From contig DASXXX010000053.1 of the NCBI GenBank assembly GCA_036502765.1, positions 172-64,171 on the forward strand: a stretch of DNA of 64,000 nt. The letters run 5' to 3'. Shown piece after piece: positions 1 through 64,000 of the stretch (within the stretch, counting starts at the first letter, position 1; each line of letters begins with the position of its first letter). A program made the position numbers and the translations under genes. The notes beneath the pieces are model-generated. The model saw nothing but the letters and a program-made list of their open reading frames with translations. It did no database searches and was not told the DNA's origin. This stretch comes from Acidimicrobiia bacterium (GTDB lineage Bacteria > Actinomycetota > Acidimicrobiia > IMCC26256 > DASPTH01).

Positions 1-750
1 GAGCAGGTCCCCGAAGGTGTAGATCGACATGCTCGAAGACAGGTTCATCGCCACCGGCGGCGGCGCGTCGGGTGTGGTGCTCGCGGCCTTCGACGATGAT
101 CCGACGTGGCAGCACAGCACCGTGCCGGTGTCGCTGCACGCGGCAAAGAGGGGATCCCAGTGCGTGGTGTGGATGCTCGGCATGCCGAGGCCCGCGGGGT
201 TCTCGGAGAAGGTGACCGCATGGCAGCCCTTGTCGGCGAGTCGGTGCACCTCCTTCGCCGCTTCGTCCACGTCGAACAGCGGGAGCACACCGCACGGGAT
301 GAAGCGCTCGGGGTAGGCGCCGCACCACTCGTCGACGTGCCAGTCGTTGTAGGCCTTGATCATCACGAGGTTGACGTCGCGGTCGGGACCCTGGTTCAGG
401 ACCTGGCCCGAGAAGCCGGTCCAGTTCGGGAAGTTGAGACCCGCGAGTTGCCCACCCGCCGACATGTCGCGCACGCGCTCGTGCGCGTCGAAGCAGCCGG
501 GGCGCATGTCCTCGTAGCGGTTGGGGTTGACGTTGAACATCTCCGGCGGCTTGCCCGCCACCGCGTTCAACCCGAGGTTCCGACCGCGGATCTCGCCGTA
601 GTACCACTGCTGCCCGCCGTCGGATTCGTCGACGACGCGAGGCGCCAACTCGCGGTACTTGTCGGGCACGTGCCCTTCGAACATGTCGGCCGGTTCCGCG
701 ATGTGGTCGTCGACCGAGATGAGGATGAGGTCGTCCTTGCTCGTGGCCAT
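1..750 (-). CDS. amidohydrolase-family metal-dependent hydrolase (PF04909-like); C-terminus cut by window edge
   Basis: Absent from the ORF track because there is no stop inside the window. The reverse strand from ATG at 750 reads MATSKDDLILISVDDHIAEPADMFEGHVPDKYRELAPRVV...YNDWHVDEWCGAYPERFIPCGVLP and stays open to base 1 (250 codons). The ISVDDHxxEP start is typical of amidohydrolase_2 enzymes. Confidence 0.7.
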   Translation of the reverse strand, partial: MATSKDDLILISVDDHIAEPADMFEGHVPDKYRELAPRVVDESDGGQQWYYGEIRGRNLGLNAVAGKPPEMFNVNPNRYEDMRPGCFDAHERVRDMSAGGQLAGLNFPNWTGFSGQVLNQGPDRDVNLVMIKAYNDWHVDEWCGAYPERFIPCGVLPLFDVDEAAKEVHRLADKGCHAVTFSENPAGLGMPSIHTTHWDPLFAACSDTGTVLCCHVGSSSKAASTTPDAPPPVAMNLSSSMSIYTFGDLL

Positions 751-776
751 GGGGCTCAGGGTACGCTCCGCGTTCG

Positions 777-1184
777 ATGAGCACACCTACGCAAGTCGTC
801 CAGGAATTCTGCACCGCCTTCGCCGCCAAGGACGTCGCAACCATCGAGTCGCTCCTCGCCGACGACGTCGTGTACCACAACGTCGGGATGGAGCCCGCGA
901 AGGGCAAAGAGGCCTCGTTGGCCTCGATCAAGGGCTTCCTCGACATGTCGGAGTCGCTGGTCTTCGACATCCACCGCATCGCCGCCGACGGCGACACGGT
1001 GCTCACGGAACGCACCGACACCTTCGTGATGAACGGGCTGACCGCGCCGGTTGCGGTCATGGGCACGTTCGAGCTGCGCGACGGGAAGATCGTCGCCTGG
1101 CGCGACTACTTCGACATGGGTCTCACGACCAAGATGATGTCCGGTGAGGACGTCGACGCCGCCGTGCTCCCGGTGATCGCGTGA
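777..1184 (+). CDS. SnoaL/NTF2-fold protein, limonene-1,2-epoxide hydrolase-like
   Basis: 135-aa ORF MSTPTQVVQEFCTAFAAKDVATIESLLADDVVYHNVG...GKIVAWRDYFD, the typical NTF2-like pattern. Its stop overlaps the next start (1181..1184). Confidence 0.7.
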   Translation: MSTPTQVVQEFCTAFAAKDVATIESLLADDVVYHNVGMEPAKGKEASLASIKGFLDMSESLVFDIHRIAADGDTVLTERTDTFVMNGLTAPVAVMGTFELRDGKIVAWRDYFDMGLTTKMMSGEDVDAAVLPVIA

Positions 1185-2026
1185 GCGCCCACTCGTCCGG
1201 CACCATCGGGATCGGCGGCGACCTCACGGTGCACCGCATGGGCTTCGGCGCCATGCGCATCACCGGCCCCGGGATCTGGGGCGACCCGCCCGACCGCGAG
1301 GTGGCCAAGGCCGTGTTGCGACGCGTCGTCGAGCTCGGCGTGAACCTCATCGACACCGCCGACTCGTACGGTCCTGCGGTGAGCGAGGAGCTCATCGCCG
1401 AGGCGCTGCACCCCTACCCGGACGACCTCGTCATCGCGACGAAGGGCGGCCTCGAACGCAGCGGCCCGGGTGAGTGGCCGATCAACGGTCGGCCCGAGCA
1501 CATCAAGCAGGTCTGCGACGAGAGCCTCCGTCGCCTGCGGCTCGACGAGATCCCGCTCTACCAGCAGCACCGGCCCGACCCCACCGTCCCCTACGAGGAG
1601 ACGATCGGCGCGCTGGTCGAGCTGAAGGAGCAGGGCAAGATCCGCCACGTCGGGCTGTCGAACGTCGACGAGGGCCACCTGCGGATCGCGCAGGCCATGG
1701 TGCCGGTCGTGTCGGTGCAGAACCGCTACAACGTGACCGACCGCGGCTCGGAGTCGATGCTCGACCTGTGCGAGCAGGAGGAGATCGCGTTCCTCCCCTA
1801 CTCGCCGGTGCAGGACTTCGAGGACAACGCGGTGGTCGCGGACACCGCGGCGCGCCACGGTGTCACCGTCATGCAGGTCCTGCTCGCGTGGTTGTTGGCG
1901 CGTTCGCCGGTGATGCTCCCGATCCCGGGCACCGGGTCGGTCGCGCACCTCGAGGAGAACACCAACGCGGCGACCATCGAGCTCGATGCGAGCGAGGTCG
2001 CCGCGATCACGGCCTCGGCCGCGTGA
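1181..2026 (+). CDS. aldo/keto reductase
   Basis: 281 aa. Motifs LGFGAMRITG, NLIDTADSYGP, IRHVGLSN and a PIPGT.. tail are characteristic of the AKR family. Confidence 0.9.
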   Translation: MSAHSSGTIGIGGDLTVHRMGFGAMRITGPGIWGDPPDREVAKAVLRRVVELGVNLIDTADSYGPAVSEELIAEALHPYPDDLVIATKGGLERSGPGEWPINGRPEHIKQVCDESLRRLRLDEIPLYQQHRPDPTVPYEETIGALVELKEQGKIRHVGLSNVDEGHLRIAQAMVPVVSVQNRYNVTDRGSESMLDLCEQEEIAFLPYSPVQDFEDNAVVADTAARHGVTVMQVLLAWLLARSPVMLPIPGTGSVAHLEENTNAATIELDASEVAAITASAA

Positions 2027-2120
2027 GCTGATCGGGCGCGTCCGCCCGACTGCATCAACCGGAAGTTTGGTACGGAGCAGGCGCGCCCTCGTGGCTCTCG
2101 GGCGACGCTGCCTCGTGCCG

Positions 2121-2315
2121 TCAGTCGCTGATCTCGATGTAGTCGACGTTGCGCACCGGTACGACGGCGATGCCGCCGTTGACGGTCGGTCCGGTGATGC
2201 TCCCGGTGCCCTGCTTCAAGCTGTCGTTGAGCGTCAGACGCAGCTGCGCTTCGTCGCCCGCGAGATCGAACTCGATCGCGGCTCCACTCAACGTGTACAC
2301 GGTCGCTCGTGCCAT
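2121..2315 (-). CDS. small hypothetical protein
   Basis: 64-aa ORF with balanced composition (MARATVYTLSGAAIEFDLAGDEAQLRLTLNDSLK...), unlike the overlapping Arg-rich frames. No recognisable family. Confidence 0.35.
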   Translation of the reverse strand: MARATVYTLSGAAIEFDLAGDEAQLRLTLNDSLKQGTGSITGPTVNGGIAVVPVRNVDYIEISD

Positions 2316-2361
2316 GCCCTGCCTCCTGCCCCTGAGACCACGAGCGTAGAGACTGCTGCGA

Positions 2362-2925
2362 TCAGCGGGGGCGATCCGACGCCGGTGGAGTCCACGGCTG
2401 GATCGTCCGGCGCGGCGGCCACTCCTCGACCGCGGCCATCAGCGGCAACGCGGTCGCGCCGTCGATGGTCTCTCGGATGATGTCGGCATGGCCCGCGTGG
2501 CGCGCGGTCTCGTGGATCAGGTGGAGCAACACCCAGCGCACCGACCACTCGATGTCCGGCGGCGCCCACCGCGTCCCGTCCGCCACCCGCACGATCTGGT
2601 CGAGGTCGTCGACGGCGTCGACCACCGCGTCGGTGGCGGTGGTCGCGTCCTCATAGGCGGCGACGAGGTCAGCCGACGTCGTGGACCACCCGGCCGCATC
2701 CGCCGCCGCGGGCGGACGGCCGACGATCATCGACGCCCACGTGCGCTCGGTCGAGGTCATGTGTTCGAGCAGGAACGCGATGCTCAGGTCACTCGCGGTC
2801 GGCGCGCTCCAGGCCTGCTCGTGGGTCAGCCCGTAGGCCGTGATCACGAGCACGTGACGTTCGTGCTCGAGGAACGTGAGGAGCGCGTCGCGCTCGTCAC
2901 CGACGGGGCGGACGATGGCCGGCAT
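2362..2925 (-). CDS. DinB-family (DUF664/mycothiol-transferase-like) protein
   Basis: C-terminal part of ORF 2362..2961. MPAIVRPVGDERDALLTFLEHERHVL...VLLHLIHETARHAGHADIIRE is the DinB_2/DUF664 signature. Start placed at the internal Met (codon 13). Confidence 0.8.
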   Translation of the reverse strand: MPAIVRPVGDERDALLTFLEHERHVLVITAYGLTHEQAWSAPTASDLSIAFLLEHMTSTERTWASMIVGRPPAAADAAGWSTTSADLVAAYEDATTATDAVVDAVDDLDQIVRVADGTRWAPPDIEWSVRWVLLHLIHETARHAGHADIIRETIDGATALPLMAAVEEWPPRRTIQPWTPPASDRPR

Positions 2926-3258
2926 GCGCGCAGCTTGCCACCCACGGAGGCGAGCGCACACCTTGGCTACCGTGCGAGTGCCACTCGCGTGTGGACGGTA
3001 TCCAGTCCCCGTCTCGCCGGCAAAACCGTCGCCTCAGCGAGGTCGCTCGCGAGATCGTCGACGGGAGCTCCAACTTCTTCGCGACCGACGTTCACCTGCG
3101 CTACGAGCGCGACAACCCCGCGTCGCACTGACCGACCCGACATCGCCGGGTCGCGCAGCAACCGCACGCCGACTGCCGCCGATCGCGTCGGTTTGGTGCG
3201 ACACCGATCGGGGCAACCCCTCGCGTGCGCTGCTCCTCGACCCTTCGGAAGATGCGCC

Positions 3259-3642
3259 ATGCTCACGCTCGAAACCCAGCTCTCGCCGGGTGTCGATGCG
3301 GGTCGCCAAGCCCGGGCCTTCGTCCACGACATCCTGCACGACGCCGCACTCGACCACGTCAACGACGTGATCGAGCTCCTCAGCACCGAACTGGTGAACA
3401 ACGCCGTGGTGCACGCAGCCGGGTCTCCGACGCTCAGGATCACCCCGGGCTCCAGCCGCATCCGCGTCGAGGTCGACGACCCGAGCATCGACGCACCGGT
3501 GCTCGAGGTGCCCGACGGGCGGTCCGAGTGCGGTCGCGGTCTGCTCCTCGTCGCGTCGATCGCCGACGACTGGGGCTTCGAGGTGCGGAGCCGCGGGAAG
3601 ACGGTCTGGTTCGAGGTCTCGGCGCGCGGAGACGACCGCTGA
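3259..3642 (+). CDS. ATP-binding protein, anti-sigma regulatory factor / RsbW-like HATPase
   Basis: Only the last 127 codons of ORF 2488..3642 look real: MLTLETQLSPGVDAGRQARAFVHDIL...ELVNNAVVHA...GRGLLLVASIADDWGF (HATPase_c_2 pattern). The upstream part is Arg/Pro-rich shadow frame. Confidence 0.6.
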   Translation: MLTLETQLSPGVDAGRQARAFVHDILHDAALDHVNDVIELLSTELVNNAVVHAAGSPTLRITPGSSRIRVEVDDPSIDAPVLEVPDGRSECGRGLLLVASIADDWGFEVRSRGKTVWFEVSARGDDR

Positions 3643-3646
3643 GGGG

Positions 3647-4432
3647 TCAGTAAGGCGCGGCGACCTCGTCGACGAGCAGGCTGGCGGTGCAGGTGCCGAC
3701 GAACCCGCCACGGTCGAACAGGTCGGCACGCGCGTGACCGATGCCGTCGAGTGCGTACCACGCACGCGTCGCGACACCCGTCCACTCACCCTCCGGCGCA
3801 CGGGCGAGCGTGATGGTGAGATCGGCGTTGATCGCGGACCAGCGACGCAGATCGAGGTAGTTCCCCGAGTTCGCAGTGAAGTCGGACGCCCACGCGAGAC
3901 GCACCGTCGGTGACGGCTCCTCCCCCGCGATCACCCGTTTGGTCGCGCGGTACCAGCTCGTCGCCGCGTCCGACGATCCGCCGCCCCGCATCTCGACGGC
4001 GTCGATGAAGCCGTTCAGGTTGTCCGAGCGTCGTTCGTGCACGCGTTCGGGCCCCCACGGTGGCGTCGCGATGGGCGGGAGGCGCGGATCCGTCGGCGCG
4101 TCGGGTCCGGCGCCGAGCCGGAACCGCAACGCCGTCGCGCGCGCCACTTCGACGCCGTCCGGGTCGTGCAGGGTCGCGACCACGACCTGCAGGCGCTTGC
4201 CCTCGCGTGCGATCTCGCTGCGCATCTCGAGCCGACCGAGCGGCACGCGCCGGTGCATGTCGATCGTGATCCGCGCGATCCGCATCGGCATCAGCGTCGG
4301 CACGCGCTCCACCGCCCAGGTGAGCAGCGCGGCGGGAGTGCCGCCGTACTGGCTGTTCGGATCCCACGGCCCCTGGGTGAGCATGGTCGCGACGACGAAG
4401 CCCTCGCCGTCGGGGATGAACATCGCTTCCAC
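3647..4432 (-). CDS. thioesterase-superfamily protein (acyl-CoA thioesterase-like double hotdog)
   Basis: 261 aa. The N-terminal GPWDPNSQYGGTPAALL and C-terminal SINADLTITLAR...W segments are typical of PF13622/PF20789 thioesterase-like proteins. Confidence 0.7.
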   Translation of the reverse strand: MEAMFIPDGEGFVVATMLTQGPWDPNSQYGGTPAALLTWAVERVPTLMPMRIARITIDMHRRVPLGRLEMRSEIAREGKRLQVVVATLHDPDGVEVARATALRFRLGAGPDAPTDPRLPPIATPPWGPERVHERRSDNLNGFIDAVEMRGGGSSDAATSWYRATKRVIAGEEPSPTVRLAWASDFTANSGNYLDLRRWSAINADLTITLARAPEGEWTGVATRAWYALDGIGHARADLFDRGGFVGTCTASLLVDEVAAPY

Positions 4433-4444
4433 GAGCGCTACGGG

Positions 4445-4678
4445 CTATTCGTCAACCGGTTGGTGGGGATCGTCGAGGGTGAGACCGAGCTCGTCGAGCT
4501 CGGTCTGGTCGAGCTCGAGCATCTCGGCGGGGGTCTCGTCGCCGTCGCCGTCGTCGTCGTCGGCCGCGGCCGCGTCGATGCCCTCGAGCACCTCATCGCG
4601 CGCCGCGATGTCGTCTTCGATCGCCAGCTCCTGCGCTTCCTCCGGACCCGGTTCGTCGCCCCGATGCCGTTCATTCAT
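4445..4678 (-). CDS. small acidic hypothetical protein
   Basis: Internal ATG of ORF 4445..4849, preceded by GAGGAGACCACT. 77 aa and extremely acidic (DDDDGDGDETPAEMLELDQTELDELGL). Confidence 0.5.
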   Translation of the reverse strand: MNERHRGDEPGPEEAQELAIEDDIAARDEVLEGIDAAAADDDDGDGDETPAEMLELDQTELDELGLTLDDPHQPVDE

Positions 4679-4864
4679 AGTGGTCTCCTCGTTGTGCAGC
4701 ACCGTTCGGGGCTCCGAACGCGATCCGTCGCCCCAGTATCGCCGACGAGTGCCGGTAGGGTGTCGCCCCACCCCAATGCTGATTGGGGACGCCTCGCTGA
4801 CCGTCGACCGCTTCCGGTCGGGATGATCCCGTCGCCTCCTCTGAGCCATGACTCCGGAGCTTCG

Positions 4865-5965
4865 ATGTCTTCATCCACCAACGGTCAGGCGCGACCGAAA
4901 GCCACCGTGTTCTGCGAAGGCAACTTCGCCGAGATCGACGGCAAGACCGCGAACGGACTCATCCGCCAGTCCGAGCGGTACGAGATCACGTCGGTCATCG
5001 ACAGCACCAAGGCCGGGCGCGATGCCGGCGAGGTGCTCGACGGCGTCGGCAACGGGATCCCGGTCGTCGCCGACCTCACGGCCGCGCTGGCCATGCACCC
5101 CGCGTACTTCGTGGTGGGTGTCGCACCCACGAGCGGACTGTTGTCGCCCCCCGAGCGTGCGGTGATCCTCGAGGCGATCGCGCAAGGCCTGCACATCGTG
5201 AACGGTCTCCACGAGTTCCTCAACGACGACATCGAGTTCGCCGCCGCCGCGGCCGCGCACGACGTGCGCATCGACGACGTCCGCCGCCCGCGCGCGAAGA
5301 CCGACCTGCACATGTTCTCGGGCCGCATCCACGAGGTGACGTGCCCGCGCATCGCGATCCTCGGCACCGACGGCGCGATCGGCAAGCGCACGACCGCGAC
5401 GATCCTGACCAGCGTGCTCAACGACGCCGGCGTCCGTGCGGTGATGGTCGGCACCGGTCAGACCTCGCTGATCCAGGGTTCGCGCCACGGTGTCGCGCTC
5501 GACGCCGTGCCTGCACAGTTCGTCACCGGCGAGCTCGAGGCGGCAGTCGTCGAGGCGTACGAAGACGAGAACCCCGACGTGATCATCGTCGAGGGACAGG
5601 GCGCGCTCAGCCACCCGACCTACCTGAGCTCGACCGCGATCCTGCGCGGCAGCCTTCCGGCCGCGGTGATCCTGCAGCACGCACCCGCACGCTTGACGAT
5701 CAGCGACTTCCCGAACGTGCCGATGCCCTCCGTCGTCAGCGAGATCAACCTGATCGAGACCTTCGCCCGCACGAAGGTGATCGGGATCACCATCAACCAC
5801 GAGGACATGACCGACGCCGAGATCTCGGTCGCGATCGCCGGGTACGAAGCGATCCTCGACATCCCGGCCACCGACGCCCTCGCGCGGCCGACCGACGCGC
5901 TGTTGGACATGGTCTTCCGGGCGTTCCCGACTCTCCGCTCGGAGCCCGCAATCGCGATTCGGTGA
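4865..5965 (+). CDS. DUF1611 domain protein (DgcN-like putative N-acetyltransferase family)
   Basis: Real part of ORF 4037..5965 starts at MSSSTNGQARPKATVFCEGNF...GKTANGL. ILGTDGAIGKRTT (P-loop-like) and IIVEGQGALSHP are typical of DUF1611 proteins. Confidence 0.75.
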   Translation: MSSSTNGQARPKATVFCEGNFAEIDGKTANGLIRQSERYEITSVIDSTKAGRDAGEVLDGVGNGIPVVADLTAALAMHPAYFVVGVAPTSGLLSPPERAVILEAIAQGLHIVNGLHEFLNDDIEFAAAAAAHDVRIDDVRRPRAKTDLHMFSGRIHEVTCPRIAILGTDGAIGKRTTATILTSVLNDAGVRAVMVGTGQTSLIQGSRHGVALDAVPAQFVTGELEAAVVEAYEDENPDVIIVEGQGALSHPTYLSSTAILRGSLPAAVILQHAPARLTISDFPNVPMPSVVSEINLIETFARTKVIGITINHEDMTDAEISVAIAGYEAILDIPATDALARPTDALLDMVFRAFPTLRSEPAIAIR

Positions 5966-7086
5966 GCTCGCCCCGGATCGACGTCGATCTCGATCGCATC
6001 GGGCAGAACGCGCAGGAGCTCGTCCGGCGCGCGGCCGCGCGCGGCGTCACCGTGACCGCGATCACCAAGGCCATGCGCGGCCTCCCGGCGCTCGGTCGGG
6101 TCGTGCTCGAAGCCGGGGCCGTCGCCCTGGGCGATTCGCGCGTCGAGCACATCGAGCGTCTCCGTGCCGACGGGATCGACGCGCCCATCGTGCTCATCCG
6201 CTCCGCGTTGGTGAGCGAGGTCGACCGAGTCGTGGTGGCCGCGGACACGAGCTGCGCGACCGAAGTCGAGATCGTGGAGTTGCTCTCCGCCGCGGCCGTT
6301 CGCGCCGACCGGGTGCACGGCATCATCCTCATGGTCGAGCTGGGCGACCTGCGCGAGGGGATCATGCCCGCCGACCTCGCCGACGCGATCGAGTGTTGTC
6401 TCGCGTTCCCGAACATCGAGATCCGTGGCATCGGCACGAACCTCGCCTGTCGCAACGGCGTAGTGCCCGACGACCGCAACATGGGTGAGCTCTCCGATCT
6501 GGCGACCGCGGTCGAAGCGCAGTTCGGCTTCGCGCTCGGTGTGGTCTCGGGCGGGAACTCCTCCACCCTCGACTGGTTGGGTACGACCGAGCAGCTCGGC
6601 CGGATCGACAACCTTCGACTCGGCGAAGCGATCCTGCTCGGCCGCGACCCGCTGCACAGCACACCCATCGCAGGACTCCACCACGACGCGGCGACGATCT
6701 TCGCCGAAGTGATCGAGTCGAAGCACAAGCCCCGACGCGCGTGGGGTGCACGCGCGCAGAGCACGTTCGCGCCGCCAGTCGATGCACCATCCACCGAAGC
6801 GACGCCCACCGAAGCGACGCCCGCCGAAGCGACCACGACTGACGAAGACCACGGCTGGCACTCGCTGCTCGCGATCGGTCATCAGGACACCGACCCGCTC
6901 GACCTCAGCCCGCCGCCCGGGCTGCGGATCATCGGCGCGAGCAGCGACCACCTCGTGATCGCGTCGCAGCAGCGGCTCTCGCTCGGATCCGAGGTCGCGT
7001 TCCGCCCGGGCTACTCCGCCCTCGTGCGCGCGATGAGCTCGCGGACGATGCAGTCCGTCATCCGGGGTGGCCCCGACTCCCACTGA
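5962..7086 (+). CDS. alanine/ornithine racemase-family PLP-dependent enzyme
   Basis: GTG start overlaps the upstream stop (GTGA). VTAITKAMRG (PLP-Lys context), ELGDLREG and GTNLAC match the alanine racemase N-terminal-domain family often paired with DUF1611. Contains an inserted TEATP repeat linker. Confidence 0.75.
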   Translation: MSSPRIDVDLDRIGQNAQELVRRAAARGVTVTAITKAMRGLPALGRVVLEAGAVALGDSRVEHIERLRADGIDAPIVLIRSALVSEVDRVVVAADTSCATEVEIVELLSAAAVRADRVHGIILMVELGDLREGIMPADLADAIECCLAFPNIEIRGIGTNLACRNGVVPDDRNMGELSDLATAVEAQFGFALGVVSGGNSSTLDWLGTTEQLGRIDNLRLGEAILLGRDPLHSTPIAGLHHDAATIFAEVIESKHKPRRAWGARAQSTFAPPVDAPSTEATPTEATPAEATTTDEDHGWHSLLAIGHQDTDPLDLSPPPGLRIIGASSDHLVIASQQRLSLGSEVAFRPGYSALVRAMSSRTMQSVIRGGPDSH

Positions 7087-7123
7087 CCGGCGCGGTCGCG
7101 TGCGGCGCGCATCACTCGGCTGG

Positions 7124-8665
7124 CTACACCCGCAGGAACAGGCCGTACGCCGGATTGGCGCTCTCGTCGACGAAGGGGAAACCGAGCGACGCGAGGAACT
7201 CGTCGAAGAGCAGGTCATCACTCGCGGGGACCTGCAGGCCCACGAGCACCCGCCCGTAGTCGCCCCCCTGGTTGCGGTAGTGGAACAGGCTGATGTTCCA
7301 CGTCGGGGCCATGAGGTCGAGGAACCGGAGCAGCGCACCCGGCCGCTCCGGGAAGTCGAAGCGCAAGAGCCGTTCGCCCTCGGCGAACGGGTCGCGTCCG
7401 CCCACCAGGTGCCGCAGGTGCTCCTTGGCCAGCTCGTCGTCGGTGAGGTCGAGCGCCTCGAACCCGGCGGCACGGAACGCGGCCGCGATGCTCCCCGACT
7501 CGGCGCGCCCGGACACCGTGAGGCCGACGAAGACGTGCGCGTCGGTGTCACTGCTGATGCGGTAGTTGAACTCGGTGACGTCGTGGGGTCCGCCCGGGAG
7601 GTTCCCGACCAGCTCGGCGAAGCGCCGGAAGCTCCCGCGCTGCTCGGGGATGGTGACCGCGAACAACGCCTCGCGATGTTCCCCCACCTCGGCGCGGTCG
7701 GCGACGAACCGCAGCCGGTCGAAGTTCAGGTTCGCACCGCTCGTGATCGCGACGTACGTCTGGCCCGTGGTGCCGAACCGTTCGACATGGGACTTCAGCC
7801 CGGCCACCCCGAGCGCGCCGGCAGGTTCCACGATGCTGCGCGTGTCGAGGAAGACGTCCTTGATGGCCGCACACACTGCGTCGGTGTCGACGCGGATCAG
7901 CTCGTCGACGAGGCTCGTCACGAGACGGAACGTCTCCTCACCGACCAGCCTGACTGCGGTGCCGTCGGAGAACAGACCCACGCGCTCGAGCTCGACCCGG
8001 TGCCCGGCTTCGACGGAACGGGCCATCGCATCGGAGTCGGACATCTGCACACCGATGACCTTGATGTCGGGGCGCACCGCCTTGACGTACGCGGCGACGC
8101 CGGCGATGAGACCGCCCCCGCCGACGGGCACGAAGATCGCGTCGAGCGGACCCTCGTGCTGCCGCAGCATCTCCAGTGCGATCGTGCCCTGACCCGCGAT
8201 CACGTCGGGATCGTCGAAGGGATGGACGAACGTGAGGCCGCGGCTCGCCTGCAGCGTGCGCGCGTGCTCGTCGGCATCGGAGTAGCTCTCGCCGAACAGA
8301 TGGACCTCGGCGCCGAGCGCACGCACGGCGTCCACCTTCACCGCGGGCGTGGTGACGGGCATGACCACGACGGCACGGGTCCCGAGATGGAGCGCGGAGA
8401 GCGCAACACCCTGCGCGTGGTTGCCGGCGGACGCACAGACCACACCGTTCGCCAGCGCGTCCGGCGTGAGGTTCGCCATCTTGTTGAACGCACCCCGCAG
8501 CTTGAAGCTGAACGACGGCTGCTGATCCTCCCGTTTCAGCAACACCGTGTTGCCGAGCCGTTCGCTGAGCCGAGTGGCGAGCTCGAGCGGGGACTCGATG
8601 GCCAGATCACCGGTGCGCGCGGTGAGGATCCGCTCGAGGTAGTCGGTCGCAGCGTTCTGCGTCAT
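7124..8665 (-). CDS. ilvA: threonine ammonia-lyase, biosynthetic (threonine dehydratase)
   Basis: 513 aa with the PLP-lysine motif SFSFKLRGAFNKM, the glycine loop VPVGGGGLIAG and two C-terminal regulatory (ACT-like) repeats. Confidence 0.92.
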   Translation of the reverse strand: MTQNAATDYLERILTARTGDLAIESPLELATRLSERLGNTVLLKREDQQPSFSFKLRGAFNKMANLTPDALANGVVCASAGNHAQGVALSALHLGTRAVVVMPVTTPAVKVDAVRALGAEVHLFGESYSDADEHARTLQASRGLTFVHPFDDPDVIAGQGTIALEMLRQHEGPLDAIFVPVGGGGLIAGVAAYVKAVRPDIKVIGVQMSDSDAMARSVEAGHRVELERVGLFSDGTAVRLVGEETFRLVTSLVDELIRVDTDAVCAAIKDVFLDTRSIVEPAGALGVAGLKSHVERFGTTGQTYVAITSGANLNFDRLRFVADRAEVGEHREALFAVTIPEQRGSFRRFAELVGNLPGGPHDVTEFNYRISSDTDAHVFVGLTVSGRAESGSIAAAFRAAGFEALDLTDDELAKEHLRHLVGGRDPFAEGERLLRFDFPERPGALLRFLDLMAPTWNISLFHYRNQGGDYGRVLVGLQVPASDDLLFDEFLASLGFPFVDESANPAYGLFLRV

Positions 8666-8740
8666 CGTCGTCGGAACCTAGTGCGGGCCGACTGCGCGCC
8701 GAGCTCCAGCCCCGCGGTGTCGGTCGGTAGCGTCGCGGAA

Positions 8741-9613
8741 TCAGCGCGAGGCCGAATCGGGCTCGTGCAGGAAATCCTCGACGTCCGCTGCGAACAGTTC
8801 GTGGTGCTGGAACAAGAAGCCATGCGCCGAGTCGGGATAGATCTTCACGCGGGCGCCAGGGATCAGTCCGGCCAGGAGATGCGAGTAGCGGGGAAGGATC
8901 ATCGGATCGCTGTCGCCCGCCGCGATGAACACGGGCGCGTCGATCGTGCCGACTCGTTGCAGCAGGCTGTGATTCGGCACACCCCACGAACACACCGCGT
9001 CGTACTGCGCGAGACGCGTCTGCCAGGTCGTGGGGGCATCGGCGTGCTCCTTGGGCCCGAACACGCGTCCGAGGGTCGCGATGCCTGCCCCACGACTTGC
9101 TTCCGACTCGGTGAAGAAGACGTGGAGGTATCCGTCCGGGCTGGGTTCGGGTCGCCCAACTGCGTCGATGACATCGTCGGCCCATCCGTGCATCCCGCGC
9201 GCGCCTTCGGGCGCGGCTGATGCCAGCACGACTCGGTGCACGAGTCGCGGCCGCGCGAGGACGATCTCCTGCGCGACGAAGCTGCCGATGGAGAACCCGA
9301 GGAGGTCGACGCGCTCGAGGCGGAGTGCATCGACGAAGTCCAGCGCGCCGCGAGCCATCTCGGCGATCGTGCTCGGCGTCACGCCGCTCGTTGCACCAAC
9401 CCCGACGTTGTCGAAGATGACGACGCGGCGGTTCGCGCTCAGCGCGTCGATGAGCGGGGGATCCCAGTTGTCGAGGTTCCCGCGGAAGTGCTGCAACAGG
9501 AGGAGGGGCGTACCCGGCCCCTCCGTGTCGCGGTACGCGTAGTCGACGCCCGAGCTGGCAGTGACCGATCGGTTCATGAGGTCGGCAGAGCTCGTCACGT
9601 CAGCCCTCGTCAA
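8741..9613 (-). CDS. alpha/beta hydrolase
   Basis: 290 aa. Nucleophile elbow GFSIGSF and HG-type N-terminus PLLLLQHFRGN. Overlaps the upstream gene end by 14 nt. Confidence 0.85.
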   Translation of the reverse strand: MTRADVTSSADLMNRSVTASSGVDYAYRDTEGPGTPLLLLQHFRGNLDNWDPPLIDALSANRRVVIFDNVGVGATSGVTPSTIAEMARGALDFVDALRLERVDLLGFSIGSFVAQEIVLARPRLVHRVVLASAAPEGARGMHGWADDVIDAVGRPEPSPDGYLHVFFTESEASRGAGIATLGRVFGPKEHADAPTTWQTRLAQYDAVCSWGVPNHSLLQRVGTIDAPVFIAAGDSDPMILPRYSHLLAGLIPGARVKIYPDSAHGFLFQHHELFAADVEDFLHEPDSASR

Positions 9614-10478
9614 CGTTCGACGGCTTCCCCGTGGTCACGCTCCGATAGCCCCCGCTCACCCACTCGGCGATCAACCTGCCGTACTCCTCGGGGGCCTGCT
9701 CCCACGCGTAGTGACCGGCATCGATCGAGTGGATCTCGGCATTGGGCAGGAGATCGTGGAGGTACTCGTTGTTCGACCACGGCACCAGATCGTCGTTGCG
9801 GCCCGCGACGATCTGGCTCGGCGTTGCAATGGTGGGGAGGAGCTCACGCAGCACCGGATTCTGCTCGGGATAGTGGCGTACGAACCGAGCCGACTCGGCG
9901 AAGCGCCCGAGGTCGTAGGCGCTGACATAGTCCTCGTGCACCTCGGGCTCGGTCGCGAACGGGGCGCCGGCTTCGACGGCGGCACCGATGTTGGTGCGGG
10001 CGTCGAGCTCCCGAACCGCGTCGAGGCTGGGCGCTTCGATGACGTCCTTGAGCGCGCCGCCCGCCTCGATCGGGAACCGAACTGCCCCGCCGCCGACCGT
10101 CAAGCTCGTGACGCGGTCCGGAGCCTTCGCGGCGAGGAAGAGCGCGGCAGCAGTTCCGACGTCGGGGCCGACGACATGGGGCGCGCCCAAGCTCCACTCG
10201 TCGATGAGTTGGGCCAGGAATGCTCCCGCCGCATCGGGCGCGATCAGTTCGGGTCGACCGTCGGAGTGGCCGAATCCAGGCATGTCGATGGCGACCACTC
10301 GTCCGAGATCTCCGACTCGGTCCCAGATTCGACGGAACGCCCACAGCGACTCGGGCCAGGGCGCGAGCAGCAGCACGGTGGTGTCGGCCTCCTCCTTGCC
10401 GTCGGCCTGGTTGTCAGCGAAGCGAACCCGCACGCCGTCGGTCACTCGGAAGTACGTTGCGATCGGCGTCGGGCTCAT
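9600..10478 (-). CDS. alpha/beta hydrolase
   Basis: Internal Met (codon 38) of ORF 9600..10589: MSPTPIATYFRVTDGVRVRF...VVGPDVGTAAA...GHYAWEQAP. The ATGA overlap with the upstream tautomerase gene supports this start. Confidence 0.85.
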   Translation of the reverse strand: MSPTPIATYFRVTDGVRVRFADNQADGKEEADTTVLLLAPWPESLWAFRRIWDRVGDLGRVVAIDMPGFGHSDGRPELIAPDAAGAFLAQLIDEWSLGAPHVVGPDVGTAAALFLAAKAPDRVTSLTVGGGAVRFPIEAGGALKDVIEAPSLDAVRELDARTNIGAAVEAGAPFATEPEVHEDYVSAYDLGRFAESARFVRHYPEQNPVLRELLPTIATPSQIVAGRNDDLVPWSNNEYLHDLLPNAEIHSIDAGHYAWEQAPEEYGRLIAEWVSGGYRSVTTGKPSNVDEG

Positions 10479-10936
10479 CCGCTTGTCTCCTCGGTTGCGA
10501 TCCCTCGTTCGTTCGCGAGCTGCGCGATCTGAGCGCGAGCGGCGTCGATCAACTCCGCGTTGGTGTTCGCGTGGCCTGCGAGACCCCAACCGCCGTCGAT
10601 CGCCTCGGTCAGGAGCACCCAGGTGCGTGACGCCAGCGTCGGGTCATCGGCGGCTGCGGCCACGATCTGCGTGAGGCGGGAGACGACCGCGAGCTGCTTC
10701 TCTCGGTTGAGTCCGCCGGCGTTGGTGAGCACCTGCACACGGACGTAGTCGCGATCACCGTCGACGTTGGAGAGCGCGTCGCCCGGCAGGTCGTGCACGA
10801 ACGCCGCAGTGTTCTGACGGAACAGCGGCACGTCCGGCACCTCCTCGACCTGCATGAGCGCGAGTGCCAGGTCGGCAGTCAACCGCCGCGTGTCGCGGAA
10901 GGTGCCCGCGGTCGCGTACACGTCGATCATGGGCAT
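10475..10936 (-). CDS. tautomerase-family protein (4-OT superfamily, long form)
   Basis: 153 aa starting MPMIDVY (Pro-1 after Met removal), the tautomerase hallmark. GGAGAG box upstream. First gene of a three-gene minus-strand operon. Confidence 0.65.
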   Translation of the reverse strand: MPMIDVYATAGTFRDTRRLTADLALALMQVEEVPDVPLFRQNTAAFVHDLPGDALSNVDGDRDYVRVQVLTNAGGLNREKQLAVVSRLTQIVAAAADDPTLASRTWVLLTEAIDGGWGLAGHANTNAELIDAARAQIAQLANERGIATEETSG

Positions 10937-11051
10937 CAGCGGCTCTCCTCCGTCGGTGCGCTATGTATGATGACATGCATACTACGCAGGAGTCTGACGT
11001 CGTGCATAGTGTCGAGCCGAGGACTCAACCCGAGCGCGAACAGGCGAGCCG

Positions 11052-11621
11052 ATGCCGCAGGGCGACGACGTTCGAGCGACCATGGCCGAAGGCGCGACCC
11101 GACTCCTCGCGACGAACGGGATGGCGGGGACGACGTTCGCCGAGGTGCTCGCACGGACGGGGGCGCCACGCGGGTCGATCTATCACCACTTCCCGGGTGG
11201 GAAGTCGGAACTGATCCACGCGGCCTTGGACCTCGCCGACACCTTTGGCAAAGAGGCCATCGAGTCTGTCCGGGGCCGTCCCGCGACCGAGGTCGTGACG
11301 ACCTTCATCGAGCAGTGGCGTGCGTTGCTGGTCGGATTCGACCTGCGCGCCGGGTGCGCGGTGGTGGCAGTCGCGGTGTCGACGAACGATCCGGAGTTGC
11401 GGGAGCACGCCGGCGCCGTGTTCCGCGAGTGGACCGAGCTCCTGGCCGGGTTGTTGATCGACGGCGGCATCGACGCGCAGTCGGCGCCCGCACTCGCGGC
11501 CCTCGTGATTTCTGCGACCGAAGGCGCGGTGGCGGTGAGCCGAGCGGAAGGCGACATCAAGTCGTTCGAGTTGGTCGCAACCCAGCTCCTCGAACTCGTC
11601 GCCGCGCGGGCGCTCCCGTAG
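11052..11621 (+). CDS. TetR/AcrR-family transcriptional regulator
   Basis: 189 aa. The HTH TTFAEVLARTGAPRGSIYHHFPGGKSEL is the canonical TetR_N motif. Divergent from the tautomerase operon. Confidence 0.85.
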   Translation: MPQGDDVRATMAEGATRLLATNGMAGTTFAEVLARTGAPRGSIYHHFPGGKSELIHAALDLADTFGKEAIESVRGRPATEVVTTFIEQWRALLVGFDLRAGCAVVAVAVSTNDPELREHAGAVFREWTELLAGLLIDGGIDAQSAPALAALVISATEGAVAVSRAEGDIKSFELVATQLLELVAARALP

Positions 11622-11704
11622 CTCCCCCGGCGCACCAGCAGACTGCACCGCGAGCGCTTGACAGCAAGACTGTCCCGCTCGAGCCTGCCTGAGCGAGCTC
11701 TCGG

Positions 11705-12289
11705 TCAGGCGAGCCCGCGCGCGAGCTGGTCGAACGCCTCGTCGAGGACGCCGGCGAAGTCGGTGCCAGGAATACCGAGCCACGTGTCGAAGACGATTCG
11801 GAATGCGGCCATCGACACCGCGACCCGCAGGCGCAGGTCGTGTGCGGCGAGTGGGGCGGCTGCGACGCGGTTGCGGCGCTCGAGCTCGTCGAAGAGCCTG
11901 GCCTCCCACCCGCGCTGCTGCTCGGCCTTGTCGGCCCGAAGGCTCGGTGATCCGTCGAGCACGCGCGCCCGGGTGACGTGTCGAGCGCGCTCCGGCTCGT
12001 AGGCGAGCGCCAAGGTGTGCAGTGAGCGGTGGAGCACCTCGAGCGGCGGATCCTCGAGGGGCTGCTCGGCGACGATCTCGAGAAGCGCGGCGCATCGCTG
12101 CTGCGAATCGACGAAGAGCAGCTCCTCCTTGGTGGCGTAGTAGCGGAAGAAGGTGCGCGGCGACACCTCGCACGCTTCGGCGATCTCCTCGACCGTGGTC
12201 TGGTCGAAGCCGTTGCGGGCGAAGAGGTCCATCGCCACGTCGTGCAGCGTGGCGCGGGTGCGAGCCTTCTTGAGCTCTCGGAGACCCAT
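11705..12289 (-). CDS. TetR-family transcriptional regulator
   Basis: Last 194 codons of ORF 11705..13702: MGLRELKKARTRATLHDVAMDLFARNGFDQTTVEEIAEACEVSPRTFFRYY. The remainder of that ORF is antisense to the MFS gene. Confidence 0.85.
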   Translation of the reverse strand: MGLRELKKARTRATLHDVAMDLFARNGFDQTTVEEIAEACEVSPRTFFRYYATKEELLFVDSQQRCAALLEIVAEQPLEDPPLEVLHRSLHTLALAYEPERARHVTRARVLDGSPSLRADKAEQQRGWEARLFDELERRNRVAAAPLAAHDLRLRVAVSMAAFRIVFDTWLGIPGTDFAGVLDEAFDQLARGLA

Positions 12290-12367
12290 GAAGACATTCT
12301 GACATAACCCGCCGGTTGGCAGGATATGCAGACTGTCAGTTCGTTTCTTCTGGCATGAAGTGACAGA

Positions 12368-14062
12368 ATGCGGACAATGACTGCTGCGACCCCCCGTGCC
12401 ACCCCCGGCGCCACCCCCGGCGCGACCCCCGGAACGGCCGCCGACAGCGTCTACGAGCGCCGGTGGTGGACCCTCGGCGTCCTCTGCCTCAGCTTGCTGA
12501 TCGTGTTCGTCGGCAACTCGAGCTTGAACGTCGCGCTGCCCTCGCTGGCGCGTGATCTCGGAGCCACCGAGTCGCAGCTGCAATGGGTGGTCGCGTCCTA
12601 CTCGCTCGTCTTCGCGGGGCTGCTGTTCACGGCCGGTGCGCTCGGAGATCGATTCGGACGCAAGGGCGCGCTGCAGTTCGGCCTCGCCGCTTTCTTCGTG
12701 GGCGCGGCGGCGGCGTCGCAGGCAACCACGATGGGGCAACTGATCGGTTGTCGCGCGGTGATGGGTGTCGGTGCGGCGTTCATCATGCCGTCGACCCTGT
12801 CGATCCTCGTGAACGTCTTCCCCGAGGGTGAACGCGCCAAGGCGATCGCGATCTGGGCCGCCACCGTGGGCGTCGCTGGCGCGATCGGCCCGCTCATGAG
12901 TGGCTTCCTGCTCACCCACTTCTGGTTCGGGTCGGTGTTCCTGATCAACCTCCCGATCATCGCCCTCGCGCTGGTCGGCGGATGGTTCCTGGTGCCGAAG
13001 TCGCGCGATCCCGAAGAGGCGCGACTCGATCCGGTCGGCGCGGTGCTCTCGATCGTGGGCATCTCGTCGCTCGTGTTCGCGCTCATCCAGGCCCCCGACA
13101 AGGGATGGGGCGCGCCACAGACGGTCGGTGCGTTCGTCGTCTCGTTCGTGGTGCTCGCGTTGTTCGTCGTGTGGGAGCTGCACACCGACGAGCCGATGCT
13201 CGACATGCGCTTCTTCCGGAACCCGAGCTTCAGCACCGGGAGCGGCGGCATGCTGCTCGTGTTCCTCGCCATGTACGGCGTCCTCTTCCTCATGACGCAG
13301 TACTTCCAACTGGTGCTGAACGACTCGCCGTTGGCCGCGGCGGCGCGGTTGCTGCCCATGGCGCCGATCATGCTCATCGTCGCGCCGTTCACGCCGCAGT
13401 TGAGCAGGCGCTTCGGCGCGAACCGCGTCGTCGGGATGGGCATGGTGCTCATCGCGGTCGGGTTCGCGATCTTCTCCCAGGTCGGGCTCACGACGCCCTA
13501 CTGGGTCATCCTGGTCATGCTCGTGCCGCTCGTCTCGGGGATGGCGATGTCGATGTCGCCGATGACCTCGGCGATCATGGCGGCGGTACCGGCGCGGCGA
13601 GCGGGGGCGGGATCGGCCATGAACGACGCCACCCGAGAGCTCGGCGCCGCCCTCGGCGTCGCAGTGCTCGGCTCCATCGCCGCGTCGCAGTACAGCAGCC
13701 ATCTCCGCGACGCGGTCGGCAAGCTTCCCGCCTCGTCGCGGTCGGCCGCGAGCTCGTCGATCGCCGGCGCGCTGGACGCCGCGAAGTCACTCCCCGCGTC
13801 CGCCACGCAGGCCTTCGACCTCCTCGCCCGCACCGCCTTCGTCGACGGCATCCGCGTCGCCGGGCTCTTCGGCGCCGCGCTCGCCCTCGCCGCCGCAGTC
13901 GTCACCGTCCGCTACCTCCCGCGCTCGTTGCCCGACGAGGGCGCGCTGCACTCCCCAGTCGACGCGCTCGAGAACGTCGCCGAGCTCGGTCTCGGCGGTG
14001 TGCTCCCGGTGTTCGCCGACGAGCACTTCCCCGGCGACGCCGCGGTCGAGCATCCTGTGTGA
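12368..14062 (+). CDS. MFS transporter, DHA2 (EmrB/QacA-like, 14-TMS) drug:H+ antiporter family
   Basis: 564 aa, many hydrophobic spans, motif A-like GALGDRFGRKG. Divergent from the TetR gene. Confidence 0.9.
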   Translation: MRTMTAATPRATPGATPGATPGTAADSVYERRWWTLGVLCLSLLIVFVGNSSLNVALPSLARDLGATESQLQWVVASYSLVFAGLLFTAGALGDRFGRKGALQFGLAAFFVGAAAASQATTMGQLIGCRAVMGVGAAFIMPSTLSILVNVFPEGERAKAIAIWAATVGVAGAIGPLMSGFLLTHFWFGSVFLINLPIIALALVGGWFLVPKSRDPEEARLDPVGAVLSIVGISSLVFALIQAPDKGWGAPQTVGAFVVSFVVLALFVVWELHTDEPMLDMRFFRNPSFSTGSGGMLLVFLAMYGVLFLMTQYFQLVLNDSPLAAAARLLPMAPIMLIVAPFTPQLSRRFGANRVVGMGMVLIAVGFAIFSQVGLTTPYWVILVMLVPLVSGMAMSMSPMTSAIMAAVPARRAGAGSAMNDATRELGAALGVAVLGSIAASQYSSHLRDAVGKLPASSRSAASSSIAGALDAAKSLPASATQAFDLLARTAFVDGIRVAGLFGAALALAAAVVTVRYLPRSLPDEGALHSPVDALENVAELGLGGVLPVFADEHFPGDAAVEHPV

Positions 14063-14117
14063 GCGCGCACAGGCGCCTGAGTCCGTCCCGACAATCGCGA
14101 GCCGAGGAGAACCTCCC

Positions 14118-14558
14118 ATGCCGAACCTCTCGTTCCCTTCAGTGTGGTCAGCGCACGTACCCGCCCGCGTCATCGCCGGCGCCTTCATCCTCCACTCGGG
14201 CATCGACAAGTGGAAGGGCGACGAAGCCACTGCGGCCGCCGTGCACGGCATGGCCGCGGGCACGTACCCGTTCCTGGCGAAGCTCGCACCCGACACGTTC
14301 CTGAAGCTGTTGGCCGCCGGCGAAATCGCGGTCGGCGCTGCGGTCGCGCTCCCCGTCGTGCCCGAGCGCGTCGCGGGCGCCGCGCTCACCGGGTTCGCTG
14401 GTGCGCTCCTCGGCCTCTACGCACGCACGCCCGGGATGCGGAAGCCGCACAGCATCTGGCCGACTCAGCAAGGCATCGCCGTCAGCAAGGACGCCTGGCT
14501 GCTCGGCATCGGCCTGACGCTCCTCGCCGAGTCCTTCACCGCGCCGGATCCGGCCTGA
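14118..14558 (+). CDS. putative membrane protein (DoxX-like)
   Basis: Internal ATG preceded by GAGGAGAACCTCCC. 146 aa with about four hydrophobic segments (VIAGAFILHSGIDKW..., AGEIAVGAAVALPVV...). Confidence 0.5.
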   Translation: MPNLSFPSVWSAHVPARVIAGAFILHSGIDKWKGDEATAAAVHGMAAGTYPFLAKLAPDTFLKLLAAGEIAVGAAVALPVVPERVAGAALTGFAGALLGLYARTPGMRKPHSIWPTQQGIAVSKDAWLLGIGLTLLAESFTAPDPA

Positions 14559-14630
14559 CCGTCCAGGCCGTGGCATCCGATAACTGACACGGAGTTGCTC
14601 TTCGGGTGGCGGGCCCTGATCATGTGACGC

Positions 14631-15779
14631 ATGAGCGAATCCGCGATCGAACCGGCGTCGACCGACGACGTGATCGTCGACGCCGACGGCCACCTCTGCG
14701 AGCCTCCTGATCTCTGGACCCGCGGCCTTCCCGCCCACCTCGCCGACCAGGGCATCCGCCTGATCTGGGACGAGGCTTCGGGCTACGACCGGTGCCTGGT
14801 CGAGGATCGCGTCGTCGTCGAACGCGGGCTCGCCGGACTCGGCAACGCGGGTGAGGGCTTCGACGACTTCGGTCGCGGTCGCCACTACGAAGACCTGAAC
14901 CCGGCGGGTTTCGACGCGTCCGAGCGGGTGAAGGTGCTCGACGCCGAGGGCATCGACGTCTCGGTGATGTACCCGGGTCTCGGTCTGAAGCTCGGTGGCA
15001 TCGAGGACGCGGAGCTCGCGGTGTGGTCGTGTCGCGTCTACAACGACTGGGTCGCCGAGTGGTGCGCCGCGGCACCCGAACGGTTGAAGGGAACGGGCGC
15101 GCTCCCGCTCCAGGATCCCGCGGCCGCGGCCGACGAGGCTCGCCGGGTCAAGGACCTCGGGCTCGTCGGCACGTTCGTGCGTCCGAACGCGTACAACGGC
15201 GTGCCGTTCCACGACCTGCAGTACACGCCGGTGTGGGAAGCACTCGAGGAGACCGGCCTCGCGCTCGGGCTGCACATCACGGGTCTCTCCGACATGCCGG
15301 GAGCCGCACGCGGGATGGGCGCGTTGATGGCACCGGGCACGCACCACGCGCTGATCCCGGTCATCGACCAGATGGTGACGCTCTCGAACCTGACCTACGG
15401 CGGCGTGCTGGAGCGTCACCCCGAGTTGAAGGTGGCGGTGCTCGAGAGCGGCGGGGGCTGGATCGCCCACTGGATGGACCGCCTCAACGAGTTCGAGGAG
15501 AGCTACTACTGGGCCGCGGCGCCGATGACGCTCAGCGCCGAGGAGTACTTCCAGCGGCAGTGCTGGGTCAGCTTCGATCCCGGGGAGCGCACCGCGAGCG
15601 TGCTCGGCGCGCTGATCGGCCCCGATCGCATGATCTGGGCGTCGGACTTCCCTCACAACGACGCGAAGTACCCCGGCGTCATCGACGAGCTCCGCGAGCA
15701 CAACGACGGCCTTCCCGAGCCGGACCGTCGTGCCCTGTACGGGCTCAACGCGTGCGACCTCTATGACCTCGCACTTTGA
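14631..15779 (+). CDS. amidohydrolase-family protein (PF04909-like)
   Basis: 382 aa. DADGHLCEP, YNDWVAEW and WASDFPHND are motifs typical of amidohydrolase_2 enzymes. Confidence 0.85.
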   Translation: MSESAIEPASTDDVIVDADGHLCEPPDLWTRGLPAHLADQGIRLIWDEASGYDRCLVEDRVVVERGLAGLGNAGEGFDDFGRGRHYEDLNPAGFDASERVKVLDAEGIDVSVMYPGLGLKLGGIEDAELAVWSCRVYNDWVAEWCAAAPERLKGTGALPLQDPAAAADEARRVKDLGLVGTFVRPNAYNGVPFHDLQYTPVWEALEETGLALGLHITGLSDMPGAARGMGALMAPGTHHALIPVIDQMVTLSNLTYGGVLERHPELKVAVLESGGGWIAHWMDRLNEFEESYYWAAAPMTLSAEEYFQRQCWVSFDPGERTASVLGALIGPDRMIWASDFPHNDAKYPGVIDELREHNDGLPEPDRRALYGLNACDLYDLAL

Positions 15780-17451
15780 CCTCCTGATCCGCGGCGGGAC
15801 GGTCGTCGACGGCACCGGCGCTCCGGCGCGCACGGCCGACGTCGCGATCCGCAACGGGCGGATCGCCGCGGTCGGTCAGCTCGACGACACCGCCGCTCGC
15901 GTCATCGACGCCGACGGCCTGCTGGTGACACCCGGCTTCGTCGACATCCACACCCACTACGACGCGCAGCTCCACTGGGATCCGACGGCGTCGCCGGCGT
16001 CGTGGCACGGCGTGACCACACTGCTCACGGGCAACTGCGGCTTCACGATCGCGCCGGCCGAGTCGCACGATGTCGACTGGCTGCTCCAGATGCTGAGCCG
16101 CGTGGAAGGCATGTCGGCGGACGCGCTCGCGGAGGGGGTGCGCTTCCGCGGCGGGACCATCGCCGACTTCCTCGACGGGCTCGAAGGTCGGCTCGGCGTG
16201 AACATGGGCGCAAACGTCGGACACTGCGCGGTGCGGCGTCACGTCATGGGCGACGACGCGTCCGAGCGCGTCGCCACCGCAGACGAGATCAGCGCGATGC
16301 AAGCACTCGTCCGCGCCGCGATGCGCGATGGCGCGATGGGATTCACCTCGTCACAACTGGAACTGCACGTCGCGCACGACGGCCGAGGGGTCCCGTCCAA
16401 CTACGCGGACCACGACGAGCTGATCGCGCTCGCCGGGGTCCTCGCCGAGTTCGGTCGCGGCTCGATCGAGTTCATCCCCCGCAGCTTCCTCGTCGGCTAC
16501 GACAACGACGATCGCGCGCTCATCCGCGCCATGGCCCGCGCATCGGGACGGCCCGTGCACCTCAACACGCTCACGAGCATGCCCCACGCACCCGACGGCT
16601 GGTCGCGCAGCCTCGAGTTCGCCGAGACCGCCGCCGAGGACGGTCTCGCCCTCCACCCGATGTTCGCCACGAACCGCCCCGGCGTCCACTTCTCCCTCGG
16701 GTCGACGTTCCTGTTCGACGAGATGCCGACCTTCCGCGAGACCCTGACCCTCCCAACCCCGGCGCGCCGGGACTGCCTGTGCGACCCCGCGGTGCGCGAC
16801 CGCATGCGCACCGAGCTCGCCGACCCTGCAGGGCGCTCGTTCGTCTTTGCGTGGGACGTGCTGCGCGTCGAGCGCGTGCTGCACCCGGTCAATGAGCGCT
16901 GGCTCGACCAGTCGATCACCGAGATCGCGCACGCGACGAACGCCGACCCCCTCGACGCCTTCCTCGACCTCTCCCTCGACGAGGACCTCGAGACCCAGTT
17001 CGGCGTCGCCCGGCCGCCCTCGCCGGAACGCCTCGAGGCGACCGCGCGCATGATCCGATCGCCCGTCGTCATGGCCGGGTCATCAGACGGCGGCGCGCAC
17101 CTCCTGTCGTACTGCGGCGCCGACTACACCACGCGCCTGCTCACCGAGTGGGTCCCCTCCACGCTGACCCTCGAACAGGCCGTCGCGCGACTGACCGCGA
17201 TACCGGCACGGGCCACCGGCATCCTCGATCGAGGCACGCTCGCTCCCGACATGGCCGCCGACGTCTTGCTGATCGACCGCGCGTCGCTCGGCGCGGGTTC
17301 GGCCCGGTACGTGCGGGACTTCCCGGCCGACTCAGGGCGGTTCGTGGTCGACGCGACCGGCTACCAGGCCGTCATCGTCAACGGTGAGCCCCTGCACGAG
17401 GACGGAGCCTGGACCGGCGCCACTCCGGGACACGTCGTGAGGTCCGGTTGA
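15763..17451 (+). CDS. N-acyl-D-amino-acid deacylase (D-aminoacylase) family amidohydrolase
   Basis: Starts at the internal Met (MTSHFDLLIRGGTVVDGTGAP...VTPGFVDIHTHYD), the classic D-aminoacylase/amidohydrolase_3 N-terminus. Overlaps the upstream gene by 17 nt. Confidence 0.85.
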   Translation: MTSHFDLLIRGGTVVDGTGAPARTADVAIRNGRIAAVGQLDDTAARVIDADGLLVTPGFVDIHTHYDAQLHWDPTASPASWHGVTTLLTGNCGFTIAPAESHDVDWLLQMLSRVEGMSADALAEGVRFRGGTIADFLDGLEGRLGVNMGANVGHCAVRRHVMGDDASERVATADEISAMQALVRAAMRDGAMGFTSSQLELHVAHDGRGVPSNYADHDELIALAGVLAEFGRGSIEFIPRSFLVGYDNDDRALIRAMARASGRPVHLNTLTSMPHAPDGWSRSLEFAETAAEDGLALHPMFATNRPGVHFSLGSTFLFDEMPTFRETLTLPTPARRDCLCDPAVRDRMRTELADPAGRSFVFAWDVLRVERVLHPVNERWLDQSITEIAHATNADPLDAFLDLSLDEDLETQFGVARPPSPERLEATARMIRSPVVMAGSSDGGAHLLSYCGADYTTRLLTEWVPSTLTLEQAVARLTAIPARATGILDRGTLAPDMAADVLLIDRASLGAGSARYVRDFPADSGRFVVDATGYQAVIVNGEPLHEDGAWTGATPGHVVRSG

Positions 17452-17473
17452 CGGACCGGGGACACTCTGAGAC

Positions 17474-17863
17474 ATGACCGAGCGCTTCGCGTACGCGATC
17501 GACCCCAAGTACCGCCCCGTCCTCGCCCTGTTCGGCTTCCGACGCTCCAAGGACGCCGTCACCCTCGACGACGACACCTTCCTCGCGACCTTCGGGTTCG
17601 TGAAGATCCAGACGCCGCGCTCGAACATCACCGGCGCCCACATCACCCGCGGCTACCGCTGGTGGACGGCCGTCGGGGTCCGCGGCTCGATGGTCGACGA
17701 CGGCCTCAGCTTCGGGAGCAACTACGACGCCGGCGTCTGCATCCACTTCGCCGAGAAGGTCCCGTCCCCGCTCAGGCGCAGTGGCCACTCCGCGCTCACC
17801 GTGACCGTCGAAGATCTCGAGGGCCTCACGCGCGCGCTGGGGAGCGACGACGAGTCGAGCTGA
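17474..17863 (+). CDS. hypothetical protein
   Basis: 129-aa ORF with normal composition and codon bias, directly downstream of the deacylase gene. No family recognised. Confidence 0.5.
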   Translation: MTERFAYAIDPKYRPVLALFGFRRSKDAVTLDDDTFLATFGFVKIQTPRSNITGAHITRGYRWWTAVGVRGSMVDDGLSFGSNYDAGVCIHFAEKVPSPLRRSGHSALTVTVEDLEGLTRALGSDDESS

Positions 17864-17884
17864 CGCCCGTCGCGATGCAGACCG

Positions 17885-18703
17885 TCAGCCCTTGCGGTAG
17901 GAGCGCACCGCGAGCGGTGTGAACACGAGGACGATCCCGAGCGCCCACAGCAGCGAGCCCACCACCCAGTACGTGAGCCCGTGGTCGAAGGTGCGCGTCA
18001 CCGCGTCGCCGAGCAGCAGGCCCCGCCACGAGTTGACCATGAACGTGAGTGGTTGCGCTTTGGCGAACGCCTGCACCGGCCCCGGCATGGTCGCGATCGG
18101 GACGAACGCGCTCGAGATGAACGAGAACGGCACCGCGAGGATGCTGAGCCCTTGCGCGGCCTGCGCGTTGCCGCTGACCAGGCCGAGCCAGGCGAACACG
18201 ATGGCGAACGAGAGCGCGTACACCACGAGGAGACCGAGCGCGAGCACGACGTCCGGGACCGTGGTGTGCATGCGGAAGCCGATGATGAAGCCGACCCCCA
18301 GCGTCACCAAGCCCACGATCACCATCAGCGTGGCGTCGGCCATGGCCCGCCCTGCGAGCACGGCGCGGTCGGAGATGGGGAGCGAACGCAGCCGGTCGTT
18401 GAGCCCCGACGCGACGTCCTCCGCCACCGCGACCGACGACCCACCGCCGGTGAAGAGGATGCCCGAGACGACGAACCCGGGGACCAGGAACTCGACGTAG
18501 GTGACGCCGCTGACGCCGATCGCGCCGCCGAGGATGTAGCGGAACATCAGCAGGAACACCACGCTCTGCACGATCGCGATGCCGAACACCTGCGGCGTGC
18601 GCATCAGCTTGCGGATGGTGCGCGCGGCGACCGTGAACGCGGTCGTGGCCCACGTGGCGGTATGGGTGGGAGCGGGAATCGTGAGGGCAGGGATCGTGCT
18701 CAT
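17885..18703 (-). CDS. ABC-2 type transporter permease
   Basis: Last 272 codons of ORF 17885..19156 (MSTIPALTIPAPTHTATWATTAFTVAARTIRKLMRTPQ...). Six hydrophobic spans. The ATGA overlap with the upstream ATPase stop supports the start. Confidence 0.85.
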   Translation of the reverse strand: MSTIPALTIPAPTHTATWATTAFTVAARTIRKLMRTPQVFGIAIVQSVVFLLMFRYILGGAIGVSGVTYVEFLVPGFVVSGILFTGGGSSVAVAEDVASGLNDRLRSLPISDRAVLAGRAMADATLMVIVGLVTLGVGFIIGFRMHTTVPDVVLALGLLVVYALSFAIVFAWLGLVSGNAQAAQGLSILAVPFSFISSAFVPIATMPGPVQAFAKAQPLTFMVNSWRGLLLGDAVTRTFDHGLTYWVVGSLLWALGIVLVFTPLAVRSYRKG

Positions 18704-19677
18704 GACTTGCTCTTTTCGCGCGGCGCGTCGGCATCGGACTCGGAGGGTTCGGTGGTGGTGTGACCGGTGAGCGTGAGGAACACGTCGTCGAGCGTCGGTC
18801 GTCGTAGCGCGATGTCGTCGAGCGAGATGTCGGCGTCGCCGAGCGCTTGGACCGCGCTCACGAGCTCGTCGGCGCCGCCACTGACGGGGAGCGACACGCG
18901 CGAGTTCTCGGTGTCGATGGTCGCCTCCGATCCGAGCGCCGCTGCCGCGCGTTCCAGGTCGGCTTCGTTCTTGACCGTCACGTCGACGACGTCGCGGCCC
19001 AGCTGGGCCTTGAGCTCGTCGCCGGTGCCCGATGCCACGAGCTTCCCGTGGTCGATGATGGCGATGAGGTCGGCGAGGCGGTCGGCCTCCTCGAGGTACT
19101 GGGTGGTGAGGAGCACGTTGGTGCCGCCCGCCACCAGGTCCTCGATCGCCACCCACAACTCGTTCCGGCTCCGCGGGTCGAGCCCGGTCGTCGGCTCGTC
19201 GAGGAGCAACAAGCGCGGCGCGCCGACGAGGCTGGCGCCGAGGTCGAGGCGTCGCTGCATGCCGCCGGAGTAGGTGCGCACCAACCGATCGCCGGCGTCG
19301 GAGAGGCCCATCTGGTCGAGCACCGCATCGGCTGCCTTGGTGCCCTCGTCGCGGTCGTGACCGAACAGCCGCGCCACCATGCGGAGGTTCTCGCGGCCCG
19401 TCAACGCGGGTTCGACCGCGGCGTACTGGCCGGCGAGACCGATGCTGCGGCGAACCTGCTTCGGGTGCTTCGCCACGTCGATGCCCGCGACCTTCAGCGT
19501 CCCCGCAGTCGGGCGGGTGAGCGTGGCGATGGTGCGGATCAGCGTCGTCTTGCCCGCACCGTTGGGTCCGAGCACGGCGAGCACCTGACCGGACGGGACG
19601 CTCAGATCCAGACCTGCGAGCGCCTCGACGTCACCGAAGTGCTTCTTCAGACCTTCGGCCTCGATCATCATTTCCAT
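18700..19677 (-). CDS. ABC transporter ATP-binding protein (DrrA-like)
   Basis: Walker A GPNGAGKTT, signature YSGGMQRRL, Walker B LLLLDEPTTGLD. Start placed at MEMMIEAEGL. Confidence 0.9.
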   Translation of the reverse strand: MEMMIEAEGLKKHFGDVEALAGLDLSVPSGQVLAVLGPNGAGKTTLIRTIATLTRPTAGTLKVAGIDVAKHPKQVRRSIGLAGQYAAVEPALTGRENLRMVARLFGHDRDEGTKAADAVLDQMGLSDAGDRLVRTYSGGMQRRLDLGASLVGAPRLLLLDEPTTGLDPRSRNELWVAIEDLVAGGTNVLLTTQYLEEADRLADLIAIIDHGKLVASGTGDELKAQLGRDVVDVTVKNEADLERAAAALGSEATIDTENSRVSLPVSGGADELVSAVQALGDADISLDDIALRRPTLDDVFLTLTGHTTTEPSESDADAPREKSKS

Positions 19678-19840
19678 CCCCGAGACACTAGGCAGGAGTT
19701 CGCGCGAGTCCACGAAGCATTCGGCAAACTCGTGAACGTCCGCTGCCCGAATGCATCACAAACGGCAGCGCGACGCGGCGACCGAACCAAGGATGAAGAT
19801 GGACGTGGACACACCGCGACCTACCTCGAACATGGCCTGC

Positions 19841-20635
19841 CTACGCGGTGACGTCACGACGCGCGAAGAGCGTGCAGGCGACGACCGCGGCGACGACGAC
19901 ATAGATCGAAGTGACGATGACGGCGTGCGCGACCGACACGTCGGACGTGCCGCCGGCCGCGAACGCTTCCAGGCCCAGGCCGGGGAACACGCGGCCGGCG
20001 CCGGACCAACTGTTCTGCACGATGTGCTCGAAGGGCCCGAACCAGGCAATGCCCACTGCGAGTGCGACGGTGACCGATCGGAGCACGACGGCGAGCGCCG
20101 TGCCCAAGAGCGCGTATCCGGTCACCCACAGGAGCACCGCGCCGTAGTCGGTGACCGCAGAGCCCAGCGCGTCGAGACCGGTCCACGCAGACGTGTCGAT
20201 CCCCGCGCCGGGAGCGAGCAACCGCGCGGTGAGCCACGCCACGACCTCGATCCCGGCGAGCGTCACGGCCGCGTAGGTGAGCAGCGCCACCACCTTGCCG
20301 GCCAGCAGCTGGATGCGGCGCGGTTGGCGCAGCAGCATCGTACGCATGGTGCCGCGAGAGAACTCGACCGCGGTCCAACCGACGAACACGACGAGCACGA
20401 AGAAGCCGGCGAACGCGATCGCGCTCCGGAAGATCTGCGTGCCGCCACCCGCGTCGGCGAGGGCCTCGATGCTGAGCGCACGGCTCGCACCGCGGCTCAG
20501 CGTCGAAGCGGGTTCGGCGGCATTCACGACGATCGCCGATGCGCCGACGCCGAAGACGACTGCGGCGATGGCGGTGATGAGCAGGACCTTGCGGCGCAGC
20601 AGCTTGGTCAGCTCGGCGTGGTAGGCGCGCATCAT
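19841..20635 (-). CDS. ABC-2 family transporter permease
   Basis: Last 264 codons of ORF 19841..21292 (MMRAYHAELTKLLRRKVLLITAIAAVVFG...). Multiple TM spans. Start overlaps the stop of the upstream ATPase gene. Confidence 0.75.
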   Translation of the reverse strand: MMRAYHAELTKLLRRKVLLITAIAAVVFGVGASAIVVNAAEPASTLSRGASRALSIEALADAGGGTQIFRSAIAFAGFFVLVVFVGWTAVEFSRGTMRTMLLRQPRRIQLLAGKVVALLTYAAVTLAGIEVVAWLTARLLAPGAGIDTSAWTGLDALGSAVTDYGAVLLWVTGYALLGTALAVVLRSVTVALAVGIAWFGPFEHIVQNSWSGAGRVFPGLGLEAFAAGGTSDVSVAHAVIVTSIYVVVAAVVACTLFARRDVTA

Positions 20636-21585
20636 CGGGACACTCCTTCCAGGAGCTCGAGGTAGCTGGATTCGAGGGTGGGTCGTCGGACATGGACCTC
20701 GGAGAGGACGATGCCGGCCGACGCGGCGTGCCGATTGAGCTGTTCGGCGAGCTCGTCGGGGTCGCGTCCGTCGGGGGTGACGATGAGCACGTCGTCTTCC
20801 CGGCCGACTTCCAAGCCGTGGGCGGCGACGATGTCGGCCAGCGGCAGGAGGCTCGCGACACGACGGCAACCCAGCACGATCTCGACGCTCGCCCGAGCCG
20901 CGAAGCCGGCGGCGTCGCCGGAGTAGACGAGGTGACCGTGGTCGATGACGAGCAACCAGTCGGACACCTGCTCGAGCTCGCTGAGGATGTGCGAGGAGAC
21001 CAGGATCGTCCGATCGGCGCGGGTCAACGCGCGGATGAGGTCCCGCATCTCGGTGATCCCGACCGGGTCGAGGCCGTTGGTGGGTTCGTCGAGCACCAGC
21101 AGCCGCGGTTCCCCGAGCAGCGCGGCGCCGATGGCGAGGCGCTGCTTCATCCCGAACGAGTAGGTGCCGAAGCGGTCCTGTCCCCGCCCGGTGAGCCCCA
21201 CCTGTTCGAGCACGTCGCCGACCGTTCGGGTCTCGCCTCCGCTCAGGCGCGCGATGAGCTCGAGGTTCTCGATCCCGGTGAGCCCCGGCCACAGCGCAGG
21301 TCCCTCGACGAGCGCGCCGACGCCACCGAGGTAGCGCTCAGGGTGCGCGATCGATTCGCCCAGGACGGTGGCGTGACCCGACGTCGGCCGGACGAGGCCG
21401 AGCAGCATCGCCATGGTCGTGGTCTTGCCCGCACCGTTCGGACCGATGAAGCCGGCCACGACGCCCGCGGGGACGTCGACAGTCAGATGGTCGACCGCGA
21501 CATGGTCGCGGTAGCGCTTGGTGAGCTGATCGAGCTGGAGAACGGGAGCTGTGCTCTTCGTCGCAGCGGTCGTCGTCGTTGTCAT
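20632..21585 (-). CDS. ABC transporter ATP-binding protein
   Basis: Walker A GPNGAGKTT, signature SFGMKQRL, Walker B LLVLDEPTNGLD. Start uncertain (21585 or 21609). Confidence 0.9.
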   Translation of the reverse strand: MTTTTTAATKSTAPVLQLDQLTKRYRDHVAVDHLTVDVPAGVVAGFIGPNGAGKTTTMAMLLGLVRPTSGHATVLGESIAHPERYLGGVGALVEGPALWPGLTGIENLELIARLSGGETRTVGDVLEQVGLTGRGQDRFGTYSFGMKQRLAIGAALLGEPRLLVLDEPTNGLDPVGITEMRDLIRALTRADRTILVSSHILSELEQVSDWLLVIDHGHLVYSGDAAGFAARASVEIVLGCRRVASLLPLADIVAAHGLEVGREDDVLIVTPDGRDPDELAEQLNRHAASAGIVLSEVHVRRPTLESSYLELLEGVSR

Positions 21586-21643
21586 GGCACCATCGTGCGA
21601 TGACAGCACGCTGGTGTCGTCGGCCGTGCGACGACAATTGTCG

Positions 21644-22327
21644 CTACGTCGCCAGTCGTACGAGACCCGACTGATACGCGAACACCACGAGCTGCGCGCG
21701 GTCGCGCGCGTGCAGCTTGACCATCGCCCGGCTCACGTGTGTGCGCGCGGTCGCCGGACTGACGACGAGCTCACCCGCGATCTCGTCGTTGGTGAGGCCC
21801 TGCGCGACCAGCACCACGACCTCGCGCTCGCGATCGGTGAGGACCTCCATCTCGCGGGGTGTGCGCTCCGGCCGGGTCGGCCGGCTGGTGAACTCCCCGA
21901 TGAGACGCCGCGTCACACTCGGCGAGAGGAGCGCCTCACCGGCCGCGACCTCGCGCACGGCGCGGACCAGGTCGGCGGGTTGTGTGTGCTTCACCAGGAA
22001 GCCGCTGGCACCCAGACGCAGCGCCTCGAACACGTACTCGTCGAGCTCGAACGTGGTCAACACCAGCACCTTCACGTCGTCGAGCATCGAGTCCTCGTTG
22101 ATGCGCGCCAGCGCCTCGAGCCCGTCGAGCACCGGCATGCGGACGTCCATCAGCACCACGTCGGGCACCGTCGCACGCACGAGCTCCAACGCGACTTCGC
22201 CGTCGCTGGCCTCCCCCACCACCTCGATGTCGTCCTCGACGTCGAGCAGCATCCGGAACCCGGCGCGCACGAGCGGCTGATCGTCGACGAGGACCACTCG
22301 GATCACTCGGATCACGTCGTCGACCAC
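21644..22327 (-). CDS. NarL/LuxR-family two-component response regulator
   Basis: Receiver domain (VVLVDDQPLVRAG...DVVLMDVRMPVLDG) plus a C-terminal LuxR HTH (LTDREREVVVLVAQGLTNDEIAGELVVSPATARTHV). Confidence 0.9.
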   Translation of the reverse strand: MVDDVIRVIRVVLVDDQPLVRAGFRMLLDVEDDIEVVGEASDGEVALELVRATVPDVVLMDVRMPVLDGLEALARINEDSMLDDVKVLVLTTFELDEYVFEALRLGASGFLVKHTQPADLVRAVREVAAGEALLSPSVTRRLIGEFTSRPTRPERTPREMEVLTDREREVVVLVAQGLTNDEIAGELVVSPATARTHVSRAMVKLHARDRAQLVVFAYQSGLVRLAT

Positions 22328-23499
22328 GTTGCCACCACCCGATAGCCGCCGTCGGCGCGCGGCCCGGCTTCGACGACCCCGCCGGTCGCCTCGGCTCGTT
22401 CGCGCATCCCACGAAGACCCACCCCCGAGCCCTGCACGACGTGGCCCTCGACGTCGGGCCGGGTCAAGTGGCCGTCGTTCCGCACCTCGAGCCGGAAGCT
22501 GCGGTCCGCATCGCGACAGAGCTCGACATGGGTCGCGGCGCCCGGCGCATGGCGCATCACGTTCGTGAGCGATTCCTGGACGATCCGGTAGACGGCGGTG
22601 CCCACGGGCGCGCCGACGGCGTCGACCGGTCCGGCGGTCGTCAAGGTCACCGGCAGGTGTGCTGCGTTGGCGGCCTCGACGAGTTCGCCCAGTTGGGGAA
22701 GTCCGGGCGTGGGCGCGCGCGACAACCCCTCTTCGTCGCGGAGGACCCGCACCATGGCGGCCAGCTCCTCGAGGACCTCCCGGCTCGCGTCCTGGATCGC
22801 GTCGAGCGCCGGCTTCACCGCCTCGGGACGACGTTCGAGCACGTGGGCCGCGACTCCGGCCTGCACGTTGATCGTGGCCATCGCGTGCGCCACGCTGTCG
22901 TGCAGGTCACGGGCGATCCGGAGCCGTTCCTCCGCGACCCTGCGGCGACCTTCCTCTTCGCGGGTCTGCTCCAACGAGTGGTTCCGCTCCTCCAACTCCC
23001 GGAGGTAGCTCCGCCGGTTGCGCAACGCGTCACCGAGGAACACCGCCGCGGCGGACCACCCGAGGAACACGAGGTGCAGGATCGGCGCGTCACCGCGCAC
23101 GAGCAGGCTCGTCGCGCTCAGCACCACGCAGAGCACGGCCGCGCCGAGGAGGCCGGTGCGGCGATCGGTGCGCCAGCTCAAGCTGAAGAGGGCGACCCAG
23201 CCCACCACGTAGATCGGACCGCCCGCATACTCCCCGACGATGTACGCCCCCAGCACTCCGGTCACGACGACCAGCGTGGTCCGCGGCCACCGGCGACACG
23301 TCCCGATCGAGATGCCGGCGACCACCAGCAGGAAGTACGCGAAGCCATCGAGCGAGACCTCGTCGCCCGTGACCGCTATGTGACCGGTCGCCAAGATCAG
23401 GAAGGCGGTGGTGAGGCCGGCGGCGACCACGTCGGCCACCCATCCTCCGGCCCGGCCGGAGCGCGCACCGAACGACGATGCCGAGTCCATGGTCGCCAC
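22312..23499 (-). CDS. sensor histidine kinase (HisKA_3 / DesK-LiaS type)
   Basis: N-terminal TM helices, H-box RIARDLHDSVAH, C-terminal HATPase (GSGVGLRGMRERA). Overlaps the response-regulator gene by 16 nt. Confidence 0.85.
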   Translation of the reverse strand: MATMDSASSFGARSGRAGGWVADVVAAGLTTAFLILATGHIAVTGDEVSLDGFAYFLLVVAGISIGTCRRWPRTTLVVVTGVLGAYIVGEYAGGPIYVVGWVALFSLSWRTDRRTGLLGAAVLCVVLSATSLLVRGDAPILHLVFLGWSAAAVFLGDALRNRRSYLRELEERNHSLEQTREEEGRRRVAEERLRIARDLHDSVAHAMATINVQAGVAAHVLERRPEAVKPALDAIQDASREVLEELAAMVRVLRDEEGLSRAPTPGLPQLGELVEAANAAHLPVTLTTAGPVDAVGAPVGTAVYRIVQESLTNVMRHAPGAATHVELCRDADRSFRLEVRNDGHLTRPDVEGHVVQGSGVGLRGMRERAEATGGVVEAGPRADGGYRVVATWSTT

Positions 23500-23759
23500 G
23501 CTACGGCGACGACGAAGAAGAAGAATCAGCCCACCGTCGTATTCGACGCGTACGCACCGGGTCGTACGAAAGCGACTTCACGACCCGGTCGACGCCAACC
23601 CAGGGATCTGGGACCGAAGCCCACCCGCACGCGCGATCCCGGCAGGTCGCCGACCCGTGGGCGACCGAGCACCCAGAACTTGGCTGTCGATGGACCAAGC
23701 GAGATGATGCGAGGATTCTGCGCCGGCGCGCAATTTCGACGAACGACTGGAGAGAGACG

Positions 23760-24941
23760 ATGGCGAAGATCCTCTGTGTTCTCTACGACGATCCGGTCGA
23801 CGGTTACCCGACGGAGTACGCAAGGGACGGCGTCCCTGCGATCGACCACTATCCCGGTGGTCAGACGGTGCCGTCGCCGAAGGCCATCGACTTCACGCCG
23901 GGAGAGCTGCTCGGGAGTCTGTCGGGTGAGCTGGGACTGCGTCCCTATCTCGAGTCACTCGGGCACACCTTCGTCGTGACCTCGGACAAGGAGGGACCGG
24001 ACTCCGTGTTCGCGCGTGAGCTGCCGGATGCCGAGGTCGTGATCTCACAACCGTTCTGGCCGGCGTACCTGACCGCGGAACGGATCGCCGCGGCGCCGAA
24101 GCTCAAGCTGGCGATCACCGCGGGAATCGGTTCGGACCATGTGGACCTGCAGGCGGCGATCGATCACGCGGTCACCGTGGCCGAGGTCACCTACTCGAAC
24201 AGCATCAGCGTGTCCGAGCACGTCGTGATGATGATCCTGTCGTTGGTGCGCAACTACATCCCGTCGTACGAGTGGGTCGTCAAGGGCGGATGGAACATCG
24301 CCGACTGCGTGCAGCGGTCCTACGACCTCGAGGGCATGACCGTCGGAACCGTTGCCGCCGGTCGCATCGGGCTCGCGGTGCTGCGTCGGCTGCACCCGTT
24401 CGACGTGAAGCTGCACTACACCGACCGCCATCGGCTCGACGAGAGCGTGGAGCGCGAGCTCGGCCTCACGTACCACCCGACCGCCGAGTCGATGGTGGAA
24501 GTCTGCGACGTCGTCACGATCAATGCGCCTTTGCACCCGGAAACCGAAGGGCTGTTCGACGCCCGCCTCCTCTCGAAGATGAAGCGCGGCGCATATCTCA
24601 TCAACACCGCACGCGGCAAGATCTGCGATCGCGACGCGATCGTCGACGCGCTCGAGCGCGGCCAGCTCGCGGGCTACGCGGGCGACGTGTGGTTCCCGCA
24701 GCCGGCGCCCACCGATCACCCGTGGCGGACGATGCCGCATCACGGGATGACGCCGCACATCTCGGGATCGTCGCTGTCCGCCCAGGCGCGCTACGCGGCG
24801 GGCACGCGCGAGATACTCGAGTGCCACTTCGAAGGACGACCGATCCGTGACGAGTACCTCATCGTCGACGGTGGCCACCTGGCGGGCACGGGTGCGCAGT
24901 CGTACACCGCCGGCAACGCGACCGCCGGATCGGAGAACTAG
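23760..24941 (+). CDS. fdh: NAD-dependent formate dehydrogenase
   Basis: MAKILCVLYDDPVDGYP..., ITAGIGSDHVDL, VGTVAAGRIGLAVLRRL and PQPAPxDHPWR are near-identical to hallmark motifs of Pseudomonas sp. 101 / Mycobacterium vaccae-type FDH. GGAGAGAGACG lies upstream of the ATG. Confidence 0.92.
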   Translation: MAKILCVLYDDPVDGYPTEYARDGVPAIDHYPGGQTVPSPKAIDFTPGELLGSLSGELGLRPYLESLGHTFVVTSDKEGPDSVFARELPDAEVVISQPFWPAYLTAERIAAAPKLKLAITAGIGSDHVDLQAAIDHAVTVAEVTYSNSISVSEHVVMMILSLVRNYIPSYEWVVKGGWNIADCVQRSYDLEGMTVGTVAAGRIGLAVLRRLHPFDVKLHYTDRHRLDESVERELGLTYHPTAESMVEVCDVVTINAPLHPETEGLFDARLLSKMKRGAYLINTARGKICDRDAIVDALERGQLAGYAGDVWFPQPAPTDHPWRTMPHHGMTPHISGSSLSAQARYAAGTREILECHFEGRPIRDEYLIVDGGHLAGTGAQSYTAGNATAGSEN

Positions 24942-26892
<1,951 letters not shown>

Positions 26893-27008
26893 GACGGTGT
26901 TCCTCTCCATCGTCCGGAACGGCCAACCCCATTGAGGCTCGCGCATGAGAGAAGGCAACGACGAACGTCCCGCGGCACGTCCGCTAGGTTCTCAGTTCGA
27001 AGCAGGCG

Positions 27009-27944
27009 GTGAGCATGCTGATGCACCGTGACCTTTGGCCGGCGTTGCCGTACGACGCCTGGAGCAGCACCTGCGACACGCTGCACGCGCACACGCAGGT
27101 TCTGGGCAAGCTCGCAGTAGCGCTCGCCGTCCCCGAGCCCCAGTTGCAGCACGCCGCGCTGCATCTCACTGCCCGTGGTTGGGAAACTCCGGCCCTCCCG
27201 GCACCGGACCGCTCTGGTGTCCTCGTCGTGGCGTTGGATCTCCACCGTCACCAGGCGGTCGTCGAGCACAGCGATGGCCGCACCCGCTCCGTCGCGTTGA
27301 CCCCGGATCGGCCCGTCGCGAACGTGACGCGTGCACTCTTGGCCGTGGTCGAAGACCTCACGGGGACGGTCTCGATCAACACCACGCCTCAGGAGACCGG
27401 GTGGACGACTCCGCTCGATGAGGACATCGAGCACGCCACCTACGATCCAGCACAGGTCGAGACGTACTTCTCGGCCGCGACGCAGGCCGCGCTCGTCCTG
27501 GCTGCGATACGCGCGCCGTATCGAGGGCGTTCCTCGCCTGTGAATGCTTGGTGGGGAACGTTCGACCTTGCCGTCAGCCTCTTCTCGGGGCGGTCGGTGG
27601 ACCCGCCGTCGACCGGCTACATCACGCGCAACGCCGCGAATGCCGAACAGATCGAGATCGGGTGGTGGCCCGGCGACGAGCGCCACCCAACGCCTGCCTT
27701 CTATGCGTTCGCCTACCCGAGCCCGACGGGAGTCGAGCACGGCGACGTGTCACCCACGGCGGCGCATTGGGATGCAGCGCTCGGCGAGTACATCTTGGAC
27801 TGGGACGACGCGCGAGCGACCGAAGACCCACACGAGACTGCCGTCGAGTTCGGCCGCTCCGTGATCCGCCACGCTTGCGCCATTTCGGACTGGGATCCTG
27901 ATCTCGCCGCGAGCGCCGACGCCGTTCCCCCACCGCTGATCTGA
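27009..27944 (+). CDS. DUF5996-family protein
   Basis: 311 aa. WPALPYDAWSSTCDTLHAHTQVLGKL and WWGTFDLAVSLFSGR resemble conserved blocks of DUF5996 proteins. Confidence 0.65.
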   Translation: MSMLMHRDLWPALPYDAWSSTCDTLHAHTQVLGKLAVALAVPEPQLQHAALHLTARGWETPALPAPDRSGVLVVALDLHRHQAVVEHSDGRTRSVALTPDRPVANVTRALLAVVEDLTGTVSINTTPQETGWTTPLDEDIEHATYDPAQVETYFSAATQAALVLAAIRAPYRGRSSPVNAWWGTFDLAVSLFSGRSVDPPSTGYITRNAANAEQIEIGWWPGDERHPTPAFYAFAYPSPTGVEHGDVSPTAAHWDAALGEYILDWDDARATEDPHETAVEFGRSVIRHACAISDWDPDLAASADAVPPPLI

Positions 27945-28006
27945 CCAGCGCACGTTCGGCGCGGCACACACCAACGTGTTCGACGGGAGCCCGAGGCTCT
28001 GCATCG

Positions 28007-28363
28007 CTATCCCGCGATGAGATCGAACTCGTTGCCTTCGATGTCACGAAATGTCGTCCAGCGCGCTCCGCTCTGCTCGAGGTCGCGGACCTTCCGCGCG
28101 CCAAGCCCGAGGAGTCGCTCAGTCTCGACGTCGAACTCCGTGGTGATGAGATCGATGTGAAGTCGGTTCTTCACTGTCTTCGTCTCGGGTACCTGGTGGA
28201 ACGCGAGCCGAGGCCCATGGGCAACGGCGTCGTCGACGAGGACGACCGCGTGCTCTCGCGTCGGGTCGTCGGCTACCTGGCGTCCGAGGACCTCGGCCCA
28301 GAACGTCGCGAGCGCGCCGGCGTCGACGCAATCGATGGCGACGCCGAAGAAGGTGTTGGTCAT
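28007..28363 (-). CDS. VOC-family (glyoxalase-like domain) protein
   Basis: 118 aa. FGVAIDCVDAGALATFWAEVLG...KNRLHIDL...DIEGNEFDL is the glyoxalase-like domain pattern. Confidence 0.75.
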   Translation of the reverse strand: MTNTFFGVAIDCVDAGALATFWAEVLGRQVADDPTREHAVVLVDDAVAHGPRLAFHQVPETKTVKNRLHIDLITTEFDVETERLLGLGARKVRDLEQSGARWTTFRDIEGNEFDLIAG

Positions 28364-28423
28364 TTGGGGCGTTCCTTCAATGGTGATGCTCCTGCTGCTT
28401 CTCGTGGCGGTACGCCGAGACGC

Positions 28424-29158
28424 TCAGATGGCGGTACGTCCACCGTCGACGGGGATCACCGCGCCGGTGAGGTAGCTCGCATTGTCCGACGCGACGAAGG
28501 CCACGACGTCGGCGATCTCCTCCACTTGCGCGGCGCGCCCCAGCAAGGTGGTGTTGCCGAGCCGCTCGATTGCGTCGGCGCGTGCTGCGTTGGTGTAGAC
28601 GGGCCCGGGGGCGACGGTGTTGACGCGCACTCCCGCCGGACTGAACTCGGCAGCCCAGGCGCGTGACAGGGCGCTGAGCGCGGCTTTGGTTGCACCGTAC
28701 GCGGCGCCGCCCGACAGCCCGACATGCCCCGCCATCGAGTCGATGCTCACGATGCTTCCGTGTCCCCGTGACGCCATCGCGGGAGCGATCGCCGCGACCA
28801 GCTGGTAGGCCGATCGGACATTGCTCGCAAAGAGCTCGTCGAAGGTGTCGACATCGAGGTCGGCTGTGGGACCGAACCACGAGAAGCCTCCGTTGTTGAC
28901 GAGGACATCCACGGTGCCGACTTCCTTGGCGAGTTCAGTCACGTCGTCGGCGTCGGCGAGGTCGGCCGCCATGAATCGGGCGTGCCCGCCCGCCTCTTCG
29001 ATGGCGCGCACGGTTGCCGCACCGCGCTCTGCGTCGCGGCCGTGGACGATCACGTCGAAGCCGTCACTCGCCAGCTTCAGGGCCACGGCCCGTCCGATTC
29101 CCGACGTTGCTCCCGTGACGAGAGCGACCGGGGTTGCCGCTGGTGTCTGCGCGTTCAT
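28424..29158 (-). CDS. SDR-family oxidoreductase
   Basis: Internal Met preceded by GAGGAGTCGTC. TGATSGIGRA (TGxxxGIG), NNGG, YGATKAAL (YxxxK). Confidence 0.9.
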   Translation of the reverse strand: MNAQTPAATPVALVTGATSGIGRAVALKLASDGFDVIVHGRDAERGAATVRAIEEAGGHARFMAADLADADDVTELAKEVGTVDVLVNNGGFSWFGPTADLDVDTFDELFASNVRSAYQLVAAIAPAMASRGHGSIVSIDSMAGHVGLSGGAAYGATKAALSALSRAWAAEFSPAGVRVNTVAPGPVYTNAARADAIERLGNTTLLGRAAQVEEIADVVAFVASDNASYLTGAVIPVDGGRTAI

Positions 29159-29294
29159 GACGACTCCTCGCGTCGAGAGCGACCTGACCCTGGTTGTCCG
29201 GGGATCCGTTCCTGCACGCATGTTGCAGAGGTATGACCAAGGCCAGGGTAAAGGCCTGCGTGCTCCTCGAAAATGACCTTGTAGGCTTCGCTAC

Positions 29295-29309
29295 ATACCT
29301 GACAGGCAT
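29295..29309. promoter_or_regulatory. candidate LysR T-N11-A box (ATACCTGACAGGCAT)
   Basis: T-N11-A spacing with an internal dyad CCTG-A-CAGG, in the divergent region between the SDR and LysR genes, immediately upstream of the canonical MELRHLRYL start. Confidence 0.3.
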
Positions 29310-29316
29310 GGACCCA

Positions 29317-30210
29317 ATGGAACTGCGACACCTTCGGTATCTCATCGCTGCTGCCGAGACGGGCAGCCTCACCGAGGCGGCCGAACGACGGCTCTACACG
29401 TCGCAGCCGTCGCTGAGCCGCCAGATCCGCGACCTCGAGTCGGAGGTCGGAGTCGAGCTGCTGTCGCGCAGTGTTCGAGGCGTCGAGCCGACCCTCGCGG
29501 GCAAGGCCTTTCTCGATCACGCCCGCCTCGCGTTGCTGCACGTCGATGCTGCGGTCGAAGCGGCCCGCCGCGCGGCGCAGCCGGAACGCAAGTCGTTCGC
29601 CATCGGTTTCCAGACCGGGCACGAGATGACCTGGTTGACGCCGGCGATGCAGCTCTTGCACGACGAGCTGACAGAGATCGAGGTGACGGTCTCGAGCGAC
29701 TACTCGCCGGACCTCGCCGAAGCACTCGCGCGCGGCCGGCTCGACCTGGCCTTCATGCGCATCGAGTCGGGCTATGACCTCGAATACCACGTGGTCGACC
29801 GGGAGCCGCTCATCGTCCTCATGCCGAGCGACCATCGCCTGACCGCGCATTCGTGCGTGAACCCGCAGGATGTCGTCGGCGAGGTCTTCATCGGCGGCTC
29901 GAACAAGGCCGCCGTGCTGCATGCGATCACGGAGGACTACTTCCGCCGCTCCGGGCTCGACATCGAACTCACTCACGGTGTCGACAACCTGGCGATGGCG
30001 ATGTCCCTCGTCGCATCCACCCGCGGGGTCGCGCTGCTGCCCGAGTACGCCAAGAACCTGCTGCCGCCCTCGGTCGTCAGCCGTCCGCTGCAAGGCGAGG
30101 CGCCAACGATCGAGATCGCCGTGGGCTACAGCAAGGCGAACCCGTCGCCGGTCCTCGAGTTGTTCGTGGCGCGGCTCGACGAATTGGTGCGCTTGAACCA
30201 GAGGGTGTGA
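29317..30210 (+). CDS. LysR-family transcriptional regulator
   Basis: MELRHLRYLIAAAETGSLTEAAERRLYTSQPSLSRQIRDLE is the canonical LysR HTH, followed by a substrate-binding domain. An alternative start at 29308 is possible. Confidence 0.9.
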   Translation: MELRHLRYLIAAAETGSLTEAAERRLYTSQPSLSRQIRDLESEVGVELLSRSVRGVEPTLAGKAFLDHARLALLHVDAAVEAARRAAQPERKSFAIGFQTGHEMTWLTPAMQLLHDELTEIEVTVSSDYSPDLAEALARGRLDLAFMRIESGYDLEYHVVDREPLIVLMPSDHRLTAHSCVNPQDVVGEVFIGGSNKAAVLHAITEDYFRRSGLDIELTHGVDNLAMAMSLVASTRGVALLPEYAKNLLPPSVVSRPLQGEAPTIEIAVGYSKANPSPVLELFVARLDELVRLNQRV

Positions 30211-30240
30211 ACGTCCCGCAGACCGACGGTCTTGCGCCCC

Positions 30241-31005
30241 TCAGGTTCGTTCAAAGAAGAGTTGGAACTCCATCTCTCCCTTGTTGTCGATCGAGGCCAC
30301 GGCCGGCACGGCCGGAGGCGTCATGTCGTAGTCGGCGAAGAGGACCGGGAGGCTTCCGACCACTTGGATGCGCTCACCATCCCAACGTCCTCGAAGCTCG
30401 ACCGTGACTCGTCTCGTGACGCCGTGCAGGGTGAATTTGCCCGTCGCTCGGGTCTTGATGGTTTCACCCGGTCGGGGCAGTTCGCGCAGCAGGATCGGGT
30501 CGGTCAACGTGAAGACGCCCGCCGGGTAGGTGTCTGATTCCAATCCGCTGCTCTTGATGGCAGAGTCGCGCAAGCTGTTGTCAGACTTGAGCTCCCTGAG
30601 GTCGGCAGTGACGTCAACGGCGCTGATGGTGGTGTCGTGAATCACCAAGGTTGCGGTGACGTCGTTGGTCCTGCCCGTCGTCTCTTGTTCAGCGATGGCG
30701 GCAGGGAGCTGCTCGGTGACGCGATACCCGACGAAGTTGTCAGCCCCTTCCGGCTGCACGCTCCACGTCCCGTCGAGGGTGCTGGTCGGCGAGTCGACGA
30801 CGGGCGTGCGGCGGATCGCGGCTCGCGGCGCGGCGTCGCTCTTCAAGAAGAAGAACCAACCCGCGACGCCGAGACCGATGCCGAGGACCACCACGAACAC
30901 GAGGCCGGCAACCACCCACCGCCAGATTCGACGCCTAGCTTCCTTGGGGGCTTCTTCGGGGCTGCTGGAGGATTCGTCCTTTGATCCGAGCATTAGTTGA
31001 TTCAT
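30241..31005 (-). CDS. YceI-family protein with N-terminal membrane anchor
   Basis: 254 aa. One TM helix (WVVAGLVFVVVLGIGLGVAGWFFF) followed by a YceI-like domain (SLRDSAIKSSGLESDTYP...GKFTLHGVTR). Confidence 0.8.
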   Translation of the reverse strand: MNQLMLGSKDESSSSPEEAPKEARRRIWRWVVAGLVFVVVLGIGLGVAGWFFFLKSDAAPRAAIRRTPVVDSPTSTLDGTWSVQPEGADNFVGYRVTEQLPAAIAEQETTGRTNDVTATLVIHDTTISAVDVTADLRELKSDNSLRDSAIKSSGLESDTYPAGVFTLTDPILLRELPRPGETIKTRATGKFTLHGVTRRVTVELRGRWDGERIQVVGSLPVLFADYDMTPPAVPAVASIDNKGEMEFQLFFERT

Positions 31006-31025
31006 ACGAGTTACACTAGGACGAT

Positions 31026-31664
31026 ATGGTGAAGCCTGTCAAGACGCGGTCGTACCAGTCACCGTTGCGAGAAGAGCAGGCGGCCCGGACCCGGGCGCGC
31101 ATTCTCGAAGCAGCCCGTCCGTTGTTCGAGCGGGACGGCTTCGCTCGTACCTCGGTGAAGGCGATCGCGACCGCCGCACACGTCGCGCCGGACACCGTCT
31201 ACGCGATCTTCGGGAACAAGTCCCGGATTCTCACCGACCTCATCGACCACGAGCTTGCGCCGTCAGAAGACGACCCCACCGTCACCGAACGGGCGGAGGC
31301 GCGCGCAGTGCGCGACGAGCTCGACCAACGGCAACAGATTCACCTCTTTGCGCGCGACATCGCCGCCGTCGTCGAGCGCGTGAGACCCATTCACGAGATC
31401 TTGCAGACCGCCGCTGTGGTCGACCCGAAGATGCAGGCCATCAGCTTGGAGATGGAGAACTACCGGCTCACCGAGATACGCAAAGTGGCGGCGTGGCTCG
31501 CACGTCGCGGACCACTCCGCGTCGACCCTGAACGCGCAGCCGAGATCATTTGGGCCCTCGCCAGCCCCAGCCTCAGCCGCATGCTCTGCGAAATCCAGCA
31601 ATGGAGCCTCGACCAATATTCGGCATGGCTCGAAGACACCCTCGTTCGCACGCTGCTCGACTGA
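31026..31664 (+). CDS. TetR-family transcriptional regulator
   Basis: 212 aa. ARILEAARPLFERDGFARTSVKAIATAAHVAPDTVYAIFGNK is the TetR_N HTH. Divergent from the YceI gene. Confidence 0.85.
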   Translation: MVKPVKTRSYQSPLREEQAARTRARILEAARPLFERDGFARTSVKAIATAAHVAPDTVYAIFGNKSRILTDLIDHELAPSEDDPTVTERAEARAVRDELDQRQQIHLFARDIAAVVERVRPIHEILQTAAVVDPKMQAISLEMENYRLTEIRKVAAWLARRGPLRVDPERAAEIIWALASPSLSRMLCEIQQWSLDQYSAWLEDTLVRTLLD

Positions 31665-31723
31665 GATGGCCCCGGCGTTCTCCCGCCCACCGACGCGCCC
31701 GGTAGCAGCCATTTGACAACGAC

Positions 31724-31752
31724 GAAGGCCCGGTCCAGTGGACCGGGCCTTC
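31724..31752. terminator. 13-bp-stem hairpin (GAAGGCCCGGTCC-AGT-GGACCGGGCCTTC)
   Basis: Perfect GC-rich inverted repeat between the TetR gene end and the displaced tRNA 3' fragment. Plausibly the native terminator of the tRNA before insertion, and bidirectional with the TetR gene. No clear U-tract. Confidence 0.45.
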
Positions 31753-31762
31753 GTGCTTCAGA

Positions 31763-31809
31763 TGGTGGCGGGGGAAGGATTTGAACCTTCGACCTTCGGG
31801 TTATGAGCC
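31763..31809 (-). repeat. att direct repeat, left copy (displaced 3' 47 nt of tRNA-Met including CCA)
   Basis: tggtggcgggggaaggatttgaaccttcgaccttcgggttatgagcc is identical to 51701..51747. Here the tRNA D-arm and 5' half are missing, so this is a fragment and not a gene. Confidence 0.9.
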
Positions 31810-31912
31810 ATGCTGGGTGGCGTCCACCAGAACTACGTGCGTGTTATCCAGTCCTCTGACCTGCGGTTTTGGTGAGCAACGGGTCCGCCAAGACCCACCG
31901 GATCCAGCGGGT

Positions 31913-31941
31913 TGCAACCATTTGGGTTGCAAAATGGTTGC
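31913..31941. repeat. subterminal 29-bp box TGCAACCATTTGGGTTGCAAAATGGTTGC (left copy)
   Basis: Identical to 51611..51639. Contains an 11-bp perfect inverted repeat (TGCAACCATTT / AAATGGTTGCA) and three GGTTGCA direct units. Lies about 100 bp inside the left att repeat. Confidence 0.8.
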
Positions 31942-31980
31942 AGAGGTGTCTGCCCAAGAAGCCTGAACCCGGGCGAGCCC

Positions 31981-32009
31981 TGTTCAGGGTTATGATCTAA
32001 CCCTGAACA
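31981..32009. promoter_or_regulatory. 12-bp perfect inverted repeat TGTTCAGGGTTA-TGATC-TAACCCTGAACA upstream of fic
   Basis: The palindrome ends 1 nt before the GGAGGAG RBS of the Fic gene. A third CCTGAAC half-site sits about 20 nt upstream. Candidate operator or 5'-UTR hairpin. Confidence 0.4.
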
Positions 32010-32019
32010 AGGAGGAGCC

Positions 32020-33306
32020 GTGGCAAGGGTTGCACGAAGGACGTGGCGATCGACCATCGAGTCGGGTCTCCCGCGGCGAGATCGCCGCTCCTGCGAGTAC
32101 GAGGCGTACATCCCGGACGCCCTCGCCAGCCGACTGGTCACGATCGACGCCGACGTCGCGGCTGACCTCGCGGAGGCAGAGGCTGCGATCGTGGAGCTCA
32201 ATGCCCGCCACGGCGTCCTCGCCGATACCGAGGCACTGGCGCGGCTCCTACTGCGAGCGGAGGCCGTCGCGTCGTCGAAGATCGAAGGTCTCGAGGTTGG
32301 TCCTCGGCGATTGCTCCGCGCAGAAGCCGCGAGCCAACTTGGCGATGACCCTCGAGACGTCACCGCGACGGAAGTGCTCGGCAACGTCGAGTCGATGGCT
32401 TGGGCGACGAGCGAGGCCGCGGCCGGTCGGCCGATCACACGCGACTTCATCCTCGAGACGCACCGACGTCTGTTGGCACGCACTGACCACCAAGGCATCG
32501 CCGGTCGGATCCGGGACGAACAGAACTGGATCGGCGGCAGCAGCTACAACCCATGCAGTGCGGCGTTCGTCCCACCGCCACCAGAGTTCGTGGGCGACCT
32601 TGTCGACGATCTCGTGACCTTCCTCAACGATGACGTCCTGTCTCCTCTGACGCAGGCCGCGATCGCCCATGCGCAGTTCGAGACGATCCACCCGTTCGCT
32701 GACGGCAACGGCCGCGTCGGTCGCGCGCTCGTCCACGTTGTGCTCCGACGGAGAGGACTCGCGCCCCGAGTGGTGCCGCCCATCTCCTTGGTCCTGGCTA
32801 CCCGCTCGAAGGACTACATCCACGGCCTCACCGGCGTGCGTTACCGAGGAACACCGGGATCAAAGACCGCGCATCAGGGGCTCAACCAGTGGCTCGCGAT
32901 CTTCGCCGGCGCTTGCAGACGAGCGGTCGACGACGTCGCGGTCTTCGAGGAACGCATCAAAGCGCTCAGCGAGGCGTGGCACCAAAGACTCGGGCGCGTT
33001 CGTGCCAACTCCGCAACCGAGCGACTTCTCGTCGCGCTCCCAGGCGCACCGATCATCACTGTCACGACTGCAGCCGTGCTGATCGACCGCAGCTACCAGC
33101 AGACCAACCAGGCGATGCAGCGTCTCGTCGACTCCGGCGTTCTCCGCCAGATCACGGTCGGGCAACGCAACCGCGCCTTCGAGGCAATCGAGGTGATCGA
33201 CGCCTTCACCGATCTCGAGCGCCAACTCGCGAGTCCCGCCGGAGACACGCGACGAGTGTCGCCCAGACGACCAGTCCCGAGACGACAAGGCGGGTCGACG
33301 CCATGA
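32020..33306 (+). CDS. Fic-family protein (AMPylase/adenylyltransferase family) with C-terminal winged-helix region
   Basis: 428 aa with the canonical Fic motif HPFADGNGRVGR. GTG start 5 nt after GGAGGAG. Confidence 0.9.
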   Translation: MARVARRTWRSTIESGLPRRDRRSCEYEAYIPDALASRLVTIDADVAADLAEAEAAIVELNARHGVLADTEALARLLLRAEAVASSKIEGLEVGPRRLLRAEAASQLGDDPRDVTATEVLGNVESMAWATSEAAAGRPITRDFILETHRRLLARTDHQGIAGRIRDEQNWIGGSSYNPCSAAFVPPPPEFVGDLVDDLVTFLNDDVLSPLTQAAIAHAQFETIHPFADGNGRVGRALVHVVLRRRGLAPRVVPPISLVLATRSKDYIHGLTGVRYRGTPGSKTAHQGLNQWLAIFAGACRRAVDDVAVFEERIKALSEAWHQRLGRVRANSATERLLVALPGAPIITVTTAAVLIDRSYQQTNQAMQRLVDSGVLRQITVGQRNRAFEAIEVIDAFTDLERQLASPAGDTRRVSPRRPVPRRQGGSTP

Positions 33307-33683
33307 GCATCGAAAATCCTCTGAGTGTCACATCCGTGCAAGAGAATGCAGCCATGCAGCGCGACGGCGGCATGATCCGCTTCTGGACCGAAAACAGCGT
33401 CTACGAGGTCGATCAGTCTCACTCGCTCGTACGACGACTCGCCGGCATACGCGCGGCGAGCGCCCACCAAGGTGAGGATGGCCGCTGGCAGGAATACGCG
33501 GAAATCTCAGAGATCGAAATCGGGCGCCCGGTGCTCCTCACCTGGGGCGCCTCAGAGGACGGAACGGTGTTACGACGGACCGTCACGTCCGTTGTCGTCG
33601 GCGAGACCGATGGAGAGTCCGGTGATCCACCCAACTGGGTCGTTGAACTTGTCGAGTCGAGCCGCCAGCGTGATGGGAGATAG
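33303..33683 (+). CDS. hypothetical protein, translationally coupled to fic
   Basis: 126 aa (MSIENPLSVTSVQENAAMQRDGGMIRFWTENSVYEVD...). The ATG overlaps the fic stop (ATGA). No family recognised. Confidence 0.55.
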   Translation: MSIENPLSVTSVQENAAMQRDGGMIRFWTENSVYEVDQSHSLVRRLAGIRAASAHQGEDGRWQEYAEISEIEIGRPVLLTWGASEDGTVLRRTVTSVVVGETDGESGDPPNWVVELVESSRQRDGR

Positions 33684-33717
33684 GACTCTGGTGACGAGAG
33701 GCGGAAGTTCTCAAGGC

Positions 33718-36333
33718 CTACACGTCGTAAACATGCATGACCTCGTCGCCGTAGTGATTGATGACCTTGACCGCGATCTTCCCGGTTGAGGGTGCGTCGA
33801 ACGGTCGGCTCACGGTCGAGTAGAGACTTGACCAGGCGCCCTCGTCAATGTCGGCGCGCAGCCCCTTACGAAGGCGCTCGTAGGGATCGCCCGCGCCTGT
33901 GAAGTAGGCGTGGCGGACGAAGAAGCTCTCGCCGTTGTAGTCCGTGTCGACAAACCAGCATGCGACGTCCTCGGTCGAGCTCGAGCGCACCTCGCCGGTG
34001 GTCGGGTCGTAGACGTCGACGCCGCGAAGCTCAATCGTTACCTGGCCGTCCTCATGCTTCACGGTGAGGTCGGGTTCGCCAAAGACCATGAAGAGGTTCC
34101 CCGCACCGGTCTTCTTGAGGAGCTCGTCTCCCATCGCGAGATCGGGATTCATGTGCGCTGGCAGCACAACGAGCTTGCCGAACTCACGCGCGGTCTCGCC
34201 GACGCGCGCATCGAAGGCGAATCCGCAGACGACTAGCACGTCGAAGCCGCGGCCCTTGACCGCCTCCTTCGCGGCCTCCTTCACCTGGAGGGGTCCGACG
34301 GTGCCATGCTCGGGCCCGATCGAGACAGCAACCCGCTTCGTTATGCCGTCCGAGTCGGTGTACTCGCCCTCGCCGCTGATCCACTCGCCCGCGAAGGGTT
34401 CGAGCCAATCAAACGTGAGGCGCTCTTCGCGCTTGGTGTTCTGCACGCCAGCCTTCCGCAGATTCGCCAGGATCATCTCGACGAACGTGCCGGCCTCAGA
34501 GACAGTCTGCTCGCTGACGGTGCGGTCCGCTTCCTCGTCGAGCACACGGTGCGGCGAAAGGCTCTCGACCGTGAAGGGCCCTGACACCCGAACTCTCTTG
34601 CGGTCCTCGTAGGGCTGGTCGACGAGCAGCTCGGTCTCGGCGTGGCGCGCGATTGCAGCGTCGGCTTCCTCGCGGGTCACTCCTTCCTTGATGTTGGGGT
34701 TCTGCGCGATCGACTTCAGGGTGATGTGCGGCACGCGCTTGTAAACGAAGCCCTTGCGCACGTCATCCTCGAACCCGTTGCCAGTCGCGGGCATGCTCGT
34801 GAGCTCAGCCTCCTTGGCGGCCCCGTCCGCGGAGTCGGCAAGGAGGTGGTACGGATACTTGGCGGCCATGAGGCGAGTGCGGGCAAGAGCAAGTGAGACC
34901 CGGGAAGTGTCGATCGTGATCCAACGCCTCCCCCATTGCTCAGCGACATATGCAGTCGTGCCCGAACCACACGTTGGGTCGAGCACGAGGTCGCCTGGAT
35001 CAGTGGCCATGAGCAGACAACGCTCGACAACCTTTGCATTGGTCTGAACCACGTAGAGCTTGGGTTCGCCGAATCCCGAAGTGACCGTGTCTTCCCAGAG
35101 GTTGTTGATTGGGAACGCGGGAAAGTCATCGAGGTAGCGAACGTATTGAAGGGTCTTACCAAGCCCGATCAGGCGATTCGCCAACGCAAGGCGACGCATG
35201 CCGTCCCTGTTGGTCTTCCACCCGCCCTTGCCCGGCACATACGTAGTTCCACCAACCTCGACCTCGAACACGGTGGTCTGAGCGGGGCGCACGGTCTGAG
35301 AAGTAAGGGGAGCAGGACGGAAGACCGCGCCAGAGGGTGCCTCGTCATCACTGAAGCGTCTTCGGCTTCCGTCTGGGTCCTCCACCCACGAGTACTGCTC
35401 ACCTCCAAGTCCGCCGACTTCCTTTCCGCGGAATAGCTGGCGGTACTTCACATGGGCGGCATCGCGCGCGTACCAGAGAAGGAAGTCGTTCGTCGCTGCG
35501 AGGACATTCGTCCCTCCAGCGAAGCTGCCGGCACCGGATGTCTTCTTGAAGGTGATCAAGCTGACAAAGTTTTCACTGCCGAAGACCTCGTCGAGGACGT
35601 TCCTCACGAGATGAACGTTTTCGTCGCCAATCTGTACGAAGACACTGCCCGACTCGGTGAGCAGCTCGCGGGCGACCGTGAGGCGATCGCGCAAGTAGCC
35701 CAGGTACGAGTGGATGCCCAGTTCCCAGGTGTCACGGAATGCGCGGATCTGTTCGGGCTGGCGTGTGAGATCCTCGGCCTTGCCGTCCTTCACGTCTCGC
35801 TTGCGTGTGCTCACCTGCCAGTTGGAGCCGAACTTGATGCCGTACGGCGGGTCCAAGTAGATCATCTGGACCTTGCCTTTGAGGTTCTCCTTCTCGGCGA
35901 GGCTCGTCATCACGAGCAGTGAGTCTCCGAGGATCATGCGGTTCGACCAGTTGACCGGCCACTTGTAGAAGTCGACGATCTGGTCGAACTCCAAGGGACC
36001 GTCAAACCGCTCGAAGAGCGTCAGCTCCGGCTCGCGCTCCCCCACCGCCGCCGTGTTCCGCAGGTTCTCGACGAGCACGCGGGGGTCGATCTTCTCCTGG
36101 ATGTAGATCGGTACCGTCGGCACCGCGAGCTCTTGACGGTCCTGTTCGTCTTTGCCCTTCCACACGAGCTGGGGATCGAGCGACGGGTCACGCGGATAAA
36201 GCAGCGTCGTCGGTGCTTCCTCGGCATCACTAACGAAGTCGCGCAGCTCGTCCGTAGGAATGTTGACGCGCTTGTCCTGGTGACGGACGGATACCACCGG
36301 AGTCGGCGTCGCGGGCTTCTTCGCGCGAGCCAT
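33718..36333 (-). CDS. mod: site-specific DNA methyltransferase, type III Mod-like (beta-class N6A/N4C MTase)
   Basis: Start at MARAKKPATP (TGATG overlap with the res stop). Motif IV IYLDPPYG precedes motif I LVLDPTCGSGTT, the order typical of type III Mod. 871 aa with a long C-terminal extension. Confidence 0.85.
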   Translation of the reverse strand: MARAKKPATPTPVVSVRHQDKRVNIPTDELRDFVSDAEEAPTTLLYPRDPSLDPQLVWKGKDEQDRQELAVPTVPIYIQEKIDPRVLVENLRNTAAVGEREPELTLFERFDGPLEFDQIVDFYKWPVNWSNRMILGDSLLVMTSLAEKENLKGKVQMIYLDPPYGIKFGSNWQVSTRKRDVKDGKAEDLTRQPEQIRAFRDTWELGIHSYLGYLRDRLTVARELLTESGSVFVQIGDENVHLVRNVLDEVFGSENFVSLITFKKTSGAGSFAGGTNVLAATNDFLLWYARDAAHVKYRQLFRGKEVGGLGGEQYSWVEDPDGSRRRFSDDEAPSGAVFRPAPLTSQTVRPAQTTVFEVEVGGTTYVPGKGGWKTNRDGMRRLALANRLIGLGKTLQYVRYLDDFPAFPINNLWEDTVTSGFGEPKLYVVQTNAKVVERCLLMATDPGDLVLDPTCGSGTTAYVAEQWGRRWITIDTSRVSLALARTRLMAAKYPYHLLADSADGAAKEAELTSMPATGNGFEDDVRKGFVYKRVPHITLKSIAQNPNIKEGVTREEADAAIARHAETELLVDQPYEDRKRVRVSGPFTVESLSPHRVLDEEADRTVSEQTVSEAGTFVEMILANLRKAGVQNTKREERLTFDWLEPFAGEWISGEGEYTDSDGITKRVAVSIGPEHGTVGPLQVKEAAKEAVKGRGFDVLVVCGFAFDARVGETAREFGKLVVLPAHMNPDLAMGDELLKKTGAGNLFMVFGEPDLTVKHEDGQVTIELRGVDVYDPTTGEVRSSSTEDVACWFVDTDYNGESFFVRHAYFTGAGDPYERLRKGLRADIDEGAWSSLYSTVSRPFDAPSTGKIAVKVINHYGDEVMHVYDV

Positions 36334-39326
36334 CAGCCGGCCCTCCCCACATACGAACGGATCGCGTTCTTGGCGTCCCACGGATCTCGAATCTCGATGA
36401 AGTCCCACCGACCGAAGCCGCCGTGCGCGTTCACCGCCGGGATCCAGAAGTTCTTCGTGGTCGCGACCTTCTCAACCTTGTCGCGACGGAAGCCGCCGCT
36501 GACCTCTACGACAAGGTTGAGTGGAACATCGAGGCTCTCGTCGTAGCGGACAATGAAGTCGGGCAGGTAGTTGCGCTGCTCACCGTCGATCGCGTACGGG
36601 ATCGTGAAGCCGAGATGATCGTTCTTCACGTACGCGAGCACCTCGTCCATCGATTCCAAGCTCTCAGCCATCTTTCCTTCCCAACCAGAGTCGAGGACTA
36701 CGTGGCTGACATGGCACTTGTAGGGGCTGGTCTCGTAGACCTTCCTCGTCGTGTCGAAGTCGACGACAGCACTGGAGCCGCGATCACCGTCTGGCCGGAA
36801 TACCGGCTGGAGCCTCACCGTCTCCGGGTTCGTACGCACGATCGCTCGGTGTATGCGCGCCGCCGCGGCGTCCGCGAGTTTGTGGATTAGTAAGAGTTGG
36901 GGGAACGTGTCGTCCTTGCACTGAACGCACCGCCGCATCCAGTCGGAGACGATCGGGACCAGCTTCGGAAACAGCCACGCTTCCTCAAATCCGTCCTCGT
37001 CACGGAAATGGTTCTGGACGAGCCGGCGGGTAAGGCGGAAGGCGACCTCTTGCTCTCGAGTGGCGTGGAGCTGCTCGAGGGTGTGAACCTCAGTCGCGCC
37101 AACGATGCCAGCGATGTCGGTCTGGGTCGGCACGTCCTTGGTCGACAGCGCGAGGCGCGAGTCGGCGGTGAACCTCGCGCTCAGCTCGTCGGTCGACAGC
37201 ACGTACCGGTAGCCAGCGATGAGCGGGAAGTTGATCGCCGAGCCCTCGCGGCCAGGCAGCGCCCGCACGCGGGTGGTCGCGATCTCGGGCTTGGGCGTCT
37301 GCTCTGATCCCGCGGTCGGGATGAATGAGAAGGGAACGCCGTAGACCTCGGCGTACTCGGGCTCGAGACGGCCTTCGTCGTTGACGACATAGCTGCGGCG
37401 CCGAAGCCCGCGCCCCACGACTTGCTCGCACAGGAGCTGGGTGCCGAAGGCGCGAACGCCGAGAATGTGCGAGACCGTCGTCGCGTCCCAACCTTCGGTC
37501 AACATCGAGACCGAGACGACACAACGTACCTGCTCGCCGAGCTTGCCCGGCTTGCCCACGGTGTTGAGTACCTCGCGGAGAAGATCCTCGTCGGTGAGCT
37601 CCTCGGAGCTCCGACCCGGGAAGCGTTCTCGGTACTCGGCCTTGAACTCCTCGATCTCCGTGGCCGCGATCCGCTTGAACTCGTCGCTCATCACCTCGCC
37701 CGACTCGAGCTGCTCCGAGTCGACAAGGATCGTGTTGGGGCGATGAGTCCAATGGCCGTCCTCGACGTTCGAGAAGAGCGTCAGCTCTCCAGGCACCGGA
37801 ACGACGGACCCATCCGGGAGAGACTTCGACCAGCCAGCGACGTAGTCGAAGATCATCTTCGACACCGCCGTGTTGTTGCAGACGACGATGAACACCGGCG
37901 GCGTCGACGCGCTGCTCGCCGTGACGCTCTCTTGCCAGCCGACGAACGACTTCTCGTAATGCTCGTAGAGACTGTGGAGCGCACCTTGCAGCTCAGCCGG
38001 AAGTCGGGGGCCTGTCCCGTTATCGACGCCGGCGCTCCGGCGGTTCTTCTTGGGAAGCCCATCCTTGATTCGCAGCCAGAGGTTGCGGTACGTGACACCG
38101 TCGCCCAGCATCGCGTTGTCGCTCACGGGCACACGCGGAATCTTCACGATGCCGCACTCGACCGCGTCGGTGAGCGAGAAGTCGGAGACGACCCAGGGAA
38201 AGAGCTTGCCCTCGCGGTAACCGGAGCCGCCGAGGAAGAACGGCGTGGCCGAGAGGTCGTAGACCGTCTTCACGCCGAGCTTGGCGTGGATAGCCTGTAA
38301 CCCCGAGATCCAGACCATCGCCTCCTCGTTGCGGAGGTCGGCCTCTCGCTTCTCGTCACCCGTGAGCTTCACGTCGGCCGCTTCGCCGTCGGCAGCGTCC
38401 GCGGGACGACGCGCGTAACAGTGATGCGCCTCGTCATTCAACACCACGATCTGGTTCCGCCCGGCTCCGAGGTCGCGGCAGACGCGGCGAACCATCTGGT
38501 CCGGCGTCTCGCGGAAGGGATCGGAGCCGTCGGGATTCAGCACTGACTTCGTGAGACGGGCCGCCTTTCCCGCCTTCGTCTCACGCAACAGGAACGCGTG
38601 GAAGTTGGTGATGACGATGCGAGCCCGACCAAGCTGGTCCACGAGGTCGGCGGGGACGATGTCGCGCTGGCGGTAATAGTTGTCGGGGTCGCTCGGTAGC
38701 ACGACGCGCAAACGGTCCCTGATCGTGATGCCCGGCGTGACGATGAGGAACCGGTCGGAGAACCGGGCGTCCTGCGGGTTGGCAGCCTTGTTGAGCGTCT
38801 GCCAGGCGATCACCATTGTCATGACGACCGTCTTGCCCGATCCGGTCGCCATCTTGTGCGCGACGCGGAACAGCCCTGGGTTGTAGCGCGCGCTCTCGTC
38901 CGTGAGCAGGTTGGTGATCCAGACGTCGCCGACCTTGGTCGCGACCTCGGCGACGTAGATCGCGGTCTCGAGCGCCTCGATCTGGCAGAAGAAGAGTCGA
39001 CGCTCGCGCTCCGGACTGGTCCAGTAGGCGAGGAGCCGCCGGGTGGTCGGCGTGACACCCTGCCAACCGCCGAGGCGCCAACGCGCGACCCGCTCGCGAA
39101 TGCGGTTGATGTTCTCGCTGACCTCGATCCGGTCCCGCGTCCACTCGGCGTCGAGCGCGAGCTGCCCGCCCCGCTTCTTCGTCGCCGGGATCGGCACGAA
39201 GTACGAGCTGGGGCGACGGCCGTCGACGACTTCGTCGGTGATCCCGTCGTCGTCGAACCGGAAATGCTGGATGGGCTCGTCGTAGGGCGAGTTGAGGATC
39301 GGGTTCTCGATCACGACCGGCTTCAT
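36333..39326 (-). CDS. res: type III restriction enzyme Res-like DEAD/DEAH helicase-nuclease
   Basis: Start at MKPVVIENPILNSPYDEP (ATGA overlap with the upstream HTH gene). Walker A MATGSGKTVV, DEAH box LNDEAHH, C-terminal PD-(D/E)xK-like YLPDF...VVEVSGGFRRDK. Confidence 0.85.
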   Translation of the reverse strand: MKPVVIENPILNSPYDEPIQHFRFDDDGITDEVVDGRRPSSYFVPIPATKKRGGQLALDAEWTRDRIEVSENINRIRERVARWRLGGWQGVTPTTRRLLAYWTSPERERRLFFCQIEALETAIYVAEVATKVGDVWITNLLTDESARYNPGLFRVAHKMATGSGKTVVMTMVIAWQTLNKAANPQDARFSDRFLIVTPGITIRDRLRVVLPSDPDNYYRQRDIVPADLVDQLGRARIVITNFHAFLLRETKAGKAARLTKSVLNPDGSDPFRETPDQMVRRVCRDLGAGRNQIVVLNDEAHHCYARRPADAADGEAADVKLTGDEKREADLRNEEAMVWISGLQAIHAKLGVKTVYDLSATPFFLGGSGYREGKLFPWVVSDFSLTDAVECGIVKIPRVPVSDNAMLGDGVTYRNLWLRIKDGLPKKNRRSAGVDNGTGPRLPAELQGALHSLYEHYEKSFVGWQESVTASSASTPPVFIVVCNNTAVSKMIFDYVAGWSKSLPDGSVVPVPGELTLFSNVEDGHWTHRPNTILVDSEQLESGEVMSDEFKRIAATEIEEFKAEYRERFPGRSSEELTDEDLLREVLNTVGKPGKLGEQVRCVVSVSMLTEGWDATTVSHILGVRAFGTQLLCEQVVGRGLRRRSYVVNDEGRLEPEYAEVYGVPFSFIPTAGSEQTPKPEIATTRVRALPGREGSAINFPLIAGYRYVLSTDELSARFTADSRLALSTKDVPTQTDIAGIVGATEVHTLEQLHATREQEVAFRLTRRLVQNHFRDEDGFEEAWLFPKLVPIVSDWMRRCVQCKDDTFPQLLLIHKLADAAAARIHRAIVRTNPETVRLQPVFRPDGDRGSSAVVDFDTTRKVYETSPYKCHVSHVVLDSGWEGKMAESLESMDEVLAYVKNDHLGFTIPYAIDGEQRNYLPDFIVRYDESLDVPLNLVVEVSGGFRRDKVEKVATTKNFWIPAVNAHGGFGRWDFIEIRDPWDAKNAIRSYVGRAG

Positions 39327-39559
39327 CGGCGGTGCTCCCGGCCGGCTGAATCGGTCGGCCGGCCGTGTTGGCGCATCCAGTCGACGACCTGCGACCGCAG
39401 CCAAAGCCGGGGACGGCCGGGCCCAAGATCGATCACAGGACGCGGCATGTCCGGATAGCGCCGTTGGTAGCGGCTCACTGTGTTCCGCTGCGCCAGCCCC
39501 ATCAACGTCGCTACGCCCTGCGCGTCGATCAGGTCAGCGATCTCAACCGTCTTCGGCAC
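39323..39559 (-). CDS. excisionase/MerR-type helix-turn-helix DNA-binding protein (possible R-M controller)
   Basis: 78 aa. LIDAQGVATLMGLAQRNTVSRYQRR...RLWLRSQVVDW resembles small HTH_17/excisionase-family proteins. First gene of the HTH-res-mod operon. Confidence 0.65.
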   Translation of the reverse strand: MPKTVEIADLIDAQGVATLMGLAQRNTVSRYQRRYPDMPRPVIDLGPGRPRLWLRSQVVDWMRQHGRPTDSAGREHRR

Positions 39560-39647
39560 GGCCGGAGGCTACACCCGTTGACAAGCTCCAGCGCGACTAC
39601 CGCTCGCTGGCGCACGGGTGCACGTCGTAGACGACACGGACGCGGCC

Positions 39648-39828
39648 GGGAGTGATCGCGCGCGACCGGGTGTCAGGCAGGAGTCATCCGGGCCCACGCC
39701 GGGAGTCATCCGGCGCAGGCGGGAGCGATCCGCTCCTCAACCGGGAGCGACCGCGTGTTCGCTCCCGCAGAAAAATCTCTCGGCGGGAGTGATCGGGAGT
39801 AATTCCGGGAGTGATCGCGGGAGTGACA
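39648..39828. repeat. iteron-like array of about nine GGGAG(T/C)GA(T/C)C direct repeats with embedded inverted repeats
   Basis: Copies at about 39648, 39679, 39701, 39721, 39743, 39785, 39795, 39807 and 39819, with one more at about 40250. Two local palindromes: GGAGCG-ATC-CGCTCC and GGGAGCGA-N8-TCGCTCCC. Located in the divergent HTH/HTH intergenic region. Confidence 0.75.
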
Positions 39829-39910
39829 GTCCTCATCCTCACGGTCCAAGACGTCGGATCTTCGATCACGACGTCCCAACCGGCCCAACGTGCGCCCAGG
39901 AGGACTTGTC

Positions 39911-40285
39911 ATGGAGAGACTCACCTACACCGTCGCTGAGGTCGCCCAGGCCTTGGGCGTCTCGCGCTCGAAGGCATACACGCTCGTCGCCGAAGGGGCG
40001 ATCCCGATCGTTGCACTGCCCGGGCGGCGCAAGCTCGTCGCACGAGCGACGCTCGAGCAGCTGCTCGGGACTGGCACATCGTCAACCCGCGCCGAGTCGC
40101 GGACGACACCATCCGACCAACCCATCCTCGCCCACGACACCCGACCAGAGAGCCCGACCCACCACACCGAAAACAACCGACACCCAACCCCTCCCAGCAC
40201 GACCAACCACCCCGCGATCCCACATCAGACAGTTGCACCAGGGGTGCGCGGGAGTGATCAGGCACGGCGTGAGCCGTCGCGCTGA
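39911..40285 (+). CDS. excisionase-family HTH DNA-binding protein (Xis / relaxase accessory candidate)
   Basis: ATG preceded by GGAGGACTTGTC. MERLTYTVAEVAQALGVSRSKAYTLVAEGAIPIVALPGRRKLVARATLEQLL is the HTH_17 excisionase pattern. Low-complexity tail. The stop overlaps the relaxase start (TGATG). Confidence 0.7.
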   Translation: MERLTYTVAEVAQALGVSRSKAYTLVAEGAIPIVALPGRRKLVARATLEQLLGTGTSSTRAESRTTPSDQPILAHDTRPESPTHHTENNRHPTPPSTTNHPAIPHQTVAPGVRGSDQARREPSR

Positions 40286-42750
40286 TGCTCTCGATCGGGA
40301 AGCTCCGCCTCGAAGACGGTGTCGACTACTACCTGCGGACAGTCGCCGACGGTACCGAGGAGTACTACACCGCGCAGCACGAAGCCCCGGGCCGCTGGAT
40401 CGCCTCGAGTGAGCTGCTCGTCGGATTGTCGGGCGAGGTCTCGGGCTACGAGCTGCGCGAGGTGCTGGAGGGTCGGGACCCCTCGAGCGGCCTGATGCTT
40501 GTCTCGTCGCGGCGCACCCGTCCTGGGTTCGATCTGTGCTTCTCCGCGCCCAAGTCGATGTCATTGCTGTTCGTGTTCGGCGACTCCGCCATACGGCGAG
40601 CGGTCGTCGAGGCGCACGAGCGTGCCGTCCAGGCGTCGCTGGACTACCTGGAACGCGAGGCCTGCTGGGTCCGCCGAGGCCACGCCGGCGTTCTCCGGGT
40701 TCGCGCTGACGGGTTCATCGCCGCCGCGTTTCGACATCGGACGAGCCGCGCGGGTGACCCACAACTGCACACGCACGTCGTCGTCGCCAACGCCGCCCGC
40801 GGGCCCGACGGCAAGTGGAGCGCATTGCATGGCTACGCCCTCTACGAGAGCGCCCTGACGGCCGGTTACCTGTACCAGGCGCATCTGCGCCACGAGATCA
40901 GCCGCTCGCTCGGCGTCCGCTGGGGACCTGTGATATCAGGCTGCGCCGAGATGGCCGAGATCCCGGCCCATGTGCTCGAGGCGTTCAGCAAGCGAAGCGC
41001 CGACATCGAACGAAAGAAGGCCGAACAAGGCGTCACCGGACGGCACGGCGCAAAAATCGCCACGCTCGCCACCCGACCGGCGAAGGATCCTGAGGTCGAC
41101 GTCGCGTCGCTATTTCGCGAGTGGGAACGCCAAGCCGCCGACCTGGGCTTCGAGGCTACGACAGTTCGGTCACTCATCAGCCGTCGCGTCCACCCCGGCC
41201 TCGGGCGCGTCAACGATGGCGAGGTCGTTGACTCCTTGACGTTGCGCCAGTCGACGTTCGAGCGCGCCGAAGTCGTGCGAGCCGTCGCCGAGCGCGCACC
41301 CGACGGCGCGGCCGTCGGGGAGATCGAACGGTACGCCGATGCGCTCCTGGCCGGTGACCGCGTGGTGCGCGTGGCCGACGATATGTACTCGACTCCGCCG
41401 ATGCTCCGCCTCGAAGCCGGAATCCTCGAAACCGCGCAGCGACGCCTCGGAGGCGGGCTCGGTGTGGCTGATGTGGGTCTGGTCGAGACCGAGATCAGCC
41501 GACGACTCGTGCTGTCGGCCGATCAGGAAGACATGGTGCGGCAGCTCACAACATCGGGCAACGGTGTCGAGGTCGTCCTCGGTGTCGCGGGCGCAGGGAA
41601 GACCTCCGGACTCGAATGTGCGCGGACGATCTGGGAAGCCAGCGGCTACCAGACGATCGGCGTCGCGCTGGCTGCCCGCGCCGCCGTCGAGCTCGAGACC
41701 CGCTCCGGGATCCCGAGTTGCACGCTCGATGCGTTGCTCAGGGACCTCGCGCAACCCGGTGGTCCGCTGCCGTCACGCACCGTCGTGGTCGTGGACGAGG
41801 CCGCGATGGTCGACACCCGCCGACTCGCCCGCCTCCTGGTCCACACCGACGCCGCCGGCACGAAGGTCGTCCTCGTCGGCGACGATCACCAGCTTCCCGA
41901 GATCGGCGCCGGAGGAGCGTTCGCAGGCCTGCTCCGCCAGCTTCCCGCGGTCGTGCTCGCCGAGAATCGTCGGCAGACGGACGCGGTGGACCGACTGGCG
42001 CTCGCCGAGCTGCGCACCGGCAACGCCGAAGCGGCCGTCCGGCGGCTCGTCGCCAACGGGCGCATCAGCCTGGTCGACACAGCAGACGCGGCGCGCGAGC
42101 AGATGGTCCACGACTGGCGAGCAGCGACGCGGGGCGGGGACGACGCCGTGATGCTCGCCTCACGTCGAGTCGACGTCGAGGATCTCAATCGACGAGCCCG
42201 CTCGCAGCTCGTCGAAGAGGGCGCGGTGTATGCCCGAGGGATCACGATCCATGGTCACGAGTTCGCCGTCGGCGACCGCGTTATGACCCTGAGCAATCGC
42301 CGACGGCTCGGCGTCACGAACGGTGACCGTGGCACCGTCGTCGCCATCTGTGATGGGGAGGTCGCCATGCGCCTCGATCGGGGACCAACTATCGCTCTCC
42401 CAGCGAGCTACCTGCATGCCTGCCATCTCACCCACGCCTACGCCACGACGATCCACAAGGCCCAAGGCATGACGTGCGACCGCGCGCTGGTCCTCGCCAA
42501 CAATGCAATGTTCCGAGAGGCCGGCTACACGGCTCTGTCCCGTGGCAGGAAGGAGAACCGGCTGTACGTCATCACGCCCGATCGGCCGGATGTCGACGTC
42601 GGCCATGGCATCTTTGGCGACAGCGACCACCCACTCGACCGACTCGTCTCGACACTGGAACAATCACGGGCGAAGCACCTCGCCCTCGAAGAACTCATGC
42701 GAGGCCCAGCGGTGGACCCGCCGGCTCTCGGCCGGGGCATCGATCTGTAA
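40285..42750 (+). CDS. MobF-family relaxase (TrwC/TraA-like) with C-terminal RecD-like helicase
   Basis: 821 aa. N-terminal Tyr pair (VDYYL...EEYYT), 3-His motif HRTSRAGDPQLHTHVVVAN, helicase Walker A GVAGAGKTS and Walker B VVVVDEAAMV. Confidence 0.9.
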   Translation: MLSIGKLRLEDGVDYYLRTVADGTEEYYTAQHEAPGRWIASSELLVGLSGEVSGYELREVLEGRDPSSGLMLVSSRRTRPGFDLCFSAPKSMSLLFVFGDSAIRRAVVEAHERAVQASLDYLEREACWVRRGHAGVLRVRADGFIAAAFRHRTSRAGDPQLHTHVVVANAARGPDGKWSALHGYALYESALTAGYLYQAHLRHEISRSLGVRWGPVISGCAEMAEIPAHVLEAFSKRSADIERKKAEQGVTGRHGAKIATLATRPAKDPEVDVASLFREWERQAADLGFEATTVRSLISRRVHPGLGRVNDGEVVDSLTLRQSTFERAEVVRAVAERAPDGAAVGEIERYADALLAGDRVVRVADDMYSTPPMLRLEAGILETAQRRLGGGLGVADVGLVETEISRRLVLSADQEDMVRQLTTSGNGVEVVLGVAGAGKTSGLECARTIWEASGYQTIGVALAARAAVELETRSGIPSCTLDALLRDLAQPGGPLPSRTVVVVDEAAMVDTRRLARLLVHTDAAGTKVVLVGDDHQLPEIGAGGAFAGLLRQLPAVVLAENRRQTDAVDRLALAELRTGNAEAAVRRLVANGRISLVDTADAAREQMVHDWRAATRGGDDAVMLASRRVDVEDLNRRARSQLVEEGAVYARGITIHGHEFAVGDRVMTLSNRRRLGVTNGDRGTVVAICDGEVAMRLDRGPTIALPASYLHACHLTHAYATTIHKAQGMTCDRALVLANNAMFREAGYTALSRGRKENRLYVITPDRPDVDVGHGIFGDSDHPLDRLVSTLEQSRAKHLALEELMRGPAVDPPALGRGIDL

Positions 42751-42782
42751 CGCGAGCCCCGCCGCAACCCTCAGGAGGAAGC

Positions 42783-43928
42783 ATGCGTGGGAGCGTCATC
42801 AAGCGAGGCAACTCCTGGTCGGTCGTTATCGACTTCGGCCGGGACGCCGCCGGGAAGCGGATGCGCAAATGGCATTCGGGATTCGAGACTCGCAAGGAGG
42901 CCGAACGCGCGCGCACGGAGATCCTGAGCCGGCTCGACCACGGTACCTACGTCGAACCCGACCGTCGCACACTCAGTGACTTCCTGGAGCACGACTGGCT
43001 GCCAGCGATCAAGGCACGCATCCGGCCCTCGACCTGGGACAGCTACGCGCGCAATGTTCGCCTTCATGTCGTCCCTGAGCTTGGCGGCGAGCATCTCCAG
43101 TCGATCACGCCCGCCCGCCTGAATCGCTTCTACGCGGAAATGCTCGAGAGCGGTCGCATTGGCAGCGAGCGCGGCCTCTCACCCAAGACGGTCCGCTACG
43201 TGCACGGGATCATTCGCAAGGCGTTCGCCGATGCCGTCCGGTGGAACGTCGTGCAGAGGAACGTCGCGGATCTCGCCGATCCACCGAAGGTCGGGGCCGC
43301 GGGACGCGAGATGCAGACCTGGACCGCCGACGAGCTGCGAACCTTCCTCCACCACATCGAGGACCAGCGGCTCTACGCCGCCTACCTGCTCGCGGCCACT
43401 ACCGGGATGCGGCGCGGCGAGGTTCTCGGGCTGCGCTGGCAGGATGTCGATCTCGACCTTGCTCGGCTGTCGGTCCGCCAGACCATCGTCTCGGTCGCGT
43501 ACGAGATCAAGTTCGCCGAGCCCAAGACCACGCGGAGCCGCAGGTCGATCGCGCTCGATCAACGAACCGTCGCCGTGCTTCGTTCTTGGCGGAAGGTGCA
43601 GCTCGAAGATCGCATCCTGCTCGGCGACGACTACGAGAACTCGGGGCTCGTCTTCACCCGCGAGGATGGGCGCTTCATCCACCCAGACCGTTTCAGCCAG
43701 CTCTTCGACAAGTACGTCGGCTCGTCGGGGCTACCTCGTATCCGGCTCCACGATCTACGCCACACGCACGCGTCGCTCGCGCTCGCCGCGGGAGTGCACC
43801 CGAAGGTCGTGAGCGAACGCCTCGGGCATGCCACCGTCGCGTTCACACTCGACGTTTACTCGCATGCCGTCCCGGCGCTTCAAGAGGACGCGGCAGATCG
43901 AGTTGCGGCGTTGGTCTTCGGCGCGTGA
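42783..43928 (+). CDS. int: tyrosine-type site-specific recombinase/integrase
   Basis: ATG after AGGAGGAAGC. 381 aa. SAM-like N-domain plus catalytic residues in GMRRGEVLGLRW, RLHDLRHTHASL and LGHATVAFTLDVYSH. Confidence 0.92.
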   Translation: MRGSVIKRGNSWSVVIDFGRDAAGKRMRKWHSGFETRKEAERARTEILSRLDHGTYVEPDRRTLSDFLEHDWLPAIKARIRPSTWDSYARNVRLHVVPELGGEHLQSITPARLNRFYAEMLESGRIGSERGLSPKTVRYVHGIIRKAFADAVRWNVVQRNVADLADPPKVGAAGREMQTWTADELRTFLHHIEDQRLYAAYLLAATTGMRRGEVLGLRWQDVDLDLARLSVRQTIVSVAYEIKFAEPKTTRSRRSIALDQRTVAVLRSWRKVQLEDRILLGDDYENSGLVFTREDGRFIHPDRFSQLFDKYVGSSGLPRIRLHDLRHTHASLALAAGVHPKVVSERLGHATVAFTLDVYSHAVPALQEDAADRVAALVFGA

Positions 43929-44063
43929 TCCCGATCCAGACACCATCCCGCGCCAGTTTCACCTGCTCTCGTCGGGATGCCAGAACCCATAAATCTCGTC
44001 GTGGACCGGACACGGCGGACCGGTTCGCCGTTAGGCCCTTGGAGAACCAGACGGAGGGCGACG

Positions 44064-44351
44064 TTGGCGACACGAGTCCAGATCCAGTGCATCAACAAGA
44101 AGAACCGGCTCGACCCGCATGACAGAATCAACCACGTCGGCGGTCTGAATGCGGATCAGACCCGGTGGAAGCTCACCGAGACCGATGCCATCGCCGGCAT
44201 TGATGAGGGCAAATGGTCTTTCTACGTCGTAAACCCGCGGGGTGGTGTGGTTGAAGTCATCGTGGTCACCCGGCTCGGGCACCGCTACCTCAAGACCGTC
44301 GCAGATGGCGATCAGCCTGACAACCTGCTTGCGCTTCCCGAGTGTCCTTGA
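44064..44351 (+). CDS. DUF3892-domain protein
   Basis: TTG start 5 nt after GGAGGG, in frame with track ORF 43977..44351. VQIQCINKKNRLDPHDRINHVGG...WKLTETDAIAGIDEGKWSFYV...YLKTVADGDQPDNLLALPEC matches the DUF3892 pattern. Confidence 0.65.
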   Translation: MATRVQIQCINKKNRLDPHDRINHVGGLNADQTRWKLTETDAIAGIDEGKWSFYVVNPRGGVVEVIVVTRLGHRYLKTVADGDQPDNLLALPECP

Positions 44352-44510
44352 TCTGGCTACGGCTCGTCCCGCCGCGCTGGAATTCAGAATGATCGAGCCT
44401 CAGGGGGCGCGGTCTGGCTACCAGCAACTTCGGCGCTGCGACCGTGACGATCATCATGGCCTTCACCACAGCGAGACGTAGCGCCAGGCGATTGGCAGCT
44501 CGGTCGCGCA

Positions 44511-44849
44511 GTGAGCACAGATGAGCCGTTCCTTCCGGTCATTGGTGACGTCTACGAGGTTCACCGCGACGTTCGGGCCGGCGCCGCGCTCGACAAGAAG
44601 GAGTGGCGGCGAGCAGTCGTCGTCGAGGTGCCCGAGGCGGGCGGGATGATCGGCATCGTGACGCGGACGACCACCAAGGCGAAGCCCGGCGTGCACTCAG
44701 GTAAGGACGCGGCGTCCGGTTTGACGAAGGAAGGCCGCTTCGACCGCCCAGGCTGGGTTCAGGCAGTGCATTGGAATCCGCGGACGGTGCGCCGGGTTGG
44801 CAAACTTGACGAAGCGCTCTTCGCAAAGATCAAGGAGCGCTTCGTCTGA
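44511..44849 (+). CDS. PemK/MazF-like (SH3-barrel toxin fold) protein, tentative
   Basis: 112 aa, GTG start. The GDVYEV...RRAVVVEV...GIVTRTTT...RRVGKLDEALFAKIKE layout parallels MazF/PemK blocks (GDI..V, RP.VV, P.T.., G.L....). Assignment is by eye only. Confidence 0.45.
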   Translation: MSTDEPFLPVIGDVYEVHRDVRAGAALDKKEWRRAVVVEVPEAGGMIGIVTRTTTKAKPGVHSGKDAASGLTKEGRFDRPGWVQAVHWNPRTVRRVGKLDEALFAKIKERFV

Positions 44850-45817
44850 TGAGCGCTTGGCAGGAACTCGCCGATACCGGTCGGCTCGGCAACGAGTCGA
44901 GCGCGCTCATCTATGCGACAGTTCGCGCCGTCGGGCGAAGCTTCCCGCCGCCCGAGGGCTACCGCACCTGGACCGGCGACGCTGTCATCGAAGCGGCTCA
45001 TGATTTTGTCGCCGAAGCCCCGAAGCGGGTGCTCGACGCGTGGCTCGGCGCCGTAGATGAGCGGAGCTTCGAGGTTCGCATGCAGGGCGCGGTGAGGAAC
45101 TGGTTCAGAGACCGAGGCCGCCGAACGCGGTTGGGTCGACTGGTCCGTCGGATCCGCGAAGTACTGGATGACGACAACGACTTCGCGCGAACGGGCAACG
45201 CGGCGACAAGGGACGAGCGGTGGCATCTGACCGGCGGTCCAGCGGCCCCGACAACGGCGACTGAACACGAATTGTTGCTCGCGGCCGCGACCGAAAAGGA
45301 CGTCGCGATACCCCGTTGGCACGCGAAAGCAAAGCGCCAAGCACCCGACGCCGACCGAGACACGATCGTTCGCCTTGCACGTCGAATCCTCGAGGCGGCG
45401 GACGGTTCCGTCGCAGGGTCCGATCTGGCACGGGCAATGGGTCACCGCCTCGGAGTCGCGCCTCAGCCGCAGTCGCTTGAGTTGGACGAGCACGATGAAT
45501 CGGATCTCGCCGACCCGACCGCAGAGCAGGCAGTCGAGCACTCGGTAGCGAGGATGACGGCCCATGACATCTTCGAACGTCTGACGCTGCGAGAGCGGCT
45601 CGTGGTAGCGACATGGACTGAGAGCGTTCGGAACTCTGGCGCAGCGTTGGGCTTAGGCCACAGCCAGGCCGCCACGCTGAGAGAACGAGTCGTCGCCATG
45701 GTCCGAAGTGAGCTGATCGATGACGACATGGCCGAAGTTGTGCTCGACGAACTCACAACGAAAGCCGCTGAATGGTGGCCCAGCCGGACGCGCGATGACA
45801 ATCCGCCGTTTCAATGA
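44849..45817 (+). CDS. sigma-70/ECF-like protein (region 2-like and region 4-like segments), tentative
   Basis: 322 aa. The start overlaps the upstream stop (TGATG). AVRNWFRDRGRRTRLGR resembles sigma region 2.x. FERLTLRERLVVATWTESVRNSGAALGLGHSQAATLRERVVAMV resembles the region 4 HTH. About 120 aa are inserted between them. Confidence 0.45.
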   Translation: MSAWQELADTGRLGNESSALIYATVRAVGRSFPPPEGYRTWTGDAVIEAAHDFVAEAPKRVLDAWLGAVDERSFEVRMQGAVRNWFRDRGRRTRLGRLVRRIREVLDDDNDFARTGNAATRDERWHLTGGPAAPTTATEHELLLAAATEKDVAIPRWHAKAKRQAPDADRDTIVRLARRILEAADGSVAGSDLARAMGHRLGVAPQPQSLELDEHDESDLADPTAEQAVEHSVARMTAHDIFERLTLRERLVVATWTESVRNSGAALGLGHSQAATLRERVVAMVRSELIDDDMAEVVLDELTTKAAEWWPSRTRDDNPPFQ

Positions 45818-47262
45818 GAGTGCGAGGAGAACGCGATGGGACAGCCGAGGTCATGAACGAACACCTTCTCGACACGGAACTCTTGCGACTCGCCGAGGGT
45901 GACGCCGAAGCCGAGGTAGCCGAACTCTGGAACCAACACCTTGCCGAATGCGCCCTCTGCGCGGAGCGCTTTCGCGTCTATCCGGCTGGGGGCCAACGCC
46001 CCCGGACCACACCGAGCTTCGACATGGAGGTTCTGCCTGACGAGCTGCGGCGACTCATCGTCTCTTCCACATCCAAGGGGGAGGCACCGCAGCCCGGTCA
46101 GGTATGGCGACTCGTTGGCAGCGACGAGGCCGTGATGGCCCTGATTCTTCGCGTGAGGGAGACGGGATTGATTGTTGCGCCCGTCACGCTCGATGTTGAG
46201 CTCGCCGACGACGCCACCCCTGTCGTAACTGCGGAGGCTTCGCCGATCGGAATCGCACTCGCGGTATGGGGAAGCCTCACATCAGAGGTGACGCTTGACA
46301 GTGCCGACAGGTACCTCTTCGATCTGCCGCTTGTTGACGCCGTCAGGCAAGCTCGATCGGGAACCGATCCATCGTTGCCAGGCGTGACCCGTGGGGTTCC
46401 GATCGTCTCGGTCATCGACACTCGCGTCGAATATCGCCAGCACCTCCTCGAAGTCCTTGAGTCGCTTTCTCCTCACTCGTACGACGACGAAGATGACGAT
46501 GAAGATGACGATGAAATCGATGGTGGCAAGTTCGACGATACGTACGAACGCGTTGAGGCTCTGCCAGCCTGGGCGCGGCAACGGCCGGACCTCGCCCGCC
46601 TCGTGCAAGATCTCGAGCTGGAGCTACAGATCCGCAGACCAAGTGGCTGCGTGCTGCGTTACCTCCCGAAGCTCGACCAAGTCCTGGTGGCTGAGAAAAC
46701 TCTGTTCGGAGTTGCTGTTGTCTCCGAGATGGACGTAGTACTGCCGATCTTCGTGTCCGAGACGCCATCCTTCGTCGGCATCCCGCTTGAGACACCTGCG
46801 CAGCTCTTGAAGAAGGATGCCGATGCAACGGCTGTCGTCATTGCCGTCGGTAGTGGTCTAACTGCCGAAGCAATCGCAGTTCAGCCCCATGAAGCGAACG
46901 ACGCGATCGAGGCCCCGTCCGGGGAGATCGCGCCTCCACGATGGCCGTCTCCGCTGGGACTTCCTGACTGTGTCGCCGGCTTTCTTGAGCAGAGCATCTG
47001 GACTTGGGAGCCCGTTTCTGATTCCGCGCTGCATGTCGCGACTCTGAACATGGTCGACGTTGTCGCGCGAGCAACACAGGAAGCGCTCGCAGAAACCGCG
47101 GCGAGGTCTACCGGATTTAAGATCACGGAGAAGAAGGACGGGTACAGCTCAATCGGTGCAACTGATGCCCCTGCGATTACGTCGCTTGTTACGGCATCGG
47201 AGGCGAACGGACACGGGGGCGCTTCTCGCCTCATCGACGAATACATCGGAGCGCCGACGTGA
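45814..47262 (+). CDS. protein with N-terminal ZAS-type (H-x3-C-x2-C) anti-sigma motif and large uncharacterised C-terminal region
   Basis: 482 aa. ATGA overlap with the upstream gene (alternative start at 45853). HLAECALC at residues 42-49. Acidic stretch YDDEDDDEDDDEIDGGKFDD mid-protein. No TM helix seen. Confidence 0.5.
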   Translation: MRVRGERDGTAEVMNEHLLDTELLRLAEGDAEAEVAELWNQHLAECALCAERFRVYPAGGQRPRTTPSFDMEVLPDELRRLIVSSTSKGEAPQPGQVWRLVGSDEAVMALILRVRETGLIVAPVTLDVELADDATPVVTAEASPIGIALAVWGSLTSEVTLDSADRYLFDLPLVDAVRQARSGTDPSLPGVTRGVPIVSVIDTRVEYRQHLLEVLESLSPHSYDDEDDDEDDDEIDGGKFDDTYERVEALPAWARQRPDLARLVQDLELELQIRRPSGCVLRYLPKLDQVLVAEKTLFGVAVVSEMDVVLPIFVSETPSFVGIPLETPAQLLKKDADATAVVIAVGSGLTAEAIAVQPHEANDAIEAPSGEIAPPRWPSPLGLPDCVAGFLEQSIWTWEPVSDSALHVATLNMVDVVARATQEALAETAARSTGFKITEKKDGYSSIGATDAPAITSLVTASEANGHGGASRLIDEYIGAPT

Positions 47263-49007
47263 TCCGCAAATTGCAGCTGCGAAATTGGCGCGCTTACGCG
47301 AACCTCACCTCGGACTTCGAACCTGGGACGACGTTCGTCGTCGCAAGAAACGGCGTCGGCAAGACCAGCATGGTGAGCGGGCTCGCGTGGACTCTGTACG
47401 ACCGGCCAGTAGCGGAAGTGAAGGCGTCTCTCCATGACGGCGCGCCCGCCGACGGCTGGGTCGAACTCATCCTTCCGAATGACACGGTCCTGTCCGTACA
47501 TCGACACTTCGACGGGCGTCGTTCGACACTCGAAGCCTCGGTCGACGGAACGAATCTTTCCCCAGACGCGTATGAGGCCTTTTTGGTAGAGGCGTTGGGC
47601 GCGTCGACGGCTCTTCTGTCACGAACAACTGTCATGAACGAAGGTGATGCACGACCGCAAGCTGCGGAAGAGCTTCATCTACGTGACCACCTTTGCCAGG
47701 TGCTTGGTGTTACCGGCCTCTTGGAGCTGTCTGGAGAGCTCTCGAATCGAATCAAGGAAAATGAGAAGGCGACCTCTCGAATCCGCAGCGCCGCGAAGAT
47801 CTCCCAGGACCAACTCGTCGCGCTCCGAAGCGAGCGAGAGAGATTGGAGAGCGACCTAGCGAGCGCCAAGGCGGAGTCAGAGGCGCTGCGCGCGAAATAC
47901 GACGATGCTCGTCGGAGACTCACGGCCGTCGAGAGTGCCAGCGCTCTTGCCTCGATTGCAGAAGAGCGCGACGAGCAGCTTCACCAGATCGCCGTCGACC
48001 TCAATGCCGTGACCGGATCATCGCCAGATGCAGCGATCGAACCGATGCTGACGCGCACGGAGGGAGAGCTCGATGCCCAGATAGAGCTCATGCATCGGCG
48101 GGATGCCGAACTGCAGGCCCGTGCTCGATACATTCGGGACGGCCTCGCTTCCCTAAACGAGACCGGCGAGGGTACGTGCCCCGTCTGCAGGCGTCCGCTC
48201 AGATCCAAGGACGTCTCGGAAGCGCGGACCGGACATGAGAGCGAACTCGCCGCAATCGAAGCTGAGATCGCAGAGATCGACAACACGGCGCTCAGCGAAC
48301 GTCGAGAGGCGCTTCGTGAGCTGCGTCGTCGGCTGAGCTTGGTGCCGGCCGTCCCTGACATTCCTGTCGCTGAAGTCACCCTCCAAGAGGCACAGCTTCT
48401 TGAGAGGGAGGCACAGGAGGCCCTTGAAGACCTGGTCGGACGCACTCGTGTGCTGGAGTCCCAGCTTGCTGATACTGCCAGCCAGGTGACAAGCGCGGAG
48501 AACGACCTCATCGCCTCGGCAGACGCAACCCGGCACTTCAGGTATGAGGCACTCCTTGGAGCCGCGAGATCCACTGCCGACGAGGTTGTTCGTTACGCCC
48601 TTGAGGCACAGATCGACCCGCTCGCCGCAGCCGTCCGTGACCGTTGGAAGCTCTTGTTCGGACAGCGGGGTGATCTTCATCTCGACACTGACGGCTCGCT
48701 TTACCGTCTCGCCAACCATGTACGTTTGCCCTTCGCGCAATTCAGCGCAGGCGAGCGGACTACTGCGCTACTCATCCTGCGTATGTTGGCGGTAGCGGCT
48801 TCGACACGCGCCGGATTCGTGTGGGTAGACGAGCCGCTTGAGCATCTCGACCCGGATGGACGCCGACGGGTGGCGTCAATGCTCTCCCAAGCGACGGCAC
48901 CGACCGGACTCCGCCAGGTACTCATCACGACGTACGAGGAACCACTAGCCCGCCGACTGAGCGAGAGGGTCGACGGAGTCCATCTTCGTTACGTGCGGGC
49001 CGCGTAG
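47259..49007 (+). CDS. Rad50/SbcC/SMC-like AAA ATPase with central CxxC hook
   Basis: 582 aa. GTGA overlap with the upstream gene. N-terminal Walker A ARNGVGKTS, long heptad-like Glu/Arg/Leu-rich middle, CPVC at residues 307-310, C-terminal signature FSAGERT and Walker B FVWVDEPLEHLD. Confidence 0.8.
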   Translation: MIRKLQLRNWRAYANLTSDFEPGTTFVVARNGVGKTSMVSGLAWTLYDRPVAEVKASLHDGAPADGWVELILPNDTVLSVHRHFDGRRSTLEASVDGTNLSPDAYEAFLVEALGASTALLSRTTVMNEGDARPQAAEELHLRDHLCQVLGVTGLLELSGELSNRIKENEKATSRIRSAAKISQDQLVALRSERERLESDLASAKAESEALRAKYDDARRRLTAVESASALASIAEERDEQLHQIAVDLNAVTGSSPDAAIEPMLTRTEGELDAQIELMHRRDAELQARARYIRDGLASLNETGEGTCPVCRRPLRSKDVSEARTGHESELAAIEAEIAEIDNTALSERREALRELRRRLSLVPAVPDIPVAEVTLQEAQLLEREAQEALEDLVGRTRVLESQLADTASQVTSAENDLIASADATRHFRYEALLGAARSTADEVVRYALEAQIDPLAAAVRDRWKLLFGQRGDLHLDTDGSLYRLANHVRLPFAQFSAGERTTALLILRMLAVAASTRAGFVWVDEPLEHLDPDGRRRVASMLSQATAPTGLRQVLITTYEEPLARRLSERVDGVHLRYVRAA

Positions 49008-49126
49008 CACTTGGAGCGCGCTCGTTGCATTTTCTCAGATCGCGCCGGACACGCGGACTCGATCCGTCGTATGGCACCGGAGCCGGAGTGCTCATCGGAG
49101 CGCCCCCGTCTGAGAGCGGAGATCGT

Positions 49127-50398
49127 ATGCGCATTGGACCGCAGGCCGGGATCCTGAATCGACCGCCAGAGCATCAGCTTGTTGCTGCGCTCGCCTTCGT
49201 TGGCGAGCGCTCGCGCCAGCCCTGTGTGGACACTCTCGAGGCGCTGCGAACGGTATTGCGCCGCGAGCTTCACAGCGACATTGACTCGCCCGACGCAACG
49301 ACCGACAAGGGGCAACCGTTCGTCGAAACCGGTGAACTCGGATTTCAGGACGGATTTGATCGAGGTCATCTGACCGTGACCGTGAGCTTCTCTGCATCAG
49401 CCATGGACGCTCTCGAGGTTCCGGCCGCGCTTCGGCCGCAAGATCTTGTTGCCGCACCCTGGGATGCTCTAGGCATCGCACCCGCCGTGCCTGCCGCCGG
49501 CGACGTTCTCGTCCAGATCTGCACTGACAGCCCATACGTCGCAGAACATGTGCTCCGTCGAATCGAGCACAGCCTGGACGGTCGCATGCAGGTCGTCTGG
49601 TGTGTCGCAGGCGACCAACGCTTCACGAGCCGGTCCGGCCGCGTCAATGCAGGAGAGGCTCGGGCGCTGAACGGCTTCCTCGATGGGACCGCGAACCTCG
49701 ACCCCGCGCAGAGCGACGACGACTACGCGCTTGTCTTCATCGATCCTGATGTGGTGGCTGCGTATCCATCAAACCCACCAGCGGGTCAGCAACCGCAGTC
49801 GGCGTATGGGCCCAACAACAACCCGGTGTTTCCCCCGCTGCGTGACAAGCCGACGTTCGAGCCACCTTGGACTCGTGACGGAACCTATTTGTTCGTTCAA
49901 GCAATCGTGCTCGAGGTAACCGGATGGGACAAGACATCGCTCACCGATCAGGAGCACGCGGTCGGGCGCTACAAGGTGTCAGGAACGGCGCTGGACTTGC
50001 CGGACGACCCCAGCCACCGAAACGACACGCCGGCGTACGCGGCAAATCCCAGCGACGAGACCGTGCCAGTCGACTCACATATTCGGAAGTCGAATCCTCG
50101 CGGTCCTGAAGATGCGCTCCGACGCATTTATCGCCGCGGATACCCGCTGATGATTGCGGATGGAAGCGGCGCCATGCGTCGAGGCCTGCTCTTTGAGTCC
50201 TTCTCGCGGAGCACGAGCACACAGGTCGAGTTTATTTTGCGTGCCTGGATGCTCAACCCGGATTTCCCACGGCCGAGCGCGGGCAAGGACAAGCTCATCG
50301 CCTTCTTCAGCGCGACGCTGTGTGGCGGCTACTACTTCGCACCACCGCTCGATCACTCTCGCGACCCGTCATCCTGGCGTATCCCGGCCACGACGTGA
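49127..50398 (+). CDS. Dyp-type peroxidase family protein
   Basis: Start at the internal ATG after GGAGATCGT (MRIGPQAGILN...). GFLDGTANL (GxxDG), DSHIRKSNPR (proximal His) and the RRGYP region. No Tat signal or encapsulin tag seen. Confidence 0.8.
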   Translation: MRIGPQAGILNRPPEHQLVAALAFVGERSRQPCVDTLEALRTVLRRELHSDIDSPDATTDKGQPFVETGELGFQDGFDRGHLTVTVSFSASAMDALEVPAALRPQDLVAAPWDALGIAPAVPAAGDVLVQICTDSPYVAEHVLRRIEHSLDGRMQVVWCVAGDQRFTSRSGRVNAGEARALNGFLDGTANLDPAQSDDDYALVFIDPDVVAAYPSNPPAGQQPQSAYGPNNNPVFPPLRDKPTFEPPWTRDGTYLFVQAIVLEVTGWDKTSLTDQEHAVGRYKVSGTALDLPDDPSHRNDTPAYAANPSDETVPVDSHIRKSNPRGPEDALRRIYRRGYPLMIADGSGAMRRGLLFESFSRSTSTQVEFILRAWMLNPDFPRPSAGKDKLIAFFSATLCGGYYFAPPLDHSRDPSSWRIPATT

Positions 50399-50424
50399 TG
50401 CCCTGACCGAGTAGCCGCGCTCAC

Positions 50425-50886
50425 CTACCGTCGAGGCGGTTCGCGCGGCCATCGACGCTCTACAGAAGCGCGGTACACAACGTCGACGAACGGGCCGCGC
50501 CTCCGAGCGCGTTGCACAAGGCGGTTGATGTTGCGCGCGAAGTACTCGGCCATCTGCGGCCCGGTCAGGTGCTGATTCGCGATGGCGAAGACCCGAAGTT
50601 GGCTGTTGACCAACGTCGCTTGGTTCTCGGGGTCCCGGTAGATGCGCTCGTCCTTCGTCAAGGCAACCCAGCCCGCGGCATCGGCGTCGGCGATCCACCG
50701 AGTGTCGGCGACTCGCTGGTCCTCGCCTCCCGGATAGACGTCCACCATCGTGTGCACGGTCAGTCCGAGCTGTCGCAGAGCCTCGGGCACGACGTGGCGT
50801 CCGAGGCTGCGATCGACGAAGAACTCAGGCTGCTGCTCGACTCGGCGCGGCAAGGGCAGCGTGTACGTCGTCGAGCGGGACGCCAT
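50425..50886 (-). CDS. PIN-like toxin (DUF5615 / Mut7-C, VapC45-like), tentative
   Basis: EFFVDRSLGRHVVPEALRQLGLTVHTM...WVALTKDERI resembles DUF5615/Mut7-C PIN-like domains that pair with DUF433 antitoxins. Start uncertain (50886 or 50904). Overlaps the upstream gene by about 60 nt. Confidence 0.6.
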   Translation of the reverse strand: MASRSTTYTLPLPRRVEQQPEFFVDRSLGRHVVPEALRQLGLTVHTMVDVYPGGEDQRVADTRWIADADAAGWVALTKDERIYRDPENQATLVNSQLRVFAIANQHLTGPQMAEYFARNINRLVQRARRRGPFVDVVYRASVERRWPREPPRR

Positions 50887-51619
50887 AATCCTCGGCCACC
50901 TCAAGCTCGTCCTCGCCCGCTTCGATGCGGCCGATCACATCGGCAAGCCTGGCCGCGCCATGGATGAAGATCGGCTGACCAAACGCGCGCTCCGGATCAG
51001 CGACGAGGATCGACTCTTCGGTGATTGGAAGAGCGAGTCGAATCGCCCAGCCGCCGTCGTACTCGATCCGCTTGAGGTACTGGTCGATCACATCGTGGAA
51101 CACGCGCTGGCCCGACCGAACGACAGTCAGAAGGCCAAGCTGTTTGTCTCGCTGTGACTTGGCGTAGTCGAAGAGCAGCTCCGCACCATCGGTGTACAGG
51201 TGACGGGACGCCAGCGCGTGCTCCAGACCCATCTCCTGGTCAAGTCGCTCGAGTGCCGGCCTAATCCGTTGCAGCGGGAGGCCGGTCTCGCGGAACGCGG
51301 CGAGGACCATGCCCTCCGCCAAGCCGACGAAGGGTATCGTCAGCCGTCCGCCCGGCACGCTCGTAAGCAGCGCCTCGCCTGCAACCGGTTTGCGCCCAGC
51401 CGGCCGACGAACATAGCCCCGCACCCACGTGTCGAACGTCGACCTCGGCACTCCGAGGTACGAGGCGGCCTCGGTCACCGTGTACAGCGGCCGGGTAAAA
51501 CGCGGGTCGGTGGTGTTCAGCGGAGCAGCCCTTCTCAAAGTCGAGACGGCCAAACCGTACCGCCGAGGTATGACGCGGACGCGGAGGAACGGCACCGATC
51601 GCGCGTGGGCTGCAACCAT
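50825..51619 (-). CDS. HTH + DUF433 antitoxin-like protein (VapB45-like), tentative
   Basis: RPLYTVTEAASYLGVPRSTFDTWVRGY (MerR-like HTH), with C-terminal GQPIFIHGAARLADVIGRIEAGEDELEVAEDYGVPLDDVHAAL (DUF433-like). Start uncertain: ATG at 51619, or TTG at 51538. Confidence 0.6.
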   Translation of the reverse strand: MVAAHARSVPFLRVRVIPRRYGLAVSTLRRAAPLNTTDPRFTRPLYTVTEAASYLGVPRSTFDTWVRGYVRRPAGRKPVAGEALLTSVPGGRLTIPFVGLAEGMVLAAFRETGLPLQRIRPALERLDQEMGLEHALASRHLYTDGAELLFDYAKSQRDKQLGLLTVVRSGQRVFHDVIDQYLKRIEYDGGWAIRLALPITEESILVADPERAFGQPIFIHGAARLADVIGRIEAGEDELEVAEDYGVPLDDVHAALAAPSRAAA

Positions 51620-51639
51620 TTGGGTTGCAAAATGGTTGC
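51611..51639. repeat. subterminal 29-bp box TGCAACCATTTGGGTTGCAAAATGGTTGC (right copy)
   Basis: Identical to 31913..31941. Lies about 60 bp inside the right att repeat. Confidence 0.8.
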
Positions 51640-51654
51640 GAGGCCCGGATGCAG

Positions 51655-51685
51655 AGAGGCCCTGAGCTCGTCGCTCAGGGCCTCT
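51655..51685. terminator. 13-bp-stem hairpin AGAGGCCCTGAGC-TCGTC-GCTCAGGGCCTCT downstream of tRNA-Met
   Basis: Perfect inverted repeat 16 nt beyond the tRNA 3' end, on element-derived DNA. No U-tract, so the terminator role is inferred. Confidence 0.4.
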
Positions 51686-51700
51686 GACCTGCATCTTCGA

Positions 51701-51777
<77 letters not shown>

Positions 51778-52254
51778 GCGGACCAATGAGGGTAGCCGAC
51801 GCACCCCCTCACCTCCCAGGCCGCGCGAAGGGTTTGGTCCCCGTGGGGTTCGGGCACGTCGGGCAGGCTGGCTCCCCCCAGCCACCCCGCGGCATGTGAC
51901 TCGCGCCCGACTTCTGCACCCTGTCATGGCGCGATCGACCCGTGACCGACGCCGACCGGCGCGGGTGGGGCTACACGCCGCAGGAGCGCGGCCTCTACCG
52001 CCCGCGCGGTGCTCGCGATCTTCCCGTACACCTCGCCAATCGTGATGCCGGTACCGCGCTCGGCGACGCGTCGGCGGGCGAGATCGTCGCGTCGTTCGTG
52101 GTCGGCATCGTGACCGTCCTGTTCGTGCTCCGTCTCGGCGCCGCGGTGTATCGCCGGGGCATCGTGCGCACCGGCCGTCGGCTCCGCCTCGGCGAGGTGC
52201 TGCGCACGTCGTGAGGCCGACGGACGCGCGTGGCGCGCCGCCTACGGTGGCGCG

Positions 52255-53082
52255 ATGACGTCCCGCCCCCGTGAGCACCAACTCCCCACTGCCGACGACG
52301 GCACCGCCGCGTCGTCCGCGCCCACCGCACCTCCGGCGCGGGAGCCGAGCCACGCGGAACGCTGCCGCACGTTGCTGACGGGCGAGACCCGGGGCGCGCT
52401 CTCGACGCTCGCCGCCGATCCCGCCGGCTACCCGTACGGTTCGGTCGTCAGCTTCGGGCTCGCCGACGACGGCGACCCGCTCTTCTTCGTGAGCACGATG
52501 GCCGAGCACACGCAGAATGCCCTCCGCGATCCGCGCGCCAGCCTCCTCGTGACCGAGCCGGTGCCCGAGGAGGCCGATCCCCTCGCCAGCGGACGGGTCA
52601 CGCTCCTCGGTCTGCTCACGCCGGTCGGTGACGACGATCGCGACATCGCGCGCGAGCGGTACCTCGCCGCGAATCCCGCGGCGTCGTACTACATCGACTT
52701 CGGCGACTTCACGTTCCTGCGCCTCGACGTCGGTCATATCCGCTACGTCGGTGGGTACGGCCGCATGAGCTGGGTCGATGCGGCCGGCTACGCGGCGGCG
52801 GAGCCCGATCCGCTGGTCGGCGCGGCCGCCGGGATCATCGAGCACATGAACGCCGACCACGCCGACGCGCAGGTGCTGTTCTGTCGCCACTTCGCCGGGC
52901 TCGCCGACACCACTGAGGCCTCGATGTCGGCGGTCGACCGTTACGGCTTCGACCTGGTCGCGGTCAGCTCGGACCACCGCACACCGGTACGCCTCGCGTT
53001 CGCCGATGAGTGCGTCACGGGCGACGAGGTGCGCAAAGCGATGGTTGCGATGGTCGCGGAAGCGCGCTCGGTCACCGGCTGA
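52255..53082 (+). CDS. HugZ-like heme-utilisation / pyridoxamine 5'-phosphate oxidase-related protein with DUF2470
   Basis: 275 aa. YPYGSVVSFGLADDGDPLFFVSTMAEHTQN (PNPOx-like split barrel) and a C-terminal IIEHMNADHADA (DUF2470). Confidence 0.7.
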   Translation: MTSRPREHQLPTADDGTAASSAPTAPPAREPSHAERCRTLLTGETRGALSTLAADPAGYPYGSVVSFGLADDGDPLFFVSTMAEHTQNALRDPRASLLVTEPVPEEADPLASGRVTLLGLLTPVGDDDRDIARERYLAANPAASYYIDFGDFTFLRLDVGHIRYVGGYGRMSWVDAAGYAAAEPDPLVGAAAGIIEHMNADHADAQVLFCRHFAGLADTTEASMSAVDRYGFDLVAVSSDHRTPVRLAFADECVTGDEVRKAMVAMVAEARSVTG

Positions 53083-53093
53083 CCGCCAGAAGA

Positions 53094-53489
53094 TCAGGCG
53101 TCGATAGGGACGCCGATCACCTCGGCGATGCGGACGACGTCACCATCAACGGTGAGGAGAGTCGCGTCGTGGCGCGCCGCAACCGAAGCGATCATGCAAT
53201 CGACGAACCCGCGCGGCGTGACGCCGACGCGACGGCACGACCGGTAGATACGCGTCGCAGCGTCGAAGTCGATCACCGGGTCGAAGCGAAGCAACGGAAA
53301 GCGGCTGAGGAATCGTCGCAGTTCCATTTCACGACGGTCGGTGCGTGCCCCGGCGGCAACCTCCATCACCACCGGTTCGGTCACCGTCAGCGGCCCGTCG
53401 CTCACAATCAGGTCGGAGACGCGCCTGTCGGTTGCGCTCCCGGTCGCCCGCAGGTACTCCACCCACGCTGAAGTGTCGGCGAGGATCAC
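53094..53489 (-). CDS. vapC: type II toxin VapC (PIN domain ribonuclease)
   Basis: 131 aa. MILADTSAWVEYL...EPVVMEV...DCMIASVA carries the PIN acidic residues. The ATGA overlap with the upstream antitoxin supports the start. Confidence 0.85.
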   Translation of the reverse strand: MILADTSAWVEYLRATGSATDRRVSDLIVSDGPLTVTEPVVMEVAAGARTDRREMELRRFLSRFPLLRFDPVIDFDAATRIYRSCRRVGVTPRGFVDCMIASVAARHDATLLTVDGDVVRIAEVIGVPIDA

Positions 53490-53698
53490 AAGAGTTCGAC
53501 TCGGGCGACGTCATCAGGAAGCTCATCAATCGCGCCGCTCCCGCGCATCGCCAGAGCCTCGGCCTTCGTCATCGGCTGTCCGGCCAGATGGCGAAGCGCC
53601 AAGTCGACGGCCTCGGTCTTGGTGTGGACGCCGAAGCGATCCATGATCGCCTTCACATACAGGTCTTCGACCTCGATGTTCGTGCGGACGCGCGCCAT
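53486..53698 (-). CDS. vapB: type II antitoxin VapB
   Basis: Internal Met of ORF 53486..53827. MARVRTNIEVEDLYVKAIMDRFGVHTKTEAVDLALRHL matches the VapB_antitoxin (Rv0623-like) pattern. Confidence 0.8.
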   Translation of the reverse strand: MARVRTNIEVEDLYVKAIMDRFGVHTKTEAVDLALRHLAGQPMTKAEALAMRGSGAIDELPDDVARVELL

Positions 53699-53739
53699 AC
53701 ACCAATCGTACACGTGACGTGTAGATGACGTGTACCGCC

Positions 53740-54249
53740 TCACCGCTGCCGGCGCCGCGCCCGGCGAGGCTCGAACGGAGCGACACCCACACGACTCTCC
53801 GGACGGGACAGATCGGGCTGCTCGCACCGACCGCAGGTGCAGATCACCCCGGTGGGCAGGATCAGCTGGAGCGCACGGAGTTCTTCGTCCCGCACGGCGC
53901 CGCGGTCGGCGAGGGCGAACCAGACGTTGAAGGTGTCGAGCCGATGCTGGATCGGATGCACCGCTCCGAATCGGAGCGTCGTGTCGCAGTCGAACAGCTC
54001 GCCTGCCGGGGACACCTCCGTGTCGCCGACCTCGAACCGAGCACCGTCTCGGATGCGGCGACCGATCTGGTTGATGATCGCGCCCGCGATCTCGAAGTGC
54101 GGCCCGGCAACGATCAGTTCGGGATGATCGAACCGCTCGAGCAGCCCGACGGTGTACCCCCAGTGCGGAGGCTTGCCGGATCCGACGCCGGTGACGAGGT
54201 AGCCGTGTCTCTCGATGATCGCCGCATCATCGGCGAGCATCGCTTCCAT
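53740..54249 (-). CDS. DUF4262-domain protein
   Basis: IIERHGYLVTGVGSGKPPHWGYTVGLLERFDHPELIVAG is the DUF4262 signature. Start placed at MEAML (alternative 54288). Confidence 0.65.
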   Translation of the reverse strand: MEAMLADDAAIIERHGYLVTGVGSGKPPHWGYTVGLLERFDHPELIVAGPHFEIAGAIINQIGRRIRDGARFEVGDTEVSPAGELFDCDTTLRFGAVHPIQHRLDTFNVWFALADRGAVRDEELRALQLILPTGVICTCGRCEQPDLSRPESRVGVAPFEPRRARRRQR

Positions 54250-54286
54250 GTCGAAACCCTCACAGAGTCTGCACATGCCACAAACC

Positions 54287-56497
54287 ATGACGGAGGGGTG
54301 TGACAGTCTTCGGCCGGTGACCCGGTACCCTCGCCCGACTCTGGCTCACCAACCTCGTCACCGGCTCGGCTTCGTCTTCACTGCGATCCTCGTCGCGGCT
54401 GGCGTCGCGGTGTTCGTCGGGCTGCGCGCCACGGTCCGCGACCTCGACACGTCGCTCGACCACTTCTACGCCGAGACCCAGTTCGCCGACCTCACGGTCG
54501 TCGGCGGTGACACCGACGCCATCCTCCGGACGTTCACCAGCGTCGACGGCGTCGCCACGGCCACCACGCGCGGTACGACCACGCTCTCGGTCTTCCTCCA
54601 GAACGGGAAGACCAAGGTGCAGGGCACCGTCATCGGCGTGCCCGCACACGGACCCACCATCAACGACCTGTCGATCACCGCGGGTCGCGACTTCGCGCGC
54701 GACACGTCGCGCTCCGTTGCGGTCGTCGAGCAGCACACGGCCGACGACCTGGGCGTGAAGCCGGGTCAGACCGTGCAGGCACTCGGCCTCGGCACCCCGG
54801 CCGAGGTCGACGTGGTCGGCGTCGGCCTCTCCCCCGAGTACCTGCTCCCCGCGCAGAGCCAGCAACAGGTGGTCACGACGCCGGGGAGCTTCGCGGTGTT
54901 GTTCGTGCCGCAGTCGGTCGTCGAGTCCCTCGGCGGCGAGGCCACGGTGTCGCAGGTGCTCGTGCGCTACGAGGCGGGCGTCGAGCGCGACGCGCTCGAC
55001 CGCCGACTCACGACGCTCGCCACCAACAACGGCGCGCAGCTCGTGCAACCGCGAGTGACCCAACCGTCGAACGGCGTGATCCAGGAGGAGCTCACCGGGT
55101 TCCGCGAGGCGAGCATCGTGGTGCCGGCGATCGCGTTGATCGTCGCCGCGTTGGTGGGCGCGCTCGCGTGCGCGCGAGTCGAGGAAGTGCGCCGCCGTCG
55201 GCGCATGCTGGCGATCACCATCGTCGCCGCCGGGGTCGTCGGCGTGGCGATCGGCCTCGCCGGCGCCGCGATCGGCGGTCCCGAACTCGCCGAGTCGGTG
55301 TACCTCCCCGAACACGTGGGTGCGAACAACCTCGGGGTCGCGCTGCTCGGCCTGCTGCTCGCGGCGATCGTCGGCGCGATCGCGCTCGGCATCGGTCGAC
55401 TGCTGCGGGTGGGACGCGACGACACGCTCGGCGCCGGCCCCGCCGTCGTCACTGCGATCGCGGCCGCGGCCGCGGTGATCTGCGTGGTCGCACCGGGCGG
55501 GATGGTCGACTCGGCCGAGGCGACGCTCGATGCTGCGGCGCGCCTCGAGCAGGTGAGCGCACAGGTGGCGTTCGCGGCGCCGGTGAACGCCAAGCTCCTC
55601 GGCGAGCTGCAGGCGATCGACGGCATCGCCGTGGCGGAACCGGTGCCGTCGGCCAACGTGTTCGTGCGCCATGGCCCCCGGCGCTACTCCACGTCGCTGG
55701 AGGCCTTCCCCCGCGACACGGAGCTGCAGCAGTTCGAAGCACCCGACGGCTCGCGGCTCGCGCTCCCCGCGACCGGCGCGCTGATCCCGCAGTCGCTCGG
55801 CAAGATCCTCGGCGCCGGGGTGGGCGACGAGCTCGAGATCACGTTGCCCGGCGCAGGGGTGCCACCGTTCCCGGTGAAGGTCGCGGCGTTGACTTCGAAC
55901 ACGCTCGGCAACCTCGTGTTCCTCAGCAACAACGCGCTGCGCGAGTCGATGGGTCAGTACTCCACCGCGTTCGCGGGCGGCTTGTTCGACACCGCGTCGG
56001 TGCAGTTCGCACCGGGCGCCGACCCCGCCGAGGTCGCCGCCGCGGTGCAGGCCGCTCCCGGCGTCGTCGTCTTCGTCCCCGTGGCCGCCAACCTCGACAC
56101 CGTCGACCAGGCCCGCCCGATCTTCAAGGCGGTGATCCAGGCGCTGCTCGCCATCGCCGCCGTCGTGACCGTGCTCGGTCTGGCCAGCGCGGTCGTGCTG
56201 CTCACGCGGACACGTGCCCGCAAGGGAGGGTGGCGGGTGACGGGCGAGGTGTTCGCCGCGGTCGTCGCCGGCATCGTGGTCGGCGCGTTGCTGGGCACCT
56301 ACGCGGCTGATCGACTCGTCGACGCGCTCGACACGCCGTTGATCCATCTGACCCGCCACGTCGACGCGTCGACGTACGTCTGGGCCGCGGCGATGGTGCT
56401 GGTGGTGAGCGCGTTGACGCTGACGGTCAGCTGGTGGACGCGTCGACGGACACCGGCCGAGGTGCCGGTCGGAGTGCCCGTCGCAGCCCTTCCGTGA
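54287..56497 (+). CDS. FtsX-like/ABC-type permease-family membrane protein, tentative
   Basis: About 736 aa. An N-terminal TM helix followed by a large extracytoplasmic domain (VVEQHTADDLGVKPGQTV..., MacB/FtsX-like), then several Ala/Val-rich TM clusters in two blocks. Start uncertain. No cognate ATPase gene adjacent. Confidence 0.55.
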   Translation: MTEGCDSLRPVTRYPRPTLAHQPRHRLGFVFTAILVAAGVAVFVGLRATVRDLDTSLDHFYAETQFADLTVVGGDTDAILRTFTSVDGVATATTRGTTTLSVFLQNGKTKVQGTVIGVPAHGPTINDLSITAGRDFARDTSRSVAVVEQHTADDLGVKPGQTVQALGLGTPAEVDVVGVGLSPEYLLPAQSQQQVVTTPGSFAVLFVPQSVVESLGGEATVSQVLVRYEAGVERDALDRRLTTLATNNGAQLVQPRVTQPSNGVIQEELTGFREASIVVPAIALIVAALVGALACARVEEVRRRRRMLAITIVAAGVVGVAIGLAGAAIGGPELAESVYLPEHVGANNLGVALLGLLLAAIVGAIALGIGRLLRVGRDDTLGAGPAVVTAIAAAAAVICVVAPGGMVDSAEATLDAAARLEQVSAQVAFAAPVNAKLLGELQAIDGIAVAEPVPSANVFVRHGPRRYSTSLEAFPRDTELQQFEAPDGSRLALPATGALIPQSLGKILGAGVGDELEITLPGAGVPPFPVKVAALTSNTLGNLVFLSNNALRESMGQYSTAFAGGLFDTASVQFAPGADPAEVAAAVQAAPGVVVFVPVAANLDTVDQARPIFKAVIQALLAIAAVVTVLGLASAVVLLTRTRARKGGWRVTGEVFAAVVAGIVVGALLGTYAADRLVDALDTPLIHLTRHVDASTYVWAAAMVLVVSALTLTVSWWTRRRTPAEVPVGVPVAALP

Positions 56498-57425
56498 TGT
56501 CACGCTGACACGCCTGCGCGATGCCGGCGGTCGGCACGATCATCTCGAAGCCGTGCACCGCGCCCGGGTACACGTGCAGTTCGGTGGGGATGCCCGCGGC
56601 GAGCAGGCGCGACGCGTACGTGATGTCCTCGTCGCGGAACACGTCGAGCGTGCCGACGCCGATCCAAGCCGGTGGGAGTCCGGCGACGTCGTCCACGCGC
56701 GCGGGTGCCGCGTACGCGGGGATGTCGTCGGTGCCGGCGAGATCGCCGAGGTAGGCCCGCCATCCGAGATCGTTGGCCGCACGGCTCCACACCGGCGCAC
56801 CCTCGATCTGGCTCGACGCGCTCGTGTTGCTGTCGTCGATCATCGGGTAGATCAGCAGCTGGAACGCGAGGGACACCTCACCGCGGTCGCGGGCGAGGAT
56901 CGCAAGGCCCGCGGCGAGGCCGGCACCGGCGCTCGCGCCGGCAACCACGATGCGGTTCGGATCGACGCCGAGCTCGTCGGCGTGCTGCGCGATCCACAGC
57001 AGCCCCGCGTAGCAGTCGTCGAGTGGCGCGGGATACGGATCCTCGGGCGCGAGGCGGTATTCGATCGACACCGCGACGCAGTCGAACTCTTCCACCCAGC
57101 GGTTGATGCGGGCGTCGACGTTGAGACCGGAGCCGAACATGTAGCCGCCGCCGTGGATCCAGTAGATGCACGGACGGCCCGCGGCCTTCGTCGGCGGTGA
57201 GTAGACCCGCACCGTCGGATCGAACCCGGTCGCGCCGGGCACGACGACCTCGTGCGACTCGGTGGTCGTTGCCGGCAGCTCGACCGGAGGCATGTTCGCC
57301 ATGGCCTCGCGCATCGCCGGCATCGCCTCGAAGGTGAAGGTACCGAAGTCGATCGCGCCCATCGGCGACTCGGCGAGCGCGGCGGCGATCTCCGCGTCGA
57401 TGGTGGCGGCGACATCCATGGTCAT
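56427..57425 (-). CDS. alpha/beta hydrolase fold-3 esterase/lipase (HSL family)
   Basis: Internal Met (codon 92 of ORF 56427..57698). HGGG box IYWIHGGGYMFGS and nucleophile elbow GASAGAG. ATGA overlap with the upstream gene. Confidence 0.85.
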   Translation of the reverse strand: MTMDVAATIDAEIAAALAESPMGAIDFGTFTFEAMPAMREAMANMPPVELPATTTESHEVVVPGATGFDPTVRVYSPPTKAAGRPCIYWIHGGGYMFGSGLNVDARINRWVEEFDCVAVSIEYRLAPEDPYPAPLDDCYAGLLWIAQHADELGVDPNRIVVAGASAGAGLAAGLAILARDRGEVSLAFQLLIYPMIDDSNTSASSQIEGAPVWSRAANDLGWRAYLGDLAGTDDIPAYAAPARVDDVAGLPPAWIGVGTLDVFRDEDITYASRLLAAGIPTELHVYPGAVHGFEMIVPTAGIAQACQRDITEGLRRALRPAPRPVSVDASTS

Positions 57426-57796
57426 GACAGCTGTGCTCCGACGGTCGGGTCGACGTACTCCTCGATGCGGTCGATGAGGCCGTCGGCGGTCGTCAACACG
57501 ATCAGGCAGTTCTGCATCTCGAACGGGTTGCCGCTGGCGCGGATCTTGCCCCGGGTGACGAACTGCAACATGAACCCACCGTCGATCGGGGCGAGGCGCA
57601 CGTGCTCGTTCTCGAGCTCGTCGATCAACTGGCCGAGCATCGCGATCGCAGCCATGTTCTCGCGGGCATCGACGTCCGTGCGGTCGTAGTTGTGCCACAC
57701 GACCGCGCCGGGTGCGAGCGCGGCGACGAAGGCGTCGCCGTCCTTCCCCGTGATCGCGGCGTCGAACGCGGCGACGAGCTCGTCGGTGCTCGGCAT
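57422..57796 (-). CDS. SnoaL/NTF2-like (ketosteroid isomerase-like) protein
   Basis: Last 124 codons of ORF 57422..58339 (MPSTDELVAAFDAAITGKDGDAFVAALAPGAVVWHN...). The upstream part of that ORF is Ser/Arg-rich shadow frame. Confidence 0.65.
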   Translation of the reverse strand: MPSTDELVAAFDAAITGKDGDAFVAALAPGAVVWHNYDRTDVDARENMAAIAMLGQLIDELENEHVRLAPIDGGFMLQFVTRGKIRASGNPFEMQNCLIVLTTADGLIDRIEEYVDPTVGAQLS

Positions 57797-57815
57797 GGAT
57801 ACCCCCGGTGGACGG

Positions 57816-58694
57816 TCAGCGGATGTCGAGACGTTCGGCGCACGCCGCCATCTCGTCGAGGAACTTGCCACGCCGCGCCGCGTCGGGTCCACCCGCCATG
57901 TCGGTGAAGTCCTGGACGAGGGCCAGGCGGTCGACCCCGAGATCCTCGTAGCGACGCACGGTGTCGACGTCGATCGGCCCCGGGAGTGGCGAGATGATGA
58001 TCTCCAGCCGCCCGAGCTCGGCGGGACGGTCGACCTCGCCAGCGAGGCGGTCCAGCTCTTCGATCGCGGCTTTGGTGTTGTCGAGGTCCTGGAAGAACCC
58101 GTACCAGCCTTGGCAGCGTTCCACCGCCCGTCGGCGCGCGGCGGTGGCGAACCCGCTGGCGATGACTGGCGGACCTCCGGGCTGGACCGGTCGCGGCCGG
58201 CACTGGACACCGCCGAACGACGCGAACTCGCCCCGCAGTTCGGGCTGCTCGTCGAGCCACAGCGTGCGCAAGACGTCGATCCACTCGTCGGCGCGGCGGC
58301 CGCGGGTGTGGAACGGCACGCCGATGGCGTCGTACTCACCGGGCACGTAGCCCACGCCGATGCCGAACTCGAGGCGACCCTGCGAGAGCACGTCGATCGT
58401 CGCCAGCTCCTTGGCCAGGATGACCGGACTGCGCAGCGGCAGGATGACGATGCCGGTGCCGAGCTTGATGCGCGAGGTGACCGCGGCCGCGTACGCGAGC
58501 ACCGGGAGCGGGTCCATCATCTCGGACTCGGGCGGCAGCGGTGACGGCGGCGCCTGCGGATCGATGAGCACCGGGTGCTCGCCGACCCAGATGGAGTCGT
58601 ACCCGAGCGCCTCGGCGGTCCGCGCGACCGTCGCGACACCCTCGGCGTCGGCGAGCGCGCCGGAACCGATGCCGAACCAACCGATCGGGAGCAT
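57816..58694 (-). CDS. LLM-class F420-dependent oxidoreductase
   Basis: 292 aa. AEALGYDSIWVGEH, LGTGIVILPLRSPV and GRLEFGIGVGY are luciferase-like monooxygenase motifs. Confidence 0.85.
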   Translation of the reverse strand: MLPIGWFGIGSGALADAEGVATVARTAEALGYDSIWVGEHPVLIDPQAPPSPLPPESEMMDPLPVLAYAAAVTSRIKLGTGIVILPLRSPVILAKELATIDVLSQGRLEFGIGVGYVPGEYDAIGVPFHTRGRRADEWIDVLRTLWLDEQPELRGEFASFGGVQCRPRPVQPGGPPVIASGFATAARRRAVERCQGWYGFFQDLDNTKAAIEELDRLAGEVDRPAELGRLEIIISPLPGPIDVDTVRRYEDLGVDRLALVQDFTDMAGGPDAARRGKFLDEMAACAERLDIR

Positions 58695-58698
58695 GGGG

Positions 58699-58989
58699 CT
58701 ACGCGGTCTGGACGCGACGCTGGCGCCGGGCTTGCGCGCTCCCGACGTGCGTCATCAGGTCGACGACGAACGCGAGGATGACGATGAACCACCCGAAGCC
58801 GGTCACGCCCTTGATCGGCGCGTAGGCGATCGCCCAGGCGAGCGTCGTCCACGGCAGGAAGATGAACCCGAGGAATCCCCACCAGAACGAGTCGAACGCG
58901 ATGCTCATCCGGTCGGTGAAGAGCCAGATGAAGAAGACCGCCAACCGCGGCGAGATGAACGCCGCCAACGCCACGATGCACCCGCACAT
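58699..58989 (-). CDS. small membrane protein, hypothetical
   Basis: Last 96 codons of ORF 58699..59592. Three hydrophobic Trp/Phe-rich spans (FFIWLF..., FWWGFLGFIFLPW..., FGWFIVILAFVV). Confidence 0.5.
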   Translation of the reverse strand: MCGCIVALAAFISPRLAVFFIWLFTDRMSIAFDSFWWGFLGFIFLPWTTLAWAIAYAPIKGVTGFGWFIVILAFVVDLMTHVGSAQARRQRRVQTA

Positions 58990-59052
58990 GGCCGGGACAC
59001 TACGCGAGTCGACGGCAGGCGCGCTCGGAGCCCGGTGACGTACGGTCGGGCG

Positions 59053-59829
59053 ATGGACGCAGTGTTCGATCACACAGGTGAGGTCGCGGTGGTCACCGGC
59101 GGCGGGACGGGCATCGGCGCCGCCACCGCGCTGCTGTTCGCGCAGCACGGGGCCGACGTGGTGCTCGCCAGCCGCAAGGTCGAGAACCTGGAGCGCATCG
59201 CCGCCCAGGTGGAGGCGGAGACCGGTCGGCGCGCGCACGTCGTCGCCACCGACGTGCGCGACGTGGAGCAGTGCGAGCACCTGATCGACGAGTCGCTCGA
59301 GACGTTCGGTCGCGTCGACGTGCTGGTGAACAACGCGGGCGGGAGCCACTCCTACGCGTTCGAAGACTGGAACGCCGATCGCTTCCAGAACATGATCGAC
59401 CTCAACCTCAAGAGCGCGTTCGTGCTCTCGCAGCGGGTCGCACCCCACATGCGGGAGCGCGGGAGCGGCTCGATCGTGAACATCTCGTCGGGTGCTGCGG
59501 TGTCGGCACTGCCGATCCACACCGCGTACGGCGCGGCCAAGGCCGGGCTCGAGAACCTCACCCAGAACTTCGCCGCCGCGCTCGCGCCGCACGGGATCCG
59601 GGTGAACTGCGTGCGGGTCGGCGCGATCAAGTCGGAGGGCTTCCTCCGCGCCATGGACGGGCTGGGGATCGACCCCGACGAGATGGGCGGTCGCGCCGCG
59701 GGGTTGGGGCGGGCGGGGATGCCCGACGAGATCGCGTGGCCGGTGCTGTTCCTGGCGTCGGCGGCGTCGAGCTACGTGTCGGGTCAGACCCTCTACGTCG
59801 GTGGCGGTCCGAAGGACATCACCGCCTGA
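59053..59829 (+). CDS. SDR-family oxidoreductase
   Basis: Last 258 codons of ORF 58360..59829. TGGGTGIGAA, NNAG, YGAAKAGL (YxxxK). Confidence 0.9.
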   Translation: MDAVFDHTGEVAVVTGGGTGIGAATALLFAQHGADVVLASRKVENLERIAAQVEAETGRRAHVVATDVRDVEQCEHLIDESLETFGRVDVLVNNAGGSHSYAFEDWNADRFQNMIDLNLKSAFVLSQRVAPHMRERGSGSIVNISSGAAVSALPIHTAYGAAKAGLENLTQNFAAALAPHGIRVNCVRVGAIKSEGFLRAMDGLGIDPDEMGGRAAGLGRAGMPDEIAWPVLFLASAASSYVSGQTLYVGGGPKDITA

Positions 59830-60485
59830 TGGCGGAGCGCGCGATCGGCATCGTCGGTGTCGCGTACGGCGACATGACCCTCGACGAGATGGCCCGGCGC
59901 TCTGCGGAGCTCGGGTTCGACCATCTCGACGCCGCGATCCACCTGCTCGACGGACTCGACGACGAGTCGATCGAGGCGCTGGCGGTCCCGATCGCCGATC
60001 GCATCAGTGGCTTCGAGCCCGTCGACGGCTGCACGTTCGTCGCACCGTTCGAGCGTCGGGGTGAGGATCGCTTCGACGAGACGGTCGCGTTGATGCGCGC
60101 GCACCCGACGACGCGCCTCGAACCCGGACCGCGCACGAGCGCCGGGAGCATCGAGAAGATCGAGGCGCTCGTGGCCGCCGTTCCCGGGTTGCGCTTCACC
60201 ATCGACACCGGTCACGTGGCCACCTGGGGCGAGGATCCGGTGGCGGTGTTGCGGTACGCCGACCACGTGCAGCTCCGCCAGGCGGCGAAGGGCGATCCCC
60301 AACGACACGCCGACGCCGGCGGCGACGTCGACTTCGCCGCGGTGCTCGCCGAGCTCGACCGCATCGACTACCGGGGTCAGATCAGCATCGAGTACTTCGA
60401 CCTGGCCGACATGGGCTGGCCGCTCGACGACCCCGTCGGCCACTGCGTCGCGCTCGCGACCCACGTCCGCGCGCTCATGCGCTGA
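59829..60485 (+). CDS. sugar phosphate isomerase/epimerase (xylose isomerase-like TIM barrel) family protein
   Basis: Last 218 codons of ORF 59271..60485. The start overlaps the SDR stop (TGATG). FTIDTGHV and YRGQISIEY resemble AP_endonuc_2 family blocks. Confidence 0.65.
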   Translation: MAERAIGIVGVAYGDMTLDEMARRSAELGFDHLDAAIHLLDGLDDESIEALAVPIADRISGFEPVDGCTFVAPFERRGEDRFDETVALMRAHPTTRLEPGPRTSAGSIEKIEALVAAVPGLRFTIDTGHVATWGEDPVAVLRYADHVQLRQAAKGDPQRHADAGGDVDFAAVLAELDRIDYRGQISIEYFDLADMGWPLDDPVGHCVALATHVRALMR

Positions 60486-60539
60486 TTCACTGCCCCGCTG
60501 ACAACCGTGGAGGTAGCCAGCGGGACAATGAATCGTCGT

Positions 60540-61007
60540 TCAGGTCGTCGCCGCGGCCGCGAGCTGGGTGAGGCCCTTGTCGAAGTCCTTGCCCACCATC
60601 TTGTCCATGCTCATGAACACGCCCATGAAGCGGGTCATGAAGGTCTTGGGGCCGACCATGCGCCAGGTGACCTCGGTGGCGCCGTCGCGCTCGACGAGCT
60701 CGAACGTCGTCGTGCTGCTCGACTTGAACGGCTTCAGGAACTGCAACGCGATCTGGACCTTCGACGACTCCACTGCGTCGGTGATCTCCATTCGTCCGGC
60801 ACCGGTCTTGCGGTCGCCCACCCACTCGTAGACCGCGCCGACCCCGGCGTCGGGCCCGGAGTAGGTGCGGCTCATCGCGGGATCGATGTCCTCCCACGGC
60901 GACCACTCCCGCCACCGGTGGAAGTCGACCAACAGCGCGTACACCGCCGCGCGACTCGCCGGAATGGTCACTTCCCGCTTCACCTCGAACTCACCCGTGG
61001 CCGCCAT
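60540..61007 (-). CDS. SRPBCC-family (polyketide cyclase/dehydrase-like) protein
   Basis: Last 155 codons of ORF 60540..61355. The pattern EVKREVTIPASRAAVYALLVDFHRWREWSPW is typical of SRPBCC proteins. Confidence 0.75.
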   Translation of the reverse strand: MAATGEFEVKREVTIPASRAAVYALLVDFHRWREWSPWEDIDPAMSRTYSGPDAGVGAVYEWVGDRKTGAGRMEITDAVESSKVQIALQFLKPFKSSSTTTFELVERDGATEVTWRMVGPKTFMTRFMGVFMSMDKMVGKDFDKGLTQLAAAATT

Positions 61008-61018
61008 CGGCCCCCTCC

Positions 61019-61780
61019 TCAGCGTCGATCTTCCAGGAACGGATACTTGCCGCGCACCTCGGCCACCTCGTCGGCGGTCACGTCGTGGAGGAGGATCTCC
61101 TCCCCCGCCGCGTCCGACGCCTCGAGCGTGCGTCCGAACGGCAGCACGATCGCACTGTCGCCCGCGTACTCGAGTCCGCCGCCGCTCCCCACGCGGTTGA
61201 CGCCCACCACGAACGCCTGGTTCTCGATCGCCCGCGCTCGCAGGAGCGTGCGCCAGTGGTCGCGGCGGGGCGCGGGCCAGTTGGCCACCACCACGTAGCA
61301 GTCGGTGTCGCGGGCGACGGCCCAGAACTCGTCGGCGAAGCGGAGGTCGTAACACACGAACAACGAGCAGCGGACGCCCTCGACGTCGACGGTCACGCGC
61401 TCGGTCCCCGCCGCGTACTTCTCGTGCTCGCCGCCGTAGCTGAACGGGTGGATCTTGCGGTAGCGCGTGAGCGCGCCGTCGGGCGCCGCGAGCAGCAACG
61501 TGTTCGACGGCAGTGAGTCACCGGGCTGCACCTCGGGCGCGGACCCGCACACCCACACGCCGCGCCGGGTGGCCTGGGACACGAGGAACTCCGCGCTCGG
61601 ACCGTCGAACGGTTCGGCGATGCGCTCGGTGTCCATGGAGAAGCCGGTCGAGAACATCTCGGAGAGCACCACGAGCTGCGCGCGCTGTTGCGCTGCGTCA
61701 CCGATCAGACCGTCGAGGTGCGCGAAGTTCGCGTCGCGGTCCTCCCACACGATGTCGTGCTGCACCGCCGCGACTCTCAC
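61019..61780 (-). CDS. carbon-nitrogen hydrolase family protein (omega-amidase/nitrilase superfamily)
   Basis: GTG start overlapping the aminotransferase stop (GTGA). VRVAAVQHDIVWED, LVVLSEMFSTGF (Glu), YRKIH (Lys), SLFVCYDLRF (Cys) form the catalytic E-K-C triad context. Confidence 0.85.
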   Translation of the reverse strand: MRVAAVQHDIVWEDRDANFAHLDGLIGDAAQQRAQLVVLSEMFSTGFSMDTERIAEPFDGPSAEFLVSQATRRGVWVCGSAPEVQPGDSLPSNTLLLAAPDGALTRYRKIHPFSYGGEHEKYAAGTERVTVDVEGVRCSLFVCYDLRFADEFWAVARDTDCYVVVANWPAPRRDHWRTLLRARAIENQAFVVGVNRVGSGGGLEYAGDSAIVLPFGRTLEASDAAGEEILLHDVTADEVAEVRGKYPFLEDRR

Positions 61781-62946
61781 GCGGTCAGCTTCTGCAGTCG
61801 GTCGGCGGCTTCGTCGATGACGTCGAGTCGCTTGCAGCACGCGAATCTCACGAGCGGATTCCCTGCGACCTTGTCGTCGTAGAAGGCCACGCTGGGGACA
61901 GCGACGACACCACACCGGGACGGCATCGAACGGCAGAACGCGAGGCCGTCGGTCTCGCCGAGACTGCGGATGTCGGCGCTGACGAAGTACGTGCCGGCCG
62001 AGGGCAGCACGGTGAACCCGGCCGCCGCGAGACCGGCGGACAACCGGTCGCGCTTCTCCTCGAGCGCCGCGGCCAACCGCCGGAACACGGAGCCGGGCAG
62101 GTCGAGGCCCGCAGCGATGCCGAACTGGAACGGACCACCGTTCACGTAGGTGAGGAACTGCTTGACCGTCTTCACCGCGTTGACGAGGTCGGGCGGCGCG
62201 CAGAGCCAGCCGATCTTCCAGCCGGTGCACGAGAACGTCTTGCCGCCCGACGAGATCGTGATCGTGCGCTCGCGCATGCCGGGCATGGTGGCGAGCGGTA
62301 CGTGACGGCCGTCGAACACGAGGTGCTCGTACACCTCGTCGGTGATCGCGACGAGGTCGTGCTCCACGCACAGCTGCGCGATCAGCTCGAGCTCCTCGAC
62401 CGAGAACACCTTGCCGGTCGGGTTGTGCGGCGAGTTGAGCAGCAGCACGCGCGTGTTCGGCGTGATCGCTCGCTCCAACGCGGCGGCGTCGAACGACCAG
62501 TCGGGCGTGCGCAATTGCACCACGCGTCGTTGCGCGCCCGCGAGCGCGATGCAGGCGGCGTAGGAGTCGTAGTAGGGCTCGAAGGTGACGACGTCGCTGC
62601 CCGGTTCGCACAGCGCCAACAGTGCGGCGGCGATGGCTTCGGTCGCGCCCGCGGTGACGAGCACCTCGGAGACGGGGTCGAACTCGAGCGAGTACCACCT
62701 CGCATGGTGCGCGGCGATCGCGTGACGGAGCTCGGGGATGCCGATGCCGGGCGGGTACTGGTTGTGACCGTCGCGGATCGCGGCGACGGCAGCGTCGAGC
62801 ACCTCGGCGGGACCGTCCTCGTCGGGGAAGCCCTGGCCGAGGTTGATCGATCCGGTGGCAACGGCGAGCGCCGACATCTCGGCGAAGATCGTGGTGCCGA
62901 AGCCCTGCATGCGTTCGACCAGGTACGGCGATTCGGGTTCGGTCAT
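61777..62946 (-). CDS. class I/II PLP-dependent aminotransferase (YbdL/KAT/DapC-like)
   Basis: 389 aa. INLGQGFPD, NSPHNPTG and SSGGKTFSCTGWKIGW (PLP Lys) are typical of the methionine/kynurenine aminotransferase subgroup. Confidence 0.9.
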   Translation of the reverse strand: MTEPESPYLVERMQGFGTTIFAEMSALAVATGSINLGQGFPDEDGPAEVLDAAVAAIRDGHNQYPPGIGIPELRHAIAAHHARWYSLEFDPVSEVLVTAGATEAIAAALLALCEPGSDVVTFEPYYDSYAACIALAGAQRRVVQLRTPDWSFDAAALERAITPNTRVLLLNSPHNPTGKVFSVEELELIAQLCVEHDLVAITDEVYEHLVFDGRHVPLATMPGMRERTITISSGGKTFSCTGWKIGWLCAPPDLVNAVKTVKQFLTYVNGGPFQFGIAAGLDLPGSVFRRLAAALEEKRDRLSAGLAAAGFTVLPSAGTYFVSADIRSLGETDGLAFCRSMPSRCGVVAVPSVAFYDDKVAGNPLVRFACCKRLDVIDEAADRLQKLTA

Positions 62947-62948
62947 GG

Positions 62949-63350
62949 TCAGCCCGCGACGAAGCTCAGGCGCACGTTGCGGCGCGGGTTGTCGCGGTTG
63001 AGGTCGACGAACACGACGCTCTGCCAGACGCCGAGCATCGGTTCGCCCTCGTGCACCGGCAGCACGACGCTCGGCGCGACGATCGCGGGAAGCACGTGAT
63101 CGGCCCCGTGGCCGGGCGAACCGTGCGCGTGGCGGTAGCGGTCGTCGCGCGGCAGGAGCCGTTCGAGCGTGTCGACGAGGTCTTCGTCGGAGCGTGCGCC
63201 GGTCTCGATGACGGCGATGCCTGCGGTTGCGTGCGGCGCGAACACGTTGACGAGTCCGTCGCCTCGGGTGCGGCAGAAGGCGCGCACGTCGGCGGTGAGG
63301 TCGACGATCCGGTCGCGCGAGGTGTCGACGTCGAGCACCGTCGTGTCCAT
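62949..63350 (-). CDS. yjbQ: YjbQ/UPF0047 family protein (secondary thiamine-phosphate synthase)
   Basis: 133 aa. FAPHATAGIAVIE and HGSPGHGADHV are motifs characteristic of UPF0047. Confidence 0.85.
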   Translation of the reverse strand: MDTTVLDVDTSRDRIVDLTADVRAFCRTRGDGLVNVFAPHATAGIAVIETGARSDEDLVDTLERLLPRDDRYRHAHGSPGHGADHVLPAIVAPSVVLPVHEGEPMLGVWQSVVFVDLNRDNPRRNVRLSFVAG

Positions 63351-63391
63351 AGAACCCAGCCTAAGAGGTCGGCCGTCCGCCGGCTTGCCCG

Positions 63392-64000
63392 TCAGCCGGC
63401 GTCGACGAGCCAGCCGAAGCCGTTGTCACGCAGCGCTTCGGACATGCGCGCGGTGAGCGTGGGGAGCGAATTGGTGAGGAGGATGATGCCGAAGACCGCG
63501 AGGATCGCCGCCGAGACGAGCGTGATCGCGCGGGAGTGGCGCTTGAACCACGCGAGCGTGCGGGTGAGCTTGCCCATCGCGAGCCCGACCGCGAGGAACG
63601 AGACGCCGAGCCCGAACGAGTACGCGACCAGCAGGACGGTGGAACGGGCCAGGCTCTCGCCGCGGGCCGCGAACCCGAGCACGCTGCCGAGGATGGGCCC
63701 GATGCACGGCGTCCAGCCCAGACCGAAGGCGACGCCCGCGACCGGCGCCGCGACCGGCCCGAAGCGGTCGAGGTGCGGCTGCCACCGGAACTCCTGGTAG
63801 AGGCGGGGCGTGGTGAGCAACTGCGAACCCGCGAGGTAGCAGGCCATCAGCAGCACGAGGCCGCCGGAGATGCGGGTGAGCGTCTCCTGGTTGCGGAACA
63901 GCGCGCTGCCGGCGGCGGTCGTGATGAGCCCGAGCAGCACGAACACGACGGTGAACCCGAGGACGAACAGCCCGGTGTTCACCGCGATGCGCTTCAGGTA
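63392..64000 (-). CDS. ccdA: cytochrome c biogenesis protein CcdA / DsbD-family transmembrane thiol-disulfide transporter (N-terminus beyond window)
   Basis: The frame stays open to base 64000. Multi-TM protein with [13 protein letters not shown] (conserved Cys-Pro motif of CcdA/DsbD). Confidence 0.8.

Follow-up and report, generated by a model that had tools for sequence, protein, structure and literature searches.

The locus under study lies inside a 20-kb island carried by the 64-kb stretch of DNA that was analyzed (hereafter the window, whose positions are used throughout). The ends of the island are an exact 49-nt direct repeat of the 3' part of tRNA-Met: the left att copy (31761..31809) marks the left boundary, and the right copy (51699..51747), which lies in the intact tRNA-Met gene (51701-51777, minus strand), marks the right boundary. 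The cargo comprises Fic, type III-like Mod and Res, DUF3892 and a Rad50-like ATPase cassette together with a Dyp-type peroxidase and a PIN_10 / HTH_66-DUF433 pair. Members of the Rep, ParA, ParM, ParB and ParR families are absent from the 17 island ORFs scanned. In the 85%-complete metagenome-assembled genome (MAG) of the window, neither VirB4, VirD4 and TraG-D_C nor a gene for a coupling protein of the VirD4/TraG type was found, and AAA_10 gave a sub-threshold match only.

At 39560-39910 a gap separates two divergent genes. The leftward gene (39323..39559, minus strand) is an ORF for a 78-aa HTH-like protein for which Pfam gave no match; it is the first gene of an HTH-res-mod operon and is followed on the minus strand by genes for ResIII and then an N6_N4 methylase. 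The rightward gene (39911..40285, plus strand) encodes a 124-aa Xis-like winged-helix protein in which HTH_17 (Pfam, 39.6 bits) occupies residues 1-53 and is followed by a low-complexity tail. Between this HTH domain and a hairpin described below, 40070..40234 (plus strand) forms a C+A-rich tract (C 48%, A 28%, T 7%). The stop codon of the Xis-like gene overlaps the ATG of a gene for a MOBF relaxase (40285..42750, plus strand), which combines a TrwC domain (Pfam, 1.3e-78) with a RecD-like helicase (AAA_30, 2.5e-49). The best PDB match of the relaxase domain is TrwC of R388 (1OMH, 2.5e-35), with which the His triad and one tyrosine pair are aligned; the second YY pair was read from the sequence, beyond the printed alignment. 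A gene for a tyrosine integrase with an arm-binding domain (42783..43928, plus strand; Pfam Phage_integrase, Phage_int_SAM_3 and Arm-DNA-bind_4) follows.

A phased array of an 11-bp motif

Direct reading and a position weight matrix identify, at 39647-39828, nine copies of the CGGGAGTGATC type in direct orientation and one that is inverted, with the consensus CGGGAG(T/C)(G/C/A)A(T/C)(C/T), and an eleventh copy, in direct orientation, at 40249-40259. The initial annotation of this DNA had reported about nine copies of a 10-mer in the same orientation, four of them near-tandem, and a further copy near 40250 just upstream of the relaxase. All three observations hold, with the qualification that one of the nine direct copies is degenerate, and the copy at 40249-40259 is the most oriT-like spot.

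The direct copies form two clusters on the plus strand. Cluster A (39647..39753) contains five copies that start at 39647, 39678, 39700, 39720 and 39742, i.e. with spacings of 31, 22, 20 and 22 nt, the copy at 39678 being the degenerate one (CAGGAGTCATCC). Cluster B (39784..39828) contains the four near-tandem copies, which start at 39784, 39794, 39806 and 39818 with spacings of 10, 12 and 12 nt. Between the clusters lie the inverted copy (39757..39767, CGGGAGCGAAC on the minus strand), which pairs as a palindrome with the copy at 39742 or that at 39720, and the A-rich spacer CAGAAAAATCTCTCGG (39768..39783). This spacer, which had also been noted earlier, is kept in three related loci as GAGAAATCCTCCGG (L017), CGAAAGATCCTCCGG (L183) and GAAGAAATTCCCG (L177).

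The clustering of the motif is highly significant. CGGGAG occurs eight times in 196 nt, as compared to 0.098 occurrences expected from the rest of the window (Poisson P = 2e-13). The exact 11-mer occurs four times in the window, always inside 39647-40259, and 12 times in the 4.78-Mb genome, with none for the reversed control. At least four copies within 200 nt are found at three loci genome-wide only, i.e. C53 (the window), C64 and C316. Only the clustering is significant: allowing one mismatch, the degenerate 10-mer gives 42 matches in the whole window versus 37.6 expected, which is no enrichment.

In seven of the seven arrays measured, copy starts are phased at a period of 10.5-10.9 bp (R = 0.78-0.99; P = 0.0005-0.06 per array, with random placements of equal copy number and span as the null). 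The sites therefore lie on one face of B-DNA, which is expected of a filament-forming protein on double-stranded DNA. The array region is non-coding, because its alignment with L017 has gaps of 20, 3, 9, 13 and 10 nt, and an Rfam scan gave one chance-level match only (ALIL, E = 0.94).

Two palindromes embedded in the array had been proposed to form the hairpin of a MobF oriT. Both exist, GGAGCG-ATC-CGCTCC at 39722 and CGGGAGCGA-N8-TCGCTCCCG at 39742-39767, and as single-stranded DNA 39716-39772 folds with -19.3 kcal/mol (z = -4.05). However, they are the motif and its inverted copy, they are missing in the arrays of C64, L178 and L188 (class II, see below), and the hairpin that is conserved in the relaxase family lies elsewhere, at 40235-40247. 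The proposed role as oriT hairpin is not retained here.

The array is 8 kb and 12 kb away from the two island ends. Using the position weight matrix, no motif copies of at least 13 bits were detected within 1.3 kb of either end, and because of this a classical excisionase role at att is not visible. A different repeated box, GCAACCATTTGGGTTGCAAAATGGTTGC, is found just inside both island ends.

Conserved blocks on both sides of the array

Directly 3' of cluster B, alignment reveals a block that is conserved in class I loci (39829..39876, plus strand). It contains CATCCT (39834-39839) and the inverted repeat GACGTC-N14-GACGTC (39850-39875), and it folds with -9.6 kcal/mol (z = -3.1). This block is probably the promoter and 5' leader of the xis operon with CATCCT as a candidate -10 box. 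At the other side of the gap, a block that includes GGCTACACCCGTTGACA and is shared with L017 extends over the start of the 78-aa HTH gene (39547..39585); here, the minus strand has TAGCCT 6 nt ahead of the GTG, which would make a candidate leaderless promoter. As a scan of 39300-40400 for consensus promoters and terminators found nothing, both promoter assignments rely on conservation.

Arrays in related loci

A comparison with related loci, including the homologous relaxase operons that the initial annotation had recommended, revealed that arrays of the same motif are conserved in about eight or nine other loci: C64, C316, L017, L059, L108, L177, L178, L183 and L188. Among these, L059 and L108 came from a genome pattern scan, and L177, L178, L183 and L188 from a metagenome scan for the junction between the hairpin and the motif. 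Most of the 120 matches in the genome scan for two nearby motif copies are chance matches, and 11 of the 15 metagenome matches to the hairpin junction are unrelated sequences. The arrays of L161, L170, L151 and L163 have a similar core in other sequence contexts (AT-rich in L161 and L170) and look unrelated.

Every array is found 30-400 nt upstream of a small HTH_17 gene, whatever the orientation of the array and even in elements without a relaxase. At the four loci where the array-adjacent gene was scanned for Pfam HTH_17, scores were 38.8-51 bits, all above threshold. Identity among the HTH_17 proteins encoded next to arrays of one and the same motif is only 37-59%, and their presumed recognition helices (SRSKAYTLV, SRAFAYALV, SRTSAYERV and STRTMYRAI) differ, so that a shared specificity is not self-evident.

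Class I consists of the window, L017, L177 and L183, and has copies directed toward xis, one inverted copy and a tandem block. The inverted copy is at the matching place in L017, L177 and L183, each of which has three to four tandem copies at the place of cluster B. L017, from an Acidimicrobiia MAG, contains the closest relative of the relaxase (69% identical) and has the same gene order as the window. Its layout comprises a direct-copy cluster, the inverted copy, the A-rich spacer, three tandem copies (12-nt spacing) and the conserved block, which is followed by the xis-like gene and then by one more copy just before the relaxase gene. Class II consists of C64, L178 and L188, and has five to eight copies, all directed away from xis and mostly 21-22 nt apart; in these loci a comparable C+A-rich tract is non-coding. 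C64 is a second island of the window's genome, inserted in tRNA-Ser with a 55-nt direct repeat and encoding a relaxase that is 71% identical to that of the window; its array lies 5 kb inside the 15.7-kb island, and the divergent neighbor of the array is an ECF sigma gene. The orientation of the array is reversed between class I and class II, whereas the orientation of the proximal copy (40249-40259 in the window) to the hairpin is constant. This flip fits recognition of double-stranded DNA at the array.

Three elements have an array and no relaxase. In C316, also from the genome of the window, the order is tRNA-Val, integrase, HTH_17 gene and array; in L108 it is array, HTH_17 gene, HEPN/MNT pair and integrase; and L059, which is from the same MAG as L017, has no relaxase in the 8 kb examined.

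The 78-aa HTH gene is confined to class I, its product being 85% identical in L017 and 75% identical in L183, where IS481-like and IS21-like insertions sit between this gene and the array. Homologues are found neither elsewhere in the genome of the window (and so not at C64 or C316) nor in L108 and L059. The suggestion that the array coordinates expression of restriction and mobility genes could apply at most to class I: the neighbor in C64 is the ECF sigma gene, and L108, C316 and L059 have no HTH-res-mod partner.

A conserved hairpin and a candidate nick site upstream of the relaxase gene

Comparative analysis identifies GCACC-AGG-GGTGC (40235..40247, plus strand) as a conserved hairpin and a candidate IR2-type recognition hairpin of the relaxase. 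The hairpin is present upstream of the relaxase start in 26 of the 32 loci scanned, and CACA(C/G)-N2-7-T-GCACC-N3-4-GGTGC is the sole conserved sequence upstream of the relaxase start in about 25 diverged loci. Alignment of 21 sequences shows pairing in 96% of cells and compensatory changes at two pairs, the double changes being GCATC/GATGC in L001 and ACACC/GGTGT in L024 and L026; the ACACC/GGTGT change is also found in L025 and L032, two loci outside the alignment. The arms at 40235-40247 are identical to the IR2 arms of R388 (PMC4176350). Given that the fold itself is weak (-4.5 kcal/mol, z = -0.15), support for the hairpin comes from conservation and comparison and not from energy. Genome-wide, GCACC-N3-4-GGTGC is swamped by chance matches in this high-GC genome, and specificity is reached with the extended form only. 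Among plasmid relaxases, the closest are at most 38% identical to the relaxase of the window, and no matching hairpin was found for the best of them, that of Corynebacterium pCFAEC45971c.

One base after the hairpin lies the proximal motif copy (CGGGAGTGATC, 40249..40259, plus strand), about 420 nt downstream of the array. The relaxase ATG follows 26 nt after the end of this hairpin-copy unit, and the array lies 457-638 nt upstream of the ATG. The junction between hairpin and copy is kept in L017, C64, L177, L178, L183 and L188. A block from ACAGTTGCACC to ATC is kept in all seven close loci, and the next ~22 nt are variable.

IR2 of the R388 oriT reads GCGCACCGAAAGGTGCGTATTGTCT|ATAGCC; there, the proximal arm is essential, as are the 9 nt that follow it, and a purine is required after the nick (PMC4176350). 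By analogy with this geometry, in which the nick lies 9 nt after the proximal arm, we infer that the relaxase of the window would nick at G40256|A40257. The A at 40257 is kept in the seven close loci, and the 9 nt between hairpin and predicted nick show no conservation across the wider relaxase family.

In the relaxase-less elements the motif is found beside hairpins with other stems, each after CACACTTCT: TTCCGC/GCGGAA in L059, and GGGCCCG/CGGGCCC in C316 and L108. These units are either origins for a relaxase that reads the motif and not the stem, or they have another function. Because the motif occurs beside other stems in elements without a relaxase, the unit of hairpin and motif may not be a nic site at all.

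In a sister subfamily the array and the proximal site change together

In four loci (L019, L022, L023 and L027) the relaxases are 39-40% identical to that of the window and the GCACC/GGTGC hairpin is kept, whereas ACTGCACC replaces the motif of the window at both the distal and the proximal site. Their arrays consist of three to seven copies of (A/T)CTGCACC(A/G) upstream of the xis-like gene, spaced by 12 nt or 21-24 nt and with inverted copies in three of the four loci, and a single proximal copy lies ~30 nt 5' of the hairpin. The recognition helix of the Xis-like protein is SRSKAYTLV in one subfamily versus SRNAAYQAA in the other. This joint change of the distal and the proximal site, against a constant hairpin, points to a single factor with both as its binding sites, separate from the recognition of the hairpin by the relaxase.

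Predicted fold of the Xis-like protein

The AlphaFold model of the HTH_17 domain (pLDDT 80) has its best fold match in Xis of mycobacteriophage Pukovnik (PDB 4J2N; TM 0.69-0.80, 28-29% identity). P2 Cox (4LHF) is among the top matches, and BldC of Streptomyces (TM 0.71-0.73) and RdfS (8DGL, TM 0.60-0.65) also match. Excisionases of the Apl type recognize direct repeats separated by one helical turn, at att as well as between divergent promoters (PMC7498355), and BldC forms cooperative head-to-tail multimers on varying numbers of direct repeats (PMC5859096). The gene for RdfS comes first in an operon located upstream of oriT and the relaxase gene; the protein binds at its own promoter, oligomerizes, and is needed for excision and conjugation (PMC11963761). 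Proteins of this group thus have regulatory roles as well.

Discussion

The phasing, conservation and gene linkage data suggest that the Xis-like protein binds the array cooperatively, using it as a platform and an operator, and that one further site lies beside nic; we consider this reading probable, though well short of certain. In total, 39647-40260 is best read, from sequence comparison, as an extended MOBF-type oriT-plus-operator region. The initial annotation had listed an operator among the possible functions of the array, and an operator or accessory-site role fits the evidence, with the array as a conserved cis element of the xis-relaxase-int module.

We suggest the following model: (i) the Xis/BldC-type HTH_17 protein encoded by the adjacent downstream gene would dock on the array; (ii) its monomers would stack head-to-tail on the 10-11-bp sites along one face of the DNA and in that way occupy and bend the promoter region of the xis-relaxase-integrase operon; and (iii) the TrwC-type relaxase would bind the hairpin at 40235-40247 and nick at about 40256|40257, with the proximal site serving to recruit, position or occlude the relaxase. 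The tandem block of class I ends 5 nt before CATCCT, and protein bound to it would cover the -35 region; the Xis-like protein on the array could act in repression or in activation. In the island of the window, the bound array may also influence the divergent HTH-res-mod promoter. In this model, the Xis-like protein would link expression of the operon with assembly of the relaxosome at nic. That the array flips and the proximal copy stays fixed to the hairpin fits a division of roles between operator and relaxase site.

Several known systems resemble this arrangement in part. R388 has, like the window, a MOBF relaxase, a 5-bp GCACC/GGTGC hairpin upstream of the relaxase operon and repeated accessory sites in the promoter region. 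The accessory protein of R388, TrwA, has two binding sites in oriT, acts as a repressor of trwABC and stimulates nicking. In contrast to R388, the presumed accessory protein of the window is a winged helix of the Xis/BldC type where R388 has a ribbon-helix-helix protein, the phased sites number about ten instead of two, the hairpin loop has 3 nt instead of 4, and the predicted nick is preceded by 9 nt (GCGGGAGTG) without relation to those of R388 (GTATTGTCT); moreover, the window contains an integrated island without a gene for a coupling protein whereas R388 is a plasmid (IncW). RdfS of ICEMlSym R7A parallels the window in that a winged-helix gene of the excisionase type with a matching fold heads an operon before a relaxase gene. 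However, the RdfS sites are without a consensus motif and attP is also bound, whereas the window has a sharp 11-bp motif with no copies at the att ends, and phylum, relaxase family and element size are all different. As in the window, 186 Apl and P2 Cox combine direct repeats one helical turn apart at divergent promoters with a second site; for these phage switches the second site is att, whereas in the mobilization module of the window it lies beside the relaxase hairpin. BldC and Pukovnik Xis are, like the protein of the window, actinobacterial and share the same small fold, but BldC is a chromosomal developmental regulator and neither of the two is linked to a relaxase. Pukovnik Xis acts at att.

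Several other readings of the array have to be weighed against the platform model. In one, which we regard as unlikely, the array would serve only in transcription, as operator of the xis-like gene, and the copy at 40249 would be a downstream operator or roadblock outside any oriT. Arrays upstream of xis-like genes in the relaxase-less L108, C316 and L059 would be accounted for in this way, as would the failure to detect conjugation machinery in the 85%-complete MAG; yet seven loci have the proximal copy directly next to a hairpin matching R388 IR2, immediately before a gene for a TrwC-type relaxase, and the sister subfamily sets its own motif beside the same hairpin. Alternatively, the motif may be the nic core of the relaxase, with the array providing extra relaxase sites or decoy nics for autoregulation or recombination. 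The proximal copy does coincide with the stretch that TrwC of R388 reads as single-stranded DNA, i.e. the 9 nt past the proximal arm and the nick, and the junction between hairpin and copy is common to relaxases that are 63-98% identical. What makes this alternative decidedly unlikely is that the array copies have no hairpin arm, which TrwC needs on supercoiled DNA, that the phasing and the free inversion of the array point to a binder of double-stranded DNA, that arrays are present in elements without a relaxase, and that the subfamily of L027 changes the repeated motif and keeps the hairpin; also, nic-like sites on the transferred strand would presumably risk premature termination.

In both the window and L017, the array is flanked by the two divergent HTH genes, and the gene for the 78-aa protein is ancestrally adjacent to the array in class I, with only inserted IS elements intervening in L183. 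The repeats could, on these grounds, be operators of the 78-aa HTH protein acting as a C-protein-like controller of the divergent res-mod operon. We find this improbable, given that C64, C316, L108 and L059 carry arrays of the same motif without a homologue of the 78-aa protein, and that in class I the array is thinnest on the side of the 78-aa gene, with the tandem block adjoining the xis promoter. Short direct repeats at intervals of one helical turn are typical also of att arms, iterons and parC-type centromeres, and the integrase of the island has an arm-binding domain; nevertheless, roles as arm-type sites of the integrase or excisionase sites at att, as iterons or as a partition centromere are to us very improbable. 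Arm sites and a function in attachment are rejected because the array is far from both island ends, where no motif copies of at least 13 bits lie within 1.3 kb and a different box is found, and the array of C64 is likewise found mid-island. A centromere of the parC/parS type is rejected on the grounds that ParA, ParM, ParB and ParR are missing from the island ORFs scanned. An iteron-type replication origin, also raised in the initial annotation, could be suspected because plasmid iterons (RepA/pPS10, pi/R6K) are clustered intergenic direct repeats with an occasional inverted operator copy. Iterons are usually 17-22 bp and have as neighbors a rep gene and an AT-rich region that contains DnaA boxes, whereas the unit in the window is 10-12 bp, no Rep family is represented among the 17 island ORFs scanned, G+C is about 68% (bin 39001-40000), and AT-rich region and DnaA boxes are lacking; this candidate is rejected as well.

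Returning to the platform model, the locus provides a testable layout for a family of tRNA-inserted, mobilizable islands with defense cargo, and this layout combines a sharp 11-bp site with a candidate for the protein that binds it and with a candidate nick whose position is given to ~1 base by analogy to R388. We know of no description of a conjugation system in Acidimicrobiia. In the literature, transfer origins are known for very few integrated elements, and none were found for Acidimicrobiia. The link by an excisionase-type winged helix between operon control and the relaxase, so far known mainly from RdfS, would be extended beyond Proteobacteria, and a clear sequence motif is available here for this link.

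A more speculative possibility, which we consider rather doubtful, is that the 11-bp motif serves as a common address through which several elements of one genome form a mobilization network. Two islands with a relaxase, C53 in tRNA-Met and C64 in tRNA-Ser, and the relaxase-less int-xis-array element C316 all have the motif beside a CACA(C/G)-hairpin unit. The sole relaxase found in the L108 genome belongs to another subfamily with a GCATC/GATGC hairpin and without the motif, and the L108 genome therefore lends no support to this idea. If the idea is correct, the relaxase-less elements would be oriT-only hitchhikers of the iOriT kind, and their neighbors would supply the relaxase and Xis-like protein that mobilize them in trans. 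Similarly, if the unit of hairpin and motif is confirmed, it could serve to find origins and relaxase-less hitchhikers in actinobacterial metagenomes. The pairing of a relaxase-bearing with a relaxase-less element is also observed in a second MAG, where L017 occurs together with L059.

Results and Discussion

The candidate relaxase recognition hairpin of the window (GCACC-AGG-GGTGC, 40235-40247) recurs in other relaxase subfamilies, each of which has short repeats of its own beside it. In four loci (L006, L009, L010 and L030) GTCCCGG/CCGGGAC repeats lie directly 3' of the same hairpin, approximately 130 nt upstream of the relaxase gene, and in locus L040 two copies of GCGGCAACCATTC directly follow it (3952-3988). 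A hairpin combined with a private repeat is therefore a general theme of the relaxase family to which the window's protein belongs.

The same genome carries a second mobilizable island on contig C64 (locus L054, 87-15825), which is inserted in a tRNA-Ser gene and flanked by 55-nt direct repeats (87 and 15771). This island encodes a relaxase (4545-2086, minus strand) 71% identical to that of the window; its xis gene lies at 4894-4703 (minus strand), and its motif array (about 5150-5260) is inverted, has a spacing of 21 nt and is divergent from an ECF sigma-factor gene (5283-6008); the hairpin of this island is followed by three tandem motif copies. Across the genome, an 85%-complete assembly, no homologues of VirB4 (PF03135), VirD4 (PF02534) or TraG-D_C (PF12696) were found and the sole AAA_10 match was sub-threshold; thus, no helper was found that could be assigned to the two relaxase-bearing islands.

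The stretch from the HTH_17 domain to the hairpin (window 40070-40234) is strongly skewed toward C and A (C 48%, A 28%, G 16%, T 7%). In class I loci, in which the motif copies point toward xis, this tract is translated as the Pro/Thr/His-rich tail of the Xis-like protein, and in class II loci, in which they point away from xis, a tract of like composition is non-coding. Therefore, the conserved property of the tract may be one of the DNA rather than of the protein.

Two elements without a relaxase, on contig C316 of the same genome (locus L053, 4788-6973) and in locus L108 (1990-2560), share the gene order integrase, HTH_17 gene and array, with about 12 motif copies per array, and are possibly oriT-only hitchers. 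Although the two elements come from different MAGs and have unrelated flanks, their non-coding array modules of 445 bp share 79% identity. In C316, two CACACTTCT-hairpin-motif units face each other across the array (6443, plus strand; 6928, minus strand). A lone 3' fragment of tRNA-Met with slight divergence (7846-7892; 94% identity to the window att repeat) lies approximately 950 nt past the array; because the integrase of this contig adjoins tRNA-Val, the stray fragment suggests that C316 is a decayed or composite element.

Immediately inside each end of the window island lies one of a near-identical pair of GCAACCATTTGGGTTGCAAAATGGTTGC boxes (31913-31941 and 51611-51639), which is a better candidate for an integrase arm-site or excisionase site than the GGGAG array. 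Downstream of the final repeat copy and ahead of the xis ribosome-binding site, an inverted repeat GACGTC-N14-GACGTC (window 39850-39875; -9.6 kcal/mol, z = -3.1), conserved in L017, L183 and L177, may function as an operator or leader stem-loop. In L183, a class I relative, insertions of an IS481-like transposase gene and an IS21-like istA/istB pair (10192-13620) separate the HTH78-res operon from the repeat array.

Iteron-like arrays with the core of the window motif were also observed on two AT-rich, apparently unrelated contigs, L161 (about 2650-3100, minus strand; ACGCGGGAGTGATAGAA) and L170 (about 300-470, minus strand; GGACGGGAGTAATTTTTAAAAG, 22-nt period); the common core is probably a short-core coincidence.

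Follow-up and report, generated by a model that had tools for sequence, protein, structure and literature searches.

Several described systems bear comparison with the gene cassette reported here. CalpT, which combines a MazF-like domain with a docking domain, has been shown experimentally to be an anti-sigma factor that holds CalpS (bioRxiv 10.1101/2024.05.08.593097). The CalpL-CalpT-CalpS system is defence-associated, comprises three genes and has as its sensor a separate protein, the cA4-activated Lon protease (SAVED-Lon) of type III CRISPR. In the pairs formed by zinc-motif (ZAS) anti-sigma factors and ECF sigma factors (RsrA-SigR, ChrR-RpoE, RslA-SigL and DdvA-DdvS), the sigma gene lies immediately upstream of the anti-sigma gene, and DdvS/DdvA, which controls a CBASS/CRISPR island, shows that a defence island can be under the control of such a pair (PMC11506125). 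CapH+CapP regulatory front ends, consisting of an HTH repressor and an M78 peptidase, are modular ahead of CBASS and Bub operons, the latter being governed by repressor-type front ends (PMC11601596, PMC13373217).

Analysis of a 64,000-nucleotide stretch of an Acidimicrobiia bacterium contig (the window) revealed an operon-like cassette of four genes, here named S, A, B and C (Table 1). S codes for a small protein resembling MazF and A for a very divergent one resembling sigma factors; B codes for an anti-sigma-like protein with a zinc motif and a MazF fold, and C for a Rad50-like ATPase of small size. The cassette looks like an undescribed transcription switch of a kind lately tied to anti-phage defence. 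Our preferred reading, to which we assign a probability of roughly 0.55, is a sigma/anti-sigma-type switch that is cytoplasmic and has C as its built-in sensor. The A and B reading frames had been placed exactly by the initial annotation, which regarded them as a sigma/anti-sigma-like pair, while S had gone unnoticed. The S stop codon overlaps the A start (TGATG), and the GTG start of C overlaps the B stop (GTGA). The ATGA overlap of A and B that had been pointed out initially does exist at 45814-45817, but it may be unused, since B more probably starts at the ATG at 45853 (MNEH...), where the 469-aa product recorded in the protein database and the homologues begin, 2-3 residues ahead of a conserved His. 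The S/A and B/C overlaps are firmer than this one.

Table 1 Features of the cassette and of the element that carries it. Residue numbers refer to the gene product named.
Feature	Position	Strand	Evidence or remark
Left end of element, attL-like copy of the 3' part of tRNA-Met	31761..31809	.	Identical over 49 nt, in direct orientation, to 51699-51747; 0 such repeats expected by chance
S-A-B-C cassette	44511-49007	+	One operon-like four-gene cassette
S, MazF/PemK-like, 112 aa	44511..44849	+	Homologues directly upstream of A at other loci
A, sigma-70-family-like, 322 aa, three domains	44849..45817	+	Profile and predicted-structure evidence
A residues 1-107, six-helix N-terminal domain at sigma region 2 position	44849..45169	+	pLDDT 91-98; covered by full-length Foldseek alignments with sigma factors
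A residues 112-201, winged-helix domain at sigma region 3 position, holding the second HTH-like stretch SDLARAMGHRLGV	45182..45451	+	Secondary structure of the AF2 model
A residues 225-312, sigma region 4 / LuxR-type HTH domain	45521..45784	+	FliA sigma-4, E 5e-5 to 6e-5
B, anti-sigma-like multidomain, 482 aa (469 aa from ATG 45853)	45814..47262	+	Zinc motif, MazF fold, homologue profiles
B residues 17-53, ZAS-type zinc motif H17-x24-H42-x3-C46-x2-C49 in three short helices	45862..45972	+	Invariant ligands
B residues 90-222, MazF/PemK-fold beta domain	46081..46479	+	pLDDT 84-91; Foldseek
B residues 223-242, acidic disordered linker DDEDDDEDDDEIDGGKFDD	46480..46539	+	pLDDT < 50 over 223-257
B residues 260-478, alpha/beta domain and C-terminal helices	46591..47247	+	Only in loci also encoding ATPase C
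C, mini-Rad50/SMC-like ATPase, 582 aa, GTG start	47259..49007	+	Pfam SMC_N 54 bits, AAA_23 47 bits
C residues 307-310, CPVC zinc hook at apex of short coiled coil	48177..48188	+	Rad50_zn_hook 22.6 bits, just under cut-off
Right end of element, attR-like repeat within tRNA-Met (gene 51701-51777, minus strand)	51699..51747	.	49-nt direct repeat

The family to which A belongs has no annotation and comprises at least 619 clusters. Foldseek searches with its AlphaFold model (pLDDT 93.3) against the PDB and a viral library returned almost exclusively full-length sigma factors (SigB, SigD, sigma-32, sigma-A, SigF and SigG, over about 300-350 columns), at marginal E-values (best 1.8e-3) and TM-scores of about 0.2. 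In its length, three-domain layout and top structural matches, A resembles the Group 3 sigma factors (FliA/SigD, SigB/F/G and RpoH), and its region 4 was likewise closest to FliA, the family profile aligning with FliA sigma region 4 at E 5e-5 to 6e-5 and with WhiG at E 3e-3. Against true ECF sigma-4 sequences, region 4 of A scored 15.0 and 10.0 bits, above all 1600 shuffles (maximum 7.9), and Sigma70_r4 or r4_2 was matched by 9 of the 110 family members analyzed. The sigma70-ECF family TIGR02937, which spans sigma-2 to sigma-4, was matched by 30/110 members (E ≤ 0.05, best 9.6e-6), while A itself scored 15.1 bits, below the cut-off of 42.9.

The other two domains of A carry less sequence signal. 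The approximately 120 extra residues noted initially are no odd insert: they fold into a winged-helix domain where sigma-3 would be expected, and the second HTH-like stretch reported for A was found at residues 191-203. This domain contains beta strands, whereas canonical sigma-3 is a helical bundle, and the equivalent region matched HTH_IclR in eight family members and MarR in two; no region-2 or region-3 sequence signature is present in A. Of the two sigma-like ends claimed for A, the C-terminal one held as sigma-4, and region 2 was undetectable by sequence: Sigma70_r2 was matched neither by A nor by any of the 110 family members, the N-terminal profile gave true ECF sigmas no more than 4.0 bits, which is no better than shuffles (up to 7.6), and hhalign found nothing when this domain was compared with compact Sigma70_r2-positive proteins of a sister clade. 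Placement of the N-terminal domain at region 2 is thus a marginal, fold-level assignment taken from the full-length sigma alignments of the model, and since the Foldseek E-values and TM-scores are weak, it depends on the identity of the top-ranked targets.

Taken as part of the same best explanation, and favoured to the same slight degree, A would be a highly divergent sigma-70-family protein with putative RNA polymerase binding, in which a helical domain at the N-terminus is followed by a winged helix in the position of sigma-3 and then by sigma-4. The foremost competing explanation, which we regard as unlikely though deserving of weight, is that A, instead of being a sigma factor, acts as a repressor or activator of the cassette, as a conventional transcription factor that binds DNA and has a winged helix and a LuxR-type HTH, and that B modulates it in response to a signal, as in CapH+CapP, ImmR/ImmA or CapS/CapK, with the ZAS motif of B reused as a generic zinc-stabilised binding helix. 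The C-terminal HTH, the one domain of A significant by sequence, also matches NarL, FixJ and EL222, and because sigma-4 and LuxR/GerE HTHs are related, this match alone does not tell whether A is a sigma factor or an ordinary transcription factor; full-length structural matches in two independent libraries, however, are to sigma factors and not to LuxR/IclR regulators. The IclR and MarR winged-helix matches of some members would suit a transcription factor, yet TIGR02937 is the sole recurrent NCBIfam family, with no rival family. The N-terminal domain lacks a sigma-2 sequence signal, but its positional counterpart in sister-clade gene triads passes Sigma70_r2 (29.1 bits against a cut-off of 24), and while Bub operons run by repressor-type front ends provide a precedent (PMC11601596, PMC13373217), the partner B bears the zf-HC2 signature of anti-sigma factors.

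B contains the sequence HLAECALC, which supplies H42-x3-C46-x2-C49, and its fourth ligand lies approximately 25 residues upstream, as in ZAS anti-sigma factors; we take the spacing in ChrR to be similar. H17, H42, C46 and C49 are invariant across nine B homologues (21-34% identity), and the zinc motif also occurs in the B homologues of two further loci, L047 and L048. The zf-HC2 model (PF13490) was matched by 6/21 aligned family members, with one homologue (L043/P0155) scoring 28.3 bits against a gathering score of 22.2. Pfam search gave no zf-HC2 match for B of the window itself, and its score on the RsrA model was below threshold (E 0.2). When the B family profile was searched against the PDB, the top three matches were to the ZAS anti-sigma factors ChrR (E 0.04) and DdvA (E 0.044). 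Profile matches to sigma and ZAS domains had been named beforehand as the test of the initial annotation: at the family level they were found (FliA sigma-4 at E 6e-5, and zf-HC2 in the B homologue), and neither window protein alone reaches any curated threshold. The likeness to a sigma/anti-sigma pair is real, and it is seen in the profiles of the two families and in the predicted folds.

The N-terminal helices of B were modelled at pLDDT 57-71 only. They are followed by a domain for which the top 50 Foldseek matches were all MazF toxins (probability 1.00, target TM 0.57-0.71, about 110 columns). The H-x3-C-x2-C motif, the acidic tract and the lack of a transmembrane helix were all present as first described. 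The tract is a lineage-specific expansion, being far shorter in homologues. No convincing transmembrane helix was detected in B: the maximum 19-residue Kyte-Doolittle mean is 1.9, at TLFGVAVVSEMDVVLPIFV, a segment in which E and D occur and for which the model shows beta strands. The early description of B as a ZAS module with a cytoplasmic-looking tail was thus right about the motif and incomplete about the tail, which holds the MazF-fold domain and a C-terminal domain seen only beside the ATPase. From these features, B is best described as a ZAS-type, anti-sigma-like, fully cytoplasmic protein with putative zinc and sigma binding.

By fold and description rather than by direct sequence comparison, B resembles CalpT, a soluble MazF-like anti-sigma factor in which a poorly structured linker and a sensor-docking domain follow, and A, compared with CalpS by description, is likewise a divergent sigma-like partner encoded alongside. 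Both systems have a separate sensor protein, here a Rad50/SMC-like ATPase instead of a Lon protease. Unlike CalpT, B has an additional N-terminal ZAS zinc module and no DUF2080, which Pfam search did not find in B or its homologues; A has three domains and about 320 aa, whereas CalpS is a compact ECF-like protein; and the cassette has no CRISPR locus and includes the extra MazF-like gene S. The pair also departs from ZAS/ECF pairs, in that A is not an ECF by any curated model, while B lies under every zf-HC2 and RsrA threshold and is fully cytoplasmic with MazF-fold and ATPase-linked domains. It departs from Group 3 sigma factors in that the partner is of ZAS type, rather than a kinase-type (SpoIIAB/RsbW) or FlgM-type anti-sigma factor.

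C matched Rad50 heads and zinc-hook structures in the PDB (hooks 6zff at E 5e-6 and 1l8d at E 2.5e-5), and the PADLOC models mad3 (4.8e-17) and LmuB (1e-11). It shares with Rad50/SbcC and Lamassu LmuB the head motifs of ABC type, of which Walker A, signature, Walker B and D-loop are intact, and also a CxxC zinc hook and a short coiled coil. The ATPase motifs are conserved in 12 homologues, and the CP[VIT]C hook is invariant among homologues. All homologues have Tyr in place of the H-loop His, and because of this replacement ATP hydrolysis by C may be slow or absent. C further differs from Rad50/SbcC and LmuB in its length of just 582 aa, its sigma/anti-sigma-like partner genes and the lack of Mre11/SbcD, no such nuclease gene being found in the cassette or related loci. 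Whereas Lamassu comprises LmuA-LmuB-LmuC, S, A and B matched no PADLOC model, LmuA and LmuC included, and no LmuA effector is present; MADS is an eight-gene operon (mad1-8) with a methyltransferase, whereas mad3, matched by C, was the only one of its models matched by this four-gene cassette.

The gene order A-B-C was found at no fewer than 10 independent loci; this recurrence and the invariance of the zinc ligands of B go beyond chance. The A-B core has two alternative back ends: the mini-Rad50 protein C, or an M78 peptidase and a Bub ubiquitin-like operon. In the latter arrangement, relatives of A and B together with the M78 peptidase lie directly upstream of Multi_ubiq/ThiF/BubE operons, and no SMC-like ATPase is encoded. 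The C-terminal domain of B follows this exchange: it is present at all sampled loci bearing C, including L048 (42.7 bits), and missing from two independent Bub-linked homologues, L046 and L047. Sister-clade triads encode a homologous ATPase (33-35% identity to C) and a protein, B', whose homology with the B C-terminal domain was found by hhalign (95% probability, E 2.5e-8); their first gene encodes a compact protein of about 210 aa. Gene order, domain folds, family-level homologies and the modular exchange of back ends are thus established here. By analogy with CapH+CapP front ends, A-B may be regarded as an exchangeable regulatory core. The Bub-linked relatives and their M78 peptidase hold the same position as CapH+CapP, though with S, a sigma-like A and a ZAS/MazF-fold B in place of a simple HTH repressor; the window cassette has neither peptidase nor Bub genes.

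S homologues are encoded immediately 5' of A at L038 (39% identity, E 2.5e-16), L042, L043, L044 and L001, and are lacking at L002 and L004, where A-B-C is intact. S had no Pfam match. When its family profile was searched against the PDB, the top four matches were full-length alignments to M. tuberculosis MazF7 and MazF6, at sub-significant E-values of 0.08-0.19. The Arg of an RP-x-VV motif is conserved in 5/6 sequences and the Thr of T-R-T-[ST] in 6/6; these would be the equivalents of the catalytic R29 and T52 of E. coli MazF.

A second, quite unlikely, explanation is that the cassette encodes a Lamassu/Wadjet-like SMC defence complex in which A and/or B form a kleisin-like or adaptor-like bridge between the ATPase heads, S is a MazF-like RNase effector freed on DNA sensing, and the sigma/anti-sigma likeness is ancestral and functionless. 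The LmuB and mad3 matches of C, the restriction of the B C-terminal domain to loci encoding C among those sampled, the MazF-like Arg and Thr retained in S and the defence-island-like neighbourhood with Type III restriction-modification are all compatible with such a complex, as is the kleisin-like layout of A (helical N-domain, flexible linker, C-terminal HTH). However, no kleisin was present among the top structural matches of A, no kleisin, LmuA or LmuC model was matched, S is missing from several A-B-C loci, and the A-B core occurs in Bub-linked cassettes in the absence of any SMC-like ATPase. The fallback offered initially, that A and B are adaptor or kleisin partners of the ATPase, was accordingly borne out in part for B, whose C-terminal domain tracks C; for A, a kleisin role is made less likely by the A-B pairs found without any SMC-like ATPase. 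It is improbable that the core is a toxin-antitoxin-like unit, with S a MazF toxin neutralised by B (through a heterodimer with the MazF-fold domain, or through the acidic tract as a MazE-like tail), A a mere autoregulator and C accessory: one cassette does hold two MazF-fold modules, a disordered acidic tract directly after that of B, and S translationally coupled to A, but L002 and L004 lack S, the tract is specific to the window lineage, the MazF assignment of S is sub-significant (E 0.08), and the conserved ZAS motif and sigma-like fold would be left unexplained.

For the preferred sigma/anti-sigma-type switch, we infer the protein-protein contacts, the signal and the output as follows. 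A would be kept inactive by B through the ZAS zinc-helix module and the MazF-fold domain, and the C-terminal domain of B would dock onto C. C would receive the signal, most plausibly a DNA end or DNA that is foreign or damaged, as Rad50 and Lamassu LmuB do. Signal-dependent ATPase cycling in C could then alter or expose B, the long disordered acidic linker being a likely hinge or cleavage site. Freed A would bind RNA polymerase, leading to redirected transcription or growth arrest, while S could serve as an RNase effector or as a partner of the MazF-fold domain of B. No protease gene was found within the cassette, in contrast to CalpL-CalpT-CalpS and the M78-linked version, and the release step is therefore speculative; no target promoter was identified for the cassette. 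More tentatively still, a Rad50/SMC-family ATPase may here be a DNA sensor with a transcriptional rather than nucleolytic output, docking a MazF-fold ZAS anti-sigma factor to gate an unrecognised three-domain branch of the sigma-70 family, with the same core possibly serving as master switch of actinobacterial Bub ubiquitin-like defence operons and the M78 peptidase as alternative sensor. If this is true, the A family would be a new and widespread class of defence-linked or stress-linked sigma factors, with at least 600 clusters.

A suggested link to the Dyp gene found no support: about 120 nt separate the end of C from the likely Dyp start further downstream, and none of the related loci screened for Dyp carries it. 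The proposal that the gene pair is mobile-element cargo was correct, the cassette lying inside an element of approximately 19.9 kb integrated at tRNA-Met and bounded by the 49-nt direct repeats. The element also encodes a TrwC relaxase, an integrase and a Type III restriction-modification system (Mod/Res), and is mobilisable and defence-island-like. Because the cassette rides such an element beside Type III restriction-modification, a role in defence or stress response is likely.

S-A-B-C forms a conserved, tightly packed cassette, in which the genes for the sigma-like protein (A) and the anti-sigma-like protein (B) are physically joined, on the same strand, to S, encoding a MazF-like protein, and C, encoding a Rad50-like ATPase. 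The TGA stop of S and the ATG start of A have one base in common (TGATG), and the stop of B is overlapped by the GTG start of C (GTGA). The order A-B-C, with or without S, was also found at related loci L002/L003, L004, L037-L041 and L048, all from actinobacterial genomes or metagenomes. The initial annotation had reported A and B as an ORF pair with an ATGA overlap; its coordinates and all of the motifs that it quoted were recovered, and the overlap is present, although the true start of B is probably ATG 45853, as indicated by the 469-aa product on record and by the homologues, which begin two or three residues ahead of the first conserved His. A and B, like the members of the A family, are named 'hypothetical protein' wherever any source names them. 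A consensus scan for a sigma-70-type promoter across 43900-50500 gave no site; a conserved block is common to the upstream regions of close relatives, loci too closely related for it to be informative.

Cassette genes, domains of their products and other genes of the mobile element (window coordinates for genes, residues for domains)
Feature	Position	Strand	Description
Gene S	44511..44849	+	112 aa ORF
Gene A	44849..45817	+	322 aa ORF
Gene B	45814..47262	+	482 aa ORF
Gene C	47259..49007	+	582 aa ORF
A, N-terminal domain	residues 1-107		six helices (AlphaFold2 model)
A, winged-helix domain	residues 112-201		includes 'second HTH' (AlphaFold2 model)
A, linker	residues 205-222		disordered (AlphaFold2 model)
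A, HTH domain	residues 225-312		helical (AlphaFold2 model)
B, beta domain	residues 90-222		pLDDT 84-91
B, acidic linker	residues 223-257		pLDDT below 50
B, alpha/beta domain	residues 260-395		pLDDT 61-86
B, C-terminal helices	after residue 395		low pLDDT
Fic/DOC-family protein	32020-33306		428 aa; adjoins attL
Mod	33718-36408	-	Type III restriction-modification; N6_N4_Mtase, 896 aa
Res	36333-39404	-	Type III restriction-modification; ResIII helicase and weak endonuclease domain, 1023 aa
Tyrosine integrase	42474-43928
TrwC relaxase and DUF3892	within 40285-44351		element genes
Dyp peroxidase	49025-50398		element gene
HTH_66/DUF433 protein			element gene

Searched singly, A and B gave no matches in Pfam, PADLOC or PHROGs and nothing usable in the PDB, while NCBIfam gave sub-threshold matches of A to TIGR02937 (sigma70-ECF, E 0.014) and of B to RsrA (E 0.2). 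A word-indexed homologue search returned one hit each for the A and B families. The near-uniqueness of A proved to be an artefact of this search: exhaustive HMMER with A and one homologue detected at least 619 representative clusters at E <=1e-3, 120 of them at E <=1e-30, with lengths nearly all of 300-345 aa. The family profile (110 sequences) matched the PDB through its last ~60 residues only, to sigma region 4 of FliA (E 6e-5) and WhiG, and then to LuxR-type HTHs. Compared with bona fide ECF sigma-4, the C-terminal domain of A scored 15.0 and 10.0 bits (maximum of 1600 shuffles, 7.9), and the N-terminal and middle domains scored no better than shuffles against bona fide ECF sigmas. TIGR02937, which spans both sigma regions, was matched by 30 of the 110 members and was the only recurrent family; Sigma70_r2 was matched by none.

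The AlphaFold2 model of A, built with the family alignment, has a pLDDT of 93.3. Foldseek matched it in the PDB almost exclusively to full-length sigma factors over ~300-360 columns, including B. subtilis SigB and SigD models, sigma-32, Thermus sigma-A, and S. aureus SigB and sigma-S, and among viral proteins to phage sigma factors. The E-values are marginal (1.8e-3 or weaker) and the TM-scores ~0.2; such scores are to be expected where the single domains correspond but are placed relative to one another in a different way than in the holoenzyme-bound form. We read A as a sigma-70-family-like protein that has diverged very far, its three domains laid out much as in group 3. Sigma-4 is established in it, a predicted winged helix occupies the sigma-3 position, and sigma-2 draws support from fold ranking only, its sequence signal being absent. 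The sigma-like character first proposed for A is partly supported, by the sigma-4 match and the fold matches, with no Sigma70_r2 match in any family member. Sigma-4 and LuxR HTHs are related, and this kinship would also suit an ordinary transcription factor, a reading of A that we consider unlikely.

In a sister clade (L005-L011), an ATPase homologous to C (33-35% identity) is preceded by a ~300-aa protein, B', which is devoid of the Cys motif and corresponds in sequence to the C-terminal half of B (hhalign 95%, E 2.5e-8). Ahead of B' lies a compact ~210-aa protein that in L006 exceeds the Pfam Sigma70_r2 cut-off (29.1 vs 24 bits), so that in the nearest related system the A slot holds a recognisable sigma factor. 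No relationship between the A family and this compact sigma was detected by hhalign or BLASTP, and homology of A to the Sigma70_r2-positive sister proteins is argued from gene position only. The sister triads (for example L006:3438-8762 and L011:6495-11703, with a Rad50-like ATPase of 589 aa) have an ECF-SnoaL_2 sigma factor and a PIG-L deacetylase downstream. The chromosomal neighbourhood of the triads is conserved among Actinomycetota MAGs from desert and soil, which points to a housekeeping or stress role for this version rather than a mobile one.

Residues H17, H42, C46 and C49 of B are invariant in 9/9 homologues (21-34% identity), with the H-x24-H-x3-C-x2-C spacing of the zinc-motif (ZAS) anti-sigma factors, as in the ChrR ligands. 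The best three PDB matches of the B family profile were ChrR, DdvA and ChrR (E 0.04-0.05), and these span the whole anti-sigma domain. Pfam zf-HC2 was matched by 6 of 21 aligned family members, and the homologue L043/P0155 exceeds its cut-off (28.3 vs 22.2 bits). This homologue and the four invariant residues support the proposed ZAS anti-sigma identity, although B alone has no Pfam match; no convincing transmembrane segment was found, as the initial annotation had also stated. The AF2 model of B is moderate overall (pLDDT 65) and uneven by region, and its best 50 Foldseek matches were all MazF toxins (probability 1.00, target TM 0.57-0.71, ~110 columns). B is thus composed of a ZAS module, a MazF-fold domain, a linker and a C-terminal domain. 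The resemblance of the pair to sigma and anti-sigma factors is not superficial, and the initial interpretation is partly supported, but the internal architecture had been mis-described, and S and the MazF fold overlooked. CalpT, which acts as anti-sigma factor to the ECF-like sigma CalpS within the CRISPR-associated CalpL-T-S system, comprises a MazF-like domain, an unstructured linker and a docking domain (bioRxiv 10.1101/2024.05.08.593097); B likewise has a MazF-like domain, then a linker and a C-terminal domain.

C matches SMC_N and AAA_23 above threshold and the Rad50 zinc hook near threshold, and resembles Rad50 head and hook structures as well as the LmuB and mad3 defence models. The Walker A, signature, Walker B, D-loop and CP[VIT]C hook motifs are conserved across 12 homologues, and a Tyr stands in place of the H-loop His (motif TTYE; C residues ~555-560) in C and 11 homologues, all those examined. 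Membership of the cassette in MADS was rejected, as was membership in Lamassu, since LmuA and LmuC are absent. Homologues of S lie directly upstream of A at five other loci. The best PDB matches of the S profile were M. tuberculosis MazF7 and MazF6, full length, at only E 0.08-0.19, and two positions conserved among the homologues, an Arg and a Thr, are presumably the MazF catalytic positions.

Other A-family members are followed by a shorter ZAS and MazF-fold protein, an M78 peptidase and a Multi_ubiq/ThiF/BubE (Bub) operon. The C-terminal domain of B was detected in an independent homologue at the ATPase locus L048 (42.7 bits) and was absent from those at Bub loci L046 and L047. B carries a domain seen only beside the ATPase, and the A-B core is modular, with exchangeable back ends. 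The existence of A-B pairs without any ATPase, and of loci without S, argues against a Lamassu-like complex in which A and B would be structural subunits and S the effector, a reading that we regard as improbable. Even less credible is a toxin-antitoxin unit of S and B, given that S is optional and the acidic tract lineage-specific. The kleisin role once suggested for A was rejected, since A-B pairs occur without an SMC-like ATPase.

Regulatory front ends that respond to signals are known from Bub operons: CapW, CapH+CapP and CapK+CapS (PMC11601596, PMC13373217). Literature searches turned up neither a sigma-like/ZAS front end of Bub operons nor the coupling of a sigma/anti-sigma pair to an SMC-like ATPase. 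The M78 peptidases after Bub-linked A-B pairs (L043:4897-5922, L035:4956-5978) have, at the C-terminus, a Cys-rich extension bearing several CxxC pairs, which looks like a zinc-ribbon sensor domain. An 866-aa gene call, P0054 (L033:8001-10601, L034:1336-3936), followed by a Prok-JAB gene, has an A-like N-terminus and a ThiF E1-like C-terminus. It may be a real fusion, or a frameshift or gene-calling artefact in view of the Arg/Pro-rich low-complexity stretch between its halves, and was left out of the evidence.

We favour a sigma/anti-sigma switch, with a probability of about 0.55 for the mechanism as stated in full. In this mechanism, A would be held by B through the ZAS helices and the MazF-fold domain, and the C-terminal domain of B would dock onto C. 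DNA would be sensed by C, as by Rad50 and LmuB, a step in which we have less confidence than in the whole. An ATP-driven change in C would then release A, or open the B linker to cellular proteases, and freed A would bind RNA polymerase. S could act as an RNase effector, or else pair with the MazF-fold domain of B. The weak points of the switch are the lack of a sigma-2 sequence signal, of an identified promoter and, in this version of the cassette, of a protease. More secure is the simpler claim that A is sigma-like, and B anti-sigma-like, by fold and ancestry.

The cassette belongs with the defence-linked sigma/anti-sigma switches, a known kind; its novelty lies in how the sensor is coupled and in the large family behind it, which was unannotated and overlooked by current sigma-factor models. 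Such switches downstream of immune sensors are only now emerging (CalpL-T-S, Csx30/CASP-sigma, DdvS/DdvA), and if A is a working sigma factor, the SMC/Rad50-like ATPase would add a third sensor type. The cassette offers a test bed for how SMC-like sensors transmit a signal without a nuclease, and hints at the way in which many Bub operons of actinobacteria are turned on.

The description of the cassette as mobile-element cargo was correct, because S-A-B-C lies on a 19.9-kb integrative mobilisable element (31761-51747) bracketed by two identical 49-nt direct copies (31761-31809 and 51699-51747; 0 expected by chance) of the 3' end of a tRNA-Met gene (minus strand, 51701-51777). Window GC is high (0.68-0.70) and dips to 0.61-0.66 at about 30-50 kb. 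The neighbours of the cassette on the element are defence-like, and the Mod and Res genes overlap. The Dyp-type peroxidase, earlier proposed as a possible target of A, could not be linked to the cassette: its likely start is ATG near 49127 (MRIGPQ..., GGAG ahead) rather than TTG 49025, ~120 nt downstream of C, and Dyp is absent from those related loci that were screened for the gene. The Fic/DOC-family gene overlaps a 221-aa ORF on the minus strand (31833-32498) that has no annotation. DUF3892 and TrwC relaxase also adjoin A-B cassettes in an unrelated metagenomic contig (L035:8055-10369), and from this recurrence mobilisable elements of one type may shuttle different cassette versions. The integrase is placed mid-element, away from the att site. 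Just inside both element ends are copies of a second direct repeat (33 nt, 97% identical, GGGYTGCAACCATTTGGGTTGCAAAATGGTTGC; 31909-31941 and 51607-51639) with internal GGTTGCAA repeats; it could serve as an arm-type site for the integrase or as an excisionase site.

Follow-up and report, generated by a model that had tools for sequence, protein, structure and literature searches.

Introduction

Rad50 and SbcC, of the Mre11-Rad50 (SbcCD) complex, are proteins of about 880-1300 aa in which a split ABC head is joined to an antiparallel coiled coil with a CxxC zinc hook at its apex, co-encoded with an Mre11/SbcD nuclease. A Rad50-like ATPase of about 600 aa, often with a zinc hook, also ends the three-gene operon of Lamassu (LmuA-LmuC-LmuB; DdmABC; 'ABC-3C'), in which a middle component gene lies immediately upstream of the ATPase. 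In this system LmuB and LmuC sequester an effector near the zinc hook, and release it on DNA-end binding (10.1101/2025.03.14.643221). ECF sigma factors are co-transcribed with their zinc-binding (ZAS) anti-sigma factors, such as the ChrR and RsrA/RshA types, and sigma/anti-sigma switches are known to be driven by envelope signals, redox state, proteolysis, phosphorylation or partner switching.

Bub and CBASS operons are known to sit next to the DNA-damage-responsive regulators CapW, CapH/CapP and CapK/CapS, although about half of the catalogued Bub operons have none of these beside them. In Myxococcus, DdvS/DdvA is an ECF sigma/anti-sigma pair that controls a CBASS/CRISPR island (PMC11506125). 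Here we describe a small Rad50-like ATPase, in a 64-kb stretch of DNA from an Acidimicrobiia bacterium (contig DASXXX010000053.1; the whole analysed stretch is hereafter the window), which is encoded with a sigma-factor-like and an anti-sigma-like protein, and which is probably the DNA-sensing input of a transcriptional switch for which no description was found in the literature that could be searched.

Results

A Rad50-like ATPase with a predicted zinc hook

The original prediction was of a miniature Rad50/SbcC-like ATPase, with a CPVC hook at the midpoint of the protein, no Mre11/SbcD partner, and regulatory-looking neighbours. The open reading frame exists, and its motifs were confirmed: Walker A at G32-V-G-K-T-S37, CPVC at 307-310, the signature at F495-SAGERT, and the Walker B/D-loop at F520-VWVDEPLEHLD531. 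In an alignment of 16 homologues that are 26-36% identical to the window protein, residues N31 G32 V33 G34 K35 S37, C307 P308 C310 R312, S496 G498 E499, D524-E-P-L-E528 and L530-D-P532 were invariant. The protein matched Pfam SMC_N (2e-14) and AAA_23 (5e-12) above their cut-offs, whereas Rad50_zn_hook on residues 293-337 scored 22.6 bits, just under the 24.3-bit cut-off, although one homologue carries that hit. The family profile directly matched solved Rad50 zinc-hook fragments, 6zff at 4.7e-9 and 1l8d at 1e-8, aligned to profile positions 250-365.

The AlphaFold2 model (mean pLDDT 87) has a head built from both termini, with long helices at 183-252 and 260-301, then a non-helical turn at 302-315 that holds CPVC, and return helices at 316-339, 343-360 and 375-467, giving an antiparallel coiled coil of about 150 residues per arm. 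Hence the hook is at the modelled fold-back point, and not in a globular insert. The best hit in a PDB profile search was the archaeal Rad50 3aux (1.2e-22), and the best Foldseek hit was Rad50 7zr1_D (3.5e-13), with Lamassu LmuB 9hqu_A found at rank 9 (8e-10). PADLOC LmuB models scored 1e-11 to 3e-7 with partial coverage, but the profile search did not retrieve LmuB from the PDB at E <= 0.01. One departure from Rad50 was that the H-loop histidine ('VSH') aligned with Y559 ('TTY'), a position that was Y or F in all 16 family members.

The protein does not belong to a housekeeping family in a fixed chromosomal context. It reached no NCBIfam cut-off, the best Rad50 model scoring 73 bits against a cut-off of 1000, and ASRP scoring 63 against 300. 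Relatives were confirmed in at least 259 places of a collection holding one genome for each of 185,579 species. The window copy lies on a defence-rich 19.9-kb integrated element in tRNA-Met, bounded by a 49-nt perfect direct repeat, with a MobF relaxase and an integrase. No Mre11/SbcD-type gene was seen next to the ATPase in the window, and none formed a recurring cluster in the flanks of 86 related loci, although without a dedicated profile scan for metallophosphoesterases. Each element of the original prediction was supported; what it had not recognised was that the neighbours are operon partners, and that the module carries its own promoter motif, which also precedes neighbouring defence operons.

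Features of the locus in the window, with coordinates relative to its first nucleotide
Feature	Position	Strand	Description
Left 49-nt repeat	31761..31809		Left copy of the perfect direct repeat; att-like end of the element
P1	44008..44031	+	ECF-type promoter-like motif GGACACGGCGGACCGGTTCGCCGT, upstream of the operon
DUF3892 gene	44064..44351	+	Likely first gene of the transcript; TTG start preceded by GGAGGG
gene0	44511..44849	+	MazF/PemK-like small protein (112 aa); last base is the first base of the gene A start codon
gene A	44849..45817	+	Sigma-factor-like protein (322 aa, long subfamily)
P2	45786..45809	+	Internal promoter-like motif GGACG-N13-CGCCGT in the 3' end of gene A, 44 nt before the gene B ATG
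gene B	45853..47262	+	Anti-sigma-like protein (469 aa from ATG 45853; the ORF opens at 45814); N-terminal H...H-x3-C-x2-C motif (HLAECALC), conserved C-terminal domain; stop overlaps the gene C start (GTGA)
gene C	47259..49007	+	Rad50-like ABC ATPase (582 aa, GTG start) with coiled coil and predicted zinc hook
Walker A codons	47352..47369	+	G32-S37
CPVC hook codons	48177..48188	+	Residues 307-310
Signature to Walker B/D-loop	48741..48851	+	Residues 495-531
P3	49047..49070	+	Promoter-like motif GGACACGCGGACTCGATCCGTCGT, 40 nt after the gene C stop
Dyp-type peroxidase gene	49127..50398	+	Candidate cargo behind P3; start at ATG 49127 inferred
Right 49-nt repeat	51699..51747		Right copy of the repeat; 3' part of tRNA-Met (51701-51777, minus strand)

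A conserved operon with sigma-like and anti-sigma-like genes

Gene B was found upstream of gene C in 74 of 79 related loci with enough upstream DNA, gene A in 68 of 72, and both in 66 of 72, with the ATPase as the last gene of the operon. The B stop overlapped the C start by 4 nt in 47 loci, and one representative protein is a B-C fusion, a possible physical link between the two. The loci span Actinomycetota, Chloroflexota, a gammaproteobacterial MAG and a Latescibacterota MAG. A Mycobacterium avium plasmid carries the triad, and there PGAP itself calls gene A a sigma-70 family sigma factor; cultured carriers of the module are Williamsia maris DSM 44693, Aeromicrobium sp. Root495, Mycobacterium deserti, and Mycobacterium avium plasmid pP7a. 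Within the window's subfamily, gene0 is conserved directly upstream of gene A in 17 related loci plus the window, and its family profile matched MazF/PemK structures over their full length, albeit with a borderline E-value of 7e-4. The DUF3892 gene (Pfam, 6e-18) is not conserved in other loci.

Across 69 homologues of A, 27 hit Sigma70_r2, 18 hit Sigma70_r4 and 10 hit Sigma70_r4_2. The whole-family profile hit FliA at 9e-11 and the ECF sigma CnrH at 6e-7, while for the short subfamily the PDB sigma-factor hit was 4.7e-8, with both sigma-2 and sigma-4 covered. However, for the window's own subfamily only the C-terminal sigma-4 HTH was detectable (FliA, 1e-3), plus TIGR02937 at E = 0.014 and an RNxxxDxxRR-like motif, and hhalign did not align its 230-aa N-terminal part with the sigma-2 of the short subfamily.

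The H-x3-C-x2-C motif, with an upstream His, was present in 27 B proteins of 412-482 aa, every one in that size range, whereas the short subfamily lacks the cysteines. Eight of 72 B proteins hit Pfam zf-HC2, although the window's own protein had no Pfam hit. The corresponding NCBI protein, VGN51_03790, starts at M14 of the open reading frame. Protein B had no convincing membrane helix, no PDB sequence hit and no fold hit below 1e-3, but its model was poor (pLDDT 55) and confident only for residues 260-385, meaning a remote fold relationship is not excluded.

Promoter-like motifs and adjacent cargo

An ECF-type bipartite motif recurs around these operons, as GGACA-N13-CGACGT, or TTTC-N15/16-GCGAYA in the other subfamily, and motif type co-varies with the A/B subfamily. 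With at most one mismatch, GGACA-N13-CGACGT occurred 118 times against 24 in shuffles, with the hits falling at four recurring positions. The bipartite motif lies upstream of the operon, before B and just after C, and also faces adjacent cargo. TTTC-N15/16-GCGAYA occurred 33 times against 4.1 in shuffles, and 31 of those lie directly upstream of A or face the divergent operon. In the window, P1 and P3 were the only two matches to GGACA-N13-CGNCGT, and flank the operon, while P2 is a third, weaker copy. P1 and P3 carry CGCCGT/CGTCGT in place of CGACGT, and two or more matches arose in 15 of 100 shuffles of the window, hence the weight comes from their positions. The motif occupies the position class of P1 in about 20 long-subfamily loci, that of P2 in 19, although the C-terminal tail of protein A is not conserved there, and that of P3 in 10 other loci, where it precedes Bub operons or an ABC exporter.

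The cargo behind the motifs included Multi_ubiquitin proteins (up to 8.8e-19), with a full type II Bub operon of Ubl, DUF6791+ThiF and DUF6527 in one locus (operon definition from 10.1101/2024.11.21.623953); a type III CBASS of CD-NTase + HORMA + TRIP13 in another, with E-values of 7e-123, 7.5e-48 and 3.4e-115; and ABC-2 exporters (ABC_tran + ABC2_membrane). Ubl/E1 operons adjoin the triad in about 29 of 86 loci, in three different arrangements. In the window, the adjacent cargo is a Dyp peroxidase (Pfam Dyp_perox_C 1e-26; TIGR01413 1e-42). However, most short-subfamily loci show no obvious cargo with the motif, and neither ABC exporters nor a peroxidase are classical immune genes.

Discussion

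These data are, somewhat more likely than not, explained by the ATPase being the third subunit of a conserved cytoplasmic sigma / anti-sigma / Rad50-like module. Under this inferred mechanism, two copies of C pair through the CPxC zinc hook and carry B, which holds the sigma-like protein A inactive through its N-terminal anti-sigma domain. When the Rad50-like heads bind their ligand and ATP, the coiled coils would rearrange, and B would let go of A. The ligand is suggested to be DNA only by homology, whether ends, damaged DNA or replicating foreign DNA. Free A would then direct RNA polymerase to the module's own bipartite promoters, re-expressing the module, with an internal promoter that boosts B and C as negative feedback, and switching on the adjacent cargo operon, as well as the MazF-like protein inside the operon of the window. 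There is no direct evidence that A binds RNA polymerase or the motifs, which could instead be operator sites, or promoters for a host sigma factor, and the zinc anti-sigma motif could itself be the sensor, for example of redox state. The Tyr/Phe in place of the H-loop histidine suggests a slow-hydrolysing switch, and not a motor.

An unlikely, though not excluded, alternative is a Lamassu-like abortive-infection system in which the released protein A is itself the effector, arresting the cell by capturing RNA polymerase or driving the MazF-like gene0, with adjacent cargo being incidental. The order of effector, middle component and ABC ATPase is that of LmuA-LmuC-LmuB, LmuB models match C with partial coverage and LmuB is a structural match, the MazF-like gene is the first conserved gene in its loci, many short-subfamily loci have no cargo carrying the motif, the window copy lies in a defence-rich element, and the plasmid sigma factor SigN is reported to be intrinsically toxic (PMC10601692). 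However, A and B have no PADLOC LmuA or LmuC match, the profile of C retrieves Rad50 but not LmuB from the PDB at E <= 0.01, the MazF match is borderline, with gene0 absent from the short subfamily, and motif copies in front of Bub, CBASS and ABC operons, in several arrangements, argue that transcription of the neighbours is the output.

Less likely still is that the sigma/anti-sigma pair senses another signal, such as thiol oxidation, through the zinc-cysteine motif of B, with the ATPase merely an output: a nuclease-free Rad50-like DNA-repair or DNA-tethering protein made under stress. Some anti-sigma factors with this motif (RsrA and RshA types) are likely to be redox sensors, the window cargo is a peroxidase, and C is placed to be transcribed from the module's own promoters. 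Yet the short subfamily keeps B-C coupling without the cysteines, the overlap of B and C and their one fusion fit a complex better than a regulator and its target, the catalytic H-loop histidine is replaced throughout the family, and no nuclease or other repair partner is conserved in the flanks examined. It is very unlikely that the module instead serves the mobile element, with an SMC-like protein handling element DNA in maintenance, excision or transfer, and a dedicated sigma factor for element genes. The mobile element of the window, the MOBF plasmid carrying the M. avium copy, and an integrase near the module in one other locus are compatible with this, but no relaxase, integrase or partition gene is conserved with the triad across the 86 loci, the genes that recur beside it and carry the motif are Bub, CBASS and exporter operons, and no phage record holds a relative.

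It remains possible, if tentative, that a Rad50-like ATPase with a zinc hook acts as the cytoplasmic nucleic-acid sensor of a sigma/anti-sigma switch, turning on bacterial immune operons (Bub, CBASS) and stress genes when DNA ends or foreign DNA appear. This would be a new way of controlling alternative sigma factors, linking DNA-end sensing directly to promoter selection, and a further class of regulator of immune operons. The module sits next to Bub and CBASS operons in Actinomycetota and Chloroflexota, and may fill part of the gap left by Bub operons that have no CapW, CapH/CapP or CapK/CapS beside them.

The module would connect Rad50, Lamassu and transcriptional control. Compared with Rad50/SbcC, the ATPase shares the split head, antiparallel coiled coil and CxxC hook, but is smaller, lacks the H-loop histidine, has no Mre11/SbcD gene seen nearby, and occurs sporadically and on mobile elements, coupled to a sigma/anti-sigma pair. 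The resemblance to Lamassu includes operon structure and, in the inferred mechanism, the release of a sequestered partner when the SMC-like sensor binds DNA, but the first gene is sigma-like, rather than an enzyme effector with an LmuA C-terminal domain, B is anti-sigma-like, and the apparent output is transcription from dedicated promoters, such that the released protein would be a sigma factor and not a toxin. As with ECF sigma factors and their ZAS anti-sigma factors, the bipartite promoter-like motif has ECF-like spacing and a CGT-containing -10 element, placed so that it could be autoregulatory; the differences are the third, Rad50-like gene, and the large conserved C-terminal domain of B, of unknown fold. 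Finally, the module shares the genomic niche of CapW/BrxR, CapH-CapP and CapK-CapS, often being divergent from Bub and CBASS operons with a shared intergenic region, but has no homology to these repressors, which are controlled by a protease or a kinase; and whereas DdvA is a transmembrane anti-sigma, B has no convincing membrane helix, and is partnered by a Rad50-like ATPase.

Sequence and predicted structure of the Rad50-like ATPase

The original prediction of a compact Rad50/SbcC-like ATPase, with a split head and a CPVC hook at the protein midpoint, was upheld. The open reading frame of gene C starts with GTG and encodes 582 aa, with Walker A at residues 32-37, CPVC at 307-310, the signature FSAGERT from 495 and the Walker B/D-loop at 520-531. 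A word-indexed search of 5.8 billion proteins returned only 16 relatives, all of 578-633 aa, which apart from the window's own protein were 30-44% identical over the best local alignment. In their alignment the Walker A residues, C307, P308, C310, R312, S496, G498, E499 and DEPLE.LDP are invariant. Pfam assigned SMC_N and AAA_23 above their cut-offs, whereas Rad50_zn_hook scored 22.6 bits on residues 293-337, against a cut-off of 24.3 bits. The best NCBIfam models were archaeal Rad50 (1e-20), although these matches were far below the models' cut-offs. The top PADLOC hit was the MADS component mad3 (4.8e-17), but this was uninformative, as an ordinary ABC-transporter ATPase hit the same model better (2.4e-27).

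The AlphaFold2 model of the ATPase has a mean pLDDT of 87, and predicts a head built from both termini. An outgoing arm runs from residue 152 to 301, with breaks near 176-182 and 253-259, followed by a non-helical turn at 302-315 that holds CPVC, and a return arm from 316 to 467, with breaks at 340-342 and 361-374. Therefore the hook sits at the fold-back of a predicted antiparallel coiled coil of about 150 residues per arm. In searches of solved structures, the family profile found Rad50 heads (3aux, 1.2e-22), as well as the isolated Rad50 hook structures 6zff (4.7e-9), 1l8d (1e-8) and 5gox (1.3e-4), but no LmuB at E <= 0.01. Foldseek ranked Rad50 first (7zr1_D, 3.5e-13), with Salmonella Lamassu LmuB ninth (9hqu_A, 8e-10). 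One deviation is consistent across the family: the H-loop histidine of Rad50 aligns with Y559, and this position is Y or F in every family member, which is inferred to reflect a slow-hydrolysing switch.

Conservation of the three-gene operon

Six metagenomic contigs carrying relatives all show the same three genes in a row, encoding a protein with a Sigma70_r4 hit (A), a protein with no Pfam family (B) and the ATPase (C). A scan of one genome per species confirmed at least 259 places encoding a relative of the ATPase, and returned the best 80 loci. These are mostly from Actinomycetota, including Mycobacterium deserti, Williamsia maris, Aeromicrobium sp. Root495 and Nocardia spp., with others from Dehalococcoidia, Caldilineaceae, a gammaproteobacterial MAG and a Latescibacterota MAG. 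Profile searches of all ORFs in 86 loci found gene B upstream of C in 74 of the 79 loci with enough DNA, gene A in 68 of 72, and both in 66 of 72, with the B stop overlapping the C start by 4 nt in 47 loci. Three loci with more distant ATPase homologues (L054, L080 and L081) lack detectable A and B upstream, although L081 still has a type II Bub operon nearby, and these may represent another partner set.

An exhaustive profile search of 1.84 billion cluster representatives gave 569 proteins at E <= 1e-30, nearly all of 580-620 aa, and the family is therefore small. One representative, P0140 (1074 aa), joins a long-type B, with the zinc anti-sigma motif at its N-terminus, to a full Rad50-like C; this is either a natural fusion that supports a B-C complex, or a frameshift or gene-calling artefact. 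No relative was found in phage records. The triad is carried by a clinical M. avium plasmid (pP7a, MOBF), on which PGAP annotates gene A as a sigma-70 family sigma factor. There, Ubl-like, 115-aa and ThiF genes are followed by the sigma, hypothetical and AAA ATPase triad, and then by a 1004-aa DEAD/DEAH helicase and Tn7-like transposase genes.

Features of the sigma-like and anti-sigma-like proteins

Of 69 homologues of A, 27 hit Sigma70_r2, 18 hit Sigma70_r4 and 10 hit Sigma70_r4_2. In the PDB, the family profile hits FliA (9e-11), WhiG, the ECF sigma CnrH (6e-7) and SigE, and the profile of the short subfamily covers both sigma-2 and sigma-4. The window belongs to a long subfamily of about 320 aa, in which only the C-terminal sigma-4 HTH is detectable (FliA, 1e-3), and hhalign does not connect its N-terminal 230 residues to the short subfamily. 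A conserved RNxxxDxxRR-like motif aligns with ARNKAxDALRR in the short subfamily. In the long subfamily, a fourth gene lies directly upstream of A in 17 related loci plus the window, where it encodes 112 aa; its profile matches MazF/PemK over the full length, at a borderline E = 7e-4.

Gene B comes in a short form of about 285-310 aa and a long form of 412-482 aa. All 27 B proteins of 412-482 aa, including that of the window, carry an N-terminal H(P/L), then about 25 residues, then H-x3-C-x2-C, which is the zinc anti-sigma signature, and eight proteins hit Pfam zf-HC2. The NCBI call for the window protein (VGN51_03790, Acidimicrobiia MAG, 469 aa) starts at M14. The part conserved across all forms is a C-terminal domain of about 200 residues, for which a sequence profile found no PDB match. 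The AlphaFold2 model of B has a pLDDT of 55, being confident only for residues 260-385, and Foldseek against the PDB gave nothing below 1e-3; scattered weak hits to PD-(D/E)xK nucleases are not reliable, and no catalytic motif is conserved. A membrane anti-sigma was rejected, as B has no convincing membrane helix, and its most hydrophobic stretch (Kyte-Doolittle 1.9) contains acidic residues and is modelled as beta strands.

Promoter-like motifs within and around the operon

In 11 short-subfamily loci, the intergenic region of about 100 nt between A and a divergent ubiquitin-like gene holds two copies of TTTC-N16-GCGACA(A/T), one facing each way. Across all loci, TTTC-N15/16-GCGA[TC]A occurs 33 times, against 4.1 in shuffles, and 31 of those lie right upstream of A or face the divergent operon. 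In the long subfamily the motif is GGACA-N13-CGACGT, an ECF-like -35/-10 with 16-nt spacing, which with at most one mismatch occurs 118 times, against 24 (range 13-33) in shuffles, whereas a spacing of 14 gave 25 hits against 23. It falls at four recurring places: upstream of the operon (about 20 loci); in the 3' end of A just before B (19 loci), where the protein tail is not conserved; 21-130 nt after the stop of C (9 loci and the window, with a further locus, L007, having it 644 nt downstream); and on the opposite strand upstream of the operon (5 loci). In the window, GGACA-N13-CGNCGT matches only twice in 64 kb, with the two matches flanking the operon, and a third copy, GGACG...CGCCGT, lies 44 nt before the ATG of B. 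Motif type co-varies with the A/B subfamily, as is expected of cognate sigma/promoter pairs, although recognition of the motifs by A remains an inference.

Genes and operons behind the motifs

Downstream of C, the motif precedes Multi_ubiquitin proteins in three loci (8.8e-19 in L020, as well as L036 and L065). In the Aeromicrobium sp. Root495 locus the Ubl is followed by DUF6791+ThiF and DUF6527, which is a type II Bub operon as defined in 10.1101/2024.11.21.623953. The motif precedes an ABC_tran and ABC-2 permease pair in a further locus (L014), and a Dyp-type peroxidase in the window. Divergent from the operon are Ubl/E1 operons in two loci (L033 and L052), and in another (L058) a complete type III CBASS (cyclase 7e-123, HORMA 7.5e-48 and TRIP13 3.4e-115). 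Overall, Ubl/E1 operons adjoin the triad in about 29 of 86 loci, in three arrangements: divergent, downstream, and upstream on the same strand.

In two loci (L004 and L005) a Thoeris pair (ThsA_Macro + ThsB_TIR) lies directly downstream of the ATPase gene on the same strand, but no promoter motif was found before it. In 15 short-subfamily loci, an ECF sigma with a SnoaL-like C-terminal domain and a PIG-L deacetylase recur downstream of the ATPase, which is probably shared synteny among related MAGs rather than cargo.

Genomic setting of the window copy

A 49-nt perfect direct repeat, the right copy of which is the 3' part of tRNA-Met, bounds a 19.9-kb integrated mobilisable element of lower G+C. 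A second, 33-nt repeat, 97% identical, lies just inside both ends, and may be a recombinase arm site. The element carries a Fic/DOC protein, an N6_N4 DNA methylase and a ResIII helicase that look like a type III restriction-modification pair, a MobF relaxase, an integrase, a DUF3892 gene, the module and the Dyp peroxidase. The DUF3892 gene (6e-18) sits between the motif upstream of the operon and the MazF-like gene, and is not conserved in the other loci. At the tRNA-proximal end, a PIN_10 domain gene overlaps an HTH_66 + DUF433 gene, possibly as a toxin-antitoxin-like pair.

Positions of the features described in the window and in related loci
Sequence	Position	Strand	Feature
Window	31761-31809		49-nt direct repeat, left copy
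Window	31909-31941		33-nt repeat
Window	32020-33306	+	Fic/DOC protein
Window	33718-36408	-	N6_N4 DNA methylase, 896 aa
Window	36333-39404	-	ResIII helicase, 1023 aa
Window	44008	+	GGACA-N13-CGNCGT match
Window	44064-44351	+	DUF3892 gene
Window	44511-44849		MazF/PemK-like gene
Window	45786-45809		GGACG...CGCCGT copy
Window	45853		M14 of B
Window	47259-49007	+	Gene C, Rad50-like ATPase
Window	49047	+	GGACA-N13-CGNCGT match
Window	50425-50904 and 50825-51694	-	PIN_10 domain gene overlapping an HTH_66 + DUF433 gene
Window	51607-51639		33-nt repeat
Window	51699-51747		49-nt direct repeat, right copy
Window	51701-51777	-	tRNA-Met
L004	9592-11006		Thoeris pair
L005	2800-4214		Thoeris pair
L024 (short-subfamily locus)	7869-9689		ECF sigma with SnoaL-like domain and PIG-L deacetylase
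L087 (M. avium plasmid pP7a, NZ_CP076857.1)	2003-10963		Triad with flanking genes

Interpretation and relationship to known systems

The best-supported reading of these data is a cytoplasmic switch comprising the sigma-like protein, the anti-sigma-like protein and the Rad50-like ATPase. In this hypothesis, B is inferred to hold A inactive; C, dimerised through the hook, is inferred to be the input, which by homology would sense DNA; and released A would recognise the motifs, and transcribe both the module and the adjacent cargo. The analogy is with Lamassu, in which LmuB2-LmuC sequester LmuA near the zinc hook, and release it on DNA-end binding. The contacts of B with A and with C are likewise inferred, rather than observed, but the hypothesis is now directly testable in cultured strains.

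Alternative explanations appear less likely. The module may instead be a Lamassu-like system in which freed A, or the MazF-like protein, is the toxin, although this is considered unlikely. It is more doubtful still that B is a redox-sensing zinc anti-sigma, with C merely a repair output, and a function in maintaining the mobile element is the least probable of these readings.

Bub and CBASS operons are already known to sit beside DNA-damage-responsive regulators, namely CapW, CapH/CapP and CapK/CapS, and the triad occupies the same niche without homology to any of them. The coupling of such an ATPase to a sigma/anti-sigma pair, with dedicated promoter-like motifs next to Bub and CBASS operons, was not found in the literature that could be searched, which did not extend to the ABC ATPase classification that defined ABC-3C (Krishnan et al. 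2020). The combination appears to be new, while Lamassu-type sensors and ECF-type switches are known. The ATPase alone is a new, compact protein of the Rad50/LmuB-like group. It departs from Rad50 in its H-loop, in its family score and in the absence of a partner nuclease, albeit without a scan of all flanks using a metallophosphoesterase profile, while the departure from Lamassu concerns LmuA and LmuC.
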